Assembly (NCBI GenBank): GCA_009772965.1
Contig: WPAF01000001.1
Location: forward strand, 78,639 to 142,638
DNA from: Candidatus Saganbacteria bacterium
GTDB taxonomy: Bacteria > Margulisbacteria > WOR-1 > XYC2-FULL-46-14 > WPAF01
DNA: 64,000 nucleotides
Reading direction: 5' to 3'
Part shown: piece after piece, positions 1-64,000 of the stretch
How the letters are laid out: every line of letters begins with the position of its first letter
Numbering within the stretch: the stretch's first letter is position 1
Program-made: the position numbers and the translations under genes
The notes under the pieces: model-generated
Seen by the model: only the letters and a program-made list of their open reading frames with translations
The model's database searches: none
Told to the model about the DNA's origin: nothing

Positions 1-697
1 CGATACGATTGATCGCCAACAAGCACGCAGCAGCAACATCGCCAGCATAAATAAAATCTCTTAGAGTATCTCCTGACCCCCAAATTTCTAAAGGATTTTG
101 ACGCTTCGCCACCTTACAAACCAAGGCAGGCAAAACATGACAGGTCGCTGGATTAAAATCTCCATATTCCCCATAAACAGCGGTAGGCCGAAAGACAATT
201 GTAGACATTTTTCGTTCAAGTTTAGTAGCATACATTTTGCACATTATTTCAAGATATCTATTCATCCATCCTACTGCAAAATTAGAATTACAAGGATCAC
301 CCAAAAACATCTCTTCTTCTTTTGCCGGTCGATCTAAAGGAGGATACCCTGTAGCACTACTCAACCAAACTATTTTTTTAACTCCCGCTTCATAAGCGGC
401 TTCCATCATCTGAAAATTCATCGTAAGATTAGCTATTGCAAAAGAGAGATTTTTGGGCCGGCGATCAATTTTAGCTGCAAACATTATTGCAAAATCAATC
501 TCTTTGACCACTTCTTTGCACTGCTCCATCCGGCTTAAATCTGCAGAAACAAAAGAAATATTTTTTCCTCTGATCCGAAGCTCTTTTCCAAAATCTACAG
601 CTCTAACCAAATAATCATCTTGATTGGTTAATCTCAAAAGAATATGCGAACCAATCAATCCGGCAGCACCAGTTATTAATATGCGTTTAGCGCACAT
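1..697 (-). CDS. NAD-dependent epimerase/reductase, GDP-L-fucose synthase-like (C-terminus runs off the window start)
   Basis: Reverse-strand translation from the ATG at 695-697 gives MCAKRILITGAAGLIGSHI... (Rossmann GxxGxxG) and later VYGEYGDFNPATCHVLPALV, which resembles the Fcl/GMER motif. The start overlaps the stop of the upstream SDR gene by 1 nt. Not in the ORF track because it is truncated by the window edge. Confidence 0.6.
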   Translation of the reverse strand, partial: MCAKRILITGAAGLIGSHILLRLTNQDDYLVRAVDFGKELRIRGKNISFVSADLSRMEQCKEVVKEIDFAIMFAAKIDRRPKNLSFAIANLTMNFQMMEAAYEAGVKKIVWLSSATGYPPLDRPAKEEEMFLGDPCNSNFAVGWMNRYLEIMCKMYATKLERKMSTIVFRPTAVYGEYGDFNPATCHVLPALVCKVAKRQNPLEIWGSGDTLRDFIYAGDVAAACLLAINRI

Positions 698-1479
698 TAA
701 AACGCTTTCCCTTCGCCGCCATCCACCGTAATGGTAGCGCCGTTAACCAAACTCGCCTTTTCAGAACAAATAAAAGCCACTACATGGGCAACTTCTTCTG
801 GTGTACCCGGCCGACCCAAAGGGAACTGTTTGTCAGCTAACCTTTTAAACCCTTCAGGATCTTTTTTTCGCGCCTCATCCCACCCCGTATCTGGGATCAT
901 TATGGTTCCGGGCACGATAGTATTAAAAGTTATCCCATCTCTTGCCAATTCGGGCTTTGACGACAAAGTTTTCATGATAGCAATCTCTGAGGATTTGGCC
1001 GCAGAATACCAAGGGCGGCCACCTGTCTCTCGTCCGCATAAAGAACTTATAGTTACAACTCGTCCCCATTTTTGCTTTCGCATATAGGGAAGCGCTTTAA
1101 CCGTAAAACGGGCAGCAGCTAAAGCATTTTTGCTAAACACCTCTTGCCAAACTTTATCATCAGTTTCTTCAATGCTCTCTTTCCCCCATCGCCCACCACC
1201 ACCGACATTGTTAATTAAAATGTGAATAGTCCCCAATTGCCGTATAAAATGTTCCATAATATTTTCTATATCCGCAAGCACCATGGCATCACCAATAAGA
1301 CCCAAAGCTTTTACCCCTTTGGCTTCAATTTCTTTCTTAACCGCATTTACTAATTCCGGTCTGCGTGCACATATTCCGACATTGCATCCTTCTTCTGCCA
1401 GTGCCAGGGCAATAGCTCTCCCAATGCCATGACTTCCGCCAGTCACTAATGCATTTTTCCCCTTCAGCGCAAGCTCCAT
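697..1479 (-). CDS. SDR-family oxidoreductase (3-oxoacyl-ACP reductase-like)
   Basis: 260 aa. N-terminal ALVTGGSHGIGRAIA cofactor motif and a catalytic YSAAK (YxxxK) motif. Confidence 0.8.
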   Translation of the reverse strand: MELALKGKNALVTGGSHGIGRAIALALAEEGCNVGICARRPELVNAVKKEIEAKGVKALGLIGDAMVLADIENIMEHFIRQLGTIHILINNVGGGGRWGKESIEETDDKVWQEVFSKNALAAARFTVKALPYMRKQKWGRVVTISSLCGRETGGRPWYSAAKSSEIAIMKTLSSKPELARDGITFNTIVPGTIMIPDTGWDEARKKDPEGFKRLADKQFPLGRPGTPEEVAHVVAFICSEKASLVNGATITVDGGEGKAF

Positions 1480-1543
1480 ATAATCTCCTTAGTTTTTCAT
1501 TCCAACAAACACTTTACCGCAAAAAAGTGGTTTATTAAACTTT

Positions 1544-2584
1544 TTAAAATGGTCCTTTAAATCTATTTTCATGGCTATAGAAAGACTCTCCAGTCAAATC
1601 CATTGGTTCAAGACCAAGTTTTTTTTCAACCGACCTTATTATAGTTACAGCATTAGGATAGAAACAATTTTCTAAATGTCTTGCTGTCGGACAAGGTGTA
1701 TGCGCAAATCCAATCCGCTCAATAGGAGATTTTAGAACGCCAAAACACTTTTCGTAAATTTTGGTTGCAATTTCCGCGCTCACACCGAAATCCACCCAAT
1801 CATTATCTGCTATTATACAATGACCTGTTTTTTTGACGGATTTAATAATAATCTCATCATTTAAAGGAGCGATAGTCCTAGGATCAACAACTTCTACGCT
1901 TATACCAATTTTTTCCAAAACATCAGCAGCCTTAACAGCTTCAACATTCATCCATGAAGTGGCAACAATGGTTATATCTTTTCCTTTCTTCAAAATATTC
2001 GCTTCGCCAATTGGTATGCTGTAAGGTTCCTCAGGAACATCTCCAACTTGCCAATATAACCATCTATGCTCAATAAGAATAACTGGATTATCATCACGAA
2101 TTGCTGCAATAAGCAGTCCTTTTGCATCTTTAGGAGTAGTGGGAAGAACCACCTTCAAACCTGGGATATGGGCAAAGGTTGAAAACATGCTTTTGCTGTG
2201 TTGAAATGATTGTCCCCACCCCCTGCCAACCACAGCTCTAATAACCAAGGGCACTTTTAATGTTCCTCCAGTCCCGTATCTATAGCAAGAAATCATGTTT
2301 GCAAGTTGATTTATTGCCAAAAGCAAAAAGTCAACGCGAATATGAACATGTATTGGCCTCATTTTATTAATTGCAGCACCCAATCCAAAGCCAGTCATAG
2401 CATCTTCAGAAATAGGCGTGTCAAAGCATCTTTCTTTCCCAAACTTCTTTAATAGCCCAACCGTACTTCCAAACACACCCACATGGTCAGGAACACCTAT
2501 CCCATAAACAAAAATATTCGAATCTCGCTCCATTTCCTGCAACATTGCTTCATTCAGTGCTTCACAATAAGTAATATTCCTCAT
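1544..2584 (-). CDS. ThDP-dependent 2-oxoacid dehydrogenase E1 beta-like subunit (transketolase pyrimidine-binding + C-terminal domains), pair 1
   Basis: 346 aa with a PDH/acetoin-DH E1beta-like sequence (e.g. ...DTPISEDAMTGFGLGAA...). Overlaps the E1alpha stop by 4 nt. Confidence 0.8.
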   Translation of the reverse strand: MRNITYCEALNEAMLQEMERDSNIFVYGIGVPDHVGVFGSTVGLLKKFGKERCFDTPISEDAMTGFGLGAAINKMRPIHVHIRVDFLLLAINQLANMISCYRYGTGGTLKVPLVIRAVVGRGWGQSFQHSKSMFSTFAHIPGLKVVLPTTPKDAKGLLIAAIRDDNPVILIEHRWLYWQVGDVPEEPYSIPIGEANILKKGKDITIVATSWMNVEAVKAADVLEKIGISVEVVDPRTIAPLNDEIIIKSVKKTGHCIIADNDWVDFGVSAEIATKIYEKCFGVLKSPIERIGFAHTPCPTARHLENCFYPNAVTIIRSVEKKLGLEPMDLTGESFYSHENRFKGPF

Positions 2585-3552
2585 ATAACAGCCTCATTGT
2601 CACTAAATATATCTTTATACAATTCAGATTCGTCTGCAAAAGGGGCTTTCTTGGCTAAAAATATGCTCTTCTCGATTTTTTTATCAATTTGAAGCTCAAT
2701 TATTTCCAATTCTTTTCCATATCCTAATGCTAGCAATTTACTTTTTTGTAATTTTATAGGATCTCTTTTAGCCCAATCTATATATTCATTTTTTGAACGG
2801 TAACCAATATTAAAATCCTCATTAATCCCCACATGCTCAAGATACCTATAATATTTCAAATGAAGAAAACAAGGCATTTGATTTTCTTCATTCAATTTAA
2901 TTGCTTTTAAAACTAACTTATAAATTGTTTCAGCATCAGTTGATTCCTCTTTTAAAACATTGCACTTAAACTTACCAACAATGTCTGTTATTGAATCATA
3001 TCCATGCCTTTCAGATTCTGAAGTGTGAACAGCAAGCCCATTATCTTCACAAACAAACAAAACTGGTATTTTCATAAGGCAAGCAAGGTTTAAGCTTTCC
3101 CAAAAAGTACCTTCTTCAATAGCGCCATCGCCAAAAAACACGGCAACCATTTTTTTGTTTTTCAGTCTTAAATTTGCAAAAGCAGCTCCAACAGCAACTG
3201 AAATATGACTAGCCACAATTGCAGATGCTCCCATAAAACCTCTATTAGGATCACATAAATGCATTGATCCGCTTTTTCCTTTTTGCATCGAAGACACTTT
3301 CCCACACATTTCAGCAAAGAAATTATCAGTGTTTTCAGTTTTTGCCAAATATAAGGCATGAGATCGATAAGTACCAAAAACCTGATCATCATGACTTAAG
3401 GCATGACAAACCCCAACTACAATAGCTTCTTCTCCCATAGACATATGCATAGGAGTTTTCATCTCATTTTCAGGATATAATCTACGAATTTCTTCTTCCG
3501 ATTTTCTTATAAGATATAGCTTTCTATAAATATCCATACTTAAATTTGACAT
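2581..3552 (-). CDS. ThDP-dependent 2-oxoacid dehydrogenase E1 alpha-like subunit, pair 1
   Basis: 323 aa. ThDP-binding GDGAIEEG...NN/EDNG motif (FFGDGAIEEGTFWESLN...CEDNGLAVHT) and YRSH motif. Confidence 0.8.
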   Translation of the reverse strand: MSNLSMDIYRKLYLIRKSEEEIRRLYPENEMKTPMHMSMGEEAIVVGVCHALSHDDQVFGTYRSHALYLAKTENTDNFFAEMCGKVSSMQKGKSGSMHLCDPNRGFMGASAIVASHISVAVGAAFANLRLKNKKMVAVFFGDGAIEEGTFWESLNLACLMKIPVLFVCEDNGLAVHTSESERHGYDSITDIVGKFKCNVLKEESTDAETIYKLVLKAIKLNEENQMPCFLHLKYYRYLEHVGINEDFNIGYRSKNEYIDWAKRDPIKLQKSKLLALGYGKELEIIELQIDKKIEKSIFLAKKAPFADESELYKDIFSDNEAVI

Positions 3553-3572
3553 TATCTACTCTTCCTTAGGAA

Positions 3573-5579
3573 TTATCCATTTTGCTCTGTTTCGTTTTCA
3601 ATTTTAGGCTCACTGTTTGATTCCAAACATTCATTCAAATAAGCTCCCTTTTTTGTCCCATACCAGACAACTTCCCGGCACCATTCTTCCCATGTTTTCC
3701 GCTTGTTTTTGTCCCTATCGATCTGGTATTGGCATTTTCTCTTTTCCAAATGAATTTTTTCTCCATTTAGAGTTTTACGGTAAATATCATAAATGTTGTA
3801 ATCAAGGGTTATTTCTTCTTTCTCATTCGTAAAAGGCAATTTAATAAGCGCATTATTCAGCCGAATAGAATCGCCCAATAATCCATCCGGCAATTCTATT
3901 CGCTTGTTTTTTATGTATTCTTCGATGGCATCACTAGCTTCGTCATAGAACTGTTGCAAACCATTCTCATAACAAAGTTTTATAAAAACGTATTCATCAA
4001 CCGGCCACCAAATATTAAGCCACTCTTCGGAAGCAATATATTCATTGCTGCCCTGCTGGATTTCTTTCGCTTTTTTGATAAATGTTTCGTTTATTTCTGC
4101 TATCCTTTTTCGCTCACTGGTGTTTTTCATAAATATTTCAATCAACTCGCGATAGCTCACTTCTGCAACTTGATTCATTATAACAAAAACAAGCTGCATC
4201 AATTTATTAAAATGCAACAAAGATGTCACCCAGCAAAACACTCTGGCTTTTACCCATTCTTTTGCAGGCATCGTTTTCGTCCCCACAACAAGATATTGTT
4301 TTTCAGATATTTCCGAATGAACACTAATGCTTGTATGGTGCGGCGTATTAATAGATTCCACAATTTGCATGCCGTATTTAGATTGGTAGTCGGGATGGGA
4401 CATCTCCGTGTTATTTAAAATCGATAAATTAATAAACTGAATTCGATTATGCTGTCCGCTGCCAATCACACTTGCCACGCCTTCCGTAAAACTTTCATAG
4501 CTCTCGTTAGGCAACGCCAAAATCATGTCGCTGAAAGTAGATATATTATTTTTTGCAAACATTTTTTGCAGGTCTGCGTACGTCTTATTGTTTATGTTGC
4601 TACGATTGATGCTCTCTAATGTTTCTTGGTTCACAGATTGAAGCGCTAGGTTCACTCCTTTCTGTAGTCCGGAATCATTCAATATTTTTTGTATTTCAAA
4701 AATGCTTGCAGTAGAATTCTTGGTGTTTTGCACCGAAAAAGCCTCGGGATAACCATACTTTTCCTTGTTTTCCGCAACTTTTTTCGCTATTGCCATATCC
4801 CTTTTTAAAATTCCAAAATTAGCATCACAGCAGAAAACAAATTGAATTTTATTTTTGCTTATCCAATCAATTTCACAAAAAACCCGGTCTTGCGGAAATT
4901 GGAGAACTTTATTCCTTGTTTTATCTCCCCAGTAACAGTAGGAACAAGAAAAAGGGCATCCACGATTTGTTTCAATCAAAGCCGACCATTTTACATTGGG
5001 ATTAGCAGCCAATAAAGGATCAAAAGTCCCTTCCAAGTAGGGAGACGGGATCTCATTCAAGTCCTCTATTCTCTCCGAGGCACCATTAAAACAAAAAAGA
5101 CCTTCTTTGCCAAGAAAACCTATGGAAGGCACATTGTCCCATGAACGCTGCCTCGCACTCTCCAGAATTTTTAAAAATATTATTTCGCCTTCACCGTAAC
5201 AACCAATATCAATATATCTATGCTTCTTTAGAAATGTTTCCATTTCTTCCTTATTTTCAGGCACCTCGGGTCCCCCAAAAACAATTCTGCACTTCGGCGC
5301 ATTTAACTTGACTCTCTTTGCAATCTCAAGACTATTTTGATAATTCCAATTATAAACGCTAAAAAATATTATATCTGCAGATAAAAGATCTTTTACTTCC
5401 CTATCTATATCATCCTTTTTATAAATTGGCAGGAGAAAACAATAGTTTTCAGGGTTTTTCAGTTTCTTTTGGGCGTAGGATTGCAAAAGACCTATCGAAT
5501 ACGGCAGATAATACTGATCTCCGAATTTGTCGCCAATCTGAACCAATCCTACTGTTGTTTTACTGCTATTTTTATTCAT
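3573..5579 (-). CDS. B12-binding domain radical SAM enzyme (class B-like), long form
   Basis: 668 aa. CxxxCxxC cluster motif RGCPFSCSYCYW preceded by an N-terminal B12-binding-like domain; about 250-aa C-terminal extension. Confidence 0.75.
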   Translation of the reverse strand: MNKNSSKTTVGLVQIGDKFGDQYYLPYSIGLLQSYAQKKLKNPENYCFLLPIYKKDDIDREVKDLLSADIIFFSVYNWNYQNSLEIAKRVKLNAPKCRIVFGGPEVPENKEEMETFLKKHRYIDIGCYGEGEIIFLKILESARQRSWDNVPSIGFLGKEGLFCFNGASERIEDLNEIPSPYLEGTFDPLLAANPNVKWSALIETNRGCPFSCSYCYWGDKTRNKVLQFPQDRVFCEIDWISKNKIQFVFCCDANFGILKRDMAIAKKVAENKEKYGYPEAFSVQNTKNSTASIFEIQKILNDSGLQKGVNLALQSVNQETLESINRSNINNKTYADLQKMFAKNNISTFSDMILALPNESYESFTEGVASVIGSGQHNRIQFINLSILNNTEMSHPDYQSKYGMQIVESINTPHHTSISVHSEISEKQYLVVGTKTMPAKEWVKARVFCWVTSLLHFNKLMQLVFVIMNQVAEVSYRELIEIFMKNTSERKRIAEINETFIKKAKEIQQGSNEYIASEEWLNIWWPVDEYVFIKLCYENGLQQFYDEASDAIEEYIKNKRIELPDGLLGDSIRLNNALIKLPFTNEKEEITLDYNIYDIYRKTLNGEKIHLEKRKCQYQIDRDKNKRKTWEEWCREVVWYGTKKGAYLNECLESNSEPKIENETEQNG

Positions 5580-6571
5580 ATTTTTGCAACAAAATAACTC
5601 TTTTTATTCTTATATTCCTTGGGATTTTGAATAAACCATTCCCAAGTTTTTTTTAACCCTTCCTTAAGAGTTGTTTTTGGGCGATAATTTATGCTTTTCT
5701 CAGCTAAAGATATATCCATTATTCTTTTATTTGCTCCTGTTGGCATACTTGCATCAAAAATATACTTAAAATCAATAATTGAAGCCAACGTTTCCATTAG
5801 CTCTTTAATTGAAATAGGTTTACCGCTTCCGAGGTTTACAAAGCCGGAAGGAGTTCCATAGTATAATGCTTGTATAATACCTTCAGCCACATCACGGCTA
5901 TAAACAAAATCTCTAATTGCACTCCCATTACCCCAGACAACCAGCGGCTGTTCCTTGTGCAGTATGCGATAAAGCAAAGAAGGGATAACCAAGGAATTCG
6001 CGGGATCAAAATTGTCTCCCGGCCCATAGACGTTGGATGGCCTGACGATCGCAAAATTATCCAGACCGTGCTCCTCTCCATATGCAAAGATCTGCGCCTC
6101 CGCCATTCTTTTTGCCCAGCCCGCAAAATCCATTGGATTGCTGTCGATCCGATATTCAGATTCCTTAAATATTTCCGCAGGAGCATAAGCGCCAACCGAA
6201 CTCGTGTATACTATTTTTTTGACTTTATTGAGCCGACAGGCCTCCAGGACATTGCTGTTCATCATCAGCATCGGCACAAAATGGCTGGCGGCTTTTTCCT
6301 TAGCAGCTTTAACCGACGCCCCGATCCCGGCAATATGGAAAACAAAGTCCATGTCTTCGGTCAGCTTTTTACAAAGGTCGAAGGAAGTCAGATCTCCGAT
6401 TATATATTCAGCTTTTTTATTCAGCCTGAGGCTATCCAAGGAAACAATCTTCAGGTGGGCCCCGGTGTCTGCCAAAATATCCGCGACTTGCCTACCGATC
6501 AATCCGGTTCCACCAGTGACTAAAATATCTTTTTTATTAAAACTCTCTAAAATATCTTTACTTATCACCAT
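5576..6571 (-). CDS. GDP-L-fucose synthase-like NAD(P)-dependent epimerase/reductase
   Basis: The ORF-track entry is 5576..6622. The likely true start is the internal Met (MVISKDIL...) at 6571, which removes the 50-nt overlap with the upstream gene. [14 protein letters not shown] Rossmann motif and VYGPGDNFDPANSLVIPSLLYRI, which resembles the Fcl/GMER motif. Confidence 0.65.
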   Translation of the reverse strand: MVISKDILESFNKKDILVTGGTGLIGRQVADILADTGAHLKIVSLDSLRLNKKAEYIIGDLTSFDLCKKLTEDMDFVFHIAGIGASVKAAKEKAASHFVPMLMMNSNVLEACRLNKVKKIVYTSSVGAYAPAEIFKESEYRIDSNPMDFAGWAKRMAEAQIFAYGEEHGLDNFAIVRPSNVYGPGDNFDPANSLVIPSLLYRILHKEQPLVVWGNGSAIRDFVYSRDVAEGIIQALYYGTPSGFVNLGSGKPISIKELMETLASIIDFKYIFDASMPTGANKRIMDISLAEKSINYRPKTTLKEGLKKTWEWFIQNPKEYKNKKSYFVAKI

Positions 6572-6572
6572 G

Positions 6573-7631
6573 TCAAAACGGCCCCTTGAACTCTTTATAT
6601 AGCGTCTTCTTATATTCTTCATCCGGCAATGATTGATTATGTTTTTCCTTGCCAGAACAAAGCTGATAAATATTATCTACAATATCTCCCATATCAGCAT
6701 AAAAATGTTTTTCTAACGCCTTTGTCGTCGGACAGGGAGATTTGGCCATCGAAATTTCCTTTAATGGGACTTTTAAACTGTCAGGTGCATTAACAGCAAT
6801 TATTCTCGCCACTTCCGCGCAAACCCCAAAAGAAGCCCAGCTTGTATCAGCCACAATCACTTTTCCAGTTTTTTTAACACTTTCCAATATCATGTCGACA
6901 TCGGGATGCGTCAGGCAATTAATATCTATGATCTCGACTTCTATCCCGGCTTTTTCTTTTACGTATTTTGCCGCCCGCTGTGCTTCTTGCACCATAACGG
7001 AAACAGCAACGATCGTTACGTCGCTTCCTTTTCTGATAAGATATGAGGTAAAAGGATTTTGGTCATCTCTCCGCTCTTTTACTTCAAAACTATAATCGTA
7101 TTGCAATCGATGTTCGAAGGATATCACCGGAGATTTATATTCATTTACAGCATATCGGTAACAATCCATAATGCTCTGCGCCGCCGACGGCATAATGACT
7201 GTCAATCCGGGAACATGAGAAAAAAGAGATTGCAGGCTTTGTGAATGCTGCGCCCCTTGCCCCCAACTTCGCCCGATCACTCCGCGAACCAGCATCGGCA
7301 CGGTAAAACAGCCACCGTACATATATTTGTACTTGGCGGCAGAATTAACCAGCTGGTTCATCGCTAACAGCATGAAATCATTCCTGATATGCGTGTGGAT
7401 GGGATAATAACCGCTCAGAGCCAGCCCAATGCCTAAACCAGTCATGGCATCCTCGGAGATCGGCGTATCGAAGACTCGCTCTTTGCCAAATTCTTTTTCC
7501 AGCCCAAGCGTCGTACCGAATATCCCCGTATGGTCAGTTACGCCAAGTCCGTAAAGCACGGTTTTAGGATTATCTCTTAGTGCCTCACGCATTGCTTTTG
7601 CCAGCGCTTGCCTGTAAGTCATTGTTGCCAT
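6573..7631 (-). CDS. ThDP-dependent 2-oxoacid dehydrogenase E1 beta-like subunit, pair 2
   Basis: 352 aa, paralogous to 1544..2584 (..DTPISEDAMTGLGIGLA..). Confidence 0.8.
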   Translation of the reverse strand: MATMTYRQALAKAMREALRDNPKTVLYGLGVTDHTGIFGTTLGLEKEFGKERVFDTPISEDAMTGLGIGLALSGYYPIHTHIRNDFMLLAMNQLVNSAAKYKYMYGGCFTVPMLVRGVIGRSWGQGAQHSQSLQSLFSHVPGLTVIMPSAAQSIMDCYRYAVNEYKSPVISFEHRLQYDYSFEVKERRDDQNPFTSYLIRKGSDVTIVAVSVMVQEAQRAAKYVKEKAGIEVEIIDINCLTHPDVDMILESVKKTGKVIVADTSWASFGVCAEVARIIAVNAPDSLKVPLKEISMAKSPCPTTKALEKHFYADMGDIVDNIYQLCSGKEKHNQSLPDEEYKKTLYKEFKGPF

Positions 7632-8551
7632 TAATAAACGTCCTTCAGAAGCTCTTCCCGCGGCGGAAAACCACTTTTTTCCGCAAAATTTACCGCTTCT
7701 GCTATTTCATTTTCGATCCTTCCCCTGTATTTTTCAATCAGCGCCCTGTTCCCGACCAGTGGATCCCGGCGCATCCATTCTTCCAGTTCTTTTCTCCCTC
7801 TGTAACCTTTATCATAATCCTCAGCAACACCAACATGTCCTTTATACCTATAAGTCATAATCTCAAGAAGGAAGGGTCGTTTAGTGTTTACAATTCCTTC
7901 CCTTATCTTTATTGTTTTTTCAAAAATATTTTCCATATCAAAGCCATCTTCTGCTAAAAAATAATCAATGCCATACGATCCAGCTAATGCTCCAAGTGTG
8001 TATGACTGCCTGATGCAGAGCGGCGCATGGATCGCCAAGCCATTATTCTCAATTACATAAAGTATTGGCAGATTCTTCAAAGAAGAAAAATTCAGGCATT
8101 CGTGAAAAGCCCCCTCTTCAGTCGCGCCATCGCCCGCCAAGGCAACTGCAATCTTAGATTCTTTCTTTAATTTTGCCGCGTAGGCAACGCCCATTGCGTG
8201 AGAAAAAATCGAACCAACTATCGCGGATGATCCCATCGAACCGTTAGCAGGAGAACAAAGATGCATTGATCCGGCTTTGCCCTTTGCCATGCCGGAATGT
8301 TTACCATACAATTCGGCAAACATTGCTTTCAAGTCTCCTCCCTTGGCAAGATAAGGCGCATGGCTTCGGTAGGTTGCAAAGACCATGTCATCCTTTTTCA
8401 GCGCTGCACAGATGGCAACAACATGATGCTCCTGGCCAATGGAGAGATGAACAGGGCTCTGGATCTTATCAGAAGGGTAGATTTCCACGATCTTTTCTTC
8501 AATCATTCTTATCCTGAGAGCCTGATAAAATAATTTTTCGAATGTATCCAT
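7631..8551 (-). CDS. ThDP-dependent 2-oxoacid dehydrogenase E1 alpha-like subunit, pair 2
   Basis: 306 aa; LAGDGATEEGAFHECLN...IENNGLAIH ThDP motif; YRSHAPYLAKG. Confidence 0.8.
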   Translation of the reverse strand: MDTFEKLFYQALRIRMIEEKIVEIYPSDKIQSPVHLSIGQEHHVVAICAALKKDDMVFATYRSHAPYLAKGGDLKAMFAELYGKHSGMAKGKAGSMHLCSPANGSMGSSAIVGSIFSHAMGVAYAAKLKKESKIAVALAGDGATEEGAFHECLNFSSLKNLPILYVIENNGLAIHAPLCIRQSYTLGALAGSYGIDYFLAEDGFDMENIFEKTIKIREGIVNTKRPFLLEIMTYRYKGHVGVAEDYDKGYRGRKELEEWMRRDPLVGNRALIEKYRGRIENEIAEAVNFAEKSGFPPREELLKDVY

Positions 8552-9541
8552 TTAAACTGTTTCCCTGGCGACAGCTTCACGGCAATGGTCTAAGAGATAT
8601 TGAACGCTTTCTTCAAAAGAATATTTCGGCTGCCAGCCAGTCTCTTTTTTGAATTTACTCACGTCCGGAACCTGCAGCGTCACATCCGCAGGGCGCAAAA
8701 GTTTCGGATCGACTTCACTTTTGATCGGCACCCGCGCAAGTTTTTTTAATAACTCCATGAATTCACCTACTTTTATCGTAGTCGGACCGCCGATATTGTA
8801 AACTTCTCCATAACGGCATTTGAGCAACGCTACCCAGTATGATTCCATAGCATCGCGAACATCAATAATGGTCCGTATCGAATCCAGGTTTCCGTGAAGC
8901 AGTATTTTTTGCTGCCCAGCTTCGATCCTGGCGACTTGCATCGTAAAAGAGGTCGCAAAAAGATCTTGCCTCCTTGGATTCAGGTATGCAAACATCCTGG
9001 TTCGTATGATCTTCATCTTATAACTGAGGTAATAGGTATAACCCAGCAGATCCTGCGCTACTTTTGAGACGGCGTAAGGGCTGGAGGGATTGATCGGGCA
9101 ATCTTCTTTGATCGGAACATTCTTCGGGTCAACCTGGCCGTAAACCTCCGAAGTGCTGCAAAGCTGGACAACAGGGTCGAGCTCTGCGATCCTGATCCCT
9201 TCCAGCAGATTTGCTGTCCCCATAATATTGTTGTTCAAGACCGAAAGCGGAGTGATAAAAGAGGCGCGCACATTGGCATGGGAGGCAAGATGGAATATCC
9301 CGTCAGGTTTTACCTGTTTCAAGGTGGAAAGAACAGAACTCAGATCGTTCAGGTCGCATTCATGCACCGTCACATTGTCCCTGATATTACGCAGATTTTC
9401 GTTGGCTGCGGTGCTGTGCCATCTCGATATCCCGTGCACCTCAATTTCGGGGTGATGATTAACTACGTATTCAGCCAGATAGCTTCCGCCTGAACCGGAC
9501 ATCCCCGTAATGATCACTTTTCTTATTTTTCTTTCGCTCAT
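8552..9541 (-). CDS. GDP-mannose 4,6-dehydratase / GDP-6-deoxy-mannose reductase family sugar-nucleotide dehydratase
   Basis: 329 aa; ITGMSGSGGSYLAEYV...HGISR N-terminus and a PYAVSK (YxxxK) motif, as in Gmd/Rmd-type extended SDRs. Confidence 0.6.
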   Translation of the reverse strand: MSERKIRKVIITGMSGSGGSYLAEYVVNHHPEIEVHGISRWHSTAANENLRNIRDNVTVHECDLNDLSSVLSTLKQVKPDGIFHLASHANVRASFITPLSVLNNNIMGTANLLEGIRIAELDPVVQLCSTSEVYGQVDPKNVPIKEDCPINPSSPYAVSKVAQDLLGYTYYLSYKMKIIRTRMFAYLNPRRQDLFATSFTMQVARIEAGQQKILLHGNLDSIRTIIDVRDAMESYWVALLKCRYGEVYNIGGPTTIKVGEFMELLKKLARVPIKSEVDPKLLRPADVTLQVPDVSKFKKETGWQPKYSFEESVQYLLDHCREAVARETV

Positions 9542-9544
9542 AGG

Positions 9545-10477
9545 TTAAATATTGGCGTACTGGTTCCGTTTTATGATCCGGAACGCCTTAATCAGTTCCG
9601 CGATCCCTTCCTGCAGGGAAACCTGCGGCTTAAATCCCGTTCTTTCTATCTTTTCATTGCTTACGATATAATCCCTCTTATCCGGATCTTCACCTACTTC
9701 GGCTTCCACAAAATAAAAATCTGGGATCAATTTTTTTATCTCCTGGCATAATTCCAGCTTACTAAGATTTGCGTCGCTAAGCCCAACATTATACGGCTCA
9801 TTTTTCATTTTCTCAAAATTATCCAGCGAATGGATGAAAGCTCGAGCAATATCGCGCACGTGGATATAATTACGGTTAAAATGCGCTTCGAACAGCACAA
9901 TGAATCGGTCATAGAAGGCGCGGTAGGTAAAATCATTCACCAAGAGGTCAAGGCGCATCCTCGGGCTGACACCAAATGCGGTGGCAAGCCTTAATGTGAT
10001 CGCGTTGCCGGCCGCCAACAGCAAATTCTCAGCTTCTACTTTGATCTTTCCGTAAATTGAGATCGGATTCAAGGGAGTGGCTTCAGTGCAATGCTTACCT
10101 TTTTGCCCGATCCCATATCCACTGTTAGTGGTCGGATATATAATGACCTGATCTTTGCAACGCAATGACAGAATCATTTTGATGGCATCGACGATTACCG
10201 TGTGAGCCGCGATCGGATCCTTATTGCAGAGCGGGGCACCGGTAAGGCAGGCCAGCGGAAAAATGGCATCCATGTCCTTCATATGCTTCCTGACTAGCTC
10301 TTTATCCCGAGTATCACCTCTGATGATCTCAAGTTTTTTATCGTAGCAACATTCCAGCAGCGAGGTTTGGCCATACATAAAATTGTCAAGGACTGCTACT
10401 GCGTGCCCCTGTTTCAACAATTCAGGCACCATGACTGAGCCGAGATAACCGGCGCCGCCTGTAACCAATATTTTCAT
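9545..10477 (-). CDS. NAD-dependent sugar-nucleotide epimerase/dehydratase
   Basis: 310 aa; MKILVTGGAGYLGS Rossmann start and a YGKIK (YxxxK) motif. Confidence 0.7.
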   Translation of the reverse strand: MKILVTGGAGYLGSVMVPELLKQGHAVAVLDNFMYGQTSLLECCYDKKLEIIRGDTRDKELVRKHMKDMDAIFPLACLTGAPLCNKDPIAAHTVIVDAIKMILSLRCKDQVIIYPTTNSGYGIGQKGKHCTEATPLNPISIYGKIKVEAENLLLAAGNAITLRLATAFGVSPRMRLDLLVNDFTYRAFYDRFIVLFEAHFNRNYIHVRDIARAFIHSLDNFEKMKNEPYNVGLSDANLSKLELCQEIKKLIPDFYFVEAEVGEDPDKRDYIVSNEKIERTGFKPQVSLQEGIAELIKAFRIIKRNQYANI

Positions 10478-10707
10478 TTTTTTTCTTCCAACTCCCGTAT
10501 AACTTTCTTATAAACTTTTTTGACTTTTCCCGGAAGATTTGGATTCAATAAAATTAGAATGTTCTTGCCTAAAACCCTGTATTGTCCGCCGATCTTAGCG
10601 GCATTTAGGAAACCGCTTCTGATCAAACGCCGAAAGGTGGAATCAGAGATCTTTAAAATGGTCGTTACCTCTTGAGGGGTATAGACCTCATTTTCGTCAA
10701 CTATCAT
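10474..10707 (-). CDS. Small helix-turn-helix DNA-binding protein (excisionase/MerR-like HTH), first gene of the short operon
   Basis: 77 aa; TPQEVTTILKISDSTFRRLIRSGFLNAAKIGGQYRV matches the excisionase-family HTH pattern. Overlaps the downstream epimerase start by 4 nt. Confidence 0.6.
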   Translation of the reverse strand: MIVDENEVYTPQEVTTILKISDSTFRRLIRSGFLNAAKIGGQYRVLGKNILILLNPNLPGKVKKVYKKVIRELEEKK

Positions 10708-10716
10708 AGTTGAAAA

Positions 10717-10744
10717 ATTATAGCACCTAGGCTAATTTTGTCAA
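10717..10744 (-). promoter_or_regulatory. Sigma70-type promoter for the short operon: -35 TTGACA (10744->10739), 16-nt spacer, -10 TATAAT (10722->10717) on the minus strand
   Basis: Read directly. The plus strand has tgtcaa at 10739-10744 and attata at 10717-10722. The predicted TSS is about 3 nt from the HTH ATG, so the mRNA would be leaderless or near-leaderless, and no Shine-Dalgarno is visible. Confidence 0.55.
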
Positions 10745-10756
10745 GATGCAATATAT

Positions 10757-10780
10757 CTTGTCAATTCTTGTCAATTCTTA
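10757..10780. repeat. Tandem direct repeat cttgtcaatt x2.4 in the divergent intergenic region (candidate operator)
   Basis: cttgtcaattcttgtcaattctta read directly. A third TTGTCAA copy lies at 10738-10744, overlapping the -35 element. Confidence 0.6.
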
Positions 10781-10836
10781 CGGTTAAGCGTGCATGGTAG
10801 TGGGCGGATACCGACATGGAATTATGTTTGAAAATA

Positions 10837-10845
10837 TGATAATAT
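10837..10845 (+). promoter_or_regulatory. Candidate extended -10 element (TGaTAATAT) for the plus-strand radical SAM gene
   Basis: tgataatat lies 10 nt upstream of the ATG at 10855. No convincing -35 is present. Another near-leaderless arrangement. Confidence 0.35.
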
Positions 10846-10854
10846 AGATTTTAT

Positions 10855-11820
10855 ATGAAAACATTTTTTGTATCATTAAGTCGTTTTCCCCTTAGAATTG
10901 TCTATACCATAATCGGAGTTATATTTCGTGCAGATAAACGCATAGCGGAGAGGCTACCAAGATACTTTCCAACATACCGCGCATTTGCCGGAGAGACCAT
11001 AAACCAACTTTTCAAGTGTGTTAAGTCATCAAGATCGTTCTTGCCACAGGGGATCATCCTAGAGCCAACTAATATCTGTAATCTTAGATGCGCACATTGT
11101 GTTCCTCAATCCTTGAACGAAAAAAGAGGCATGATGGAATATGATTTTTATGTATCCATTCTCGATTCCAATCCTCAACTGACCAGTATGATCTTAAGCA
11201 GAAATGGAGAACCCTTTTTGCATCCAAATATATTTGATATGATATCTTATGCGAAGAGAAAAGGAATCTACATGGCTGTGTATACAAATGGGATGTTGCT
11301 TAAGTCGGACAGGTGTAGTGACATTATCTCGTCGGGATTAGATGAGATAAATTTTTCTTTAGAGGCCGTTGGCGATGCGTACGAGAAAAACAGAGGAGTT
11401 CCTTATAGCTTTTTTTCCGAGGCTTTATCCAGTCTTTTATCTAAACGTGCTATATCCGGATCGCGCCTTAGGGTGGGATTGAATATAGCAAAAATAGGTG
11501 CATGTGAAACCGCGCTCCGAAATATCTATGAAGAATGGGCTGGCAAAGTTGACGTTATTGATGTTGAGCCGATAATGGGTGGCAAGTCATCCAGAAGGCG
11601 TCTACCTTGCAGGACATTATGGCGCAATGTGGTTGTGCGCTGGGATGGAATTGTCCTGCCGTGTTGTATCGATATGAAGAGCAGTCTGGTTATGGGAGAT
11701 GCTAAAACGGCATCCCTTAAAGAAATATTTAATAGCCCGCAGGCAAGGGCGCTGAGATTGAAGCATATAAAAGGTGAATATCCTCCTGTGTGCGAATATT
11801 GTGATAGTCTTTTTGGTTAA
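10855..11820 (+). CDS. Radical SAM protein with C-terminal SPASM/twitch-like cysteine cluster
   Basis: 321 aa; CNLRCAHC (CxxxCxxC) and a C-terminal Cys-rich region (CRTLW...LPCCID...CEYCD). One of only two plus-strand CDS in the window. Confidence 0.75.
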   Translation: MKTFFVSLSRFPLRIVYTIIGVIFRADKRIAERLPRYFPTYRAFAGETINQLFKCVKSSRSFLPQGIILEPTNICNLRCAHCVPQSLNEKRGMMEYDFYVSILDSNPQLTSMILSRNGEPFLHPNIFDMISYAKRKGIYMAVYTNGMLLKSDRCSDIISSGLDEINFSLEAVGDAYEKNRGVPYSFFSEALSSLLSKRAISGSRLRVGLNIAKIGACETALRNIYEEWAGKVDVIDVEPIMGGKSSRRRLPCRTLWRNVVVRWDGIVLPCCIDMKSSLVMGDAKTASLKEIFNSPQARALRLKHIKGEYPPVCEYCDSLFG

Positions 11821-11851
11821 CAAGACAATGGTTGAATGAGAAAAAATAATT

Positions 11852-13597
11852 TCAGCCGTTTGAGAGTGCTGCTTCCATTTGTTGCAAGAAATCCTTTTTT
11901 GCTACCGGATAAGCTAATGCTTCTTTGAACCTTTTAATCGGTTCTTTCCTATCCTCAATAAAACCAGGCAAATCATTAACCACCCTATTAAAAGAATTAA
12001 TTCCGGATTTAACGTCATAAAAAACCATTCCGCATTTCACCAACTCCCGATTAATTTTTTTCCCTTCATCTGAAGAAATACAATTAAACTCATATTTCGA
12101 CTGAAACACTAGAGTTGGGACGCCAGTTTGTATTGATTCCGCAAAGCCAGTACTAATCGAATCCCACAAAACAAAATCCACTTTATCATAAAGTGACATT
12201 GGCAAAACATTAATATCGAGCACTTTAATTGAACCATCATTACAACTCTTTACAAGATCATTTTGAATTGGATCATAGCAGGAATCTGTTCCCGGGAACG
12301 GCTTATAAAGAATTTTAAGGTTATGATATAGTGTTTTAATTTCTTTGAGCAAACAAAGCATATTCAACCTGTGCTGATAAAACTTTTCGGGAGATAAAGA
12401 GTCAAGATCGCGCATAAATTCCGTAAGCGGCTGTGCAGGGTATAAAACAACAATATCTTCAGAATTATTATCTCGCCCTCTCCACTTCTTAAGCTTTAGA
12501 GAAGATAAGAGATAATACAAGAAAGGTGTGCCATAATTTATTATTTTTACATTTACGTGCGGCCTTTTGCTTTTAATCCAATCGCTATTGGCTTTGCCCC
12601 ATGTAAAGAAATAATCAATAAAACGCAATTCATTATCGGCATGCGCGAAGAAGGGCTGATAATTTACTACACCATGATCATGGCAAACAAGCAGCGCCCC
12701 TTTACGTTTGGCCAAAAAAGCGAATATCTTAAAGTTTTCATTCAAAGAATACCCCGTAAAGGAATGAACCTGTTTTATGTCCCATTGATTAAGACGGCTT
12801 TTATAATAAGCGTATTTTTCTTCGAACCCCTCAACAATTGATAAGGGCAATGCGCAATCCATAAACTCAGCATAAGCTTTTGAAACTTTCTTCGCCTGAA
12901 TTTCATCCATTGCACCGACAAACTTGTTGGCATATTTAAAAAATATATTTTCGTAACATCCCTTTATTTGGCTTCGAATGTCATAGTTTATTTCACGAGC
13001 ACTTCCCAAGAAATCGAAATGAAATAAATCACGAGAAGAGAGGGTGCTTTTCATCCAACCCGAATATTCCCCAATCACTTTAGGTTTTATCAATTTGACA
13101 TAAAAACTGTTTATGCTCGCCAATATTTTCCTAGCTTGCTTTTTCAAATTAAAACCATCTTCTCTCTTAAGCAATGATTCCTGCGGTTTCGGAAGATTTT
13201 TTATCGTTTGCATATGGAGAAATTCATTATGATTAAAAATGCATTGTATTTTATGTAAAATGGCATGGTTAATTGCATAATCATGGTAATAGCTTAAAAC
13301 AACTTCGCGGGTATTATTAAAATAATGCAGCTCATAATCGATTTTTGGATAAGCAACTCCCGACTTAGTTTCTATTTGGAAGGAAACCCTTAGCAATCTC
13401 TCAATGAACATATATGTAACAGAATTTATCGGGAAACGGAGCAGCAATAAAAGCTCCTTGGAACTAAGAGTTTTATATATTGATAATTTTTTATTATAAA
13501 TTTCAAGAATAACATCATCTGCAAGTTTGTTGGCATATTCGACCATTGTTTTCTGGTCATAAAGATCTGTCCAATCCATTCCGTTTTTTATCTCCAT
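11852..13597 (-). CDS. Large hypothetical protein (581 aa), possible novel transferase of a glycan locus
   Basis: Long uninterrupted ORF translationally coupled to the downstream PIG-L gene (stop at 13597, next start 13599). No motif I can name with confidence. It is soluble-looking (no long hydrophobic stretches). Confidence 0.5.
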   Translation of the reverse strand: MEIKNGMDWTDLYDQKTMVEYANKLADDVILEIYNKKLSIYKTLSSKELLLLLRFPINSVTYMFIERLLRVSFQIETKSGVAYPKIDYELHYFNNTREVVLSYYHDYAINHAILHKIQCIFNHNEFLHMQTIKNLPKPQESLLKREDGFNLKKQARKILASINSFYVKLIKPKVIGEYSGWMKSTLSSRDLFHFDFLGSAREINYDIRSQIKGCYENIFFKYANKFVGAMDEIQAKKVSKAYAEFMDCALPLSIVEGFEEKYAYYKSRLNQWDIKQVHSFTGYSLNENFKIFAFLAKRKGALLVCHDHGVVNYQPFFAHADNELRFIDYFFTWGKANSDWIKSKRPHVNVKIINYGTPFLYYLLSSLKLKKWRGRDNNSEDIVVLYPAQPLTEFMRDLDSLSPEKFYQHRLNMLCLLKEIKTLYHNLKILYKPFPGTDSCYDPIQNDLVKSCNDGSIKVLDINVLPMSLYDKVDFVLWDSISTGFAESIQTGVPTLVFQSKYEFNCISSDEGKKINRELVKCGMVFYDVKSGINSFNRVVNDLPGFIEDRKEPIKRFKEALAYPVAKKDFLQQMEAALSNG

Positions 13598-13598
13598 A

Positions 13599-14300
13599 TT
13601 AATTAACCCTTTTTAGACGTTCAAATGCTTCGGCATATTTATATTTCTGTGCCTTTCCCCTCTTTTGTGCCAGTTCTTCTACTGCTTGAGGGGAAAAGGG
13701 ATGTGGATAATCCTGCAATTCACTTTCGTATGCTTTTAAAGCCTTTAATTTAACTTCAATAAAATCTGACACATTCTCCACATATTCAGCTTTAAATGTA
13801 TTTGCTGACTTAGGCGGCAAAATATCCATATTGCCAGGGATCTCAAAACAAAAAATAGTAGCGTTTTTAACAATTTGCCTGCCAGGTCGAAACGCAGTTA
13901 GAGTCGCCTCACAAACCACCCTATGATCTTTGTTTAAATCCCCCCAATGGTGCGTATAAACAATATCGGGAGCATTTTTTTCGGTAAGTTTCTCTACTCT
14001 TTTTACTATGTCCAATAAAGGCAGCGCATCCAAACGTTGATCCGGAAGAACAAAATAGCTGCAATTTTCTTTTTTTACTCCCAACAGATTTATAGCCTTA
14101 AAGAATTCATTTTTGCGCATACCTACGGATTTTTTATCTTGTTTTTTGAGCCTATTCGGAAAATAGTGACGAGAAGTTACTCCATCGCCAAAAACAATAA
14201 TACGTACCTCATCCCCTACCTGGATATGTTTGGCGATGGTTCCACCACAACCCAAGATTTCGTCATCAGGATGAGCTACTACAACCAATACTCTTTTCAT
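13599..14300 (-). CDS. PIG-L / LmbE-family N-acetyl-sugar deacetylase
   Basis: 233 aa; N-terminal VVVAHPDDEILGCGG zinc-binding motif typical of PIG-L deacetylases. Confidence 0.75.
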   Translation of the reverse strand: MKRVLVVVAHPDDEILGCGGTIAKHIQVGDEVRIIVFGDGVTSRHYFPNRLKKQDKKSVGMRKNEFFKAINLLGVKKENCSYFVLPDQRLDALPLLDIVKRVEKLTEKNAPDIVYTHHWGDLNKDHRVVCEATLTAFRPGRQIVKNATIFCFEIPGNMDILPPKSANTFKAEYVENVSDFIEVKLKALKAYESELQDYPHPFSPQAVEELAQKRGKAQKYKYAEAFERLKRVN

Positions 14301-14301
14301 A

Positions 14302-15537
14302 TTATTTTCTCACGCTTTTATTGCCTTTGATATAATTCACTTTTGGCCTCATATTAATTACATCTGCGTCAATTTTCATATCCTTTAACTGATCCACTAT
14401 TTCTTTGTCATACATAGAAGCGACAATTATCAGATCTACAGGATCAGAAATCAATTGCTCGGGAGGATAAACCTTTAAATTATTATTAACAAAACACATA
14501 TCCCATTTTCTTTGATCAATATCTACAATATAGGAAATACGAGTAGCATCCAACCCATAAATCGGGAATAAATACCCGCCGAACCCACCCGCTCCCCAAA
14601 TGGCGATCTTTTTATCCTTTTTTATAAAAGGGTCAGTATGCTTTTTGAATTTTTTATGATTTCTCCCATATTCAAGAACAAAATTCTTTCCCAATCTATT
14701 TCCCGTATCTATTTTCACATCATGCGCTTTGCCCGTTTCAGCCGCAATAATAATCAGATTTTCGGGGGTCTTTTTATATTCAATCAATTTCAAACCGGAT
14801 CTTCTCAAAACCTCACAAACAGAAGAGATCGAAAACCCGTGAATATGTTGAAAATTAAATGATTCAAAAGAACCATTTTCTAAAAAATATTCAATATTCG
14901 GTGTCTCAAAAACGACCAGCCCTTTCTTTGTTAATACTTTTTTGACGTCCTTCAACAATTCAACAGGATATTCAACATGCTCAATAAAATGCCTAAAAAT
15001 TACAACGTCGAAATATGAATTATGGGCAATAAAATCCTGGCTTTTAAAATATCGCTTATACACTTTTATGCCGATTTCTTTTGCGATATCCGCCCCTTTG
15101 CTTGGATCACAGCCGCATACAAGAAAGTCTCTTTTAGATAGTTCCCTTAAAACATATCCGTCATAACAAGCAATTTCCAAAATATTTTTTAATTTGCCCT
15201 CAGCACAGATGGGGCTAACACTTTTATTAAACATGTCCAAGAACATATTTTCCCTTTTTTGGATAAACCCAGAAATAACGGCCGATGGATAATTATAAAA
15301 CTCGCTATAAATTGAATCCATTAACTTATCATTCGGCTTCATTGATTGAAACACATGGCCGCAATTAGTGCATTTTTTTACTTTTAAAGGCGCGTTAAGT
15401 TCCTTGATAGAATACCGTCTTAATATTTCTATTTTTTCTTCTTTTGAAACAGCAAAACCGATATAAGGGAATCGATCGGTTTGAAACAGCAAAGCTGATT
15501 TTTCGTTTTCACACACAGGGCATTTCATAAATTCCAT
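14302..15537 (-). CDS. Sugar C-methyltransferase (TylCIII/NDP-hexose C-methyltransferase architecture)
   Basis: 411 aa with three parts: an N-terminal zinc ribbon (CPVCEN...CTNCGH), a class I SAM-MTase core (ILEIACYDGY), and a C-terminal Rossmann-like domain (IAIWGAGGFGGYL...VDIDQRK) as in C-methyltransferase C-terminal domains. Confidence 0.65.
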   Translation of the reverse strand: MEFMKCPVCENEKSALLFQTDRFPYIGFAVSKEEKIEILRRYSIKELNAPLKVKKCTNCGHVFQSMKPNDKLMDSIYSEFYNYPSAVISGFIQKRENMFLDMFNKSVSPICAEGKLKNILEIACYDGYVLRELSKRDFLVCGCDPSKGADIAKEIGIKVYKRYFKSQDFIAHNSYFDVVIFRHFIEHVEYPVELLKDVKKVLTKKGLVVFETPNIEYFLENGSFESFNFQHIHGFSISSVCEVLRRSGLKLIEYKKTPENLIIIAAETGKAHDVKIDTGNRLGKNFVLEYGRNHKKFKKHTDPFIKKDKKIAIWGAGGFGGYLFPIYGLDATRISYIVDIDQRKWDMCFVNNNLKVYPPEQLISDPVDLIIVASMYDKEIVDQLKDMKIDADVINMRPKVNYIKGNKSVRK

Positions 15538-15548
15538 TTCGACTCTCC

Positions 15549-15776
15549 TTAAATTAATTTTTTCCCCAAAACATGAGCAATATCACCCAAATTATTAATT
15601 TGAAACATTTCATCAATTTCAAATTTAATAGAAAATTCTTTTTCTAAAGCCATAATTAAGCTTAAATGCCCCATTGAATCCCAAGCGGGAATATCAGCTG
15701 ACGTCCATCGCATATCTATTTTTCCATTATCAAATTTAAATGTCTCTCTAATAACTTTTTCTATACGCCTATCCAC
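15549..15776 (-). CDS. Acyl/peptidyl carrier protein
   Basis: 75 aa; WDSMGHLSLIMALEKEF places a Ser in the phosphopantetheine-attachment context (DSx...L..E.EF). Confidence 0.6.
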   Translation of the reverse strand: MDRRIEKVIRETFKFDNGKIDMRWTSADIPAWDSMGHLSLIMALEKEFSIKFEIDEMFQINNLGDIAHVLGKKLI

Positions 15777-15796
15777 ACGCCTTCTCCTTCCTGATA

Positions 15797-17212
15797 TTAA
15801 TCATGGTTATCCGCCCTTTCTTTTAACATGCCTAATTCCTCATAAACTTTTAATCGAAAATCAATAATATCTTGTTTCTCTAATTTATACGGTTTAATGA
15901 AAGGCGTGTCGTTGGCATAATAAAAAGAGCCCGTATTATGCAAATTTGCCTGGTCAATTATCAATAAATTATTGGCGACGCATTCATCGTAAAGCTTTGT
16001 CCCTGGGAAAGGGGTGGCAAAACTAATAACCGCACGTTTCAGCTCTAATTGTTTTATCAATTCATAGGTTTCCTGCAATGTTTCGTGTGTTTCATTGGGA
16101 AATCCAACTATAAAAAATACGTTATAAGCCAATTTCGGATATTTTTTTATATTATTAAAGGCAGCAATTATATTCTCCTGCGTTAACCTTTTATTTATTG
16201 ACATCCTAATTTCCGGCGAACCGCTTTCAACCGCCAAACACGTCCTAACAAGCCCGGCATTTATAAGCGCTTCAATTACTTCTTCATCAATAGTATTAAG
16301 ATCAAGCCCATTTGGAGTGTCAAATTGAATATTTAGACCTTTACTAATAATTAAATTACACATTTCAATGGTTCGATTTTTATTTAATGTTAGATTGTCA
16401 TCCATAAAAGAAAAATAATGATGGTTTAGATGAAAATACAAATATTCCAACTCGTCAACCACATTAGAAGCTGAACGCATCCGATGCTTTCGTCCGTGTG
16501 CCAGGAACATGCTACAATAAGTACATTGTCGAGGACAACTTCGGCTGGAAAGGACGTAAAGGCTAAGATTGATCGGCAGCTTTCTAGGGTTGATCCATTT
16601 TGAAGTATTAAAATAATAATCTTTAATATTAACCAAGCTATAATCAGGGAAAGGGATGCCATCTATATCTTCAATGTATTTTTCTTTCTTATTTACCGAT
16701 ACCTCCCCATTGATCCGATAGGCCAGCCCATCTATACGGTTAAAACCGTTTATCTTATTTTCGATTGCATTGACCAATTCGATCAGGCTTGATTCGCTTT
16801 CCCCCTGCAAGATAAAATCGACACAGTCATATTCAGCAAGGATTTGCCGCGAAAATATAGTGGGATGAATCCCCCCAAAAACTATCGGAATAAGCGGATA
16901 GTCCACTTTTATTGATTTACCAATTGCGATCGCCGGGGAAAAACGGACAGAACAATGGATCGAGATACCGATTAAATCCGGCTTAAAATCCGAAATAATT
17001 TTTTGCATCTTTGATTTATAGTATTCCTCAAAATTAAATTTCGTTTTTTCAGATACAGCCGTGATTTGATCATTGCTGACATCAATAAATAAGACCTCAT
17101 GGCCATTTTTTTTCAAAGAAGATGAAAGATATAATATTCCCAAGGGAATATGCCTTTCTTCTGAGAAGATAAAATCGGGATTGTGAGGATTTATTAAAAG
17201 GATCTTAGCCAA
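15797..17212 (-). CDS. B12-binding domain radical SAM enzyme
   Basis: 471 aa; CPRQCTYC motif after an N-terminal B12-binding-like domain. Confidence 0.75.
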   Translation of the reverse strand: MAKILLINPHNPDFIFSEERHIPLGILYLSSSLKKNGHEVLFIDVSNDQITAVSEKTKFNFEEYYKSKMQKIISDFKPDLIGISIHCSVRFSPAIAIGKSIKVDYPLIPIVFGGIHPTIFSRQILAEYDCVDFILQGESESSLIELVNAIENKINGFNRIDGLAYRINGEVSVNKKEKYIEDIDGIPFPDYSLVNIKDYYFNTSKWINPRKLPINLSLYVLSSRSCPRQCTYCSMFLAHGRKHRMRSASNVVDELEYLYFHLNHHYFSFMDDNLTLNKNRTIEMCNLIISKGLNIQFDTPNGLDLNTIDEEVIEALINAGLVRTCLAVESGSPEIRMSINKRLTQENIIAAFNNIKKYPKLAYNVFFIVGFPNETHETLQETYELIKQLELKRAVISFATPFPGTKLYDECVANNLLIIDQANLHNTGSFYYANDTPFIKPYKLEKQDIIDFRLKVYEELGMLKERADNHD

Positions 17213-18464
17213 CTTTTTTCTCCATTCTACCCTCCAATTTTGCTCTCATTTTGGGCAATACTGTGCCATATATCATAAGGGTTTCTTCGATAACTCTATC
17301 TGTATGCGCATAAGAAATCATATGCCATCCCGCGCTTAATATGCCATGTGCAGCAACTAGCTCAATCCAATACAAAAGGTCATCAGTGGGATCATAATTC
17401 AAATTATTTTTGTCAATAAAATTAATACCGAACCTGCAATCAAATCCTAATATTTCCATTCTGTCAGACAGATTGTATTTAACAATTAAACTTTTGATCC
17501 CTTCTCTAAGTTTCGCTCCTGATCTGGCTAACTGAGCAGGAACATCTGCTTGATCATAAAATGCAAGCACTGCTTTGGCGGCTGCCAGAGACAAAGTCTC
17601 TCCAGCATTAGTTAACGAAAAATAAACATCATTAAATTTAGACATAATTCCAGCCTTTCCTACTATAGCTGACAAAGGCATGCCATTGGCGATTGCCTTA
17701 CTAAAACACGATAAATCCGGGACAATATTAAACAATGCTTGCGCTCCACCCTTATGGAAGCGGAATCCTGTTACTACTTCATCAAAAATTAATACAACAT
17801 TATTATTTGTGGCTATTTCCCTTACTTTTTCAAGAAAATTATCCCTGGGCCATTCTTTAGCAGGAATTGGCTCCAAGATAATACAAGCAATATTATCTTT
17901 ATAATCTTTCAATAATTTCATCAGAAAATTAATATCATTAAAAACAAAACGATGCGATAATTCTCCTATGCATTTCGGTATGCCTCCATTTTTTGAAGTT
18001 TGACAAACATACCAATCCTGCCAGCCATGATAGCCGCAAAACAATATATGGTCTCTCCCAGTATAATAACGGGCCAGCCTCACCGCAGCAGAGGTAGCAT
18101 CATTGCCATTTTTACCAAATTTCACTTTTTCCGCGCTGGGAATTCTTTCAATTAACATCTCGGCAACCTGAATTTCTAATGGTGTTGGCAGAGAAAAAGA
18201 GATGCCTTTTTTTAATTGCTCGCTAATTGCCTTATTAACCACAGGATGATTATGCCCGAGAGTCATAGTCCCCAATCCAATAATATAATCAATATACTTA
18301 TTACCATCTACGTCCCAAGTATAGGCGCCATCACCTCTTACCAAACAAAAAGGCGTTCTGCCATTCCCAAACAATTGAACCTTGTTAAATGTTGAAGCGC
18401 TGGCTAAGGATTCCTGACTTCTTGCTAAATATTCATTACTGCTGGCCAAATTAGTATTCCCCAT
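17205..18464 (-). CDS. Class III PLP aminotransferase (glutamate-1-semialdehyde aminomutase-like)
   Basis: 419 aa; FDEVVTGFRF, an SKAIANG PLP-lysine region and N-terminal GxxxxD..G..YIDY, as in HemL-family enzymes. Confidence 0.8.
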   Translation of the reverse strand: MGNTNLASSNEYLARSQESLASASTFNKVQLFGNGRTPFCLVRGDGAYTWDVDGNKYIDYIIGLGTMTLGHNHPVVNKAISEQLKKGISFSLPTPLEIQVAEMLIERIPSAEKVKFGKNGNDATSAAVRLARYYTGRDHILFCGYHGWQDWYVCQTSKNGGIPKCIGELSHRFVFNDINFLMKLLKDYKDNIACIILEPIPAKEWPRDNFLEKVREIATNNNVVLIFDEVVTGFRFHKGGAQALFNIVPDLSCFSKAIANGMPLSAIVGKAGIMSKFNDVYFSLTNAGETLSLAAAKAVLAFYDQADVPAQLARSGAKLREGIKSLIVKYNLSDRMEILGFDCRFGINFIDKNNLNYDPTDDLLYWIELVAAHGILSAGWHMISYAHTDRVIEETLMIYGTVLPKMRAKLEGRMEKKVG

Positions 18465-18489
18465 TTATTATCATACCCCTTGATTTATC

Positions 18490-19317
18490 TCATAATAAGT
18501 CTTGTCGGTTATCTTTTCTAATAAAAATATATCCTTTGGTGAAATTATCTCCGTTAGAATCCAATTGATAATCAAGGCTTTTAAAATTGGATAAATCAAT
18601 TCTGGCATTCTCATTAAATTTTTCCAGCATAATAAAACCTATGCTTTTCACAAATTCGATCAATTCCTCTTCATTAAAAATAATAACGGGCAACCCTTTA
18701 TTGCCCTCCATGCAAAGAAGTGTTTTATATTCTTTATTCTGACCGGCAGTGACCCCGCAAAAATAAAGAACTTTGGGCTGAAAGGAATTGATTGTTTCTT
18801 TTAATGCCTCTTGATAATTTTCGAAAAATTGGAGAGCTTGACGAAAAAATAGAATATCTATTTTATTAATTTTTTTAACATCAGTATAAAAAGACAGGGT
18901 TGAATTGCTTTTATATTTTTCCTTTGCAATACTAACGAGTTCTGCAACATCCAAAACGTTCCATTTTACATTGTTGGGCGAGGATAAATATTTTTCAACC
19001 CCCCAAAAAACCTGGCCAACAGAACCGCCATAATCTAACACTTCAATTTTGCTCATGGATGAGAGCAAATTTATCAAAACAATCAATTTTGCAATGCTTA
19101 TATCTTGGAAAGTTTCTTTGGAATATAATTCGGCCCTTCTGAAAAAATATTCCGCATATTTATCAGATGCATAACCATTTATAATTAATTCACTGGGAAC
19201 ATCAGAAAATTCCGCATATACCATGCCGTTAAATTGATTATGACGCTTCAGTCCTTTTTTATTCAGCTTTTTGTACACTATTTTAACTTTTTCTCTTAAT
19301 CTATCAAAAATTGGCAT
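18490..19317 (-). CDS. Hypothetical protein, possibly a SAM-dependent methyltransferase fold
   Basis: 275 aa; only a weak glycine-rich LDYGGSVG motif. The call is uncertain. Confidence 0.35.
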   Translation of the reverse strand: MPIFDRLREKVKIVYKKLNKKGLKRHNQFNGMVYAEFSDVPSELIINGYASDKYAEYFFRRAELYSKETFQDISIAKLIVLINLLSSMSKIEVLDYGGSVGQVFWGVEKYLSSPNNVKWNVLDVAELVSIAKEKYKSNSTLSFYTDVKKINKIDILFFRQALQFFENYQEALKETINSFQPKVLYFCGVTAGQNKEYKTLLCMEGNKGLPVIIFNEEELIEFVKSIGFIMLEKFNENARIDLSNFKSLDYQLDSNGDNFTKGYIFIRKDNRQDLL

Positions 19318-20347
19318 TTTTCAACTTCCTATTTTTAGCAATTAAAATCGCATAGTCTATCGCATCCAACAAGCTTTTCTCGTCGGCAAGACCTTTCCCC
19401 GCTTTTCCAAAGGCAGTTCCGTGATCCACAGATGTTCTTATGATAGGCAATCCCATCGTAATGTTTACCCCCCCCACCGATTTCCACTTTTCCCCATCCC
19501 AGTCAAACCCATAAAACTTCAACGGGATATGCCCCTGATCATGATACATTGCAACGATAATATCGTATGTGCCGCTTTTACCTTTAGGGAAAATAGTATC
19601 CGGCGGTATTGGTCCCTCAACTAACAAACCTTCAGATTTTGCCCTTTGGATAGCGGGAATAATTTCTTTGATTTCCTCATCCCCCATAATACCTCCATCC
19701 CCCGAATGCGGATTCAAACCGGCAACTGCTATTTTAGGCGAAGAGATCCCCAATTGTTGGCAAGCATCAAAAGCTATTTTTATGGTTTCATAGACTCTAT
19801 CCGCTTTAATAAGATATACCGCTTTTCTAAGAGGAACATGAGTAGTAACATGTATCACTCGAAGATTATCATGTGCTAGAAGCATGGCATAATGTTTGGT
19901 TCCGGTTAATGCGGCCAGCATTTCGGTATGGCCTCGATATTTTTTTCCGTATCCAGCAAGATCAAATGATTCTTTATGGATCGGAGCAGTAACAATTGCA
20001 TCCACTTCTTTCTTTAAAGCTAATTCAATGGCCTTTTCTATATATTGACCAGCAGCTCTGCCGCACGCCTCGTTCACTTTCCCATATTTAAGGCTACTGA
20101 CATCAACATTATTTAGGTCACAAACATCAATGACCCCGGGTTTAAATCCGGCATCCGCAACAGCTTCAACACTATTTACTTTCAGGTCAAGATTGCTAAA
20201 TTTTATAGCCTCAAGCATAGCACTTCTATCTCCTATCACCAGAGGACTGCATTTTGAATATGTCTCCCTATTATGCAAAGCCTTAGAAATAATTTCAGAA
20301 CCGATCCCCGCCGGATCCCCCATAGTTATACAAATAATTGGTTTCAT
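19304..20347 (-). CDS. PdxA-family NAD-dependent 4-hydroxythreonine-4-phosphate/4-phospho-hydroxyacid dehydrogenase
   Basis: 347 aa; ICITMGDPAGIGSEI N-terminus and HDQGHIPLKF metal-site region typical of PdxA/PdxA2. Confidence 0.8.
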   Translation of the reverse strand: MKPIICITMGDPAGIGSEIISKALHNRETYSKCSPLVIGDRSAMLEAIKFSNLDLKVNSVEAVADAGFKPGVIDVCDLNNVDVSSLKYGKVNEACGRAAGQYIEKAIELALKKEVDAIVTAPIHKESFDLAGYGKKYRGHTEMLAALTGTKHYAMLLAHDNLRVIHVTTHVPLRKAVYLIKADRVYETIKIAFDACQQLGISSPKIAVAGLNPHSGDGGIMGDEEIKEIIPAIQRAKSEGLLVEGPIPPDTIFPKGKSGTYDIIVAMYHDQGHIPLKFYGFDWDGEKWKSVGGVNITMGLPIIRTSVDHGTAFGKAGKGLADEKSLLDAIDYAILIAKNRKLKNANF

Positions 20348-21123
20348 AGTTTTTCTCCTTTAAAAATTGCCAATAATTCGCCATGTATTTTACTGTTTGA
20401 TGCAACAACCTGTTTGGAATTCATACCACAGGGATGTCCGGAGAAGTCAGTTAATTCGCCGCCTGCCTCTGTTAAAATTACTATACCGGCTGCTATATCG
20501 CAAATCTTGGTTGCATTCCATACTCTTCCATCAATTTTGCCTGAAGCAATAAAGCATAGATCTCTGGTAGCTACCCCAAGGATCCTAGTGGTAAAAGCTC
20601 TCTCCGTCAATGTTTTATAATACTTAAAGGAATTTTCAGATAAATGAAACTGGTTATCATAGTTGACGATAGCCTTGGAAAGAACTCCATTGTCTGATAC
20701 GGAAATCGGTTCTCCATTACAAAAAGCTCCTTGCCCCCGCACTGCATAATATAATTCATTCTCCATAGGGAAATAGATAACTCCTAAATCAAATCTATCC
20801 CCTTCCATTAGAGCTATAGAGATGCCACTAAAAGGAAGACCTGCAATATAATTATGTGTGCCATCAATAGGATCGATGATCCAATTTTTGTCTCCCTTTA
20901 CATTCGAAAATCTTTTTTCTTCTGTAATAATTCCGCAAGAGGGGAAACCCCTACCCAATATTGCACATATCACTTCTTGAGATTTCATATCTACTTCTGA
21001 AACCATTTCCTTTGGAGATTTACGAATAATCCGATAATCTTTTTTAAAATTTGCTTTTAATATCTCACCCGCTGTCTTGGCCGCGTTAATAGCAATATCT
21101 AGGGCTTGATTGTCATCTTTCAT
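20344..21123 (-). CDS. Inositol-monophosphatase-family phosphatase
   Basis: 259 aa; EEKR, WIIDPIDGTHNY and CDIAAG motifs. Confidence 0.8.
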   Translation of the reverse strand: MKDDNQALDIAINAAKTAGEILKANFKKDYRIIRKSPKEMVSEVDMKSQEVICAILGRGFPSCGIITEEKRFSNVKGDKNWIIDPIDGTHNYIAGLPFSGISIALMEGDRFDLGVIYFPMENELYYAVRGQGAFCNGEPISVSDNGVLSKAIVNYDNQFHLSENSFKYYKTLTERAFTTRILGVATRDLCFIASGKIDGRVWNATKICDIAAGIVILTEAGGELTDFSGHPCGMNSKQVVASNSKIHGELLAIFKGEKL

Positions 21124-22654
21124 TTATTATCACCTTGGACTTTTCTCTTAGATCTTTTTTCAGCAGCTTTCCCGAATGGGTTTGAGGAATGCTTGCAACT
21201 ATTTCAATCACTTTGGGGAGTTTAAGCGCGGATAAATACTTTTTGCAGTGTTCCAATATTTCTTCCGATTCTATTAAACAATTATCTCTTAAGACAATAA
21301 AGCTCTTTATTTCCTCGCCAAAGAGGTCGTCGGGCATTCCTATTGTGGCCGCTTCTTTCACAGCTGGATTCAACAATAAAACCTCATCAATTTCGCCTGG
21401 CATTACATTGGATCCGCCTTTGATTATTAAATCTTTTTTCCTGTCAACAAAATAGTAAATCCCCTGCTCGTTTTTATAGCCCAAGTCGCCCGTATGGAAA
21501 AAGCCGTTCCTCATAACTTCTTTATATAATTTTTCATTCTTGTAATATCCCACAAAGACATTTGCTCCCTTAACTACAATTTCCCCAATTTCATTTGGAG
21601 ACAACTCCCGATCATTCTCATCAACAATTTTTACTTCGTTCACATCCAATGGGACGCCAATTCTGCCAGGCTCCCAATCGGGTTTTCGTGGATCATCGAT
21701 ATGAGTGGGCCCTGTTTCAGATAAACCATAAAGGTTTGCCGTTTTTAACCCGAATTTCTTCTCAAATTCAATTTGGATGCTTTTCTGTAGAGGTGCTGAC
21801 CCGCAGCCAACAAACTTCATAGAGGAGACATCACAACCTTTTGTATCTTGGTAGATATTCAAAATTGAATATAAAACCGTGGGTACCACCTCCATATAGT
21901 TAACGCGTTCTTTTTGAATCAGCTCCCAGATCCTGTTCCTTATCTGCCAAAATGATTCTGCTAAAATCATTTTTCCGCCAGCATACATGCAGGGTAAAAA
22001 AGAGTAGTTTGTGGAAGCGGTATGTCCTAAAGGAAGAAATACAAGATGTACTTCATTATCATTCATAAAATCAAAGCCGCGGCAAACGGAACTAATATCA
22101 GCGATCATATTCTTATGAGAGAACAATACCCCTTTAGGGTCGCCGGTGGTCCCGGAAGAATAATACAAACATGCGGGACAATTTTCGTCGATTTCCACCC
22201 TTGCCCGCAAACTATCCGCATGGACTTCTAAACTTTTTTCAAACAACCTTTCTTCCCCAACCGGGACTTCCACAAAACTCGCCCGTTCCCCCGCAAACTC
22301 ATTAAATCTTCTAGCATCCACCAACACAATGCTTGGGCCAACATAGCTGATATTTTTTTTCACTTCTTCCTTATGAGAAGTAAACGGCATAGGATTAAAT
22401 ATCGCGCCAATTCTTAGCGCGGCAAAATATAAAAAACAATACTCGGGCGAGTTTTCAATGAGCGCGGTAATTCTATCCCCTCTTTCTATCCCTTTTGAAA
22501 GCAAATAATTCGAGGCTTTTTCAACAATTAGATTGAATTCTTTAAAGTAGTAACATCTTCCAGAACGCACATCAGATATAAAAACCTTATCAGGATTTAT
22601 TCTACTTTGATAATAAAGAACTTCGGAAAAATTCTTACAATCTTTAAGTTCCAT
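21113..22654 (-). CDS. AMP-binding (adenylate-forming) acyl-CoA/ACP ligase
   Basis: 513 aa; LYYSSGTTGDPKGV AMP-binding motif, YGLSETG, C-terminal GK. Confidence 0.85.
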   Translation of the reverse strand: MELKDCKNFSEVLYYQSRINPDKVFISDVRSGRCYYFKEFNLIVEKASNYLLSKGIERGDRITALIENSPEYCFLYFAALRIGAIFNPMPFTSHKEEVKKNISYVGPSIVLVDARRFNEFAGERASFVEVPVGEERLFEKSLEVHADSLRARVEIDENCPACLYYSSGTTGDPKGVLFSHKNMIADISSVCRGFDFMNDNEVHLVFLPLGHTASTNYSFLPCMYAGGKMILAESFWQIRNRIWELIQKERVNYMEVVPTVLYSILNIYQDTKGCDVSSMKFVGCGSAPLQKSIQIEFEKKFGLKTANLYGLSETGPTHIDDPRKPDWEPGRIGVPLDVNEVKIVDENDRELSPNEIGEIVVKGANVFVGYYKNEKLYKEVMRNGFFHTGDLGYKNEQGIYYFVDRKKDLIIKGGSNVMPGEIDEVLLLNPAVKEAATIGMPDDLFGEEIKSFIVLRDNCLIESEEILEHCKKYLSALKLPKVIEIVASIPQTHSGKLLKKDLREKSKVIINER

Positions 22655-22659
22655 TATTT

Positions 22660-23067
22660 TTATTTCTTCTCCTTTTCAACAAGTTCAACTAGTTCTTTTT
22701 CAGATGTATAAAGCCAAACTGTTAATTGATCCTTGTGTCCTTTACCAGGAACAGGCTCCCCAAATATAAGAGAGCCCTTTGCCCTTAAGGTTTTAATTGC
22801 TTCATGTATATCATCAACCTCAAAACAAAGATGATGCAACCCTCCACCCTGTGACAGAAACTTACTCACAGGAGAATCTTCACTAACCGGTTTTATTAGC
22901 TCTATGGTTAAATCCCGCCCAAGGCCCATTTCCACAAAACAAACCTCCACCTTTTGGATTGGATCTATGACCGGCTCATCCAATTTTGAAAAGCCAAAAG
23001 TGCTTTTGTAGTATTCAACCGCTTCTTCTAAATTACTTACGACCTTACCAATATGATGCAATCTCAT
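22660..23067 (-). CDS. VOC-family protein (glyoxalase / methylmalonyl-CoA-epimerase-like)
   Basis: 135 aa; MRLHHIGKVVSNLEEAVEYY start typical of VOC/MCE fold proteins. Confidence 0.65.
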   Translation of the reverse strand: MRLHHIGKVVSNLEEAVEYYKSTFGFSKLDEPVIDPIQKVEVCFVEMGLGRDLTIELIKPVSEDSPVSKFLSQGGGLHHLCFEVDDIHEAIKTLRAKGSLIFGEPVPGKGHKDQLTVWLYTSEKELVELVEKEKK

Positions 23068-24054
23068 TTAAAATATCTCCGTCGAATCACCCATGGTAAA
23101 ATACCAACTTTTTTTATCTTTAACTTCACCCGCATATTTAAATTCTTTGTTTAAACGAATAACAAGAGGAATTCTCGTAGCTTCCTTAATAAATCCTTTG
23201 CCTTCTAAGACCTGCTCGATGAGCCGACTGCCCCATAGCCAACAGGTAACCTCATCAACCTTTTGTTCGCTAAAAAAGCTTAAAGAACCATTAATAATCT
23301 TGGTTATGGTATCTTCATCATGAAGATCAGCAAAAATATCTATTATATGTCCCCTTAAAAGCTTATCCTCTCTATACAGCTTCAAAACCGAATAACCCTT
23401 AAGCTCACCATTAGCATAAACTCCAAATGGATAATACTTCCAATCTGGCCTTTCCAAATATCGCCAATTTAAATAAGCTTTATTTCTAACAACTACAATC
23501 TTATACTTTTCGGAACATAAATCCCAAAGCCGATCAAAATCATCATCAAATTCCTTGACCGGACGGAAAGAAGCTGAATCAGTAATATTTAACGTGCTTT
23601 TATCTATGGCCGGTCTTGTTATTTTCCAGGTATCAAACTCAATCAGATCCTCATATCCCATATGAGTTCTATGCACACGATAAGCTTTTTCATTTGGGAA
23701 ACCATATGTAAAAGGAATATTATTTTGTGCTGCCTCTTCGAATAATTTATCACCAACAAATTTCAACAGTCCCCTATTCTGATATTTTGGTTCGACCATA
23801 GCACCTATTGAATGTGAAGCGACCAATTCCTCATCAAAAACTTGCAGTCGATAAGGAACAACAGCAAAATGGGCAACAATATTATTTCCTTCTTCCATAA
23901 CCCAAATAAATGATTTTCCTGCCGGATTCTGATCGGAATACTTCCAGTACCAATTACTTAATTCCCTTCTATTCCAGGGATGTACTTCTAATCTTCGATC
24001 TAATTCCCAAAGTTTTATTTCGTCGCCTTCTTTATAGAGCCGTATTTTCATCAT
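23068..24054 (-). CDS. Hypothetical protein, possible FemAB/CelD-like GNAT-fold acyltransferase
   Basis: 328 aa; region ...AMVEPKYQNRGLLKFV weakly resembles the GNAT motif A. Weak call. Confidence 0.35.
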   Translation of the reverse strand: MMKIRLYKEGDEIKLWELDRRLEVHPWNRRELSNWYWKYSDQNPAGKSFIWVMEEGNNIVAHFAVVPYRLQVFDEELVASHSIGAMVEPKYQNRGLLKFVGDKLFEEAAQNNIPFTYGFPNEKAYRVHRTHMGYEDLIEFDTWKITRPAIDKSTLNITDSASFRPVKEFDDDFDRLWDLCSEKYKIVVVRNKAYLNWRYLERPDWKYYPFGVYANGELKGYSVLKLYREDKLLRGHIIDIFADLHDEDTITKIINGSLSFFSEQKVDEVTCWLWGSRLIEQVLEGKGFIKEATRIPLVIRLNKEFKYAGEVKDKKSWYFTMGDSTEIF

Positions 24055-25107
24055 TTATTCCAACATGCCTTCTTGAATTACATCTTCTTTATCAATATCT
24101 ACTTTTACTTTTCTGCCAACAATCAAGCCCAGATTCTTTGGTTCAATTCCGGTTCCAGGCCTGGTCATTTTTAGTTTCTCCCGACTCAACTGCTCACCTT
24201 TATTGATCCTGCATCTGGCTACAATACTTCTTCTTATTATCTTTCTGGCATCCAATTCCGCTTGAGACAAATTTCTTTGATAAGAGCCTAACGATTTTTC
24301 AACTTCTCTCACTGCTCTCACAAGTTCCTGCATGCCACTTGGTTCAAGTGCAAAAGGATGATCTGGACCTTCCATCTTTCGATCAAGAGTTATATGTTTT
24401 TCAATAATGCAGGCTCCCAAAGCTATGGAAGCCATTGCCATATAGTTATCAGGGCTGTGGTCAGAAAACCCTACCGGTAATCCAAAAGTCTTAATCAAGG
24501 TTACGATGTTCTTAAGATTTACCACTTCGGGATTGGGAGGATAACAAGATACGCAATGAAGCAGAGCAATTTGATCGTTTCCGTTCCTTAATATGGTTTC
24601 TACCGCTTCTTCTATTTCCCGTAAATAAGACATGCCGGTAGACAAAATAATAGGCTTTTTAAATTTAGCCAGCTCGCCTAAAAAATCCAAATAAGCAACA
24701 TCTATAGAAGCAATCTTAAAAACCGGAGGATCGAACTGCATGATAAACTCAGCATCCTTAATTGAGTGGACAGTAGAGAAAACATCCAATTCTTTATCCC
24801 TTGCATATTCAAACATTTCCTTAAACCATTCCCGCGGCATCAAAATCCGGTCTCTGGCAACCTCCCACCATGGCTGGTAGCCATAGTCCTTTTCATAGGC
24901 AACGTCACGGGTTGTAATTTTGCCGCTGAATACTTCTAATGGTTCATAAGTTTGGAACTTTATAGCATCAAAACCTGCATCCGATGCAGTATCAATCATC
25001 TTTCTGACAATTGTCTTGTCTAAATTATGATTAGAGCCTATCTCTGCAATAATATAGGTTGGATATTCTGGCTCGATTATTTTTTTATTGATCATTATTT
25101 TTTTCAT
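24055..25107 (-). CDS. Nonulosonic acid synthase (NeuB/PseI/LegI family; PEP condensing enzyme with SAF domain)
   Basis: 350 aa; YIIAEIGSNHN...AIKFQTY NeuB signature and C-terminal SAF-like region. Confidence 0.85.
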   Translation of the reverse strand: MKKIMINKKIIEPEYPTYIIAEIGSNHNLDKTIVRKMIDTASDAGFDAIKFQTYEPLEVFSGKITTRDVAYEKDYGYQPWWEVARDRILMPREWFKEMFEYARDKELDVFSTVHSIKDAEFIMQFDPPVFKIASIDVAYLDFLGELAKFKKPIILSTGMSYLREIEEAVETILRNGNDQIALLHCVSCYPPNPEVVNLKNIVTLIKTFGLPVGFSDHSPDNYMAMASIALGACIIEKHITLDRKMEGPDHPFALEPSGMQELVRAVREVEKSLGSYQRNLSQAELDARKIIRRSIVARCRINKGEQLSREKLKMTRPGTGIEPKNLGLIVGRKVKVDIDKEDVIQEGMLE

Positions 25108-25120
25108 TTATTACTCCTAC

Positions 25121-26128
25121 TCATTTCAATACTTCTTCTACTGCTTTTTTAATGTCTACGACTTGCGGCAAAACTGCATCTTCTAAAATTTTAGTATTTG
25201 CTATCGGCACATTTTTGGCGGCTACTCTTTTAACTGGTGATTCCAATAATTCAAAACCATCATTTATTACTTGGGCTGCCATCTCAGCGCCCCATCCATT
25301 AAACAATGTCCCTTCTTCAACAATAACAAGTCTTCCTGTCTTTTCGACTGATTCCAATATTTCTGGCATAGATGCTTTATTAATATAACTGGGAACAATT
25401 ATTTCCGAAGTGACCTCATCTTCCAATAGCAATTCATTCAACGCAACCGTCACCCAAGGTAACATACCACCATAGGTCAAAACTGTCACTTGATGTTCTT
25501 TAAAATCATTATTCGACAAAATAATGGTCTCATATTCATCTTTACTTTTTCTGGCAGAATAATCAAAAATATGTCCGTTCTCTAATTCATCAATTTCCCG
25601 GGTGTACAAAACCTTGTTTTCAATAAAAAGAACCGGATCATTATCTTCAATCGCCTTGATTAGCTGCTCACCAGGATCATGAAAGTGACTGGGCGCAATA
25701 ATCTTTAATCCTGGAATGCCTAAAAACAACTTTTCCAGAGTTTGACTGTGGGTGGGGCCATAGCCTCTACGCCCCCCCATGGGAGTCCTGATAACCATGG
25801 GAACTGTTACTTTCCCTTTATACATCCAACCAAATTTTGTTGCATGATTAATAAGTTGATCGGCACATAATGTCAAAAAATCCCCAAACATTATCTCAAG
25901 TATCGGTCTTATTCCCCTCATTGCTAAGCCAGCAGCTAAGCCAGTCAATGCCCATTCGCTCATGGGAGTATTTATAACTTGATCGGGATATTTCGTTGAC
26001 AAACCTTTTGTTATTTTAAAAGCTCCTCCATAAGGGTCACAGACATCTTCCCCAAGGAGGATAACATTCTTGTCTTTCTTTAATTTATAATCTAATGCCT
26101 GACTAATTGATTGTGCATAGGTAATCAT
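25121..26128 (-). CDS. ThDP-dependent 2-oxoacid dehydrogenase E1 beta-like subunit, pair 3
   Basis: 335 aa; ..NTPMSEWALTGLAAGLA.. transketolase-like pyrimidine-binding domain. Confidence 0.8.
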   Translation of the reverse strand: MITYAQSISQALDYKLKKDKNVILLGEDVCDPYGGAFKITKGLSTKYPDQVINTPMSEWALTGLAAGLAMRGIRPILEIMFGDFLTLCADQLINHATKFGWMYKGKVTVPMVIRTPMGGRRGYGPTHSQTLEKLFLGIPGLKIIAPSHFHDPGEQLIKAIEDNDPVLFIENKVLYTREIDELENGHIFDYSARKSKDEYETIILSNNDFKEHQVTVLTYGGMLPWVTVALNELLLEDEVTSEIIVPSYINKASMPEILESVEKTGRLVIVEEGTLFNGWGAEMAAQVINDGFELLESPVKRVAAKNVPIANTKILEDAVLPQVVDIKKAVEEVLK

Positions 26129-26723
26129 TTAATTTCCTCTCCAGACAAATCTCAACTTCATTCGCTGAGTATTTATATCCCTCTTTCCCCAACGAAGTTA
26201 AAAAATCCTCGTGTTTTCTTTTAAGACGATAAGCAGGTTCCTTTGAGGGATGTTTCAAATATTTATTAATAATTTCCATTCTCGGGTTAATAAGCAAGGA
26301 GCCCTGATAAAAAAGAAGTTTTTGTTCTCTATACATCGAAGAACCTAAAATTTTATTTTCATTTATGCAGATATCTGATATACCCTTTTTACTCAAACCA
26401 TCAATATTTAAATCCCTAAGCCCTTGAACTATTAATTCATTTATCTGATTGAAATATAATTGATTGCCAAAATCACTCTCTACGAATTTAGCAATAGAAA
26501 TTATCAATACCCCTTCAGTTAGAACCACCGCACCACCACCACCCAACCTCCTTAATATCTTAATGTTGTCTTTTTTGGCTCTGCTAACAAAAACCTCAAT
26601 TTCCGGTTTGTTTGCCCTACCTAGAACGATAACAGTATCGAGTGCTGCCCAAATCCTAATCCTGTATTTCCCATCTTTCTTAACCAGTCCTATCATATCT
26701 TTCATATCTTTGTTAAAATTCAT
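26103..26723 (-). CDS. Short lipoate-protein ligase / octanoyltransferase family protein (BPL_LplA_LipB catalytic domain)
   Basis: 206 aa; RRLGGGGAVVLTEG resembles the LplA/LipB RRxxGGGAV motif. It sits between the E1alpha and E1beta genes. Confidence 0.6.
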   Translation of the reverse strand: MNFNKDMKDMIGLVKKDGKYRIRIWAALDTVIVLGRANKPEIEVFVSRAKKDNIKILRRLGGGGAVVLTEGVLIISIAKFVESDFGNQLYFNQINELIVQGLRDLNIDGLSKKGISDICINENKILGSSMYREQKLLFYQGSLLINPRMEIINKYLKHPSKEPAYRLKRKHEDFLTSLGKEGYKYSANEVEICLERKLNDYLCTIN

Positions 26724-27631
26724 TGAAATAACCCCTCATAGATGCTATCAATTTTTGGAAAATCAGCTTTACTAGCTTTTTCTACAGCTGATTCTATTCT
26801 ACTTGCACACTTTTCACGTATTGAATTTTTTACATCTTTATCCAAACGAGCCCCTAAAATGGTCAGAGGGTCTTTATCTTTCCATCCTATTTCTTCTTCC
26901 CTGGTTCTATAATTACAATCATCGCTTTTACTGTGTCCACACTGTCGATAAGTATTTATAACTAAAAAATGCGGCCTTGACTGCTTTCTAACACCATCGG
27001 CAATCTTTTCAAAAGAGGAATAAATTACTTCAACATCGTTTGTATTCAATTCTTGTGCTTCTATGCCAAAAGCTTTTGCCCGATCAATCATGCTCCCTGC
27101 CACTCCACAGGAAATATGCGTGCTCATTGCATAATAATTATTTTCTAAAACATACACTATAGGCAGTTTCCAAAGTGAAGCCATATTTAAAGATTCATAA
27201 AGCACTCCTTCGCCTAAAGCTCCGTCACCAAAAAAAGATATTACAATTCTCTCGCTTTTCTTCAATTTTTCAGCCAATGCCATTCCGGTCGCAACTGCGG
27301 TCATACCGCCGGTAATTCCGTTGGCATAAAAATCCCCTTTGCATAAATGCTGACTCCCGCTGCGTCCCGCACATATCCCCGTAGCTTTTCCCATAAGTTC
27401 AGCCATTAATCCATCAACATCATCTGTAGAAGCAATAAAATGACCATGCCCCCTATGATTACTGGTAATAATATCGCCTTCGTTCATTGCCTGAGTTATG
27501 CCAACAGCAACAGCTTCTTGGCCGATACAAGCATGGGTGGTTCCAAAAAGTATCCCTTGAGTAAAAAGTTCTTCTATCTTTTCTTCAAAAAGTCTGATTA
27601 AAAGCATTTGCTCAAAGAATTTTTTTCTCAT
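26720..27631 (-). CDS. ThDP-dependent 2-oxoacid dehydrogenase E1 alpha-like subunit, pair 3
   Basis: 303 aa; GQEAVAVG...NHRGHGH and FFGDGALGEGVLYESLN..LENNYYAMST motifs as in PDH E1alpha. Confidence 0.8.
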   Translation of the reverse strand: MRKKFFEQMLLIRLFEEKIEELFTQGILFGTTHACIGQEAVAVGITQAMNEGDIITSNHRGHGHFIASTDDVDGLMAELMGKATGICAGRSGSQHLCKGDFYANGITGGMTAVATGMALAEKLKKSERIVISFFGDGALGEGVLYESLNMASLWKLPIVYVLENNYYAMSTHISCGVAGSMIDRAKAFGIEAQELNTNDVEVIYSSFEKIADGVRKQSRPHFLVINTYRQCGHSKSDDCNYRTREEEIGWKDKDPLTILGARLDKDVKNSIREKCASRIESAVEKASKADFPKIDSIYEGLFQ

Positions 27632-28725
27632 TTACGTTTCCCTATAATTTTCCCAGGGACTCCTTCCACAACAGAATTATCCGGAATATCTCTTGTCACA
27701 CTACTTCCGACACCGATAATTACCTTGCTGCCAATTTTAACTTTCGTTGAAATACAGGCACCAATACCAACAATAGTTTGATTCCTAATTTCAATATTAC
27801 TGCCCAGAGAAACTCCCGGAGCCAAGTGACAGCCTTCTTCGATTATGTTGTCGTGCGCTATCATTACTCCGTTATCAATAATACAGCAGTCTCCGATAAT
27901 AGTGTTTGTCTCAATAATTGCCCCCGCTTTAATAAAAACCCCCTCGCCCAAAGTTACCGAAGGCGCAATAAAAGCTTTAGGATGTACAACATTAATATAC
28001 TTTAATCCAAAATTTTTCAGTTTTCCCCTTAGATTTAATCTGAATTCTGAATTTGCGATCTCTGAAGCTACTCCGACAACTCCATTCTTCTTTATTTCTT
28101 CTAACCGATCGCCACTTAAACATTGAATCCCTTCCACCTCAGAACCAATGTTGGGGTTGTCATCAATAAAATAGCCCACTTCGTATCCCCCCATTAGTTC
28201 TACGCATTCCTTAATCGTTAATCCCCCACGACCTGCGCCATAAATTGCAATGCGTTGCTTGTGATTAGTTTTCTTCTTCTCAATAAAAGCTTTTATGTCT
28301 TTCTCTCTTATAATTCCGATTTTTTCTACGCTAGAAATATTTATTCCCAATGAATCAGCCAAAGCCCTTGCTTTATTTGTTATCTTTTTTTTCGCAACAA
28401 AAACATTTTTTGTTGTGTCTGCAACCTTTTCATTGTTCTCTTGAACAGAAACAGGGATTTCATAATCGCAAGAATCGGAGATATAACCAATGGTATCTCT
28501 GATTCTAATTTGCTCTCCAGCCATGGCCTTCATAAAAATAAACCCAGATTCTTCTGCTGTTAATTCTGTTGCGACTTTAGTTGTTTCAATAATACATATT
28601 GGGTCACCTTTACTCACTTTTGCTCTGTCGCTAACAAGCCATTCAACAAGCATAGCAAAATCATCATTAACCCCCAGTTGAGGAATTTTAATTTCGTAAA
28701 CAGCATGCATTATATTACCTTCCAA
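27628..28725 (-). CDS. Fusion protein: N-terminal lipoyl (biotinyl/lipoyl hybrid) domain + PglD/NeuD-family left-handed beta-helix sugar N-acyltransferase
   Basis: 365 aa. Residues about 10-85: IKIPQLGVNDDFAMLVEWLVSDRAKVSKGDPICIIETTKVATEL...GEQIRI has a lipoyl-domain layout with candidate lipoyl-Lys in ETTKV. The remainder, IAIYGAGRGGLTIKE...hexapeptide repeats...VPGKIIG, is NeuD/PglD-like. Confidence 0.7.
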   Translation of the reverse strand: MEGNIMHAVYEIKIPQLGVNDDFAMLVEWLVSDRAKVSKGDPICIIETTKVATELTAEESGFIFMKAMAGEQIRIRDTIGYISDSCDYEIPVSVQENNEKVADTTKNVFVAKKKITNKARALADSLGINISSVEKIGIIREKDIKAFIEKKKTNHKQRIAIYGAGRGGLTIKECVELMGGYEVGYFIDDNPNIGSEVEGIQCLSGDRLEEIKKNGVVGVASEIANSEFRLNLRGKLKNFGLKYINVVHPKAFIAPSVTLGEGVFIKAGAIIETNTIIGDCCIIDNGVMIAHDNIIEEGCHLAPGVSLGSNIEIRNQTIVGIGACISTKVKIGSKVIIGVGSSVTRDIPDNSVVEGVPGKIIGKRK

Positions 28726-28746
28726 TTTATCTGCTCCTCATAATTA

Positions 28747-29757
28747 TTAGTTGCATGTTGTTTTGTCGAATTTTTCTAAGATTTGAGTAGCAACTCTGCT
28801 GCTTCCTATTCCATCTACATATTTTTTCCCAATCTCACTTGCTTCTTTTCTTATTTGCTGACTCCTCAATTCATCAAAACAATTTTTTACATTTTCAAGA
28901 AAGCGGGAGTCGTTATACCACCCTGCATATTTCATAAAACCAACTTCAGACCATCCCTTAAGATTCATCTCTTGATTATCAGCCACACAAATGCCAATTG
29001 CTGGCGTGCCAGTAACTGCCAGCTCAAAAGTGGTTTGTCCGCCCGCAGAAATTGCAATGTCACAGCTAAGCATTAAATCCCGCATTGCTTCGGCGCCAGG
29101 CTTAAAAATAAATCTTACCTTTTTGTTATTTTTATATTCATCCATATAATCAGTATTTATAAAACCCCAACCAATAACTACATTTAAGGTACAATCAAAA
29201 TTATTTAAAAGTAGTTCCATTATACGTGGGGTCGAGTTATTTGCATCATCCCCCCCAAAAGTTATAAGGACATTATTTATGTCTTTTTTTATAATTCGAT
29301 CATATGGCTTACAAAATTCTCTTCTTAAAAACGCATATTCAGAACCCAAAAGATAGATTATGTCCTCTTTTTCGGGATAACTAAACTTTCTAGCACAAAC
29401 CGATCCGTTGAGCACAATGCCAGACGGATAGTTAATTCGGTTAAAATCATCCAAACATACTAAAAGCTTAACCATTTTAGAAAGCCCTATATATTCCTCT
29501 GCTTTCATCTTATATGAATCTATTACTAACACATCTATCCCTTTTACCAGTTCGCTGGTACGCTCATAAGCATTTTGCCAATCAAAAGTAAAATGTTTAA
29601 TTACATTCTTAAACTGCCCCAAGACACTTTCATCAGAATTAACAATAAAAAATGGTTTTGCCCCTCTTTTTTCAAGCTCATAATACAAAGAAAGACAACG
29701 CATAATATGCCCAAAACCAATACCCTTTCCACCCTCAGTGCGGATTGCAATCTTCAT
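28747..29757 (-). CDS. pseG: PseG-like UDP-sugar hydrolase (UDP-2,4-diacetamido-2,4,6-trideoxy-hexose hydrolase family)
   Basis: 336 aa; N-terminal RTEGGKGIGFGHIMRCLSL matches the PseG signature (..GxGHxMRCLxLA). Confidence 0.7.
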   Translation of the reverse strand: MKIAIRTEGGKGIGFGHIMRCLSLYYELEKRGAKPFFIVNSDESVLGQFKNVIKHFTFDWQNAYERTSELVKGIDVLVIDSYKMKAEEYIGLSKMVKLLVCLDDFNRINYPSGIVLNGSVCARKFSYPEKEDIIYLLGSEYAFLRREFCKPYDRIIKKDINNVLITFGGDDANNSTPRIMELLLNNFDCTLNVVIGWGFINTDYMDEYKNNKKVRFIFKPGAEAMRDLMLSCDIAISAGGQTTFELAVTGTPAIGICVADNQEMNLKGWSEVGFMKYAGWYNDSRFLENVKNCFDELRSQQIRKEASEIGKKYVDGIGSSRVATQILEKFDKTTCN

Positions 29758-30482
29758 TTTTGTGCCTCCGGAATCAGTTTTCTATTTAAAACATATTCTA
29801 ATAAATAGAAATCTTCTTCATGATCAACTTCTAATATATAAGGGAAATCATGGATAAACGGCATTATTCTTCCCATGTAAAAATGCCCGTCTATTTGAGG
29901 TATGGATTCATCCATCAAGACTTTTGTTTTAATCGCCTGCACTGATCCATCATGCATATACGTCTTTGGCATTTCCTGCGTTCTAAAACGCAATACCATG
30001 GGTTTTTCTCTGAATTCTAAGAGATCTCCTCGAATAATTTTCATTGATTCCGGATGTTGATCTGCTTCGAAAACAGTAGACACGGTATCTGTTTTTTCAA
30101 AATTATCGATCAATTTTTTAATGACCCGATCAACCAATCCCTTTTCCCTAAAAGGAACATTGGGCTGCAACCAAACCACGATATCGGGAAGCCAACCTTC
30201 TGATCTTTCAATTTCTTTAACCGCATGCCTTAGAGCAAAATAAATGGGGGCTTCATCAGTGGCATACTCAATCGGGCGCATAATACACTTAACCCCTTCT
30301 TTTAGAGCTATCACAGCAATTTTTTCATCATCGGTAGAGACTACGCTTATAGCAACACTTTGTGCTTCTTGCGCATCCCTTATTGTATAAGCAATCAATG
30401 GGATGCCATTCAAAAGTCGAATATTCTTATTTTTTACGCGTTTACTTCCGCCCCGTGCAGGAATAACACATAAAGTTTTCAT
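29754..30482 (-). CDS. CMP-nonulosonic acid synthetase (acylneuraminate cytidylyltransferase family, PseF/NeuA-like)
   Basis: 242 aa; CVIPARGGSKRVKNKNIRLLNGIPLIAYTI. Confidence 0.8.
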   Translation of the reverse strand: MKTLCVIPARGGSKRVKNKNIRLLNGIPLIAYTIRDAQEAQSVAISVVSTDDEKIAVIALKEGVKCIMRPIEYATDEAPIYFALRHAVKEIERSEGWLPDIVVWLQPNVPFREKGLVDRVIKKLIDNFEKTDTVSTVFEADQHPESMKIIRGDLLEFREKPMVLRFRTQEMPKTYMHDGSVQAIKTKVLMDESIPQIDGHFYMGRIMPFIHDFPYILEVDHEEDFYLLEYVLNRKLIPEAQK

Positions 30483-31852
30483 GCAATTTTCTCCATTTTT
30501 GTATGTCTTTTTGTATTCCAGGCCTTTAATTCTTTTATCATATCTTCTCTAATTTCAAACAACTCCTCATTTGACCAATGGGTAAAATTGACCAATATTT
30601 GCTCTCCCTGCTCCCACAATTTACAAATATACTCAAATTCATTTTGGATCAGCCCTTTTTTTAACGCATAATCATATAATTCCGTCCCTGGGTAGGCTGT
30701 TGCAAAGAATATGGCTTCAGGGATAAAATCAATATCTTTACAAAACCCAACTGTCTCTCGGATTGTTTCTTTGGTTTCCCCTGGTAATCCAAGGACAAAT
30801 GTCCCCCCCACCTCGCCAAACACTTCCCGCGTAAGTTTAATGGCATTCTTGGTTTGCTCAACCGTAACATTTTTTTTCATCAGATCAAGCATCTTCTGGC
30901 TGCCGGACTCAATCCCATAACCAACCATATTACAACCCACTTCTTTCAAGTTTTGCAAAACTTCTTTATCTACCAAATTAACCCTGCCCGCAAAACAAAA
31001 TTGAAACCCCGGCTTTTCCTTTCTCATTAAGCCGCAAAAATCATCAATAAACCTTCGGTTGATCATTGATTCATCATCTGCCCAAATAAAATAAGTAACG
31101 CCATAATGCTCATTTAAAAAGCGCATCTCTTTTAAAACATATTCCGGCGAATGATGCCGATACCCTGCTCCCATAAAATCGTGATAGCAAAAAATACACT
31201 TATACGGGCATCCCCGAGTAACATTAATATTTGTTGACTTAGGCACGCCCGATTCAACCTGCTTCCCGTCTGCCCACTTATTCTTATTAATATGTCCAAC
31301 CGGATTGTTAACATAGATATCCATGGGGAATAGGTCATAAGCGGGCAAGGGGATAGCATCTAAATCGGCAATTGGTTTTCTCGCTGGTTTTTTTATAATT
31401 TTGCCGTCTTCACCTTTATAGTAGATCCCGGCCACGTTACCTAAATTGTCATTTTTGCTTATTGCATTTACAATTTCAACAATTGTAATTTCTCCCTCAC
31501 CGATACAAGCAATATCAGCTTGAGTGTTAGCTAAAATAAGTTCCGGAATAGAAGTGGAAACTCCTCCTCCTAAAATAATCTTCGCAGCGGGGCGATATTT
31601 TTTTATGGCTGCCACTAGCCATGTAATATATTTGGCGGTGGTCACAATTCCACCCGTACCTACAATATCATATTGCAGGCTCTGCAATTTATCCTCAACC
31701 TGTTCTTTTGTGTAACGAAAAGCATTGATATCTAATACTCCAACTTCATGTCCCGCTTCCCGCAAAACACTTGCCAGATAAGCCAACCCCAGGGGAACGC
31801 AATTTGGCGCAGCCCATTCCCTAATGGGTGGATTGATCAACAAAACCTTCAT
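30479..31852 (-). CDS. B12-binding domain radical SAM enzyme
   Basis: 457 aa; CPYKCIFC motif; N-terminal B12-binding-like domain (MKVLLINPP...). Confidence 0.75.
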   Translation of the reverse strand: MKVLLINPPIREWAAPNCVPLGLAYLASVLREAGHEVGVLDINAFRYTKEQVEDKLQSLQYDIVGTGGIVTTAKYITWLVAAIKKYRPAAKIILGGGVSTSIPELILANTQADIACIGEGEITIVEIVNAISKNDNLGNVAGIYYKGEDGKIIKKPARKPIADLDAIPLPAYDLFPMDIYVNNPVGHINKNKWADGKQVESGVPKSTNINVTRGCPYKCIFCYHDFMGAGYRHHSPEYVLKEMRFLNEHYGVTYFIWADDESMINRRFIDDFCGLMRKEKPGFQFCFAGRVNLVDKEVLQNLKEVGCNMVGYGIESGSQKMLDLMKKNVTVEQTKNAIKLTREVFGEVGGTFVLGLPGETKETIRETVGFCKDIDFIPEAIFFATAYPGTELYDYALKKGLIQNEFEYICKLWEQGEQILVNFTHWSNEELFEIREDMIKELKAWNTKRHTKMEKIA

Positions 31853-34131
31853 TTTGACCTCTTTAAAACATTAATATTCCGACATTTAAACTTGCGAATC
31901 TCACCATTATTTGAATCAACAACAATAAGCTGGGAGAAACCCATTTGTTTGACTTTCACGCAAAGAACGGCAGGATTTTTATCAGCAGAAGATTGCGGCC
32001 TTTCTCTTGGTTGATAAAATGGATAATACCCCTTTAAGAAATATATTTCATGTGCTTTATCTCCAAATGGAGGCAACCCGTCAATCAGCGCAATTTCCGT
32101 TAGAGCCGGCATTATAAACGGAACATGTCCTCTTTTTTTCGAAGAATACCAACACGACTCAACATTTGAAGCAAATAACAATGTTTTATTCTTTTCATAA
32201 TGCGGTAATTCGCCTAAAACTGAAACAGATTTCATCAATTTATATCTTGCGTTCTTTTTTAATCCGTTGCTAATAGAATCTTTGTTGTATAACGGACGGA
32301 TCAATGCCAATGTTTTTCCTATGTTTTTTTCTCTTCTGAACTGTTTTTCAATATCAGAAAAAGAAATTGGCTGATCACGCTTGTTTATAATCGCGATTCG
32401 ATAATCTATATTCTGCTCCAAAGTGTGATGGAACTTTGCTTTGGCATAAAACACCATGGCAACGACAAAAAATGAAAATATTAAAAACAAAAAAACATCA
32501 ATCATTTTCCTGGAAATACAAATATTCCCTTTAAAGAATTTGATGCTATTTTTATCCGGTAAAAACCTCGGCAAATATGCCAGCAAAAACAACATTGCAA
32601 TTATTCCTTGATAGTCCGCAAAATAGCCTTCTCCTCCAGAATTGATAAACAAAAATACTCCGGGCAAAAAGCCAAACAAAGCTAGAATAACTACCGTTTC
32701 AATGTCAACAAACTCATTTCTTCGCACCGCTTCATAAAACATACCTAGTGTTCTGACTTTTGTTTTATATATTCGCAAACCAATAAAGGTAATGGCAAGA
32801 AAATAATATAATAAAAAATAAACAGGAAGCAGGATGTGCGGAATGATACGAACAATATTACGCATCAAACTAGAATTGATTATTGTTAAAGGCGTATCTC
32901 CAGCCCCGCTATGAACTGAATGAGAGCCAAGGTTAAGAACTAAATATGGGTGAAATGCCACAATATATGAGGCGATTGATAAAATACACATCAAAATAAA
33001 ACTTATTGCAAATATTGGCCTCCTATATAATCTCATACGTAAAAAGAAATACCATCCCAACACCATTATTAAATAACCGATAGAAGCCTTAGCTAAAACG
33101 ATAAAACCCACAATAATTGGGACAATAACCAATAAAAAAAGACTATTGCCCGGAGTAAATCCTTCTTCTTTATTTGTGGACCAAAATCGGGCAAAAAGAG
33201 ATAATAGCAAAAGTGAAATAATGATCGAGAAAGCGTACGATTCACTAATATACCGATCATATCTAATGGCATAGTCAAATAGATTATAAAAACCAAAATT
33301 CAAAACACCGATCTGCATTATTATCAAAAGGATCCAAAATTTTATATCTGTTCCAATATTGAATTTCATATCCGGCAGCACAAGGCGCCTTATTTCAAAA
33401 ACAAACGACAGCATTACATTTATAAAAAGCGGGATAATAATAACCGGAAATCCCAGCTGATAAAATGTTATTGTTTTAATCTTTAACAAGCTGGAAAGAT
33501 GCGCAAAAATCAAATGACTTCCAAAATGATATCCAGTAAAGGGCACACCATTTAATCCGGTAGAAACTATCCCATATGTTTTAAGCATGCCCGCAATAGA
33601 ACTATGATACAGCGTATCTACATGTCCAAATCCGTAAAACACTCCTTCATAAAAGAGCGGATTAAGATACCCAGAACCCCAAACCAATCCCATTAACCAC
33701 AAAGAATATAAAATTATAAGCAATCCTGCTGGAATAAGAACAAGCGGTTTTACTTGCCTTAAACAATCAAATGCGCACCAAGCAAATAATGTCACCCCTA
33801 TTACGACAAATAATAAACTGATATTCATTCCAGTAAACGCTACCAAAATCCCTGCGCTAATGACAAAGAATAAAGCTAAAAGCAAAATCATTGCATCGCA
33901 AACCAACCAGGATTCTTTTTCTTTAATATTAAATCGCTGTTGAATATGCCTAATTCCAGATGGGAGCAAAATGATAAACCAACTGGTAGCCAACACAGTG
34001 AACACAGAAAATAACGATGTATCCCCTGAATTATCAAAACCTATTCTAAAGAAACAAAAAAAGGCCGCTAATACTAAAGCCACAACAGCAGAAAAAAAGG
34101 CGCCTATATTTTTTACCTGTGAATATGCCAT
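31849..34131 (-). CDS. Large polytopic membrane protein with C-terminal soluble domain (candidate GT-C-type glycosyltransferase or polymerase)
   Basis: 760 aa; many hydrophobic helices over the first ~560 residues and a C-terminal ~200-aa non-hydrophobic domain. No family assigned. Confidence 0.5.
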   Translation of the reverse strand: MAYSQVKNIGAFFSAVVALVLAAFFCFFRIGFDNSGDTSLFSVFTVLATSWFIILLPSGIRHIQQRFNIKEKESWLVCDAMILLLALFFVISAGILVAFTGMNISLLFVVIGVTLFAWCAFDCLRQVKPLVLIPAGLLIILYSLWLMGLVWGSGYLNPLFYEGVFYGFGHVDTLYHSSIAGMLKTYGIVSTGLNGVPFTGYHFGSHLIFAHLSSLLKIKTITFYQLGFPVIIIPLFINVMLSFVFEIRRLVLPDMKFNIGTDIKFWILLIIMQIGVLNFGFYNLFDYAIRYDRYISESYAFSIIISLLLLSLFARFWSTNKEEGFTPGNSLFLLVIVPIIVGFIVLAKASIGYLIMVLGWYFFLRMRLYRRPIFAISFILMCILSIASYIVAFHPYLVLNLGSHSVHSGAGDTPLTIINSSLMRNIVRIIPHILLPVYFLLYYFLAITFIGLRIYKTKVRTLGMFYEAVRRNEFVDIETVVILALFGFLPGVFLFINSGGEGYFADYQGIIAMLFLLAYLPRFLPDKNSIKFFKGNICISRKMIDVFLFLIFSFFVVAMVFYAKAKFHHTLEQNIDYRIAIINKRDQPISFSDIEKQFRREKNIGKTLALIRPLYNKDSISNGLKKNARYKLMKSVSVLGELPHYEKNKTLLFASNVESCWYSSKKRGHVPFIMPALTEIALIDGLPPFGDKAHEIYFLKGYYPFYQPRERPQSSADKNPAVLCVKVKQMGFSQLIVVDSNNGEIRKFKCRNINVLKRSK

Positions 34132-34147
34132 TTACATTTCCTTTCCT

Positions 34148-35725
34148 TTATCCGTTATTAACCAAAGTGTTTTTTGCCATGGCTTCCATGCATTTTTCCA
34201 ACTCTATTATACGATCATATCTATTTTTATTTTGAATCCTTATCGTCTGGCCAGCAATTCCTTTCTTGCCAACCACATCTTGCGAACTCTTTGACAAGAA
34301 ATCATAAAAATAATGTTTGAGCGTCCTCACGATCAATTCAACGTACTCCCTCAAAGTATGCTTAAAATAAAATATTTTTCTCCCGTATGTTGTGATCGCA
34401 AAAAAGTAATGAGTAAAAAAGAATAGTTTATTCGATTTCCAATAGATCAAGTGGTTAATGATAAGATTTCTCAAGGCCGGAAATTTCACCGCCACGATCG
34501 CCAGTTGGCAAAGATTGTACTGCGCATTCTTCTCCTTTTCCGGGAAGCAATCGAGCGGGCTGGCATTCCTCATGCCGTAATTGATATCCTCTTTATCCGC
34601 ATAATAAATACCGGCCTGTTTACAATAATCGCCGAGATCCGTTCCCGGATAAGGCATGAAAATAGAAAAATTCGGCATGTCAGGCTGCACCTTGATGGCA
34701 AAATCCACGGAAGCGATGTCCTGATCAAGAGTTGAGAACGGCAGCGCAAGCATTGTGTTCGCATAAACATTTATCTTGTGCTTTTTAAATATTTTGAAAG
34801 CTTCTTCCAGTTTTTCTTTGCTGATCCTGCGGCGCAACATGCGGTTTCGCAACATATCATCCCCTGCTTCGATAGACATACAAATAGAAAAACAGCCAGC
34901 TTTTTTCAAGTAATATGCCATTTCATCGCTTATTGTTTCCGAACGCAATAAACAATAAAAGGGTATTTTAATTTCTTCTGCCCATCGCTTAGCAAATTCC
35001 TTTAACCAATCATCAACTTTATGAACAAAAACATCATCCTGCATTCTTACAAAAGCAACCCTATAATTTTTAACGAGTTCTTTGGTTTCCCTTATTATGG
35101 AATCAACACTTCGCCGGCGGACAATCTTGCCCTTTCCTTTATACAAAGCGTTGAATCTGTTATTGAAACAATAAGGGCAAGGATACGGGCATCCCCTGCT
35201 TGCCCAGATACCTTTGATGCCGAATTTCGCCATTTCAGGGTACTGATAAACGAGATCCCTGTCCATAAATGGAAGAGCATCAAGGTCTTCGATAAAATCC
35301 ATCAACTCCAGCTTTGAATCGCTGGAAACCATGATGTTCGGTATGCCTTCCAAGCTCTTGCCCTTTTCCAGATTATTTACCACTTCAAGGATCGCTTTAT
35401 CTCCCTCCCCGACACAAATCGCATCAATATTGGGATCATCGATACAACTTCTATCAAGGGTAGCGTGCGGCCCGCCAAGCAGAGTAAAAACCTTTTTCCT
35501 CATCCTCAAATTGTCATTAAACTTCTTCATATCAGCCATATCAACCGACATCATGCTGTACGCGATCATATCAGGCTTCCATGAATCTATTTTCGCCTCG
35601 ACGTTTTCCTGCTGGAGGACGCCCAACGTCGTCTGATGCCCTTTTTGTTTGACGATTGCGGAAAGCATCATCGGCCCGAACGGCTCATTCACGCCCAGAT
35701 CATTGATAATAAACATTATTTTCAT
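34148..35725 (-). CDS. B12-binding domain radical SAM enzyme
   Basis: 525 aa; RGCPYPCPYCFN motif; N-terminal B12-binding-like domain. Confidence 0.75.
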   Translation of the reverse strand: MKIMFIINDLGVNEPFGPMMLSAIVKQKGHQTTLGVLQQENVEAKIDSWKPDMIAYSMMSVDMADMKKFNDNLRMRKKVFTLLGGPHATLDRSCIDDPNIDAICVGEGDKAILEVVNNLEKGKSLEGIPNIMVSSDSKLELMDFIEDLDALPFMDRDLVYQYPEMAKFGIKGIWASRGCPYPCPYCFNNRFNALYKGKGKIVRRRSVDSIIRETKELVKNYRVAFVRMQDDVFVHKVDDWLKEFAKRWAEEIKIPFYCLLRSETISDEMAYYLKKAGCFSICMSIEAGDDMLRNRMLRRRISKEKLEEAFKIFKKHKINVYANTMLALPFSTLDQDIASVDFAIKVQPDMPNFSIFMPYPGTDLGDYCKQAGIYYADKEDINYGMRNASPLDCFPEKEKNAQYNLCQLAIVAVKFPALRNLIINHLIYWKSNKLFFFTHYFFAITTYGRKIFYFKHTLREYVELIVRTLKHYFYDFLSKSSQDVVGKKGIAGQTIRIQNKNRYDRIIELEKCMEAMAKNTLVNNG

Positions 35726-35731
35726 CAGTTG

Positions 35732-36379
35732 TTATTCCACTCGCTTCTTTCCTGCTTTAATGACCAGGCAGGTGTACGGCACATAATACATGTTATTTAA
35801 TACATACTCTTCGGTGATGGAATAATCTCGGCCGACTAATCCCTCATATTCACTCTTTGTCCTGACGTTTTGCCCGCGGTCTTTAGACATGATGTATCTG
35901 GCCAGCCACGACTGATTTTCTATTTTAATTATGTCAATCGTCGACAGATAGCCGTCGTCTTTTAAGCATGCAAAAGCAATTTTAAAAACTCTTTTTGCGT
36001 CATCATTATTGAGATGATGGACGATATCATTGATCATCACAATATCAAAGGCACTCCCTCCTTTTACTTTCAACGAAGCAGCATCCTGGCAATAAAATTG
36101 CCCTCTTCCTCGAAATTTTTTCGAAGCGTAATCAATATATTCAGGTTGAAGATCGTAACCGTGATAATCAATACCTTCCGGCAAGTGTTCAAGAATATCC
36201 GCTGTGCCGCAACCGATATCCAGGATTCTCATTCCGCTGCGAGGATTCATGATAGAAACATAGCGCGCTTTGCAACGACTTAAACCTAGAAGTTTTTGAA
36301 ATTTATCAAAAATAAATGGATTAGAAAGGATTGATCGAAATCCCCTTCGTACATGCGCATCTTCTTTTTTTAATCCCAA
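35732..36379 (-). CDS. Class I SAM-dependent methyltransferase
   Basis: 215 aa; MRILDIGCGTADILEHL motif I. Confidence 0.75.
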   Translation of the reverse strand: MGLKKEDAHVRRGFRSILSNPFIFDKFQKLLGLSRCKARYVSIMNPRSGMRILDIGCGTADILEHLPEGIDYHGYDLQPEYIDYASKKFRGRGQFYCQDAASLKVKGGSAFDIVMINDIVHHLNNDDAKRVFKIAFACLKDDGYLSTIDIIKIENQSWLARYIMSKDRGQNVRTKSEYEGLVGRDYSITEEYVLNNMYYVPYTCLVIKAGKKRVE

Positions 36380-36400
36380 CTTAACACCCCCAATAAAACA

Positions 36401-37543
36401 TTATGCTTTTAAAGTCACGAATTCTTTTATCTTTTCGGCAATATATCGTATTCCATCATCTTCAATTTCCGGGTAGAGGGGCAAAGAAAGTATCGTTTCG
36501 GCGCTTCCCTCGGTTATCGAAAATTCATCGCATTTATAACCAAGATCCTGATAGCTTTCTTGCAGATGCACAGGAACAGGATAATGTATCAGAGTTTCAA
36601 TGCCATTATTCATCAGAAAATTTTGCAATTCATTCCTCTTTTTATGTCTAATGACAAACAAGTGATATACATGCTTTGCATAAGACATCTCGATCGGCAT
36701 GATAACATCCGGGAATTCATTTAGAAGCTTAAAATATAATCCTGCCTTTTCAGTTCTGATCCGATTCCAGGCATTAAGATGTTTGAGCTTTATTCTCAAT
36801 ATTGCCGCCTGCATCTCATCTAAGCGGCTGTTAAATCCTTTTATTTTATGGTGATAGCGTTTCTCCTGACCATAGTTTCTTAACATCCGAAGTCTGTTCG
36901 CTAGTTCCTTGTTGTTAGTAACCACCATCCCTCCGTCACCAAAAGCTCCCAGGTTTTTACTCGGATAAAAGCTGAAGCAAGCTAGGTCGCCAAGAGAACC
37001 CGCCCTTTGACCTTTGTATAAAGCACCATGGGCTTGGCAAGCATCTTCAATCACGGTCAACTTGTATTTTCGAGCAACATTAATAATCGGGTTCATATCG
37101 GCACACTGGCCGTACAAATGGACTGGTATTATCGCTTTTGTTTTGTTGGTAATCACCGCCTCAACCTTACCCGGATCCATGGTGTAAGTGTCAGGATCAA
37201 TATCAACCAGCACTGGAACCGCTCCGGCAAAAGAGATGGCGGAAATTGTCGGAATTGCGGTGTTGGGAACGGTAATTACTTCATCTCCTGTTTTTACCCC
37301 TGCCGCTACCAAAGCAAGATGTAATGCCTCGGTCCCGGAACCGACTCCAACTCCATAACTAACACCGCAATAACGGGAAAATTCATCTTCAAACGCTTCC
37401 CCTTCCTCACCCAAAATGTACCAACCGGCGCTGAGAACACGCCAAATAGCATCATCAATCTCATTTTTAACCTGCTGATAATGCATTTTTAAATTGCCAA
37501 AGGGTATCTTCATTAGCTTATTTCCAATAATATTGCGTCCCAT
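36401..37543 (-). CDS. DegT/DnrJ/EryC1/StrS-family PLP-dependent sugar aminotransferase
   Basis: 380 aa; GDEVITVPNTAIPTISAI and the overall DegT pattern. Confidence 0.8.
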   Translation of the reverse strand: MGRNIIGNKLMKIPFGNLKMHYQQVKNEIDDAIWRVLSAGWYILGEEGEAFEDEFSRYCGVSYGVGVGSGTEALHLALVAAGVKTGDEVITVPNTAIPTISAISFAGAVPVLVDIDPDTYTMDPGKVEAVITNKTKAIIPVHLYGQCADMNPIINVARKYKLTVIEDACQAHGALYKGQRAGSLGDLACFSFYPSKNLGAFGDGGMVVTNNKELANRLRMLRNYGQEKRYHHKIKGFNSRLDEMQAAILRIKLKHLNAWNRIRTEKAGLYFKLLNEFPDVIMPIEMSYAKHVYHLFVIRHKKRNELQNFLMNNGIETLIHYPVPVHLQESYQDLGYKCDEFSITEGSAETILSLPLYPEIEDDGIRYIAEKIKEFVTLKA

Positions 37544-38525
37544 ACTTTTTATAATATTCTATCGTTCTCGCTAGGCCTTCTTTGGGCAGAACCTTTGGTG
37601 CCCACCCTAATATTTTTTTGGCTTTTTTAAAGTCGGAATAATAATGCCCGATATCGATTTTTTTTAGTTCTCTCGGGAAAGGGATTAGTCGATACTTGCC
37701 TGATCCATTTACCCTAATCATCGTTTTAACTATTTCTTCCAAGGAAAGATAGACAGAATCGCCCAAATTCATTATTTGGCCTTCCGCTTTCTTTTCCGCC
37801 CCACAGAGAAGCAACGCTTCGACTACATCATCAATATAATTCAGATCCCTTAATTGCTTCCCATCACCAAAGATATTAATCTCTTTCCCCTCCAGCAAAA
37901 GCCTGATGAACCAGCCAAGGAAACCCTGGCGATTATGTTTGACCAGCAAACGCGGGCCATAAGTGTTGGTCAAGCGCAATACGACGCTTTTTATCCCATA
38001 GACATTATGGTAGAGAATATGGTATTGCTCGCCGGCTATTTTATTGATCCCATTCACATCGGTCGGCTGCAACGGATGTTTCTCGTCAACCGGCAAATAT
38101 TGCGGTTTGCCATATATTTGCCTCGTGCTGGCAAAAACGATTTTTATTCCGGGATTATTGTGGCGACAAGCCTCCAGTATTGAAAGCTGACTCTGGGTAT
38201 TGATTGCCAAGTCGGTATAGGGATCCTCCATGCTGTCAATATGGCTGACTTGTCCGGCCATGTTAAACATTATATCCTGGCTCCTGACAAGATAATTCAT
38301 GCCATGGCTATCCCGAACATCGGCTACATTAATTGCAACCAAATCTTTGACGGGCTCAATATTAAACATATTCCCGCCATAAGCTGGTATCAGCGAATCA
38401 ACAAGTGTAACTTTGGCACCCAGCTCAACCAATTTGATAGCGAGATTGCTTCCGATAAAACCTAAACCGCCGGTAATCAGGACACTCTTATTCCTAAAAT
38501 ATTTTTCAAGATTTGATATTGTCAT
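37518..38525 (-). CDS. NAD-dependent sugar-nucleotide epimerase/dehydratase
   Basis: The ORF-track entry extends to 38609. The probable start is the internal Met (MTISNLEKYF...) at 38525, which reduces the overlap with the upstream GT2. VLITGGLGFIGSNL Rossmann motif. Confidence 0.7.
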   Translation of the reverse strand: MTISNLEKYFRNKSVLITGGLGFIGSNLAIKLVELGAKVTLVDSLIPAYGGNMFNIEPVKDLVAINVADVRDSHGMNYLVRSQDIMFNMAGQVSHIDSMEDPYTDLAINTQSQLSILEACRHNNPGIKIVFASTRQIYGKPQYLPVDEKHPLQPTDVNGINKIAGEQYHILYHNVYGIKSVVLRLTNTYGPRLLVKHNRQGFLGWFIRLLLEGKEINIFGDGKQLRDLNYIDDVVEALLLCGAEKKAEGQIMNLGDSVYLSLEEIVKTMIRVNGSGKYRLIPFPRELKKIDIGHYYSDFKKAKKILGWAPKVLPKEGLARTIEYYKKYGTQYYWK

Positions 38526-39495
38526 TAAAGCCTCTCTGTTCCTGAATGATAAATTGGGGGGTTTGGTTGCTGGACAAAAACAAACGTCCCAAGTATTCGC
38601 CGATGACACCCAGAATAATAAGTTGAATCCCGGAAAACATAAAAATCGAAATTACTATTGTAGCCCAACCTGTGGGAGCTGTTGGATGAAAAATTTTATC
38701 TATTAGAAATATAATTGCCAAAATAAAACCTACTAAGGCGAAAAACAAACCTATGAGCATTGAAATTCTCAAGGGCAGAACAGAAAAATTGGTAAACATG
38801 TTCAACCAGAGGGAAACCAGTTTCCTGAATGTGTAACCGGATTCTCCCCTGAGACGCCTCCTATGCTCAACTTGAACCGTCCCAATATTCATGGTGCTCC
38901 TAAAAATCAGACCGTCAATATAAGGATATGGACCGCGATATTTTATAATCTCATTGATTAAAACCCGGCTAAAGATTTTAAAACTGCATAAATAGAGTCC
39001 CCTGGGTTTTTTCAATAGTATGGTCGCAACTCGATCGTTAAAAGCGCTGCCGAGATTCCGAAAAAAGCTGTGCTTCTTGACTTTATAATTTGCAAAGACT
39101 ACATCATAGCCCTTGTTGATCTCATCGATCAGTTTGGGTATTTCCTCCGGTGGATTTTGGCCATCGTCATCCATCACAATGGCAAAATCGCCCCGGACAT
39201 ATTTTAATCCTGCAATAACCGCATTATGTTCGCTAAAATTACGCGTGAGTTTTAAGATTTTAATTTTAGGATCAGCCGCATTGAGTTTTTTCATCACTTG
39301 CCATGAGTTATCCCGACTCCCGTCATTCACCAGGATAATTTCATAAGCCAGCCGCAATTTATTAAAAACCGCATTTACACTCAAGCAAACATCTTCCAGC
39401 ATCTGTTCACTATTATAAACCGGCATGACTATTGAATATTTCGGTGCTTCAATCACATTTCTCACATCCACTTTCGATCCGTTCGCAAACATCAC
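38506..39495 (-). CDS. GT2-family polyprenyl-phosphate glycosyltransferase (GtrB/ArnC-like)
   Basis: 329 aa; YSIVMPVYNSEQ...NDGSRDNS GT2 motifs and C-terminal hydrophobic helices, as in bactoprenol-P glucosyltransferases. Confidence 0.75.
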   Translation of the reverse strand: MMFANGSKVDVRNVIEAPKYSIVMPVYNSEQMLEDVCLSVNAVFNKLRLAYEIILVNDGSRDNSWQVMKKLNAADPKIKILKLTRNFSEHNAVIAGLKYVRGDFAIVMDDDGQNPPEEIPKLIDEINKGYDVVFANYKVKKHSFFRNLGSAFNDRVATILLKKPRGLYLCSFKIFSRVLINEIIKYRGPYPYIDGLIFRSTMNIGTVQVEHRRRLRGESGYTFRKLVSLWLNMFTNFSVLPLRISMLIGLFFALVGFILAIIFLIDKIFHPTAPTGWATIVISIFMFSGIQLIILGVIGEYLGRLFLSSNQTPQFIIQEQRGFNDNIKS

Positions 39496-40609
39496 GAAGC
39501 TTAGCTATAACGTAATCCTGCTGCTCATCGGTCATTTTCGGATACATCGGTATTGACAAGCATTTTCTATAATATTTTTCCGCATTTGGACATAGCCCGC
39601 GCTCGTAACCGAGGCTCTGATAATACGGCTGTAAATAAACCGGTAAATAATGCACATTCACCAAAACACCAAAACTTCGCATAAAATCAAATACTTTCCT
39701 TCTGTTTTCAACCGAAACAACATAAAGATGATAAGAGGACAATACTTCTTGAGTTTCTTCAAATATATTAATTTCAGAAGAATCTTTAAAAGCATTAGTA
39801 TATTTCTTGGCTATTTTCCTTCTCCTTTCAACAAATTTATCGAGTTTTTTTAGCTGACTCATACCCAGCGCGCACTGAAAATCTGTCATCCGATAGTTCA
39901 ACCCTAATTCGTGCATCTCATAATACCAATCGCCTCCATTTTGATTTTTCATTATTTTTGGATCTCTCGTAATTCCATGCGTTCTAAACATCAAAAGCTT
40001 CTCATAATAGACTTCGTTATTTGTCAGGAGCATTCCACCCTCGCCCGTTGTTATATTTTTTACTGCATGAAAGCTTAAAACCGTCATATCCGAATACTTG
40101 CAGACCCCGATTTTTGATCCTTTGTATTCGGCGCCAAGAGCATGGCTGGCATCTTCAATTATCAACAGATCATTTTTTTCGGCAATTGCTTTTATCTCTT
40201 CAAGATCACAAGGTTGGCCAGCAAAATGGACTGGGATAATTGCTTTGGTTTTATTGGTTATTTTCTTCTTAATATTTTTTGGATCAATATTAATAGTGTC
40301 TTCTTGGATATCAGCAAATACCGGTCTGCCCCCGCAATACAAAATACAATTAGCCGAAGCGACAAAAGTAATAGGGGAAGTAATTACTTCATCTCCGGTT
40401 TTTATTCCGGCGGCAAAACAAGCCGCATGCAATGCAGCGGTTCCGGAACTAACTGCTACCGCATATTTAACTCCGCAATATTTTGCAACCTTTTTCTCAA
40501 ACTCGGCTATTCTGGAGCCTTGTGTTAGGTAATCCGAACGTAGCGCCCCAATCACCGCCTTGACATCTGTGCCATCAATCCATTGCATCGCGTAGGGAAT
40601 TTGCTTCAA
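39449..40609 (-). CDS. pseC: PseC-like DegT-family aminotransferase (UDP-4-keto-6-deoxy-hexose aminotransferase)
   Basis: 386 aa; ...LTQGSRIAEFEKKVAKYCGVKYAVAVSSGTAALH...GDEVITSPITF. Confidence 0.75.
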   Translation of the reverse strand: MKQIPYAMQWIDGTDVKAVIGALRSDYLTQGSRIAEFEKKVAKYCGVKYAVAVSSGTAALHAACFAAGIKTGDEVITSPITFVASANCILYCGGRPVFADIQEDTINIDPKNIKKKITNKTKAIIPVHFAGQPCDLEEIKAIAEKNDLLIIEDASHALGAEYKGSKIGVCKYSDMTVLSFHAVKNITTGEGGMLLTNNEVYYEKLLMFRTHGITRDPKIMKNQNGGDWYYEMHELGLNYRMTDFQCALGMSQLKKLDKFVERRRKIAKKYTNAFKDSSEINIFEETQEVLSSYHLYVVSVENRRKVFDFMRSFGVLVNVHYLPVYLQPYYQSLGYERGLCPNAEKYYRKCLSIPMYPKMTDEQQDYVIAKLRDVCERIESGCEKCD

Positions 40610-40613
40610 AGAT

Positions 40614-41803
<1,190 letters not shown>

Positions 41804-41863
41804 TTTTTTATAAAATCTTGCGTAGCATAAACTTCGCCTTCATCAACAACCATAATTCCATAG

Positions 41864-41892
41864 ATTATACCGATTACAGCAGAACCTGTCAA
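41864..41892 (-). promoter_or_regulatory. Consensus sigma70 promoter (TTGACA-17-TATAAT on the minus strand) upstream of the epimerase remnant and pseB operon
   Basis: Plus strand has tgtcaa at 41887-41892 and attata at 41864-41869 with a 17-nt spacer, read directly. Confidence 0.6.
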
Positions 41893-41948
41893 GGAGTGTG
41901 TATTTTTGTCAAAGATATTCATTTGTATTCAGATGTTATCGAAATTTA

Positions 41949-42620
41949 TTAGTACGATTTTATTCTTATATTTTCAAAATACTCCAGAAAAAAAGCCAAT
42001 AATACTCCAATAAATAAACCCATTAAAGCTCCAACAAAAATATTTGTTTTGATGTCTTTATTAGCAGGGGTTTGTGGCGGAACAGCTTCATCTAATACTT
42101 GCAAATTTATACCAATAGCTTTCTGATTTAAAAATGCAATCAACCCTTTAGCATAAGCATTCGCAACTATTGCCGCAATTTCTGGATCTGTTGAAACCGC
42201 TACAATTTTTTTATCATCACCTGATTCAAGCCCAGACTTCAGCGCTGACGAAACATCATCAAGTGTTGGTTCCTCTCCAATCCAAAGATTATTCTTACTA
42301 TCCCACTTGTTTTTAAATATGATTTTTTTTAAATCGTTGTTTTGCGCAATTAATTTTGCCATAGCGCGGCTTTTTAAAATTTCTTCTATCGATGTCCCAC
42401 CCACTGCTCCACCTCCACCAAAAGACGAAGCCGCAAAAGCTGCTAGGCCTCCCGCACTAGAGCCCATGGAAAGAAAAGAAACTTCGGCTTTATACATTTT
42501 GGGCACACGTATAACTTGAATATAAGAAAAAACAACAGAAAAAATAATAAAGCAAGATATCAACAGTTTTCTTTTGCTAATAATTTTTATATAATCTACT
42601 AAGTTTATCTCATCATCCAT
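41949..42620 (-). CDS. Wzz/CpsC-like polysaccharide co-polymerase (chain-length determinant, no kinase domain)
   Basis: 223 aa; N-terminal IDLVDYIKIISKRKLLISCFII (Wzz motif + TM), a Gly-rich periplasmic segment and a C-terminal TM (FVGALMGLFIGVLLAFF). Confidence 0.65.
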   Translation of the reverse strand: MDDEINLVDYIKIISKRKLLISCFIIFSVVFSYIQVIRVPKMYKAEVSFLSMGSSAGGLAAFAASSFGGGGAVGGTSIEEILKSRAMAKLIAQNNDLKKIIFKNKWDSKNNLWIGEEPTLDDVSSALKSGLESGDDKKIVAVSTDPEIAAIVANAYAKGLIAFLNQKAIGINLQVLDEAVPPQTPANKDIKTNIFVGALMGLFIGVLLAFFLEYFENIRIKSY

Positions 42621-42632
42621 ATGTTTTCCTCA

Positions 42633-44822
42633 TTATCTTAATACTTTTGCCAATACAGTAACTGATACGATCGCCTCAAAAAGCCAACGCGAAAAATCTT
42701 GGACATTACTCCAAAAGTTTCTCGTATCAATTTTTTCAGGAACTATTATTGTGTCGCCCGGATAAAGTTTAGATGAATAAAGATTTATTTCCTGCCTCCT
42801 GCTTATCACTGACCCATTTGCCCTAATTACATAAGTTTCTAAATCGTTTGCAGTGGGAGTAGTTCCTCCAGCTATGTTCATGTAATCCTTTGTTTTCCTA
42901 CTAGGATCATAAGCTATTGCAGTTGGATTATAAACTTGTCCGAGGACTATTACACTTTTGGGAGTTTTGGGAATATTTAAAACATCGCCATCTTCAACCT
43001 CAATATCATTTTTACTATTCTTCAACTTTGCAATTTCATCCAAACTAATAACAACTCGGCCTTTTAAGGTTGAAGAAAATACCTTCATATAATCAACTAC
43101 ACCCTTTGTCTGTCCTATTGACGCCTGACGAAATCCAATGTCCTCTTTTGCAACAAAATCCGAGGATACATCCCTTTCTTTGCGCAAAAGATCTAATTCC
43201 ATGTTATTTATCATCCTGCTATAGTTTTCCTGCTGCACTTCCAGCACATTCTTTCTTGTTAGTATAGAACCATATAAATATGCCAAATTTGTATATCCCC
43301 CTGCCCTCTCAATTACTGAACTTATCCTTTCCCCATCCCTGATAACATATTCTCCTGGCCATTTCACTTCTCCTTTAATTGCAACTCTTTCTATTTTATC
43401 GCTTGAGGCAGATACATTGATTTCATCTTTAGAATATAAATTGATATTTATGGAATTATCTTTTTCTACAAATAATTTTTCATAGTCAATTGGGTAAACA
43501 TTAATCGTTGAATTTGAATCTTCACTAACCCGGGATACTTCAATGTGGGGAAATTGGTTATTATAAAATGGCAGGAAATCGTCTTCTTTTAAAACATCAA
43601 GTAGCCTAATCCCTTTTTTATATTCATATGTTCCCGGATATTTAACCTCGCCTTTAACAGTAATTCCATTGCTGATTTTTGAGTATATAGGGAAGATTTT
43701 GATTAAATCCATATCTTGGATAGGTATGTCTAAATTACTTTTTGTTTTAGCTAATAAAATTTCTTTATCAATCACAACATTTTTTTCGTGCGCGATAGTC
43801 CTTTCAATTTGAATACGATTTAAATAAGTTGAAGGATTTATTCCGCCAGCCAAAGAGAGCACATCCGCAAGATCTGCAGATCCTCTAATTTCATAAATTG
43901 CTGGGCGATTAACATTCCCCGCCACAGCAACAACGCTACTAATTAATGGGACAAAAACTGTATCCCCTGCCATTAAAGCCCGGTCTTGGCTATTATCCCC
44001 TTTTAATAAAAAACTATAAAGATCCAAATGCGCGACAACTTTCCCGTTGCGTAAAATTCTTACATCCCGCAAAGAACCTTTTTTGGTTGGACCGCCGGCA
44101 TAAAACAAAGCATTATATGCTGTTGAAAGCGAGCTCAACGGATAGTTGCCAGGGTTCTGCACTTCTCCAACAATATATATTTGAATCGTTTTAATATTAT
44201 CAAATGTTATCCCGATATTAATTCCTTCATAAAACCTATTAAGCTGGGTTTCAACAAAAGGCTTTAACTGAGAATAAGTTAGCCCCGCAACAGAAATCAA
44301 ACCAACCTTGGGCAAAGTTATTTCCCCATTTTGGTTGACGGCTACCTTAAAATTGCCTTCGCTTACTCCCCACATGGTTACGCTAAAGCTGTCTCCGGGG
44401 CCGATAACATAATTTTCACCAACAGGAGTATTTTTTTGAGGGGAAATAAAGCTAGAATTAGACTGTTTGAAGATATCATAGCCAAATTGCTTTATTTTTT
44501 TAAAACCCTCTAAGGAAACAGAATTAGAAAATATTCTTTCAATTTCTGAAGGTTTTTCTTTTTTCACCTCAATTATTCCATCTACACTTCCCCCATCGCT
44601 ATTCTGAATATTTTGTTCTTGCCCATTTTTAATTTTTGAGTTTTTATTAAGAACATTAGCAGTATTGTTGTTTAATTTTTCGTTAAATGAATCCTGTTGA
44701 TTCAACAGCGCTGAAGGATCCAATGCAGCATCAAGCATTTGCGTTTGAGCAAAAAGCGGGTTAAATGAAACAAACAAAAGAAAAACCACAAGACACTTCA
44801 TGGTAATTTTATTTTTCAACAC
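42633..44822 (-). CDS. Polysaccharide export outer-membrane protein (Wza-like, multiple SLBB domains)
   Basis: 729 aa. Signal-peptide-like MKCLVVFLLFVSFNPLFAQ. Repeated beta-grasp-like segments (..ITLPKVGLISVAGLT.., ..YPGTYEYKKGIRLLDVL.., ..GEVKWPGEYVIRDGERISSVI..). GTG start, or ATG at 44801. Confidence 0.7.
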   Translation of the reverse strand: MLKNKITMKCLVVFLLFVSFNPLFAQTQMLDAALDPSALLNQQDSFNEKLNNNTANVLNKNSKIKNGQEQNIQNSDGGSVDGIIEVKKEKPSEIERIFSNSVSLEGFKKIKQFGYDIFKQSNSSFISPQKNTPVGENYVIGPGDSFSVTMWGVSEGNFKVAVNQNGEITLPKVGLISVAGLTYSQLKPFVETQLNRFYEGINIGITFDNIKTIQIYIVGEVQNPGNYPLSSLSTAYNALFYAGGPTKKGSLRDVRILRNGKVVAHLDLYSFLLKGDNSQDRALMAGDTVFVPLISSVVAVAGNVNRPAIYEIRGSADLADVLSLAGGINPSTYLNRIQIERTIAHEKNVVIDKEILLAKTKSNLDIPIQDMDLIKIFPIYSKISNGITVKGEVKYPGTYEYKKGIRLLDVLKEDDFLPFYNNQFPHIEVSRVSEDSNSTINVYPIDYEKLFVEKDNSININLYSKDEINVSASSDKIERVAIKGEVKWPGEYVIRDGERISSVIERAGGYTNLAYLYGSILTRKNVLEVQQENYSRMINNMELDLLRKERDVSSDFVAKEDIGFRQASIGQTKGVVDYMKVFSSTLKGRVVISLDEIAKLKNSKNDIEVEDGDVLNIPKTPKSVIVLGQVYNPTAIAYDPSRKTKDYMNIAGGTTPTANDLETYVIRANGSVISRRQEINLYSSKLYPGDTIIVPEKIDTRNFWSNVQDFSRWLFEAIVSVTVLAKVLR

Positions 44823-44853
44823 TTATATTACGCCCCTTTACAATTAACATTCG

Positions 44854-45975
44854 TCATTTTATCATATAATTTACTAAGCCACAAACATAATCCCCCACCG
44901 CCAAACACGAAGTTAACCCCGGGGATTCTATCCCAATTAAATTGATAAAATTAGAAAGCCCATTGTTGCTTTCTTCCTTAATAATAAAATCCCTGAACCC
45001 ATCATTTGGTTCCTGCAGTTTTGGCCGCATGCCGGAGGTGTCTGGAGCAAGCATATCTTCTTTTAGCCAAGGCAGGTATTTTTTTGCCGAGTTAAAAAAT
45101 TCATTTCCTTTATTTTCGTCAACCTCATAATCAATCGTATCAACGTAATTCGCATCTGGGCCTAAGCGAATATTTCCATCCAAAGCCAGTGTAGTATGCA
45201 CTCCAAGCCCATATCCTTTTTCATGCGGCGGCGGATAAATCAAATGCTTCAGTTTATTTTGTGATTGCGTGATGGAAAAATAATCTCCCTTGCAATAGTA
45301 GAGTTTATATTTTAACGCTTCAATATCAAATCCTGCCATCCCTGCAACTTTATCAGAATCCAGTCCTGCACAGTTTATTACAATCCCAGAATGAATTTCT
45401 TCTCCACTTTTACTTCTTAAAATATATCTTTCTGCTTCTTTTTCAATGCCTACAACTTCGTTATTAAAAGAAAACAGAACACTTTGCTGTTTTGCGGTTT
45501 GATATAAATAATTCATCAACCCATGAGAATCAATTATTCCTGTGGAGCCGGAAAACACGGCATTTAAAGCAAAAACATCTGGTTCGAGTTTTGATATTGC
45601 ATCCTTGCCCAAAAGTTCAAGTATTGGGACACCATTATTTCTTGCGTTTTGATATATCGCTTCGATCTGAGATATTTCACCTTTATTGGTAGAAACTATT
45701 AATTTGCCGCATTTTTTGTATTTTATACCCTTTGCTTCGCATAGTTCATACAGCATTTTATTGCCGGAAAGACAAAGCTTACTCTTTAATGAATCTTTTG
45801 GATAATATATTCCAGCATGAATTACTTCACTGTTGCGGCTGCTTGTTTCCTGGCCATATTTCTCGTTTTTCTCTAAAACAATGATATCTCTATTTGCATA
45901 TTTCCGAGAAAGACTTTCAGCTATTGCCAAGCCAATTACTCCCGCCCCAATTATGGTTATGTCAACTTTTTCCAT
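44854..45975 (-). CDS. FAD-dependent oxidoreductase, L-2-hydroxyglutarate oxidase (LhgO)-like
   Basis: 373 aa; DITIIGAGVIGLAIA...SSRNSEVIHAGIYYP..SLK matches LhgO-type enzymes. Confidence 0.7.
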   Translation of the reverse strand: MEKVDITIIGAGVIGLAIAESLSRKYANRDIIVLEKNEKYGQETSSRNSEVIHAGIYYPKDSLKSKLCLSGNKMLYELCEAKGIKYKKCGKLIVSTNKGEISQIEAIYQNARNNGVPILELLGKDAISKLEPDVFALNAVFSGSTGIIDSHGLMNYLYQTAKQQSVLFSFNNEVVGIEKEAERYILRSKSGEEIHSGIVINCAGLDSDKVAGMAGFDIEALKYKLYYCKGDYFSITQSQNKLKHLIYPPPHEKGYGLGVHTTLALDGNIRLGPDANYVDTIDYEVDENKGNEFFNSAKKYLPWLKEDMLAPDTSGMRPKLQEPNDGFRDFIIKEESNNGLSNFINLIGIESPGLTSCLAVGDYVCGLVNYMIK

Positions 45976-47419
45976 TTAACTTTATTGCTTCCTTTGCAAT
46001 TTTTACATCATCAAACTCAACTTTTTTCCCATTAAAATCCTGACGCTTTTCATGCCCCCGGCCAGCCAAAACCACAACATCACCTTTTTGAGCAATGCTA
46101 ATAGCTCTTTTGATGGCTTCTTTTCGATCCACGTAATTCGAAACTCGTAAAGCGTAACGCGGGTCGATTCCAGTTAATATTTCATCGATTATTTGTTGTG
46201 GATTTTCGGAATGCGGATCGTCTGTTGTAACAATCATCTGATCAGCCAAGTCCGCAGCAATCTTTCCCATAATTGGCCTTTTTTCTTTATCCCTATCTCC
46301 GGGACAGCCAAAAACAAGAATTATTTTCCCTTTAATTAAAGGTTTAATTGTTCCAAGAAGCTTTTGCAAACCATCAGGAGTATGGGCAAAATCTATAATA
46401 ACAAAAAGATCCTGCCCGACATCAATCCTTTCAAACCTGCCGGGGATTACTGCTTTTTCGATTCCCGCTTTAATCTTTTTCTTCTCTATATTTAAAACCA
46501 AACCGCATTGAAAAGCGGCAAGAAGATTGTAGATATTATAAATTCCAATATAAGCAGTCCTGATTTCTGTCGTATCAATCCTAACTCTCATCAATTCAAA
46601 CTTAATATCATATTCTTTTAGGCGAACATCAAAGTTGCTCGTCTTTGTGCTCCTTAGCTCATGTTTGATATCTTTCATGCCGTAAAACACCACTTCTCCA
46701 TCAATTGATTCAATAATCTTTTTACTGCTCGGGTCATCGACATTTATCACTGCTGTTCCATTGTGCTTTAACATTTTAAATATTTTTAACTTGGCTGATA
46801 AGTATTCATCCATTGTTTTATGAAAATCAAGATGTTCATGCGTTAAGTTTGTAAAAATTACTTCATCGAATTGAAGCCCATACACCCTATCCTGGGCAAG
46901 CGCATGGGAAGAGACTTCCATAACCACATGGGTTATGCCTTCCTTAACCATTTGGCTCAATATTTCTTGAAGCTCGAGCGATTCCGGAGTGGTAAACGAA
47001 GAAGGCATTGATTTATTATTTATTTTTGTTTCAACTGTGCTGATTAACCCGACTTTATAACCCGCTTCTTTTAAAATTGATTCAATAAAATACGCAATTG
47101 TTGTCTTTCCATTGGTTCCAGTAATTCCAATAATTTTTAACTTGGAGGCAGGATAACCATAATACTTTGCAGAAAGTTCCGCTAGCGCCTGACGGGCATT
47201 AGCAACTTTAATTAATTTAACATTATCCGGGACAGCAGTTTCCGTTTCACATATTATAACCGATGCCCCATTTTCTATCGCTTGCGGAATGAAGCTCGCT
47301 CCGTCAAATTTTAATCCGGGTATAGCAACAAAGACATCGCCTTTTTTTATTTTACGGGAATCGTAAGCAATGCCCTTGATTTCAAAATTGTATAAATTTA
47401 TTGTTTGAGCTTCGGACAT
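45962..47419 (-). CDS. murE: UDP-N-acetylmuramoyl-tripeptide synthetase (MurE)
   Basis: 485 aa; GITGTNGKTT P-loop and Mur ligase layout. Confidence 0.85.
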   Translation of the reverse strand: MSEAQTINLYNFEIKGIAYDSRKIKKGDVFVAIPGLKFDGASFIPQAIENGASVIICETETAVPDNVKLIKVANARQALAELSAKYYGYPASKLKIIGITGTNGKTTIAYFIESILKEAGYKVGLISTVETKINNKSMPSSFTTPESLELQEILSQMVKEGITHVVMEVSSHALAQDRVYGLQFDEVIFTNLTHEHLDFHKTMDEYLSAKLKIFKMLKHNGTAVINVDDPSSKKIIESIDGEVVFYGMKDIKHELRSTKTSNFDVRLKEYDIKFELMRVRIDTTEIRTAYIGIYNIYNLLAAFQCGLVLNIEKKKIKAGIEKAVIPGRFERIDVGQDLFVIIDFAHTPDGLQKLLGTIKPLIKGKIILVFGCPGDRDKEKRPIMGKIAADLADQMIVTTDDPHSENPQQIIDEILTGIDPRYALRVSNYVDRKEAIKRAISIAQKGDVVVLAGRGHEKRQDFNGKKVEFDDVKIAKEAIKLNGKS

Positions 47420-47431
47420 TTATTTTTTATC

Positions 47432-48439
47432 TCAACGCTTTAAATACCAAGTGCTGTAGAATTCCTTGAATTCCTTCTGTTTATCTTTAATTTTTTTCCA
47501 CCATTTTGAATTGTTTATATACCATTCAACAGTTTTTTCAAGGGCTTCTTTAAAATCATGTTTTGGCGCCCAGCCGAGCTCTTTTTTTATTTTACTACAG
47601 TCAAGCGAATACCTGCGGTCATGGCCGGGACGATCTTTTACATATTCAAGTACATCTTCAGAAATATCCAATTTTTTTAGGATCAATTTAACTATTTCAA
47701 TATTTTGCTTTTCATTTTCCCCGCCAATATTGTAAACCTCGCCATCCTTGCCCTTTCTCAATACAATATCAATTGCCTCGCAATTATCTTCAACAAATAT
47801 CCAATCCCGGATATTTTTACCATCACCGTAAAGGGGCAGCTTTTCTTTGGATAAGGCATTGGTTATAAAAAGCGGAATAAACTTTTCCGGATATTGGAAC
47901 GAGCCAAAATTGTTTGACGACCGGGTAATAATTACCGGCAAATTATAAGTTTTCCTGTAAGCTTTAACAATCAAATCCCCTCCCGCCTTACTCGCGGCAT
48001 AAGGGCTATTGGGATTTGTCGGGCTTTGCTCTTTAAAGGATCCCGCTTCAATACTGCCGTATATTTCATCGGTTGAAATTTGGATAAATCTTTTAATATT
48101 GTGTGTTTTTACTGCCTCTAAAAGAATATATGTGCCATATACATCTGTGTTGATAAATGATCCGGCTGAAACAATCGAGCGGTCTACATGAGTTTCTGCA
48201 GCAAAGTTAATAATTGCATCCACGCCGCAAACCGCCTTTTCAACCGCTTTCGCATCGCAAATATCTCCCTTGATGAAACTATATCTTTTATCATTTTCAA
48301 CATCTTTAAGATTCTCAGGGTTTCCGGCATAAGTCAACTTATCAAAGTTGACAATTTCGCAGTCATCATATTTAGATAAAATATACTTAATAAAATTACT
48401 GCCAATAAATCCACAGCCGCCGGTAATCAGCAATTTCAT
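47432..48439 (-). CDS. rfbB: dTDP-glucose 4,6-dehydratase
   Basis: 335 aa; [21 protein letters not shown]...NFDKLTYAGN. Confidence 0.85.
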   Translation of the reverse strand: MKLLITGGCGFIGSNFIKYILSKYDDCEIVNFDKLTYAGNPENLKDVENDKRYSFIKGDICDAKAVEKAVCGVDAIINFAAETHVDRSIVSAGSFINTDVYGTYILLEAVKTHNIKRFIQISTDEIYGSIEAGSFKEQSPTNPNSPYAASKAGGDLIVKAYRKTYNLPVIITRSSNNFGSFQYPEKFIPLFITNALSKEKLPLYGDGKNIRDWIFVEDNCEAIDIVLRKGKDGEVYNIGGENEKQNIEIVKLILKKLDISEDVLEYVKDRPGHDRRYSLDCSKIKKELGWAPKHDFKEALEKTVEWYINNSKWWKKIKDKQKEFKEFYSTWYLKR

Positions 48440-49164
48440 AATGTAATTTTTCCTTCTTTAAGCAAAGTCGCCCTTTCAAGCGATTCAAAAGTACCCGCGT
48501 CAGACCACCAGCCGCTTAAATTGTCGTATTCAAGCTCGCCTTTTTTAAGGAAAGCATTATTAACATCGGATATTTCAAGCTCTCCGCGGCTTGATGGCTT
48601 AAGGTTTTTAATGACCTCAAAAACACTATCATCATAAAAATATATCCCGGTTACGGCAAATTTACTTTTTGGTTTTTTAGGTTTTTCCTCAATTTTGGTT
48701 ATTTTTCCGTCAATTATTTCAACAACTCCAAAACGATGGGGATCGGAAACCTCTTTAAGCAATACCATGGCGCCATTCTTTTGGTTTTTAAACTTCTTTA
48801 AAAATGGCGAAAGGTTATCCTCAAAAATATTATCGCCAAGAATCACTATCATATTATCCGTTCCAACAAACTCCTGGGCAAGAAACAAGGCCTGTGCGAT
48901 GCCGCCTGCTTCATCCTGCACCTTATAAGTAAATTTGCAGTTAAAAGATTTTCCCGATCCCAAAAGAGTAACAATATCTCCCATATGCTCAACGCCGGTA
49001 ACAATGAGAATTTCTTCAATGCCAATTTCTATCAGCTTGTTTATTGGATGATAAATCATGGGGAGCCTGCCCACCGGCAGAAGATGCTTGTTTGTCACTT
49101 TTGTTAACGGAAATAAACGCGACCCCGTTCCGCCGGCTAAAATTACCCCTTTCATTTTCTTCAT
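48436..49164 (-). CDS. Sugar-1-phosphate nucleotidyltransferase (RmlA-like, short form)
   Basis: 242 aa; [36 protein letters not shown]. Confidence 0.75.
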
Positions 49165-49874
49165 TTTTTTAACACCTTCTTTTGCTCTTTTACGAGTTTA
49201 TCAATCCCTTGCTGGGCATATTCCACCAATTCAATTAAATCGTTTTTTGAAAATGGTGCGCCCTCCGCCGTGCCCTGGATCTCAACCAATTTCCCTGATT
49301 CCGTCATAACCACATTCATATCAACCTCGGCATTTGAATCTTCAATGTAGCACAAATCAACAACTTTACTGTTTTCTATAATGCCTACGGAAACCGCCGC
49401 CAAAAATTCCTTAATCGGGTTGTTTTCAATCTTTTTGGATTTTAACAATCCAAAGACCGCATCCTGCATGGCTAAAAAACAACCAGTGATCGCGGCAGTT
49501 CTTGTCCCTCCGTCAGCTTGAATTACATCAGCATCTAAAATGATGGTTCTTTCGCCCAGGATTTTAAAATCAATTACTGCCCTTAATGACCTTCCAATTA
49601 ATCTTTGTATTTCATGGGTTCGTCCGCGAGTTTTAAATGTTTCGCGGGTGGTTCTTTGATGGGTGGCTCGAGGAAGCATCGCGTATTCGGCAGTAACCCA
49701 GCCTAATCCCGTGTTTTTCCTGTGGTAAGGGACATTTTCTTCAACTGTGGCGGAACAAATAACCTTTGTCTCTCCCAGCTCAATTAAAACAGAACCTTCC
49801 GCGTGTTTTAAATAATTTCTGGTCATCTTAACCGGACGGATTTGGTCGTCCCTGCGGCCGTCAGGCCTCGACAT
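49161..49874 (-). CDS. rph: Ribonuclease PH
   Basis: 237 aa; [38 protein letters not shown]. Confidence 0.85.
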
Positions 49875-50295
49875 TTTCAGTTTTCCCTTGAACGTTTTTA
49901 TTCAATCTTTCCCGCCCAGCCTTAATCGTTCGAAGTATTCTGGTAGTTGAAAGTTCAATATTAGATAAAACCTCATCGGCATATTTATCCGCGCCCTCTC
50001 TTATTTCTTTTGCCAGCAAATAAGCCTGTTTAACCATGTCCTCAGCTTTAACATCGCCGGATGGATTGGCGTTTGTCACAATTACTGTTTCAGTAATTTG
50101 CATTTCTGCTGTTTTATTTTCCTTATCAATGATTGATTTTTTCGCGAAATTATCGCCGCTTTGCAAAACCAGCCGCATTTTATCAATAATTTTCAATATC
50201 TGTTCTTCGTTTAGTAGCACCTTTTTAGTCAGGGGGATTTTAAAACCTTCAAGTATCATAGACTCGAGCGTATCAAGCAACCCTAGTATCTCCAT
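49861..50295 (-). CDS. Hypothetical protein (144 aa), charged and probably helical
   Basis: ORF tightly coupled between coaD and rph; no recognisable motif. Confidence 0.4.
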
Positions 50296-50296
50296 A

Positions 50297-50767
50297 TTAT
50301 CCTCCCTTTAACTCTTTTTCAACATTGTGCGGAACCATTCCAGAAACCGAACCGCCAAGCTTTGAAATTTGCCGAACCATGCTTGAACTCAGATAAGCAT
50401 ACTTATAATCAGTCATGAAGAAAATTGTTTCAATATCGGGACACATTTTCCTATTCGTTAAAGCCATCTGGAATTCATATTCAAAATCAGAAACCGCCCT
50501 CAATCCTCTTATTATAGCAGATGCGTTTTTCTTTTTCGCATAATCAACCAATAAGCCGTCAAAAATCTCAACCACTACATTTTTTAAGTACTTTACGGCG
50601 CCTTTTATCATTTTTTGCCTGGTTTTAAAATCAAAATTTTCTTTTTTATCAGGATTTTTTATAACCGCGACATACACTTTCCCAAAAATACTTGCCGCCC
50701 TCTCAACTATATCCACATGCCCATAAGTTACAGGGTCAAAACTTCCCGGATAGACAGCAATTTTCAT
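50297..50767 (-). CDS. coaD: Phosphopantetheine adenylyltransferase
   Basis: 156 aa; KIAVYPGSFDPVTYGHVDI. Confidence 0.9.
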   Translation of the reverse strand: MKIAVYPGSFDPVTYGHVDIVERAASIFGKVYVAVIKNPDKKENFDFKTRQKMIKGAVKYLKNVVVEIFDGLLVDYAKKKNASAIIRGLRAVSDFEYEFQMALTNRKMCPDIETIFFMTDYKYAYLSSSMVRQISKLGGSVSGMVPHNVEKELKGG

Positions 50768-51316
50768 TTACTGCTCCTTGTAAAAGCTAAAAACCGTATC
50801 GCCATATCTCTCTGACCTTATTTTTTTCAGTTTGCCAAATTCTTCGGCCAAATCCTGTTTATGCCTGTGTTCAGCGATAATAACGCCCGAATCCTTTAAT
50901 AAAGAATATTCCCCCAGATAAATAAGCGTTTCTTCCAACCCTTTAAAGCCGTAAGGCGCTCCTGCAAATATTATATCAAACTTCACCCCTTTTTTATTAA
51001 ATATTATTAATGCCCTGTTTACCGGAAGGGAATATACTTCCGCGTTATCGGCAAATCCGCATAATTTGAGATTTTCCCAAATAACAGGAATGCTTTTCCT
51101 GTCAATTTCAACAAAAAAAGCAATTCTTGCCCCGCGCGACAGGGCTTCTATTCCAACAGCGCCGCTTCCCGCGAAAAGATCCAAAAAATCACATTCAGGC
51201 GTTTTGGCCGCGAAAATATTAAACAAAGCTTCCTTGGCCTGTGAAGTAAGCGGACGGATATTCCCTTTAGGAACTTTTAATTGCCTTCCTTTGGCTTTCC
51301 CAGAGATCACTCGCAT
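50768..51316 (-). CDS. rsmD: 16S rRNA (guanine966-N2)-methyltransferase RsmD
   Basis: The ORF-track entry extends to 51361. The conserved start [13 protein letters not shown] is at 51316. DLFAGSGAVGIEALSRGA motif. Confidence 0.8.
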   Translation of the reverse strand: MRVISGKAKGRQLKVPKGNIRPLTSQAKEALFNIFAAKTPECDFLDLFAGSGAVGIEALSRGARIAFFVEIDRKSIPVIWENLKLCGFADNAEVYSLPVNRALIIFNKKGVKFDIIFAGAPYGFKGLEETLIYLGEYSLLKDSGVIIAEHRHKQDLAEEFGKLKKIRSERYGDTVFSFYKEQ

Positions 51317-53267
51317 TTTTAAAATCCTCCAAAATAAATTGTTCCGCTGCTGAGCGGGCATATCTCAGTATTTTCTCATCTTTTATAATATCTGCTAACT
51401 TAAATTCAGGCAATCCCGATTGCTTAGTGCCAAAAAAATCACCCGGCCCCCTTAATTTTAAATCAATTTCCGCGATTTTAAAACCGTCAATATGATCAAT
51501 CATCGCTTTTATCCTGGCTTTTGCTTCTTTTGTTTTTGGCTCAGACATTAAAAAGCAATATGATTCGCTGTCCCCCCTCCCAACCCTACCCCTTAATTGG
51601 TGCAGCTGTGACAAGCCAAACCTCTCCGCATGTTCAATAACCATAATTGAAGCATTCGGGATATCAATTCCAACTTCTATGACAGTGGTTGATACTAATA
51701 ATTGGATGATATTGTTTTTAAATTCTTCCATAACCTTTTCTTTTTCCTGGGATTTCATTCTCCCGTGGATCAGGCCGACTTTATATTCAGAAAAAATATT
51801 TTGAAGCAGTTTGGCCTCATCAATAGCCGCCTTTAAATCAAGAACCTCTGATTCTTCAACCAACGGGCATACCACAAATATTTGCCTGCCTTCTTTTATT
51901 TTTTTCTTCATAAACTCATAGGAGCTTTTTCTTTTCGCTTCAGAAACAAAGCAGGTTTTAATTGGTATCCTGCCTACAGGCATTTCATCAATTTCTGAAC
52001 GCTCTAAATCTCCGTAAAGTATTAGGGCGAGAGATCTGGGTATTGGAGTCGCAGACATGTATAAAATATTAGGACGATATCCTTTTTCTGAAAGTTTTGC
52101 CCTTTGGTCAACCCCAAACCGGTGCTGTTCATCAATTATTACAAGCCCCAACTTTTTGATTTTGATCTTCTCCTCTATCAGCGCGTGGGTGCCAATTAAT
52201 AAATCAGCGCCAGCGACTGGCAGGCAGGACTGTTTTAATGATGCCGACGTGATCAACCTGATTTTATAGCCAGGCAGTAATTTAGACATTTTTTCAAAAT
52301 GCTGGTTAGCCAGTATTTCTGTTGGAGCCATTACCGCCGCTTGATACCCATTGTTAATTGCAATTAAAGCCGAAAGCACCGCGATAATTGTTTTGCCTGA
52401 ACCAACGTCTCCCTGCAGCAGGCGGTTCATGGAATAATCATTTGCCAAATCAATTTTTATTTCGTCAAAAACCTTTTTTTGAGAAGTTGTTAGGGAAAAT
52501 GGCAGGTTTGCCATAAAACTTGAAACCAATTTTTCAGGTATCTTTAAGGCAATCCCTTTTTCTGCCGCGGTTATTTTTTTGTTTAAATTAAGCCCCATTT
52601 GAAAGATAAAAAATTCCTCAAAGACAATTCGATAGCGGGCTTTTTCAATTTGCGTAAAATTCTCCGGAAAATGAAGGCTTTTCACCGCAGGCGCTTTACT
52701 AATCAAATCATGTTTAGATTTTAAAGAATCGGGAAAATTATCAATTATCAAATCAGAATAATTTTCAAGCGCGAAAAACATTAAATTTCTAATTTTTTTT
52801 GGATAAAGGCCGTCGGTCAGCGAGTAAACCGGAATAATTGAAAGCGTTGTTTCAAAATCCCAATCTTTCGCGATGATTTGCATTCCTCCCTCGTAAAGAT
52901 CAACTTCTGGCCTGCCGGACAGCAGAATCTTCATGCCCGGCCTAAAAACATTCATTAAAAACGGCTGGTTAAAAAATACGGCTTTTATTTGCCCTGAATT
53001 GTCTGACATAATAATTTTAATGATTGACAGCCGATTCCTGGTTTGTTTAAGCTCAATATGATCAATTTGCCCTATAATTAAAACCTTATCAAGCCCGATA
53101 GAAATTTGTCTTATTGGCATTATTTTACTGCGGTCTTCATATTCGCGGGGAAAATAATACAGCAGGTCTTCAACAGTAAAAACATCTATTTTTGCAAATA
53201 TTTTGGCAAGCTTGGGGCCAACTCCTTTTAAGTACTGGATGGGCATTTTCTTTGACATTTTCACCAT
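51267..53267 (-). CDS. recG: ATP-dependent DNA helicase RecG
   Basis: 666 aa; Walker [16 protein letters not shown], helicase C motifs. Confidence 0.85.
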
Positions 53268-53289
53268 TTTATCATATAATATTTACATT

Positions 53290-53481
53290 ATGAGTAGAAA
53301 GTGTTACGTTTGCGGCAAGGTGCCGGTTGTTGGCAATTGCGTAAGCCACAGCAACAAAAAAACAAAAAGGCGCTGGCTTCCAAATCTTCAAAAAATCCAC
53401 ATTTTAGTTGGCGGCAAAAAGCTTCGCGAGTATGTTTGCACAAAGTGCATAAAAGCCGGCAAAATAAAAAAGACTATTTAA
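53290..53481 (+). CDS. rpmB: 50S ribosomal protein L28
   Basis: [37 protein letters not shown]... The conserved start is at 53290; the ORF-track entry begins upstream at 53203. Confidence 0.85.
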
Positions 53482-54481
53482 CCCTTGCTTTCTGGTGTTC
53501 CTTCAAGGTTTTTGAAAATATATGGCTACCATCTTTTTGCGCGGCAAAGTAAAGGAAGCTTGTTTTGGCAGGGAAAATCGCGGCTTTAATTGAGTCTAAC
53601 CCAGGATTGCAAATCGGCCCCGGCGGCAAACCCCTTAAAAGATACGTATTATAGGGGGATTTTACTTTTAACTGGTTAAAATAAACTATTTTGCTTGGTC
53701 TCTCAAGGGCATATTTTACGGTTGAACAGGATTCAAGCGCCATATTTATTGTTAAACGGTTATGAAAAACTGATGAAATCACGGCTCTTTCTTGGCTTGA
53801 CGCCGCTTCTTTCTCAATTACTGATGCCAATGTTATAACTTCATGCAGGCTAAGCTTTGTAAAATTTTTATTGCTTTCCCAGTAAGGAAGCACAACTTCG
53901 GCAAATCTATTTAGCATAAGCCTGGCCAAGGCCTCAGCTGTAATATTTTTATTGATTCTATAGGTATCCGGAAAAAGATATCCTTCAAGAGATCTGGTGG
54001 AAATGGTTTTAAGGAAAATATATTCTGAGCTGTTTCTTCTTTTAAAATCCGAATCGGTTAACTTCCTAAATTCGTAAAATGATGGAATGCCGTTTGCTTC
54101 AAGGATTGTCCCGATTTTATATATTGAAGAGCCCTCTGGGATAATTAATTTGACCGGTTTTTCTTGTGATATTTCGCCCGTTTTCAGCTTTAATACAACT
54201 TGATAAAGCTTGGAATTGGGGTAAAAAAGATATTTGCCGGCTTGAATTTTTTCCGTCAGCCCAAGCGTTTTTGCTACAATCGAAAAATCCCGCTTTCTTC
54301 TTATGACCTTGCTTTCTAAAAGCAGTCCTGCAATTTTATTCGCAGAAAAGCCTTTTTTTATTTCAATCTCTATGGGCTGGCTGTTTTTTCCTGTTTGAAA
54401 AAACATTGAGATGAAAGCAAATGACAACAAAACCGTTAAAACAATAGTAATGATAAAAGCTATTTTAGGTATTATTTTCAT
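53474..54481 (-). CDS. mltG: Endolytic murein transglycosylase MltG (YceG family)
   Basis: 335 aa; N-terminal TM then YceG-like domain. Confidence 0.75.
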
Positions 54482-54896
54482 GTTTTTTATAATCTAAGTA
54501 ACTTTGTAGAATATTGGCAGCGGCCGATTTATCAACCACTTTCCTGATTTTTCTGCTATTTAGGCCTGCGTCTTTTAGCGCCCTTTCAGCTTCTTTTGTG
54601 GACAATCTTTCATCCCAGGTATATATTGGAACCCGAAGCTTTTCCTTTATATAATCAACAAACCTTAAAACCTTTTCCGCCTGAATCCCAAGTTCTCCCG
54701 ACATTTTTTTAGGCAAGCCCACAACTATCCCATTAACCCCATCGAATTTTTTAATGACCTGGTTTATTTCTGCTAAATCCTTATCAAATGTATTTCCCTT
54801 GCCTACTACCGCCACACCCAAAGCAAATGATCCCAGCGGATCGCTTATCGCTATGCCAATTCTTTTATCTCCATAATCAATCCCCAATAATCTCAT
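54465..54896 (-). CDS. ruvX: Holliday-junction resolvase-like RuvX/YqgF
   Basis: 143 aa; MRLLGIDYGDKRIGIAISD. Confidence 0.85.
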   Translation of the reverse strand: MRLLGIDYGDKRIGIAISDPLGSFALGVAVVGKGNTFDKDLAEINQVIKKFDGVNGIVVGLPKKMSGELGIQAEKVLRFVDYIKEKLRVPIYTWDERLSTKEAERALKDAGLNSRKIRKVVDKSAAANILQSYLDYKKHENNT

Positions 54897-57517
54897 AATG
54901 TTTCAAGCGCTTTTGATAATGCTTGTTCAAGCATTGCCGGATTTCCCCCGCCAGCTTCCGCCCTTTGTTTTTTACCCCCGCCCTTTGAACCAATTATTTC
55001 AGAAATTACTTTAATAAAATCCGTCGCGCTGTATTTCCCTGTTAAATCATTGCTGACAGAGGCAAAGATGGAAATTTTTCCATTGATGTTCGCGGCTAAT
55101 ATTATTACCCCAATCCCTTGATTTTTCAGCAAATCGCCAATTATCCTTAAATTCGACATCGAAACATTTGTTAATTCTTCGGCTATTACTTTTATTCCTT
55201 TGATTTCCTTGGCTTTTTTTGCTATTTCTTCTATATCCTTTATCGCATTTTTCTCAATTATCTTTTCAATTTCTTTCTCAAGTTTTTTATTTCTTTCAAT
55301 AAGCCAATCAACTCGGCCTTTTAAATGGCTCATGAACTTATTTACGCTTATTATATCTTTGGCATCCACTGAGCGGCCAATCCTGATTAATTCTTCCTGG
55401 TCAATTTCAAAGATTCTCGTTTCAAGTTTTGCTAGGCCGCCAAGCTTTTCATATCCTGCGCTCAATTCGCTGTTAGTTTTCATCAGCTTAATAATTTCAT
55501 CCTTTATTTTTTTACCCTGGTATACAACATATATTTTGGCAAAAGACCCGGCAATTGCTTCGATCCTTCTTACTCCTGACTGAAGAGCTTCCTCTTTTGT
55601 AATTTTGAAGAATTGGATATCTTTTGTGTTTTTAACGTGGCAGCCGCCGCAAAGCTCGCTGCTTACCCCGTTAATTTTAACTACCCTGACTTTTTTACCA
55701 TATTTATCGCCAAAGAGCGCAATTACTCCCATTTTCATGGCCGATTCAATTGAAGTTTCAGCCGTTTCAACTTTTATTTCTTTGATAATATTGTCATTTA
55801 CAAATTTTTCTATCTTTTCAATTTCCTCAGTTGTTAATGGCTTATGCCAGCTGAAATCAAATCTTAAATGGTTTGGCCCGACAAATGAACCGGACTGCTT
55901 TGCGTCAACGCTTAAGATATTCCTCAAGCCGGCGTGCAGCAAATGGGTTGCGGTATGGTGCATTGCCGTGTTTTCTCGTCTGCTGGAATTTATTTTAACA
56001 TTTACGCTTTGTTTTACCGAAAATCCTTCCGTGCTTATAACTTTATGAAGTAATACCCCATTTATCTCCCCTAAAGTGTCAATAACAAGCATCTCTTTAT
56101 CATTTACATAAATTATCCCGGTATCTCCAACTTGTCCGCCGCTTTCAGGATAAAATGGGGATTTTTCCAGAATAATCATATCCTCTTCAATCCCTATTAT
56201 CTTGGCAGAACATTCATTTTTATCATAACCGATAAATTTTGTCGGCTGGTAATTATCATATTTTTTACTGGTTTCAATAGTTTTAATGCTTCTGGAGCGG
56301 CTGCGCTGGGTCTCCATTGCGGCGTTAAAACCAGCTTCATCAATTCTTATTCCCTTCGCGATTTCCTTTGTCAATTCAATAGGAAAGCCATAAGTATCAT
56401 GCAGCTTAAAAGCTTCTTCTCCAGAAATGGCCTTTTTTTTAAGCAACTGATTCAGCATTTTCATCCCGGATTCGAGAGTCAGCAAAAAGTTTTCCTGCTC
56501 ATTTTTCAAAATATCATGTATTTTTTTTGAATTATTTGAAATTTCAGGATAGGTGTTTTTTCCAAGCTCTATCGCAGTTTCCGCAATTTTAGGCAGGAAT
56601 ATCCCTTTTATTTTTTGGCCATGCAAAACCATCCGCCGAATTATCCTCTTTAAAACATATCCCCGCCCCTCATTGCCCGGAATAACCCCATCAGCAATTA
56701 AATATACGGCAGCCCTAATATGGTCGGCAATAATTCTCCTTGATATTTCATTCCCTTCAGGCATCATGCCCAATATCGGCATAAAAAGATCTGTGCCAAA
56801 ATTGCTGTCCGCATTTTGTAAAACCCTTGCAATGCGTTCAAGCCCCATGCCGGTATCAATATTTTTTGCAGGAAGTGTATTTAATTTCCCGTTTGCGTCC
56901 CTGTTAAACTCAATAAAGACCAAGTTCCATATTTCAAGGAACCTCTCACACTCACAACCCGGTGAGCAGTTTGGCCTGCCGCAGCCTTTTTCTCTGCCAA
57001 AATCATAATAAATCTCAGAACACGGCCCGCATGGGCCAACAGGCCCCGCCGCCCAGAAATTATTTTCCTCGTCCAGGCGAAAAATATTTTCTTTTCCCAC
57101 ATTAAAGCTTTGGTTCCATATATTAAACGCCTCGTCATCTTTTTCGTATACAGCAATTTTTAATTTATCCTGCGGGATATCAAAGACTTTTGTCAGGAGT
57201 TTCCATGCGAAATCAATTGCTTCTTTTTTAAAATAGTCGCCAAAAGAAAAGTTTCCAAGCATTTCAAAAAAAGTATGGTGCCGGCTGGTTTGCCCCACAT
57301 TTTCAATATCATTCATGCGGATGCATTTCTGGATTGTCGCGGCACGCTTATATTTTGGCTTAACATCCCCTAAAAAGATCGGCTTAAACGGCAGCATGCC
57401 GGCCAAGGTTAAAAGAACGGTTGGATCTTCAGGCACCAAGGAAGCGGACGGCAAAATCTTATGGTTTTGTTTTTCAAAATAATCAAGGAACGTTTTTCTT
57501 ATTTGGCCGCTTTTCAT
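54893..57517 (-). CDS. alaS: Alanine--tRNA ligase
   Basis: 874 aa; class II motifs, HxxxH/CxxxH editing motifs (HHTATHLLH..., CGGCH). Confidence 0.9.
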   Translation of the reverse strand: MKSGQIRKTFLDYFEKQNHKILPSASLVPEDPTVLLTLAGMLPFKPIFLGDVKPKYKRAATIQKCIRMNDIENVGQTSRHHTFFEMLGNFSFGDYFKKEAIDFAWKLLTKVFDIPQDKLKIAVYEKDDEAFNIWNQSFNVGKENIFRLDEENNFWAAGPVGPCGPCSEIYYDFGREKGCGRPNCSPGCECERFLEIWNLVFIEFNRDANGKLNTLPAKNIDTGMGLERIARVLQNADSNFGTDLFMPILGMMPEGNEISRRIIADHIRAAVYLIADGVIPGNEGRGYVLKRIIRRMVLHGQKIKGIFLPKIAETAIELGKNTYPEISNNSKKIHDILKNEQENFLLTLESGMKMLNQLLKKKAISGEEAFKLHDTYGFPIELTKEIAKGIRIDEAGFNAAMETQRSRSRSIKTIETSKKYDNYQPTKFIGYDKNECSAKIIGIEEDMIILEKSPFYPESGGQVGDTGIIYVNDKEMLVIDTLGEINGVLLHKVISTEGFSVKQSVNVKINSSRRENTAMHHTATHLLHAGLRNILSVDAKQSGSFVGPNHLRFDFSWHKPLTTEEIEKIEKFVNDNIIKEIKVETAETSIESAMKMGVIALFGDKYGKKVRVVKINGVSSELCGGCHVKNTKDIQFFKITKEEALQSGVRRIEAIAGSFAKIYVVYQGKKIKDEIIKLMKTNSELSAGYEKLGGLAKLETRIFEIDQEELIRIGRSVDAKDIISVNKFMSHLKGRVDWLIERNKKLEKEIEKIIEKNAIKDIEEIAKKAKEIKGIKVIAEELTNVSMSNLRIIGDLLKNQGIGVIILAANINGKISIFASVSNDLTGKYSATDFIKVISEIIGSKGGGKKQRAEAGGGNPAMLEQALSKALETL

Positions 57518-58107
57518 ATTTTTAAAAATCCCCTGATTTCACGCTGCACTTCATCTATACTCCTGTATGTGTCAATTACTTTAATCCTTTGCGGATTTTT
57601 TGACGCGATATCCATATACTTTTCTTTTACCCTTTCATGGAATGCCATTATCTCTTTTTCAAACCTATTCATAACCCCCCTCTCAACCGTCCGCTGCAAA
57701 CCTTCTTCGATTTTTATATCCAATAGAAAGGTAATATCAGGCAATAGCCCCCTTGAAGAAATCCAATTAATGTATCTTACCATGTCTTCAGGAAGACCCC
57801 TGCCGCCCAGCTGATAGGCAATTGTTGAATCTATATAGCGGTCGGATATTACAATTTTCCCCGCCGACAAAGCCGGTTTGATTATTTTTTCAACATGCTC
57901 CACCCTATCCGCGGCAAAGAGGAAGATTTCAGACAGCGCTTCCAATGATTGGTCGTTATCAAGCAATATCTTCCTTAAATTGTTTTTAAAACCGCCGGGT
58001 TCTTTTGTTAAAACAACTTCCTTTTGAAAAAGCTCAAAATAATCCTTAAGCATTTTCGCGTGAGTTGACTTGCCGCAGCCCTCCCCGCCCTCAAATGTAA
58101 TAAACAT
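57514..58107 (-). CDS. tmk: Thymidylate kinase
   Basis: 197 aa; MFITFEGGEGCGKSTH P-loop. Confidence 0.85.
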   Translation of the reverse strand: MFITFEGGEGCGKSTHAKMLKDYFELFQKEVVLTKEPGGFKNNLRKILLDNDQSLEALSEIFLFAADRVEHVEKIIKPALSAGKIVISDRYIDSTIAYQLGGRGLPEDMVRYINWISSRGLLPDITFLLDIKIEEGLQRTVERGVMNRFEKEIMAFHERVKEKYMDIASKNPQRIKVIDTYRSIDEVQREIRGFLKI

Positions 58108-58116
58108 TGCTCCTCC

Positions 58117-59562
58117 TTATTTTAAACTAAATCCCAAGACAAATTCCTGCCGCATAACTTTATATGTTAAATCCACATCAAAGCAATGAAAAGATAATCC
58201 CGCGGTATAATCAATTTCCTGCGGAATAAAATCCGAAACCGAATATTCGCAATTAAAAGCGAAATTGCTGAAAAAAGATTTTTTCTTCAGCATTAATCCG
58301 ACTTTGTCTTTTGAAACAAACCGGTATTTTTCATAATTAAACGGGCTTTGCCCTAAATTAGAAAAGAAGTGCGAAAATTTAAGCTCGCCATTAAGTGTTT
58401 CATCAAAAGATTTTCTATATGCCAGGATTCCAATAGTTTTCAACCAATGGGTGCTGTTTCCATAAAAAGAAAGGTCGGCATCAAGCGAGGGGTAAAAGTC
58501 ATCATAAAAGACATATGCAAGCTTGCCCAAAAAATTAAATCTATAATGCGTATTTTTTGTGGTTTCTTCATCAATATTTCCCAGCTCTAAACTTCCTTCC
58601 ATGGCGCCAATTTTTTTACCCGATATTTTAATGTTTGGAAGCATGCTGACTCTTTCGAAGTTTATTCTTTCCCTGCTTGAGATTTTCACATCAAGCTCAT
58701 ATTTTTTTTGTTTTGGGACATCAAAATATACCGTCTTTTGGTCGATTTCCTGGCCAAAATAGTTTCTGTATTCAAGCCATCCTCTTAGGGATTCATAATT
58801 ACTGATAAATATTTCTCCGCAATATTCCTTATTATTATCTAGTCTGTAAAGAATATTAAACATTCCTCCTGTGCCTTTTCTAACAGCATGGTTTATCCCA
58901 TATTTCCCATTAATATCGGGGCGAAGATACCAAGACATGCTTTCCGATATCCACAAACCATCCTCGTCGTTAACGCCGATTTCTGGATAAGGCATAACAT
59001 TTTTTTTGCCTAATAGGTCAGCCCTAAAGTCATAAACATATACCGGCACCGGCAGGGACGGCAGGGATCCAAGCCAAAAAACACCCCAATATGCGGCAAA
59101 CCAGCCCTGCTTTTGATAAAGATCCAAACCCAACGCGGCTAAATGATAATGCGGCGGGGCAAGCCCGCAAGCGTCAAAAACGGCTCCTTTGATTTTAATC
59201 TCATTGCTGTTGAATTTAATCTCATCGCCCGTAATATTCGCTTTTTCATATTTTATTTTTACTGACTTTCCGCTTCCGGTTTCCTCGTTTATGTTATAGT
59301 TCAATTCTTTCCCGATAAAGTTAACGCCGTTAAATTGGAAATCAAAGCCTGAATCAAGAAATACTTCACGGCTTATAGAATTATAAATTAAGTGCTCGCC
59401 CAAGATTGTGATGTTTTTATACTTTGCCTCAACCGAGCCAAAGGCTTCAATTATGCCCTTTTCCTGGTTGTAGTCCATTTTGGAGGCATTTATAACAAGA
59501 TCTTTTTCCTGCGCTAACGCGATGCTTGAAAAAATAAAAATTGCTAAAAAGTACTTTTTCAT
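58117..59562 (-). CDS. Secreted OstA/LptD-N-terminal-like protein (compact LptD-like outer-membrane protein candidate)
   Basis: 481 aa; signal peptide MKKYFLAIFIFSSIALAQ. The N-terminal region (INASKMDYNQEKGIIEAFGSVEAKYKNITILGEHLIYN) fits the OstA-like fold pattern. Aromatic-rich C-terminus. Confidence 0.45.
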   Translation of the reverse strand: MKKYFLAIFIFSSIALAQEKDLVINASKMDYNQEKGIIEAFGSVEAKYKNITILGEHLIYNSISREVFLDSGFDFQFNGVNFIGKELNYNINEETGSGKSVKIKYEKANITGDEIKFNSNEIKIKGAVFDACGLAPPHYHLAALGLDLYQKQGWFAAYWGVFWLGSLPSLPVPVYVYDFRADLLGKKNVMPYPEIGVNDEDGLWISESMSWYLRPDINGKYGINHAVRKGTGGMFNILYRLDNNKEYCGEIFISNYESLRGWLEYRNYFGQEIDQKTVYFDVPKQKKYELDVKISSRERINFERVSMLPNIKISGKKIGAMEGSLELGNIDEETTKNTHYRFNFLGKLAYVFYDDFYPSLDADLSFYGNSTHWLKTIGILAYRKSFDETLNGELKFSHFFSNLGQSPFNYEKYRFVSKDKVGLMLKKKSFFSNFAFNCEYSVSDFIPQEIDYTAGLSFHCFDVDLTYKVMRQEFVLGFSLK

Positions 59563-60899
59563 TATCCAACTTCTTCGTAGCGGGTTTCCTTGCTGCAGAA
59601 TTTTACTAGATCTTTTCTAAAAACAAGTTCAACCATGCCCACCGGGCCATTTCTCTGTTTCGCTATAATAATTTCCGCGACATTGCCTTTTTCTGACTGG
59701 GGATTATAATAATCTTCCCTGTGGATAAACATAACTACATCCGCCGTCTGCTCAATTTCTCCGGATTCCCTTAAGTCAGAAAGGCGGGGAATGCGATCAG
59801 TCCGCTGTTCAACGGCTCTTGAAAGCTGGGATAAAGCAATAACCGGAATTTCCAATTCTCTCGCCATTGTTTTTAAAGACCTGGCAATCTCTGAAATTTC
59901 CTGCACCCTATTTTCTATCCTGCCTTTGCTTGACATAAGCTGCAAATAATCAATAAAAACCGCGCCAATCCCCTTTTCCAATTTCATCCTGCGGCATTTA
60001 GCCCTTATTTCCATTGAAGTAATGGATGCGGAATCATCAATATATATTTTTGCTTCAGAAAGCTTAGCTAAAGCCCGTGTCAATTTTTTCCAGCCGGTAT
60101 CCGGTAATGATGCGGTCCTTAGCCTTAACGCGTCAATTTCGGCTTCAGAGCATAACATGCGCTGCGCCAGCTGTTCCTTGCTCATTTCCAAAGAAAATAC
60201 TGCGACCGGGATATTATGTTTAATTGCCATATTTTGGGCAATATTCATGGCTAATGCAGTTTTACCAACCGATGGGCGGGCCGCAATAATTATAAAATCA
60301 GAAGATTGAAAACCGGCTGTCATATTGTCTAAATCCGTAAAACCGGTTGGAATGCCAGTAATATGCTCCTTCTTGCCATATAACCTGTCTATTTTATCCA
60401 GGACATTTTTTAATACTTCATCAATCCTGTGAAATCCTTCATGAACTCTTTTTAAAGCGATTCCAAAAATTGATTTTTCCGCTTCATCTAAAATGTGATC
60501 GACATTATCAGGCTCTTCAAAGGCCTTCTGGACAATTCTTGTCCCGGCATCAATCAGCCTTCGAAGGGTTGCTTTTTCTTCAACGATTTTCGAATAGAAT
60601 TCCATATTTCCGGCAGTAGGCACAGAATTGATCAAATCCGCAACATAAACCGATCCTCCCGCCAATTCTAATTTATTACTTCTGCGCAGTGTTTCGGTAA
60701 TAGTAATTAAATCTATCGGCTCTCCCCTGTCAAACAGCTCGATTATCGCCTCAAAAACAAATCTATGCGCATCGCGATAAAAACTGTCCGGGGTGAGCAT
60801 TTCAAGCCCTTTAATAATCGCGGACTTATCAATCAGCATTGAGCCGATCACAGACTGTTCGGCCTGCAGGTTCTGGGGCGGAACGCGGTCTTCAGACAT
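59562..60899 (-). CDS. dnaB: Replicative DNA helicase DnaB
   Basis: 445 aa; PQNLQAEQSVIGSML N-terminus, GKTA Walker A. Confidence 0.9.
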   Translation of the reverse strand: MSEDRVPPQNLQAEQSVIGSMLIDKSAIIKGLEMLTPDSFYRDAHRFVFEAIIELFDRGEPIDLITITETLRRSNKLELAGGSVYVADLINSVPTAGNMEFYSKIVEEKATLRRLIDAGTRIVQKAFEEPDNVDHILDEAEKSIFGIALKRVHEGFHRIDEVLKNVLDKIDRLYGKKEHITGIPTGFTDLDNMTAGFQSSDFIIIAARPSVGKTALAMNIAQNMAIKHNIPVAVFSLEMSKEQLAQRMLCSEAEIDALRLRTASLPDTGWKKLTRALAKLSEAKIYIDDSASITSMEIRAKCRRMKLEKGIGAVFIDYLQLMSSKGRIENRVQEISEIARSLKTMARELEIPVIALSQLSRAVEQRTDRIPRLSDLRESGEIEQTADVVMFIHREDYYNPQSEKGNVAEIIIAKQRNGPVGMVELVFRKDLVKFCSKETRYEEVG

Positions 60900-60916
60900 G
60901 TATTGCCTCCAATAAA

Positions 60917-62842
60917 TTATTTTCTGATTTGAACTTTAAGCGAATTTTCCAGTTCTTTTTGGATATTTTCAAACGAAACGCTTACTTCTTCGTCTGTTAA
61001 AGTTTTATTTTTATCCCTAAATGATATCCGGTAGGCTTGGCTGTTTTTATAAATATCAAATATTTCAACCGATTCAACTAAATCTCCCCGTTTAATAGTT
61101 TCAAGAATGATTTGTGACGCAACACCTTGAGGGACAAACATGGCAAGATCCCTTTCTACTTTTGGATATTTTGGCAATGGCTTGTAAAATTTATTTGGTT
61201 TATTTAACGCCAAAAGCCGGTCAAGGTCAATTTCAAAGGCATAAACCTCAATATTCTTAAAAAGGTCGGGGTGAATTGCTCCAAATTTCCCAATTATCTT
61301 AAGCTGGGCAATAATTGAGGCGGATTTCCCTGGATGGAAGTGTTTTCCTATGTAGGATTCCAGCTTATAATCATGTGTAAATTCCTGCAGCAAACTTTCT
61401 ACCATTCCCTTTAATTTATAAAAATCCGCATCCCCTCCGGCAATCAAGCCGGATAAAACATTTTTTTCATCGGGTATTTTTTCTGTAGAATAAACCTTGC
61501 CAACCTCAAAAATATTTACTTTGCTTGCTTGATGCCTTAAATTATGCGATAAAACCCGCAAAAGGCTGTAAATCAAACTTGTCCGCATCACCGATTCTTC
61601 CTGCGCCATTGGATTTGAAATATTAATCGCGCCGGCTTCGGCCATTAAAGGCGCAACCATGCTAAAGGTTTGAACCTCAAAAAGCCCGCATCCTAGAAGT
61701 ATCTCCCTGACTTTTCTAATGCGATTATGGCTTGATTCAAACGTTTTTGCCTTTATTTCAGGCATCGTTTCGTTAATTTTATCAAACCCATAAATCCTCG
61801 CTATTTCTTCAATTAAATCTATTTCTCTTTCAACATCCCCCGCCCTCCATGACGGAACCTCTACAATAATTTTATCTTTCGTTTCTTTTTTAATCTTAAA
61901 GCCAAGAAGCTTTAATATTGCGGCCGATTCTTTTCTGTTGATATTAACGCCCAGAATGTTTTTTATCCTTTCATTTCTTAACGCGATAGTTTTATTTTTT
62001 TGGGGTTTGGCTTTAACATCAATTTTTCCCTTTAAAACTACTCCACCGGCAATTCCTGAAATCAATGCCGCCGCCCTATCAAGGGCTTCCTCAACCATGT
62101 CAAAATCAACTCTTTTCTCAAAACGCATGGAAGCCTCAGTCCTAAGCTTTATCTTTTTAGAGGATTTTACAATCGATGCTGGCTCAAAAAACGCGGATTC
62201 TAAAATTATTTTTTTAGTTCCGGGCATAACTGATGAATCTAGCCCTCCCATAATTCCCGCAATCGCGATTGGTTTTAGAGGGTCAGAAATCAATAAGGAT
62301 TCTTCATCAAGAATTCTTTCAAGCCCGTCGAGAGTTATTATCTTTTCCCCGTGCTTTGCCTGCCTGACAATTATTTTAGATATCTTCTCCGCGTCAAAAG
62401 CATGCATTGGCTGCCCAAGTTCAATTAATAAGTAATTGGTTATATCAACAATATTATTTACTGGCCTAATTCCTGCCAGAAGAAGCCTTTTTTTAAGCCA
62501 TTCAGGGGAATCCGCGACAACAACCCCCCCAATAACCCTAGCCATATACCTTGGGCAAAGTTTTTTTTCCTTTACTTCAACCGTTAATTTTATCTTCTCT
62601 TTTGATTCAACAACTCTAAATGGTTTTTTTATTAATCTGGTTTTCAATATTGCTGAAACTTCTCTTGCTGCCCCTAAAATGCTTTCGCAGTCGCCCCTAT
62701 TTGGCAGAATGTCCACAGCAATCACCTTAGCATCTTCCGCGACAATTGCCTCTAACCCGGCCAAAGTTAATTTTTTGGCCAAAGCCTCTGGAGGAACATT
62801 TATCTTAACAAACTCTTTTAACCAATCAATTGGAACTCTCAT
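60917..62842 (-). CDS. pheT: Phenylalanine--tRNA ligase beta subunit (short form lacking the N-terminal tRNA-binding OB domain)
   Basis: 641 aa; B3/B4 motif NNIVDITNYLLIELGQPMHAFD. It starts directly with the B1-like segment. Confidence 0.8.
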   Translation of the reverse strand: MRVPIDWLKEFVKINVPPEALAKKLTLAGLEAIVAEDAKVIAVDILPNRGDCESILGAAREVSAILKTRLIKKPFRVVESKEKIKLTVEVKEKKLCPRYMARVIGGVVVADSPEWLKKRLLLAGIRPVNNIVDITNYLLIELGQPMHAFDAEKISKIIVRQAKHGEKIITLDGLERILDEESLLISDPLKPIAIAGIMGGLDSSVMPGTKKIILESAFFEPASIVKSSKKIKLRTEASMRFEKRVDFDMVEEALDRAAALISGIAGGVVLKGKIDVKAKPQKNKTIALRNERIKNILGVNINRKESAAILKLLGFKIKKETKDKIIVEVPSWRAGDVEREIDLIEEIARIYGFDKINETMPEIKAKTFESSHNRIRKVREILLGCGLFEVQTFSMVAPLMAEAGAINISNPMAQEESVMRTSLIYSLLRVLSHNLRHQASKVNIFEVGKVYSTEKIPDEKNVLSGLIAGGDADFYKLKGMVESLLQEFTHDYKLESYIGKHFHPGKSASIIAQLKIIGKFGAIHPDLFKNIEVYAFEIDLDRLLALNKPNKFYKPLPKYPKVERDLAMFVPQGVASQIILETIKRGDLVESVEIFDIYKNSQAYRISFRDKNKTLTDEEVSVSFENIQKELENSLKVQIRK

Positions 62843-62857
62843 TAATAATTCTCCATG

Positions 62858-63874
62858 TTAAAATTGCTCCAAAAATCTTAAATCATTCTCAAAAAATAAC
62901 CTAATGTCGTCAATCCCGAATTTAAGCATGGCAATTCTTTCTATCCCCATGCCAAACGCGTAACCGGAAAATTTTTCCGAATTATACCCGACAAATTTAA
63001 AAACATTCGGGTCAACCATGCCGGAGCCCAATATTTCAAGCCAGCCGGTATTTTTACATAAACGACATCCAGCCCCATTGCAAAGGACGCATTCAACATC
63101 CACCTCCGCGGACGGTTCGGTAAATGGGAAATAGCTTGGGCGAAACCTGACTTTTTTTTCTTTGCCAAAAACCTGGCGTAAAAAATAAGAGAGTGTTCCT
63201 TTTAAGTCCCCAAAAGTTATTTTTTTATCCACCAATAATCCTTCCAGCTGATGAAAAACAGGAGAATGGGTTACATCTGAATCGCGCCGATAAACCCTGC
63301 CAGGCGCTATGATTGCCAGCGGCGGCTTTTGTTTTTCCATCACCCTAATCTGCACAGGAGATGTATGCGTCCGCAAAAGCAATTCATTATTTATCCAGAG
63401 GGTTGACCACATATCGCGGCTGGGATGATATTTGGGAATATTTAAAGCTTCAAAATTATAATATTCAGTTTCAATATCAGGGCCTTCCGCTATTGAAAAT
63501 CCCATGCGGATAAAAATCCCTATCATCTCATCCATAACTTGCGTGATTGGATGCAATTTTCCTCTTTTAATAAACTTGCCAGGCAAGGTAATATCTAAAA
63601 CTTCAGAATTTATCTTATTTTGGGTTAATTGGGCGCTGAATTGCGCTTTTCTTGATGCTATAAGCCCTTCAATTTTTATTTTTGTTTCATTTAATGCTTT
63701 GCCGAAATTGCGCCTTTCTTCTTCGGGTAGGATTTTCAGGTTTCTCATCAGTTCGGTAAGCAGGCCTTTTTTACCAAGATAGCGGATTTGGGCATCATCA
63801 ATATCTGATAAGCTTTTTGCATTTGTAATATTCTCTAACGCTTCATTTTCGATTGCTCTTATTCTTTCAACCAT
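62858..63874 (-). CDS. pheS: Phenylalanine--tRNA ligase alpha subunit
   Basis: 338 aa; class II motifs (FRPSYFPFTEPS, GMGIERIAML). Confidence 0.9.
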   Translation of the reverse strand: MVERIRAIENEALENITNAKSLSDIDDAQIRYLGKKGLLTELMRNLKILPEEERRNFGKALNETKIKIEGLIASRKAQFSAQLTQNKINSEVLDITLPGKFIKRGKLHPITQVMDEMIGIFIRMGFSIAEGPDIETEYYNFEALNIPKYHPSRDMWSTLWINNELLLRTHTSPVQIRVMEKQKPPLAIIAPGRVYRRDSDVTHSPVFHQLEGLLVDKKITFGDLKGTLSYFLRQVFGKEKKVRFRPSYFPFTEPSAEVDVECVLCNGAGCRLCKNTGWLEILGSGMVDPNVFKFVGYNSEKFSGYAFGMGIERIAMLKFGIDDIRLFFENDLRFLEQF

Positions 63875-64000
63875 CTCTGCCTCACTGCTTCATAAAGAAA
63901 AATCGATGCCGTCATTGCCGCATTTAACGATTCGGCTTTGCCTAGAATCGGCACGCTTGCTACATTGTCGCATAAATCCAAAATATTATCAGGTATTCCT
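63859..64000 (-). CDS. SpoU/TrmH-family RNA 2'-O-methyltransferase, C-terminal fragment (start lies beyond the window)
   Basis: Reverse translation of the window end gives GIPDNILDLCDNVASVPILGKAESLNAAMTASIFLYEAVRQRWLKE*, the SPOUT C-terminal knot motif. The stop overlaps the pheS start by 16 nt. Confidence 0.6.
   Translation of the reverse strand, partial: GIPDNILDLCDNVASVPILGKAESLNAAMTASIFLYEAVRQRWLKE

What the first reader, a model, noticed from the sequence alone, without database searches (positions are those of the whole stretch)
25121..28725. 2-oxoacid-dehydrogenase-like module wired to a sugar N-acyltransferase: lipoyl-domain/NeuD fusion + E1 alpha/beta + lipoate ligase, no E2 core or E3
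In a canonical Pse or Leg pathway the 4-amino sugar is acetylated by an acetyl-CoA enzyme (PseH GNAT or PglD/NeuD-type). Here the NeuD-family left-handed beta-helix transferase carries an N-terminal lipoyl-type swinging-arm domain (candidate Lys in ETTKV). It is translationally coupled to E1 alpha (ThDP GDG..NN motif), a short LplA/LipB-family ligase (RRLGGGGAV) and E1 beta. This reads as a minimal PDH-like complex. E1 would decarboxylate a 2-oxo acid (pyruvate, hydroxypyruvate, 2-oxobutanoate...) and reductively acylate the lipoyl arm. The fused transferase would then deliver the acyl group to a nucleotide-sugar amine instead of CoA. No E3 gene is in the window. I am not aware that this route of N-acyl diversification of nonulosonic acids has been described.
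Basis: partly seen in the sequence, partly recalled or inferred. Interest (0 to 1): 0.9.

Follow-up and report, generated by a model that had tools for sequence, protein, structure and literature searches.

The report
Lipoyl-arm sugar N-acyltransferase with E1
In a pseudaminic-acid gene cluster of an uncultured Saganbacteria genome, a sugar N-acyltransferase carries the swinging lipoyl arm and docking domain of a pyruvate-dehydrogenase E2 and always sits next to an E1 enzyme, which suggests an undescribed, coenzyme-A-independent way of putting acyl groups on bacterial surface sugars.

Summary
They sit inside a Pse cluster that has PseB, PseC and PseG (above curated cut-offs) plus sub-threshold PseI- and PseF-like genes, but no PseH. 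The window has no E2 core and no E3.

The fusion is not an artefact. At least 118 of the top 120 homologues share the architecture, and 320 clusters at 50% identity match the lipoyl–PSBD module. E1α/β lies adjacent in 15 of 17 fusion loci against 0 of 20 plain-NeuD loci (p≈1e-8), across about ten phyla, all MAGs. Natural variants support a functional unit: a split form, single-chain E1αβ, an in-operon LplA in one subclade, and a second lipoyl–PSBD–LβH family flanked by PIG-L deacetylases.

Best reading (0.65): E1 reductively acylates the lipoyl arm and the LβH domain transfers the acyl group to a nucleotide-sugar 4-amine without CoA. Acyl identity, lipoylation and arm re-oxidation are untested. 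I found no prior description. Verdict: new variant of a known kind, high interest.

The parts
27628..28725 (-). Gene for the lipoyl-PSBD-NeuD/PglD-type LbH N-acyltransferase fusion (365 aa from the TTG; the probable start is the ATG at 28710, giving 360 aa)
   Evidence: ORF. Pfam and NCBIfam hits. 100% identical 360-aa database protein P0001 and more than 118 homologues with the same architecture. AF2 mean pLDDT 89.
28471..28710 (-). Lipoyl domain (aa 1-80 of the 360-aa form), an eight-stranded barrel
   Evidence: Biotin_lipoyl E 2.6e-9. The family profile hits E2p lipoyl domains at 4e-23 to 1e-8. pLDDT about 90.
28576..28578 (-). Codon of the candidate lipoyl-lysine (K45; motif IETTKV)
   Evidence: Invariant in 26 of 26 sequences. 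ET(T/S)K occurs in 106 of 150 representative clusters. The residue lies in the hairpin turn between strands 37-42 and 47-51. The codon was checked.
28387..28470 (-). Flexible linker (aa 81-108), variable in length and sequence between homologues
   Evidence: pLDDT below 50 for residues 88-106. These columns are unconserved and gapped in A1.
28261..28386 (-). Peripheral-subunit-binding domain (PSBD/E3_binding-like; aa 109-150; 'ITNKARALADSLGINISSVEKIGIIREKDIKAF')
   Evidence: T111, A114 and E136 are invariant. The N-terminal profile aligns through the PSBD of E. coli E2p 7b9k and hits isolated PSBD structures: 1w4i at 7.2e-5, 8oqj and 9h1n at 1.5e-3. The model has two helices, 112-121 and 136-149. 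The single-sequence Pfam E3_binding hit is only E 0.11. Pfam does call PF02817 in the type-2 relative P0236.
27631..28260 (-). PglD_N nucleotide-sugar-binding domain plus left-handed beta-helix acyltransferase domain, with the catalytic His in 'MIAHDN'
   Evidence: TIGR03570 at 169.3 bits, above the 160.8 cut-off. PerB 4ea7 at E 1.6e-29, with the query His aligned to the residue mutated in the H141N and H141A structures. Foldseek to PerB gives TM 0.92 and rmsd 1.4 A over 207 columns. H286 is invariant.
26720..27631 (-). ThDP-dependent E1 alpha subunit (303 aa), with GDG...NN motif and 'GHS' His
   Evidence: E1_dh 4.7e-59. TIGR03182 at 286 bits, below the 394 cut-off. Human PDH E1alpha at 2.3e-43 against BCKDH at 1e-26. 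ATGA overlap with the fusion gene.
26103..26723 (-). LplA/LipB-superfamily protein, catalytic domain only (206 aa)
   Evidence: LplA-B_cat 3.7e-25. The RRLGGGGAV motif is present and the Lys aligns with E. coli LplA K133. 100% identical to a Candidatus Saganbacteria MAG protein. The same fusion-E1alpha-LplA-E1beta order occurs in L039.
25121..26128 (-). E1 beta subunit (335 aa)
   Evidence: Transket_pyr and Transketolase_C. NF006667 at 238.7 bits, below the 321 cut-off. PDB PDH and BCKDH E1beta at about 1e-50. The 'THSQ' His is conserved.
28747..29757 (-). PseG (UDP-sugar hydrolase), immediately upstream of the fusion; pathway context
   Evidence: TIGR03590 at 167 bits, above the 153.55 cut-off.
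24055..25107 (-). NeuB/PseI-like nonulosonic acid synthase, immediately downstream of E1beta; pathway context
   Evidence: NeuB 8.2e-78. TIGR03586 PseI at 295.7 bits and TIGR03569 at 316 bits, both below cut-off.
39449..41588 (-). PseB (40614-41588) and PseC (39449-40609), which make the UDP-4-amino-4,6-dideoxy-AltNAc that is the likely acyl acceptor
   Evidence: TIGR03589 at 544 bits (cut-off 408) and TIGR03588 at 523 bits (cut-off 423.5).

Best explanation
This is a compact, CoA-independent acyl-transfer machine that borrows the logic of 2-oxo-acid dehydrogenase complexes.

Proposed mechanism:
1. The E1alpha/beta heterotetramer (ThDP) docks on the PSBD of the fusion protein.
2. E1 decarboxylates a 2-oxo acid, or cleaves a related ThDP substrate, and reductively acylates the lipoyl-lysine (K45). 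That lysine is carried on a swinging arm with a roughly 28-residue disordered linker.
3. The S-acyl-dihydrolipoyl arm enters the acyl-donor site of the protein's own (presumably trimeric) NeuD/PglD/PerB-type LbH domain, in place of acyl-CoA.
4. The conserved His deprotonates the 4-amino group of a nucleotide sugar, which attacks the thioester. Here the sugar is most likely UDP-4-amino-4,6-dideoxy-beta-L-AltNAc from PseB and PseC. This is the PseH step, for which the window has no canonical enzyme.
5. PseG, the PseI-like synthase and the PseF-like enzyme then carry the product on to a CMP-pseudaminic acid with the E1-derived acyl group on N7.
6. The operon-encoded LplA-like protein installs the lipoyl (or octanoyl) group on the unusual ET(T/S)K domain.
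7. The dihydrolipoyl arm must be re-oxidised by an enzyme encoded elsewhere, such as a housekeeping E3 or another disulfide oxidoreductase.

Shown here: the domain architecture, the conservation of the key residues, the synteny and the pathway context.

Inferred: lipoylation, reductive acylation, acyl transfer to the sugar, which amine is acylated, and the acyl identity. The acyl group is probably not acetyl, because related cassettes pair a PIG-L de-N-acetylase with a lipoyl-LbH transferase.
For: Architecture. The protein has a lipoyl domain, a disordered linker, a PSBD, PglD_N and an LbH domain. K45 and the catalytic His are invariant. The His aligns with PerB His141.

Linkage. E1alpha/beta is adjacent in 15 of 17 fusion loci against 0 of 20 plain-NeuD loci, Fisher p=1.5e-8. 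The loci span Omnitrophota, Hydrogenedentota, Planctomycetales, Synergistia, Nitrospiraceae, Magnetococcales, Pseudomonadales, Rhodospirillaceae, Bacteriovoracaceae, Chloroflexi and Saganbacteria.

Rosetta-stone variants:
- L011 has NeuD alone, then E1alpha, E1beta and a stand-alone 145-aa lipoyl-PSBD protein in one operon.
- E1alpha and E1beta are fused into one chain in L003, L006, L009, L012 and L016.
- The LplA-like gene sits between E1alpha and E1beta in the window and in L039.
- A second lipoyl-PSBD-LbH family lies directly after E1alpha-E1beta in L005, L042, L043 and L044, each time with a PIG-L deacetylase.

Translational coupling by ATGA overlaps.

Pathway hole. PseB, PseC and PseG are above cut-off, and PseI-like and PseF-like genes are present. 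No PseH was found in the ORFs scanned. The fusion lies between PseG and the synthase.

Regiochemistry. Its structural relatives PerB, PglD, VioB and WeeI all acylate C4 amines of 4,6-dideoxyhexoses according to their PDB titles.

No ACP or E2 core is conserved in the cassette.

Precedent. QncN/QncL/QncM use an E1-like enzyme and a lipoyl domain to deliver a C2 acyl unit into biosynthesis (PMC6335953, citing Peng et al. 2012).
Against: - There is no biochemical evidence for any step.
- No E3 occurs in the window or within 8-10 kb of the match in the 44 fetched loci, so turnover depends on an unidentified oxidant.
- The E1 sequences do not distinguish this pair from the two lipoyl-less E1 pairs in the same window. 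Both catalytic His residues are kept in all three pairs, and scores against PDH E1 models are similar.
- One full-length fusion locus (L004) has no E1 within 10 kb.
- The LplA-like protein lacks the accessory domain that E. coli LplA has and is absent from most loci.
- A 328-aa GNAT (23068-24054) could instead be the PseH-step enzyme.
Confidence: 0.65

Rival explanations
1. Same machine, ordinary product. E1 is a plain pyruvate decarboxylating E1 and the module simply N-acetylates the sugar, taking acetyl directly from pyruvate instead of acetyl-CoA.
For: E1alpha is closest to PDH-type E1alpha: TIGR03182 at 286 bits, and human PDH E1alpha at 2e-43 against BCKDH at 1e-26. Canonical Pse carries N-acetyl at this position.
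Against: E1alpha and E1beta both score below the PDH equivalog cut-offs. In L005, L042, L043 and L044 a PIG-L de-N-acetylase sits beside a lipoyl-LbH transferase served by the same E1. Removing an acetyl group only to put it back would be futile. A three- or four-gene module that duplicates what acetyl-CoA plus a small PseH achieves is hard to rationalise.
Confidence: 0.2
2. The LbH domain is an alternative E2 core. It passes the acyl group from the lipoyl arm to CoA (or to an ACP), and a separate transferase then uses the resulting acyl-CoA or acyl-ACP. Alternatively, the LbH domain still uses acyl-CoA as donor and the lipoyl-PSBD part only tethers E1.
For: The NeuD/PglD family binds CoA thioesters, as shown by structures solved with CoA or acetyl-CoA. 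The window has an ACP (15549-15776) and an AMP-ligase. QncL delivers its acyl group to an ACP (PMC6335953).
Against: The nucleotide-sugar-binding PglD_N domain and the catalytic His are conserved across the family, which argues that the sugar amine is still the acceptor. ACP homologues are absent from 15 of 16 other cassette loci. In the window and in L037 the ACP lies 6-9 kb away, beside other acyl-activating genes. No separate NeuD or PseH is conserved next to the cassette.
Confidence: 0.12
3. The E1 pair is an AviB1/AviB2-type carboligase that adds a two-carbon branch to a keto-sugar carbon. The lipoyl domain is vestigial or serves another purpose.
For: AviB1/AviB2-like E1 pairs are proposed to attach a C2 branch from pyruvate to sugars (PMC4753412). 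The window itself carries two lipoyl-less E1 pairs beside sugar dehydratases and epimerases. Sequence features do not separate them from the fusion-linked pair.
Against: The following are all unexplained by a lipoyl-independent carboligase:
- the invariant lipoyl Lys and the conserved PSBD;
- a stand-alone lipoyl-PSBD gene kept in the split operon;
- a lipoate-ligase gene inserted between E1alpha and E1beta;
- the strict association of this E1 clade with lipoyl-bearing transferases.
The fusion-linked E1s share 63-75% identity with one another but only 30-35% with the orphan pairs.
Confidence: 0.08
4. The N-terminal domain is a biotinyl carrier or an assembly/frameshift artefact.
For: Pfam PF00364 covers both biotinyl and lipoyl domains.
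Against: There is no (A/V)MKM motif. The profile scores E2 lipoyl domains far above BCCP, 4e-23 against 6e-7. A PSBD, an E1 and an LplA accompany it. More than 100 independent assemblies encode the same continuous ORF.
Confidence: 0.01

Closest known systems
E2 (dihydrolipoyl acyltransferase) of pyruvate, 2-oxoglutarate, branched-chain 2-oxo-acid and acetoin dehydrogenase complexes
   Same: Both have an N-terminal lipoyl domain with the lysine at a hairpin tip, a flexible linker and a PSBD. Both have an adjacent, co-transcribed heterotetramer-type E1alpha/beta. From general knowledge of LbH enzymes and E2 cores, both catalytic modules are probably trimeric.
   Different: The CAT-fold 2-oxoacid_dh catalytic core (DHRxxDG) is absent and is replaced by PglD_N plus an LbH domain. 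The inferred acceptor is a nucleotide-sugar amine rather than CoA. No E3 lies in the locus. The lipoyl motif is ET(T/S)K rather than DKA. The context is glycan biosynthesis, not central catabolism.
NeuD/PglD/PerB/VioB/WeeI family of LbH sugar N-acetyltransferases
   Same: The C-terminal 210 residues pass the TIGR03570 cut-off, superpose on PerB at TM 0.92, and keep the catalytic His and the PglD_N nucleotide-binding domain. The gene lies in a nonulosonic-acid cluster at the N-acylation step.
   Different: All characterised members are stand-alone proteins of about 200 aa (or fused to a glycosyltransferase, as in PglB) that use acetyl-CoA. None is known with a lipoyl arm, a PSBD or an obligate E1 partner.
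QncN/QncL/QncM (and SclQ1-4, NapB/D) glycolicacyl-ACP-forming system of tetrahydroisoquinoline and scleric-acid biosynthesis
   Same: A PDH/transketolase-like ThDP E1 plus a lipoyl domain is diverted from primary metabolism. It generates an acyl unit and hands it into a biosynthetic pathway (PMC6335953, citing Peng et al. 2012 PNAS 109:8540).
   Different: Qnc keeps a canonical E2 acyltransferase domain and delivers the acyl group to a dedicated ACP for an NRPS. Here the transferase is an LbH sugar N-acyltransferase, no ACP is part of the cassette, and a PSBD is present.
AviB1/AviB2 (Pau11/Pau12) E1-like pairs of branched-octose biosynthesis
   Same: Both are E1alpha/beta-like genes embedded in deoxysugar gene clusters and thought to use pyruvate (PMC4753412).
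   Different: Those pairs have no lipoyl partner and are proposed to form a C-C bond on the sugar. They resemble the two orphan E1 pairs in this window (1544-3552, 6573-8551) rather than the fusion-linked pair.

Membership tests
2-oxo-acid dehydrogenase E2 (dihydrolipoyl acyltransferase) | Lipoyl domain with a modifiable Lys at the tip of a beta-hairpin | tested here: met
   PF00364 at E 2.6e-9. The profile hits E2p lipoyl domains at up to 4e-23. K45 is invariant and lies in the turn between strands 37-42 and 47-51.
2-oxo-acid dehydrogenase E2 (dihydrolipoyl acyltransferase) | Peripheral-subunit-binding domain between the lipoyl domain and the core | tested here: met
   The family profile aligns through the PSBD of 7b9k and 9y7v and hits isolated PSBDs: 1w4i at 7.2e-5, 8oqj at 1.5e-3. 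The model shows two helices. Single-sequence Pfam is only E 0.11.
2-oxo-acid dehydrogenase E2 (dihydrolipoyl acyltransferase) | CAT-fold catalytic core (PF00198, DHRxxDG) | tested here: not met
   There is no PF00198 hit. No DHRxxDG motif occurs in any real ORF of the window or the 44 loci. The core is PglD_N plus LbH instead.
2-oxo-acid dehydrogenase E2 (dihydrolipoyl acyltransferase) | Cognate E3 (dihydrolipoyl dehydrogenase) | tested here: not met
   No Pyr_redox_2/dim protein and no CxNxGC motif in the window or the loci. The rest of the genome was not available.
NeuD/PglD/PerB LbH sugar N-acyltransferases | Family HMM above the curated cut-off, with PglD_N and hexapeptide LbH domains | tested here: met
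   TIGR03570 at 169.3 bits against a 160.8 cut-off. PF17836 and PF00132 both hit.
NeuD/PglD/PerB LbH sugar N-acyltransferases | Catalytic His general base and family fold | tested here: met
   The His in 'MIAHDN' aligns with the PerB residue mutated in the H141N and H141A structures and is invariant. Foldseek gives TM 0.92 and rmsd 1.4 A to PerB.
NeuD/PglD/PerB LbH sugar N-acyltransferases | Acyl-CoA as acyl donor | not testable with these tools
   This needs enzymology. The hypothesis here is that acyl-dihydrolipoyl-lysine replaces acyl-CoA.
Heterotetrameric ThDP-dependent E1 (PDH/BCKDH/acetoin type) | E1_dh alpha and Transket_pyr/Transketolase_C beta subunits, the GDG...NN ThDP motif, and the alpha-'GHS' and beta-'HSQ' His residues | tested here: met
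   The motif 'GDGALGEG...LENN' is read directly from the sequence.
Heterotetrameric ThDP-dependent E1 (PDH/BCKDH/acetoin type) | Equivalog-level match to pyruvate dehydrogenase E1 (substrate assignment) | tested here: not met
   TIGR03182 at 286 bits, below 394. NF006667 at 239 bits, below 321. The substrate is therefore unassigned.
LplA/LipB lipoate/octanoate protein ligase-transferase superfamily | Catalytic domain with the RRxxGGGxV motif and the catalytic Lys | tested here: met
   PF21948 at 3.7e-25. The Lys aligns with E. coli LplA K133.
LplA/LipB lipoate/octanoate protein ligase-transferase superfamily | C-terminal accessory domain (or an LplB partner) of bona fide LplA ligases | tested here: not met
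   The protein is 206 aa and ends with the catalytic domain. TIGR00545 scores 76 bits against a 280 cut-off. No LplB-like gene was seen in the cassette.
QncN/QncL/QncM-type glycolicacyl-ACP system | Dedicated ACP and an E2-type acyltransferase domain fused to the lipoyl domain | tested here: not met
   There is no E2 core. An ACP is present only in the window and in L037, 6-9 kb away, and is absent from the other 15 cassette loci.
AviB1/AviB2-type sugar C-branching E1 pairs | E1alpha/beta without any lipoyl-bearing partner; C-C bond formation on a keto-sugar | tested here: not met
   A lipoyl-PSBD partner is adjacent or fused in 15 of 17 loci. The chemistry itself cannot be tested here.

The most novel reading that the evidence does not exclude
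These cassettes define an unrecognised class of 2-oxo-acid-dehydrogenase-like complexes. The E2 core has been replaced by an LbH sugar acyltransferase, in at least two independent LbH types. A ThDP enzyme then makes an unusual, non-acetyl acyl group (for example glycolyl, glyceroyl, lactyl or propionyl) directly from a 2-oxo acid. A lipoyl swinging arm delivers that group to the N7 (NeuD type) and N5 (type 2 plus PIG-L) amines of nonulosonic acids and to other amino sugars, without any CoA or ACP intermediate. The class is widespread in uncultivated phyla.
Probability: 0.5. Interest if true: 0.88.

Novelty: new variant of a known kind. Interest (0 to 1): 0.8.

Why it matters
If the mechanism holds, it extends the lipoyl swinging-arm paradigm beyond its known roles: central metabolism, glycine cleavage, acetoin catabolism and one natural-product ACP-loading system. 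Direct tailoring of nucleotide sugars would be added to that list.

It would also be, to my knowledge, the first LbH acyltransferase to take its acyl group from a protein-bound dihydrolipoyl thioester rather than from CoA or ACP.

It offers a concrete, testable route to the puzzling diversity of N-acyl groups on pseudaminic and legionaminic acids. These sugars shape flagellar assembly, phage and immune recognition, and surface charge.

The small, self-contained cassette (E1alpha/beta plus one fusion protein, with or without LplA) could also serve as a tool for chemo-enzymatic synthesis of N-acyl-modified nonulosonic acids from cheap 2-oxo acids.

Finally, it shows that candidate-phylum MAGs (Saganbacteria, Omnitrophota, Hydrogenedentota and others) hold enzyme architectures not seen in the cultured-organism records searched here.

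Tried and rejected
1. I recalled PDH-like ORFs in the Legionella pneumophila LPS (legionaminic acid) locus. Two papers on that locus contain no mention of pyruvate dehydrogenase, lipoyl or acetoin, so the recollection was wrong and I dropped it.

2. An AP_endonuc_2 gene lies next to the cassette in L005, L037 and L039. I tested it as a Hyi/OtnI-type isomerase, which would have pointed to hydroxypyruvate or 2-oxo-tetronate as the E1 substrate. NCBIfam shows only weak Nfo/CbiR-like hits, so the lead was rejected.

3. I tried to separate the fusion-linked E1 from the two orphan E1 pairs in the window by the catalytic His residues and by scores against PDH E1 models. Neither discriminates.

Combinations of lipoyl with NeuD, PglD, nonulosonic, pseudaminic or legionaminic gave nothing relevant. 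The one hit, PMC4875605, uses 'lipoyl' loosely for fatty acylation. The primary QncN/L paper (Peng 2012) is not held.

5. A geometric test of whether K45 can reach the LbH active site was not possible, because model coordinates are not exposed to scripts. Only the linker-length argument remains.

6. Single-sequence Pfam gave only E 0.11 for E3_binding. The PSBD call rests on the family profile.

7. A QncM-like ACP as a cassette component was rejected, because only one of 16 other loci has a homologue and it is distant from the cassette.

Full report
**1. Observation**

The finding's coordinates are exact. Four minus-strand ORFs occupy 25121-28725:
- a 365-aa ORF at 27628-28725 (TTG start). The ATG at 28710 gives the 360-aa form, which is identical to database protein P0001;
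- E1alpha at 26720-27631;
- a 206-aa LplA-like protein at 26103-26723;
- E1beta at 25121-26128.

The junctions fusion/E1alpha and E1alpha/LplA both overlap as ATGA. LplA/E1beta overlap by 26 nt.

Pfam and NCBIfam confirm the domains:
- fusion: Biotin_lipoyl (2.6e-9), PglD_N (2.8e-6) and Hexapep (2.3e-12), plus TIGR03570 NeuD at 169.3 bits, above the 160.8 cut-off;
- E1alpha: E1_dh at 4.7e-59;
- E1beta: Transket_pyr and Transketolase_C;
- LplA-like protein: LplA-B_cat at 3.7e-25.

The LplA-like protein is 100% identical to a protein of a Candidatus Saganbacteria (WOR-1) MAG on a 183-kb contig, which identifies the source organism.

**2. Anatomy of the fusion**

I aligned 26 full-length homologues (38-56% identical). 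The invariant residues are E42 and K45 (the ET(T/S)K motif), T111, A114 and E136 in a conserved block 'ATxKARxLAxxLGVDLxxI..GIIRExDV', and the His of 'AHDN'.

That His aligns with the residue mutated in the PerB H141N and H141A crystal structures.

A profile of the N-terminal 150 residues alone aligns across lipoyl domain, linker and PSBD of E. coli E2p (7b9k, E 3.9e-23) and of an actinobacterial E2. It also hits isolated PSBD structures: 1w4i at 7.2e-5, and 8oqj and 9h1n at 1.5e-3. BCCP biotinyl domains score only 6e-7, and there is no MKM motif.

AlphaFold2 gives mean pLDDT 89 and shows:
- a beta-barrel at residues 1-80, with K45 in the turn between strands 37-42 and 47-51;
- a disordered linker at 88-106;
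- two helices at 112-121 and 136-149;
- the PglD_N and LbH domains.

The C-terminal part superposes on PerB with TM 0.92 and rmsd 1.4 A.

The protein is therefore an E2 in every respect except its catalytic core, which is a NeuD/PglD/PerB-type sugar N-acyltransferase. It matters because in E2 proteins it is the E1/E3-docking element (established knowledge of PDH complexes).

**3. Not an artefact, and not rare**

At least 118 of the 120 best database hits have the same architecture at about 360-390 aa.

I ran an exhaustive HMMER search with only residues 1-195, so that strong hits must span the fusion junction. It finds 320 representative clusters (50% identity) at E<=1e-10. Among the best 150:
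- 87 are the size of NeuD-type fusions;
- 19 are a longer second type;
- 28 are short (stand-alone modules or fragments);
- only one has an E2-core motif.

The lipoyl motif is ET(T/S)K in 106 of the 150 and the canonical ETDK in 5.

**4. Genomic linkage**

A scan of one genome per GTDB species returned 36 NeuD-family loci, all from MAGs.

Full-length fusions occur in Omnitrophota, Hydrogenedentota, Planctomycetales, Synergistia, Nitrospiraceae, Magnetococcales, Pseudomonadales, Rhodospirillaceae and Bacteriovoracaceae. Chloroflexi and the Saganbacteria window add to this list through other look-ups.

E1alpha and E1beta are adjacent in 15 of 17 fusion loci. The exceptions are one contig-end case (L007) and one locus with no E1 within 10 kb (L004). 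None of the 20 plain-NeuD loci has an E1 pair. Fisher p=1.5e-8.

Natural variants act as Rosetta stones:
- **Split form.** In L011 (Omnitrophota) the operon reads PseG, NeuD alone, E1alpha, E1beta, a stand-alone 145-aa lipoyl-PSBD protein, then NeuB.
- **Fused E1.** In five Hydrogenedentota and Nitrospiraceae loci E1alpha and E1beta form one polypeptide next to an ArnC-like GT2.
- **In-operon LplA.** L039 repeats the window's order fusion-E1alpha-LplA-E1beta. More distant members of the roughly 203-aa LplA family sit in unrelated contexts.
- **Second fusion family.** A lipoyl-PSBD module fused to a different LbH transferase (about 480-530 aa, roughly 60 clusters) lies directly after E1alpha-E1beta in L005, L042, L043 and L044. 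A PIG-L de-N-acetylase is beside it every time. In L043 Pfam itself calls the E3_binding domain. In L005 and L044 both fusion types share a single E1 pair.

No locus contains a canonical E2 core or an E3. An ACP is not a conserved component.

**5. Pathway context in the window**

The cassette lies in a glycan locus of about 44 kb (roughly 700-44,800), bounded by Wzz- and Wza-like genes.

The Pse pathway genes are:
- PseB: 544 bits, cut-off 408;
- PseC: 523 bits, cut-off 423.5;
- PseG: 167 bits, cut-off 153.6;
- a NeuB/PseI-like synthase and a PseF-like cytidylyltransferase, both below cut-off.

No PseH-family protein was found among the ORFs scanned. The fusion sits between PseG and the synthase.

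Its solved relatives PerB, PglD, VioB, WeeI and the PglB acetyltransferase domain act on 4-amino-4,6-dideoxyhexoses according to their PDB entries. The most economical assignment is the PseH step: N-acylation of UDP-4-amino-4,6-dideoxy-beta-L-AltNAc, which becomes N7 of Pse. A 328-aa GNAT at 23068-24054 is an alternative candidate for that step.

**6. Mechanism**

Best explanation (confidence 0.65):
1. E1 docks on the PSBD.
2. E1 decarboxylates a 2-oxo acid and reductively acylates the lipoyl-K45 arm.
3. The S-acyl-dihydrolipoyl arm substitutes for acyl-CoA in the LbH active site.
4. The conserved His activates the sugar amine.

The linker of about 28 disordered residues, plus the lipoyl-lysine itself, is long enough in principle to span a PerB-sized trimer.

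The LplA-like protein keeps the RRxxGGGAV motif and the Lys that aligns with E. coli LplA K133, but it lacks an accessory domain. It would charge the non-canonical lipoyl domain.

The acyl group is unknown:
- E1alpha is nearest to PDH-type E1 but scores below the equivalog cut-offs.
- The recurrent PIG-L-plus-transferase pairing argues that the acyl group is not acetyl. This is an inference.
- A Hyi/OtnI lead towards hydroxypyruvate failed.

The main unresolved problem is re-oxidation of the dihydrolipoyl arm, because no E3 is encoded nearby.

**7. Rivals**

- **(a) Same machine, plain acetyl from pyruvate (0.2).**
- **(b) The LbH domain passes the acyl group to CoA or an ACP, or still uses acyl-CoA (0.12).** The conserved PglD_N domain and catalytic His, and the lack of a conserved ACP, weaken this.
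- **(c) An AviB1/B2-type carboligase with an irrelevant lipoyl domain (0.08).** E1 sequence features cannot exclude it. It leaves the invariant Lys, the PSBD, the split lipoyl-PSBD gene and the embedded LplA unexplained.
- **(d) Biotinyl domain or artefact (0.01).**

**8. Comparison with what is known, and novelty**

- It works like an E2/E1 sub-complex but fails E2 membership on the catalytic core and on E3.
- Its C-terminal half is a bona fide NeuD/PglD family member. The family's defining donor, acetyl-CoA, is exactly what is in question.
- The nearest functional precedent is QncN/QncL/QncM (and SclQ1-4). There an E1-like enzyme and a lipoyl domain deliver a glycolyl unit to an ACP through a canonical E2 domain (PMC6335953, citing Peng et al. 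2012).
- AviB1/AviB2 are lipoyl-less E1 pairs proposed to branch sugars (PMC4753412). They resemble the two orphan E1 pairs elsewhere in this window.

NCBIfam (June 2026) has no model for the fusion. Source names are 'hypothetical protein', 'biotin/lipoyl attachment protein' or 'NeuD family'. Ten full-text searches found no description. The library lacks most subscription journals, so absence is not proof.

I rate this a new variant of a known kind, with high interest (0.8).

Noticed in passing
window 6573-8551 and 1544-3552 (minus strand): Two further E1alpha/E1beta pairs have no lipoyl partner and share 30-35% identity with the fusion-linked pair. They lie beside an NDP-sugar 4,6-dehydratase-like gene (8552-9541), a GDP-fucose-synthase-like gene (5576-6622), an SDR (9545-10477) and a KedN5-like B12 radical-SAM C-methyltransferase (3573-5579). 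They are candidates for AviB1/B2-type two-carbon branching of a keto-sugar.
   Followed up: partly
L005:7771-9306; also L042:8001-9488, L043:8001-9590, L044:8001-9548: A second family fuses the lipoyl-PSBD module to a different LbH transferase (about 480-530 aa, roughly 60 clusters). It always follows E1alpha-E1beta directly and always has a PIG-L de-N-acetylase beside it. In L043 (Binatia) the four-gene cassette lies outside any nonulosonic-acid context.
   Followed up: partly
L011:9998-13070: A natural split version of the system in an Omnitrophota chromosome: NeuD alone (213 aa), E1alpha, E1beta, then a stand-alone 145-aa lipoyl-PSBD protein, flanked by PseG and NeuB.
   Followed up: yes
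L003, L006, L009, L012, L016 (e.g. L006:4168-6168): In Hydrogenedentota and Nitrospiraceae MAGs E1alpha and E1beta are fused into one polypeptide of about 650-800 aa. In L003, L012 and L016 it follows an ArnC-like polyprenyl-phosphate GT2 rather than NeuB-type genes, which suggests the cassette also serves amino sugars other than nonulosonic acids.
   Followed up: partly
window 15549-24054 (minus strand): A separate acyl-activation sub-cluster: ACP (15549-15776), B12 radical-SAM (15797-17212), class-III aminotransferase (17205-18464), TIGR04325 methyltransferase (18490-19317), PdxA-like dehydrogenase (19304-20347), IMPase-like phosphatase (20344-21123), acyl-CoA/AMP ligase (21113-22654), methylmalonyl-CoA-epimerase-like VOC protein (22660-23067) and a 328-aa GNAT (23068-24054). 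It probably makes a second, different acyl decoration.
   Followed up: partly
window 3573-5579, 15797-17212, 30479-31852, 34148-35725: One glycan locus holds four B12-binding radical-SAM enzymes, which is unusually many and implies extensive C-methylation or similar tailoring.
   Followed up: no
window 13599-14300: A PIG-L/BshB-like de-N-acetylase lies in the same locus, about 11 kb from the cassette. Homologues sit right next to the fusions in L005 and L008.
   Followed up: partly
window 10474-11820: An HTH_17 (excisionase-like) 77-aa ORF and the only plus-strand gene of the region (radical SAM/SPASM, 10855-11820) interrupt the co-directional array, next to a local GC rise (0.44-0.46 at 6-10 kb against about 0.37). 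This may be a seam between acquired modules.
   Followed up: no
window 31849-34131: A 760-aa polytopic membrane protein between the Pse genes has no Pfam or NCBIfam hit. It may be a novel glycan polymerase or transferase.
   Followed up: no
L037:14959-17035: An FkbH_N-domain protein (595 aa) followed by an 81-aa ACP homologue lies downstream of the cassette in the closest relative's locus. This may be a glyceryl-ACP route to another N-acyl group.
   Followed up: no
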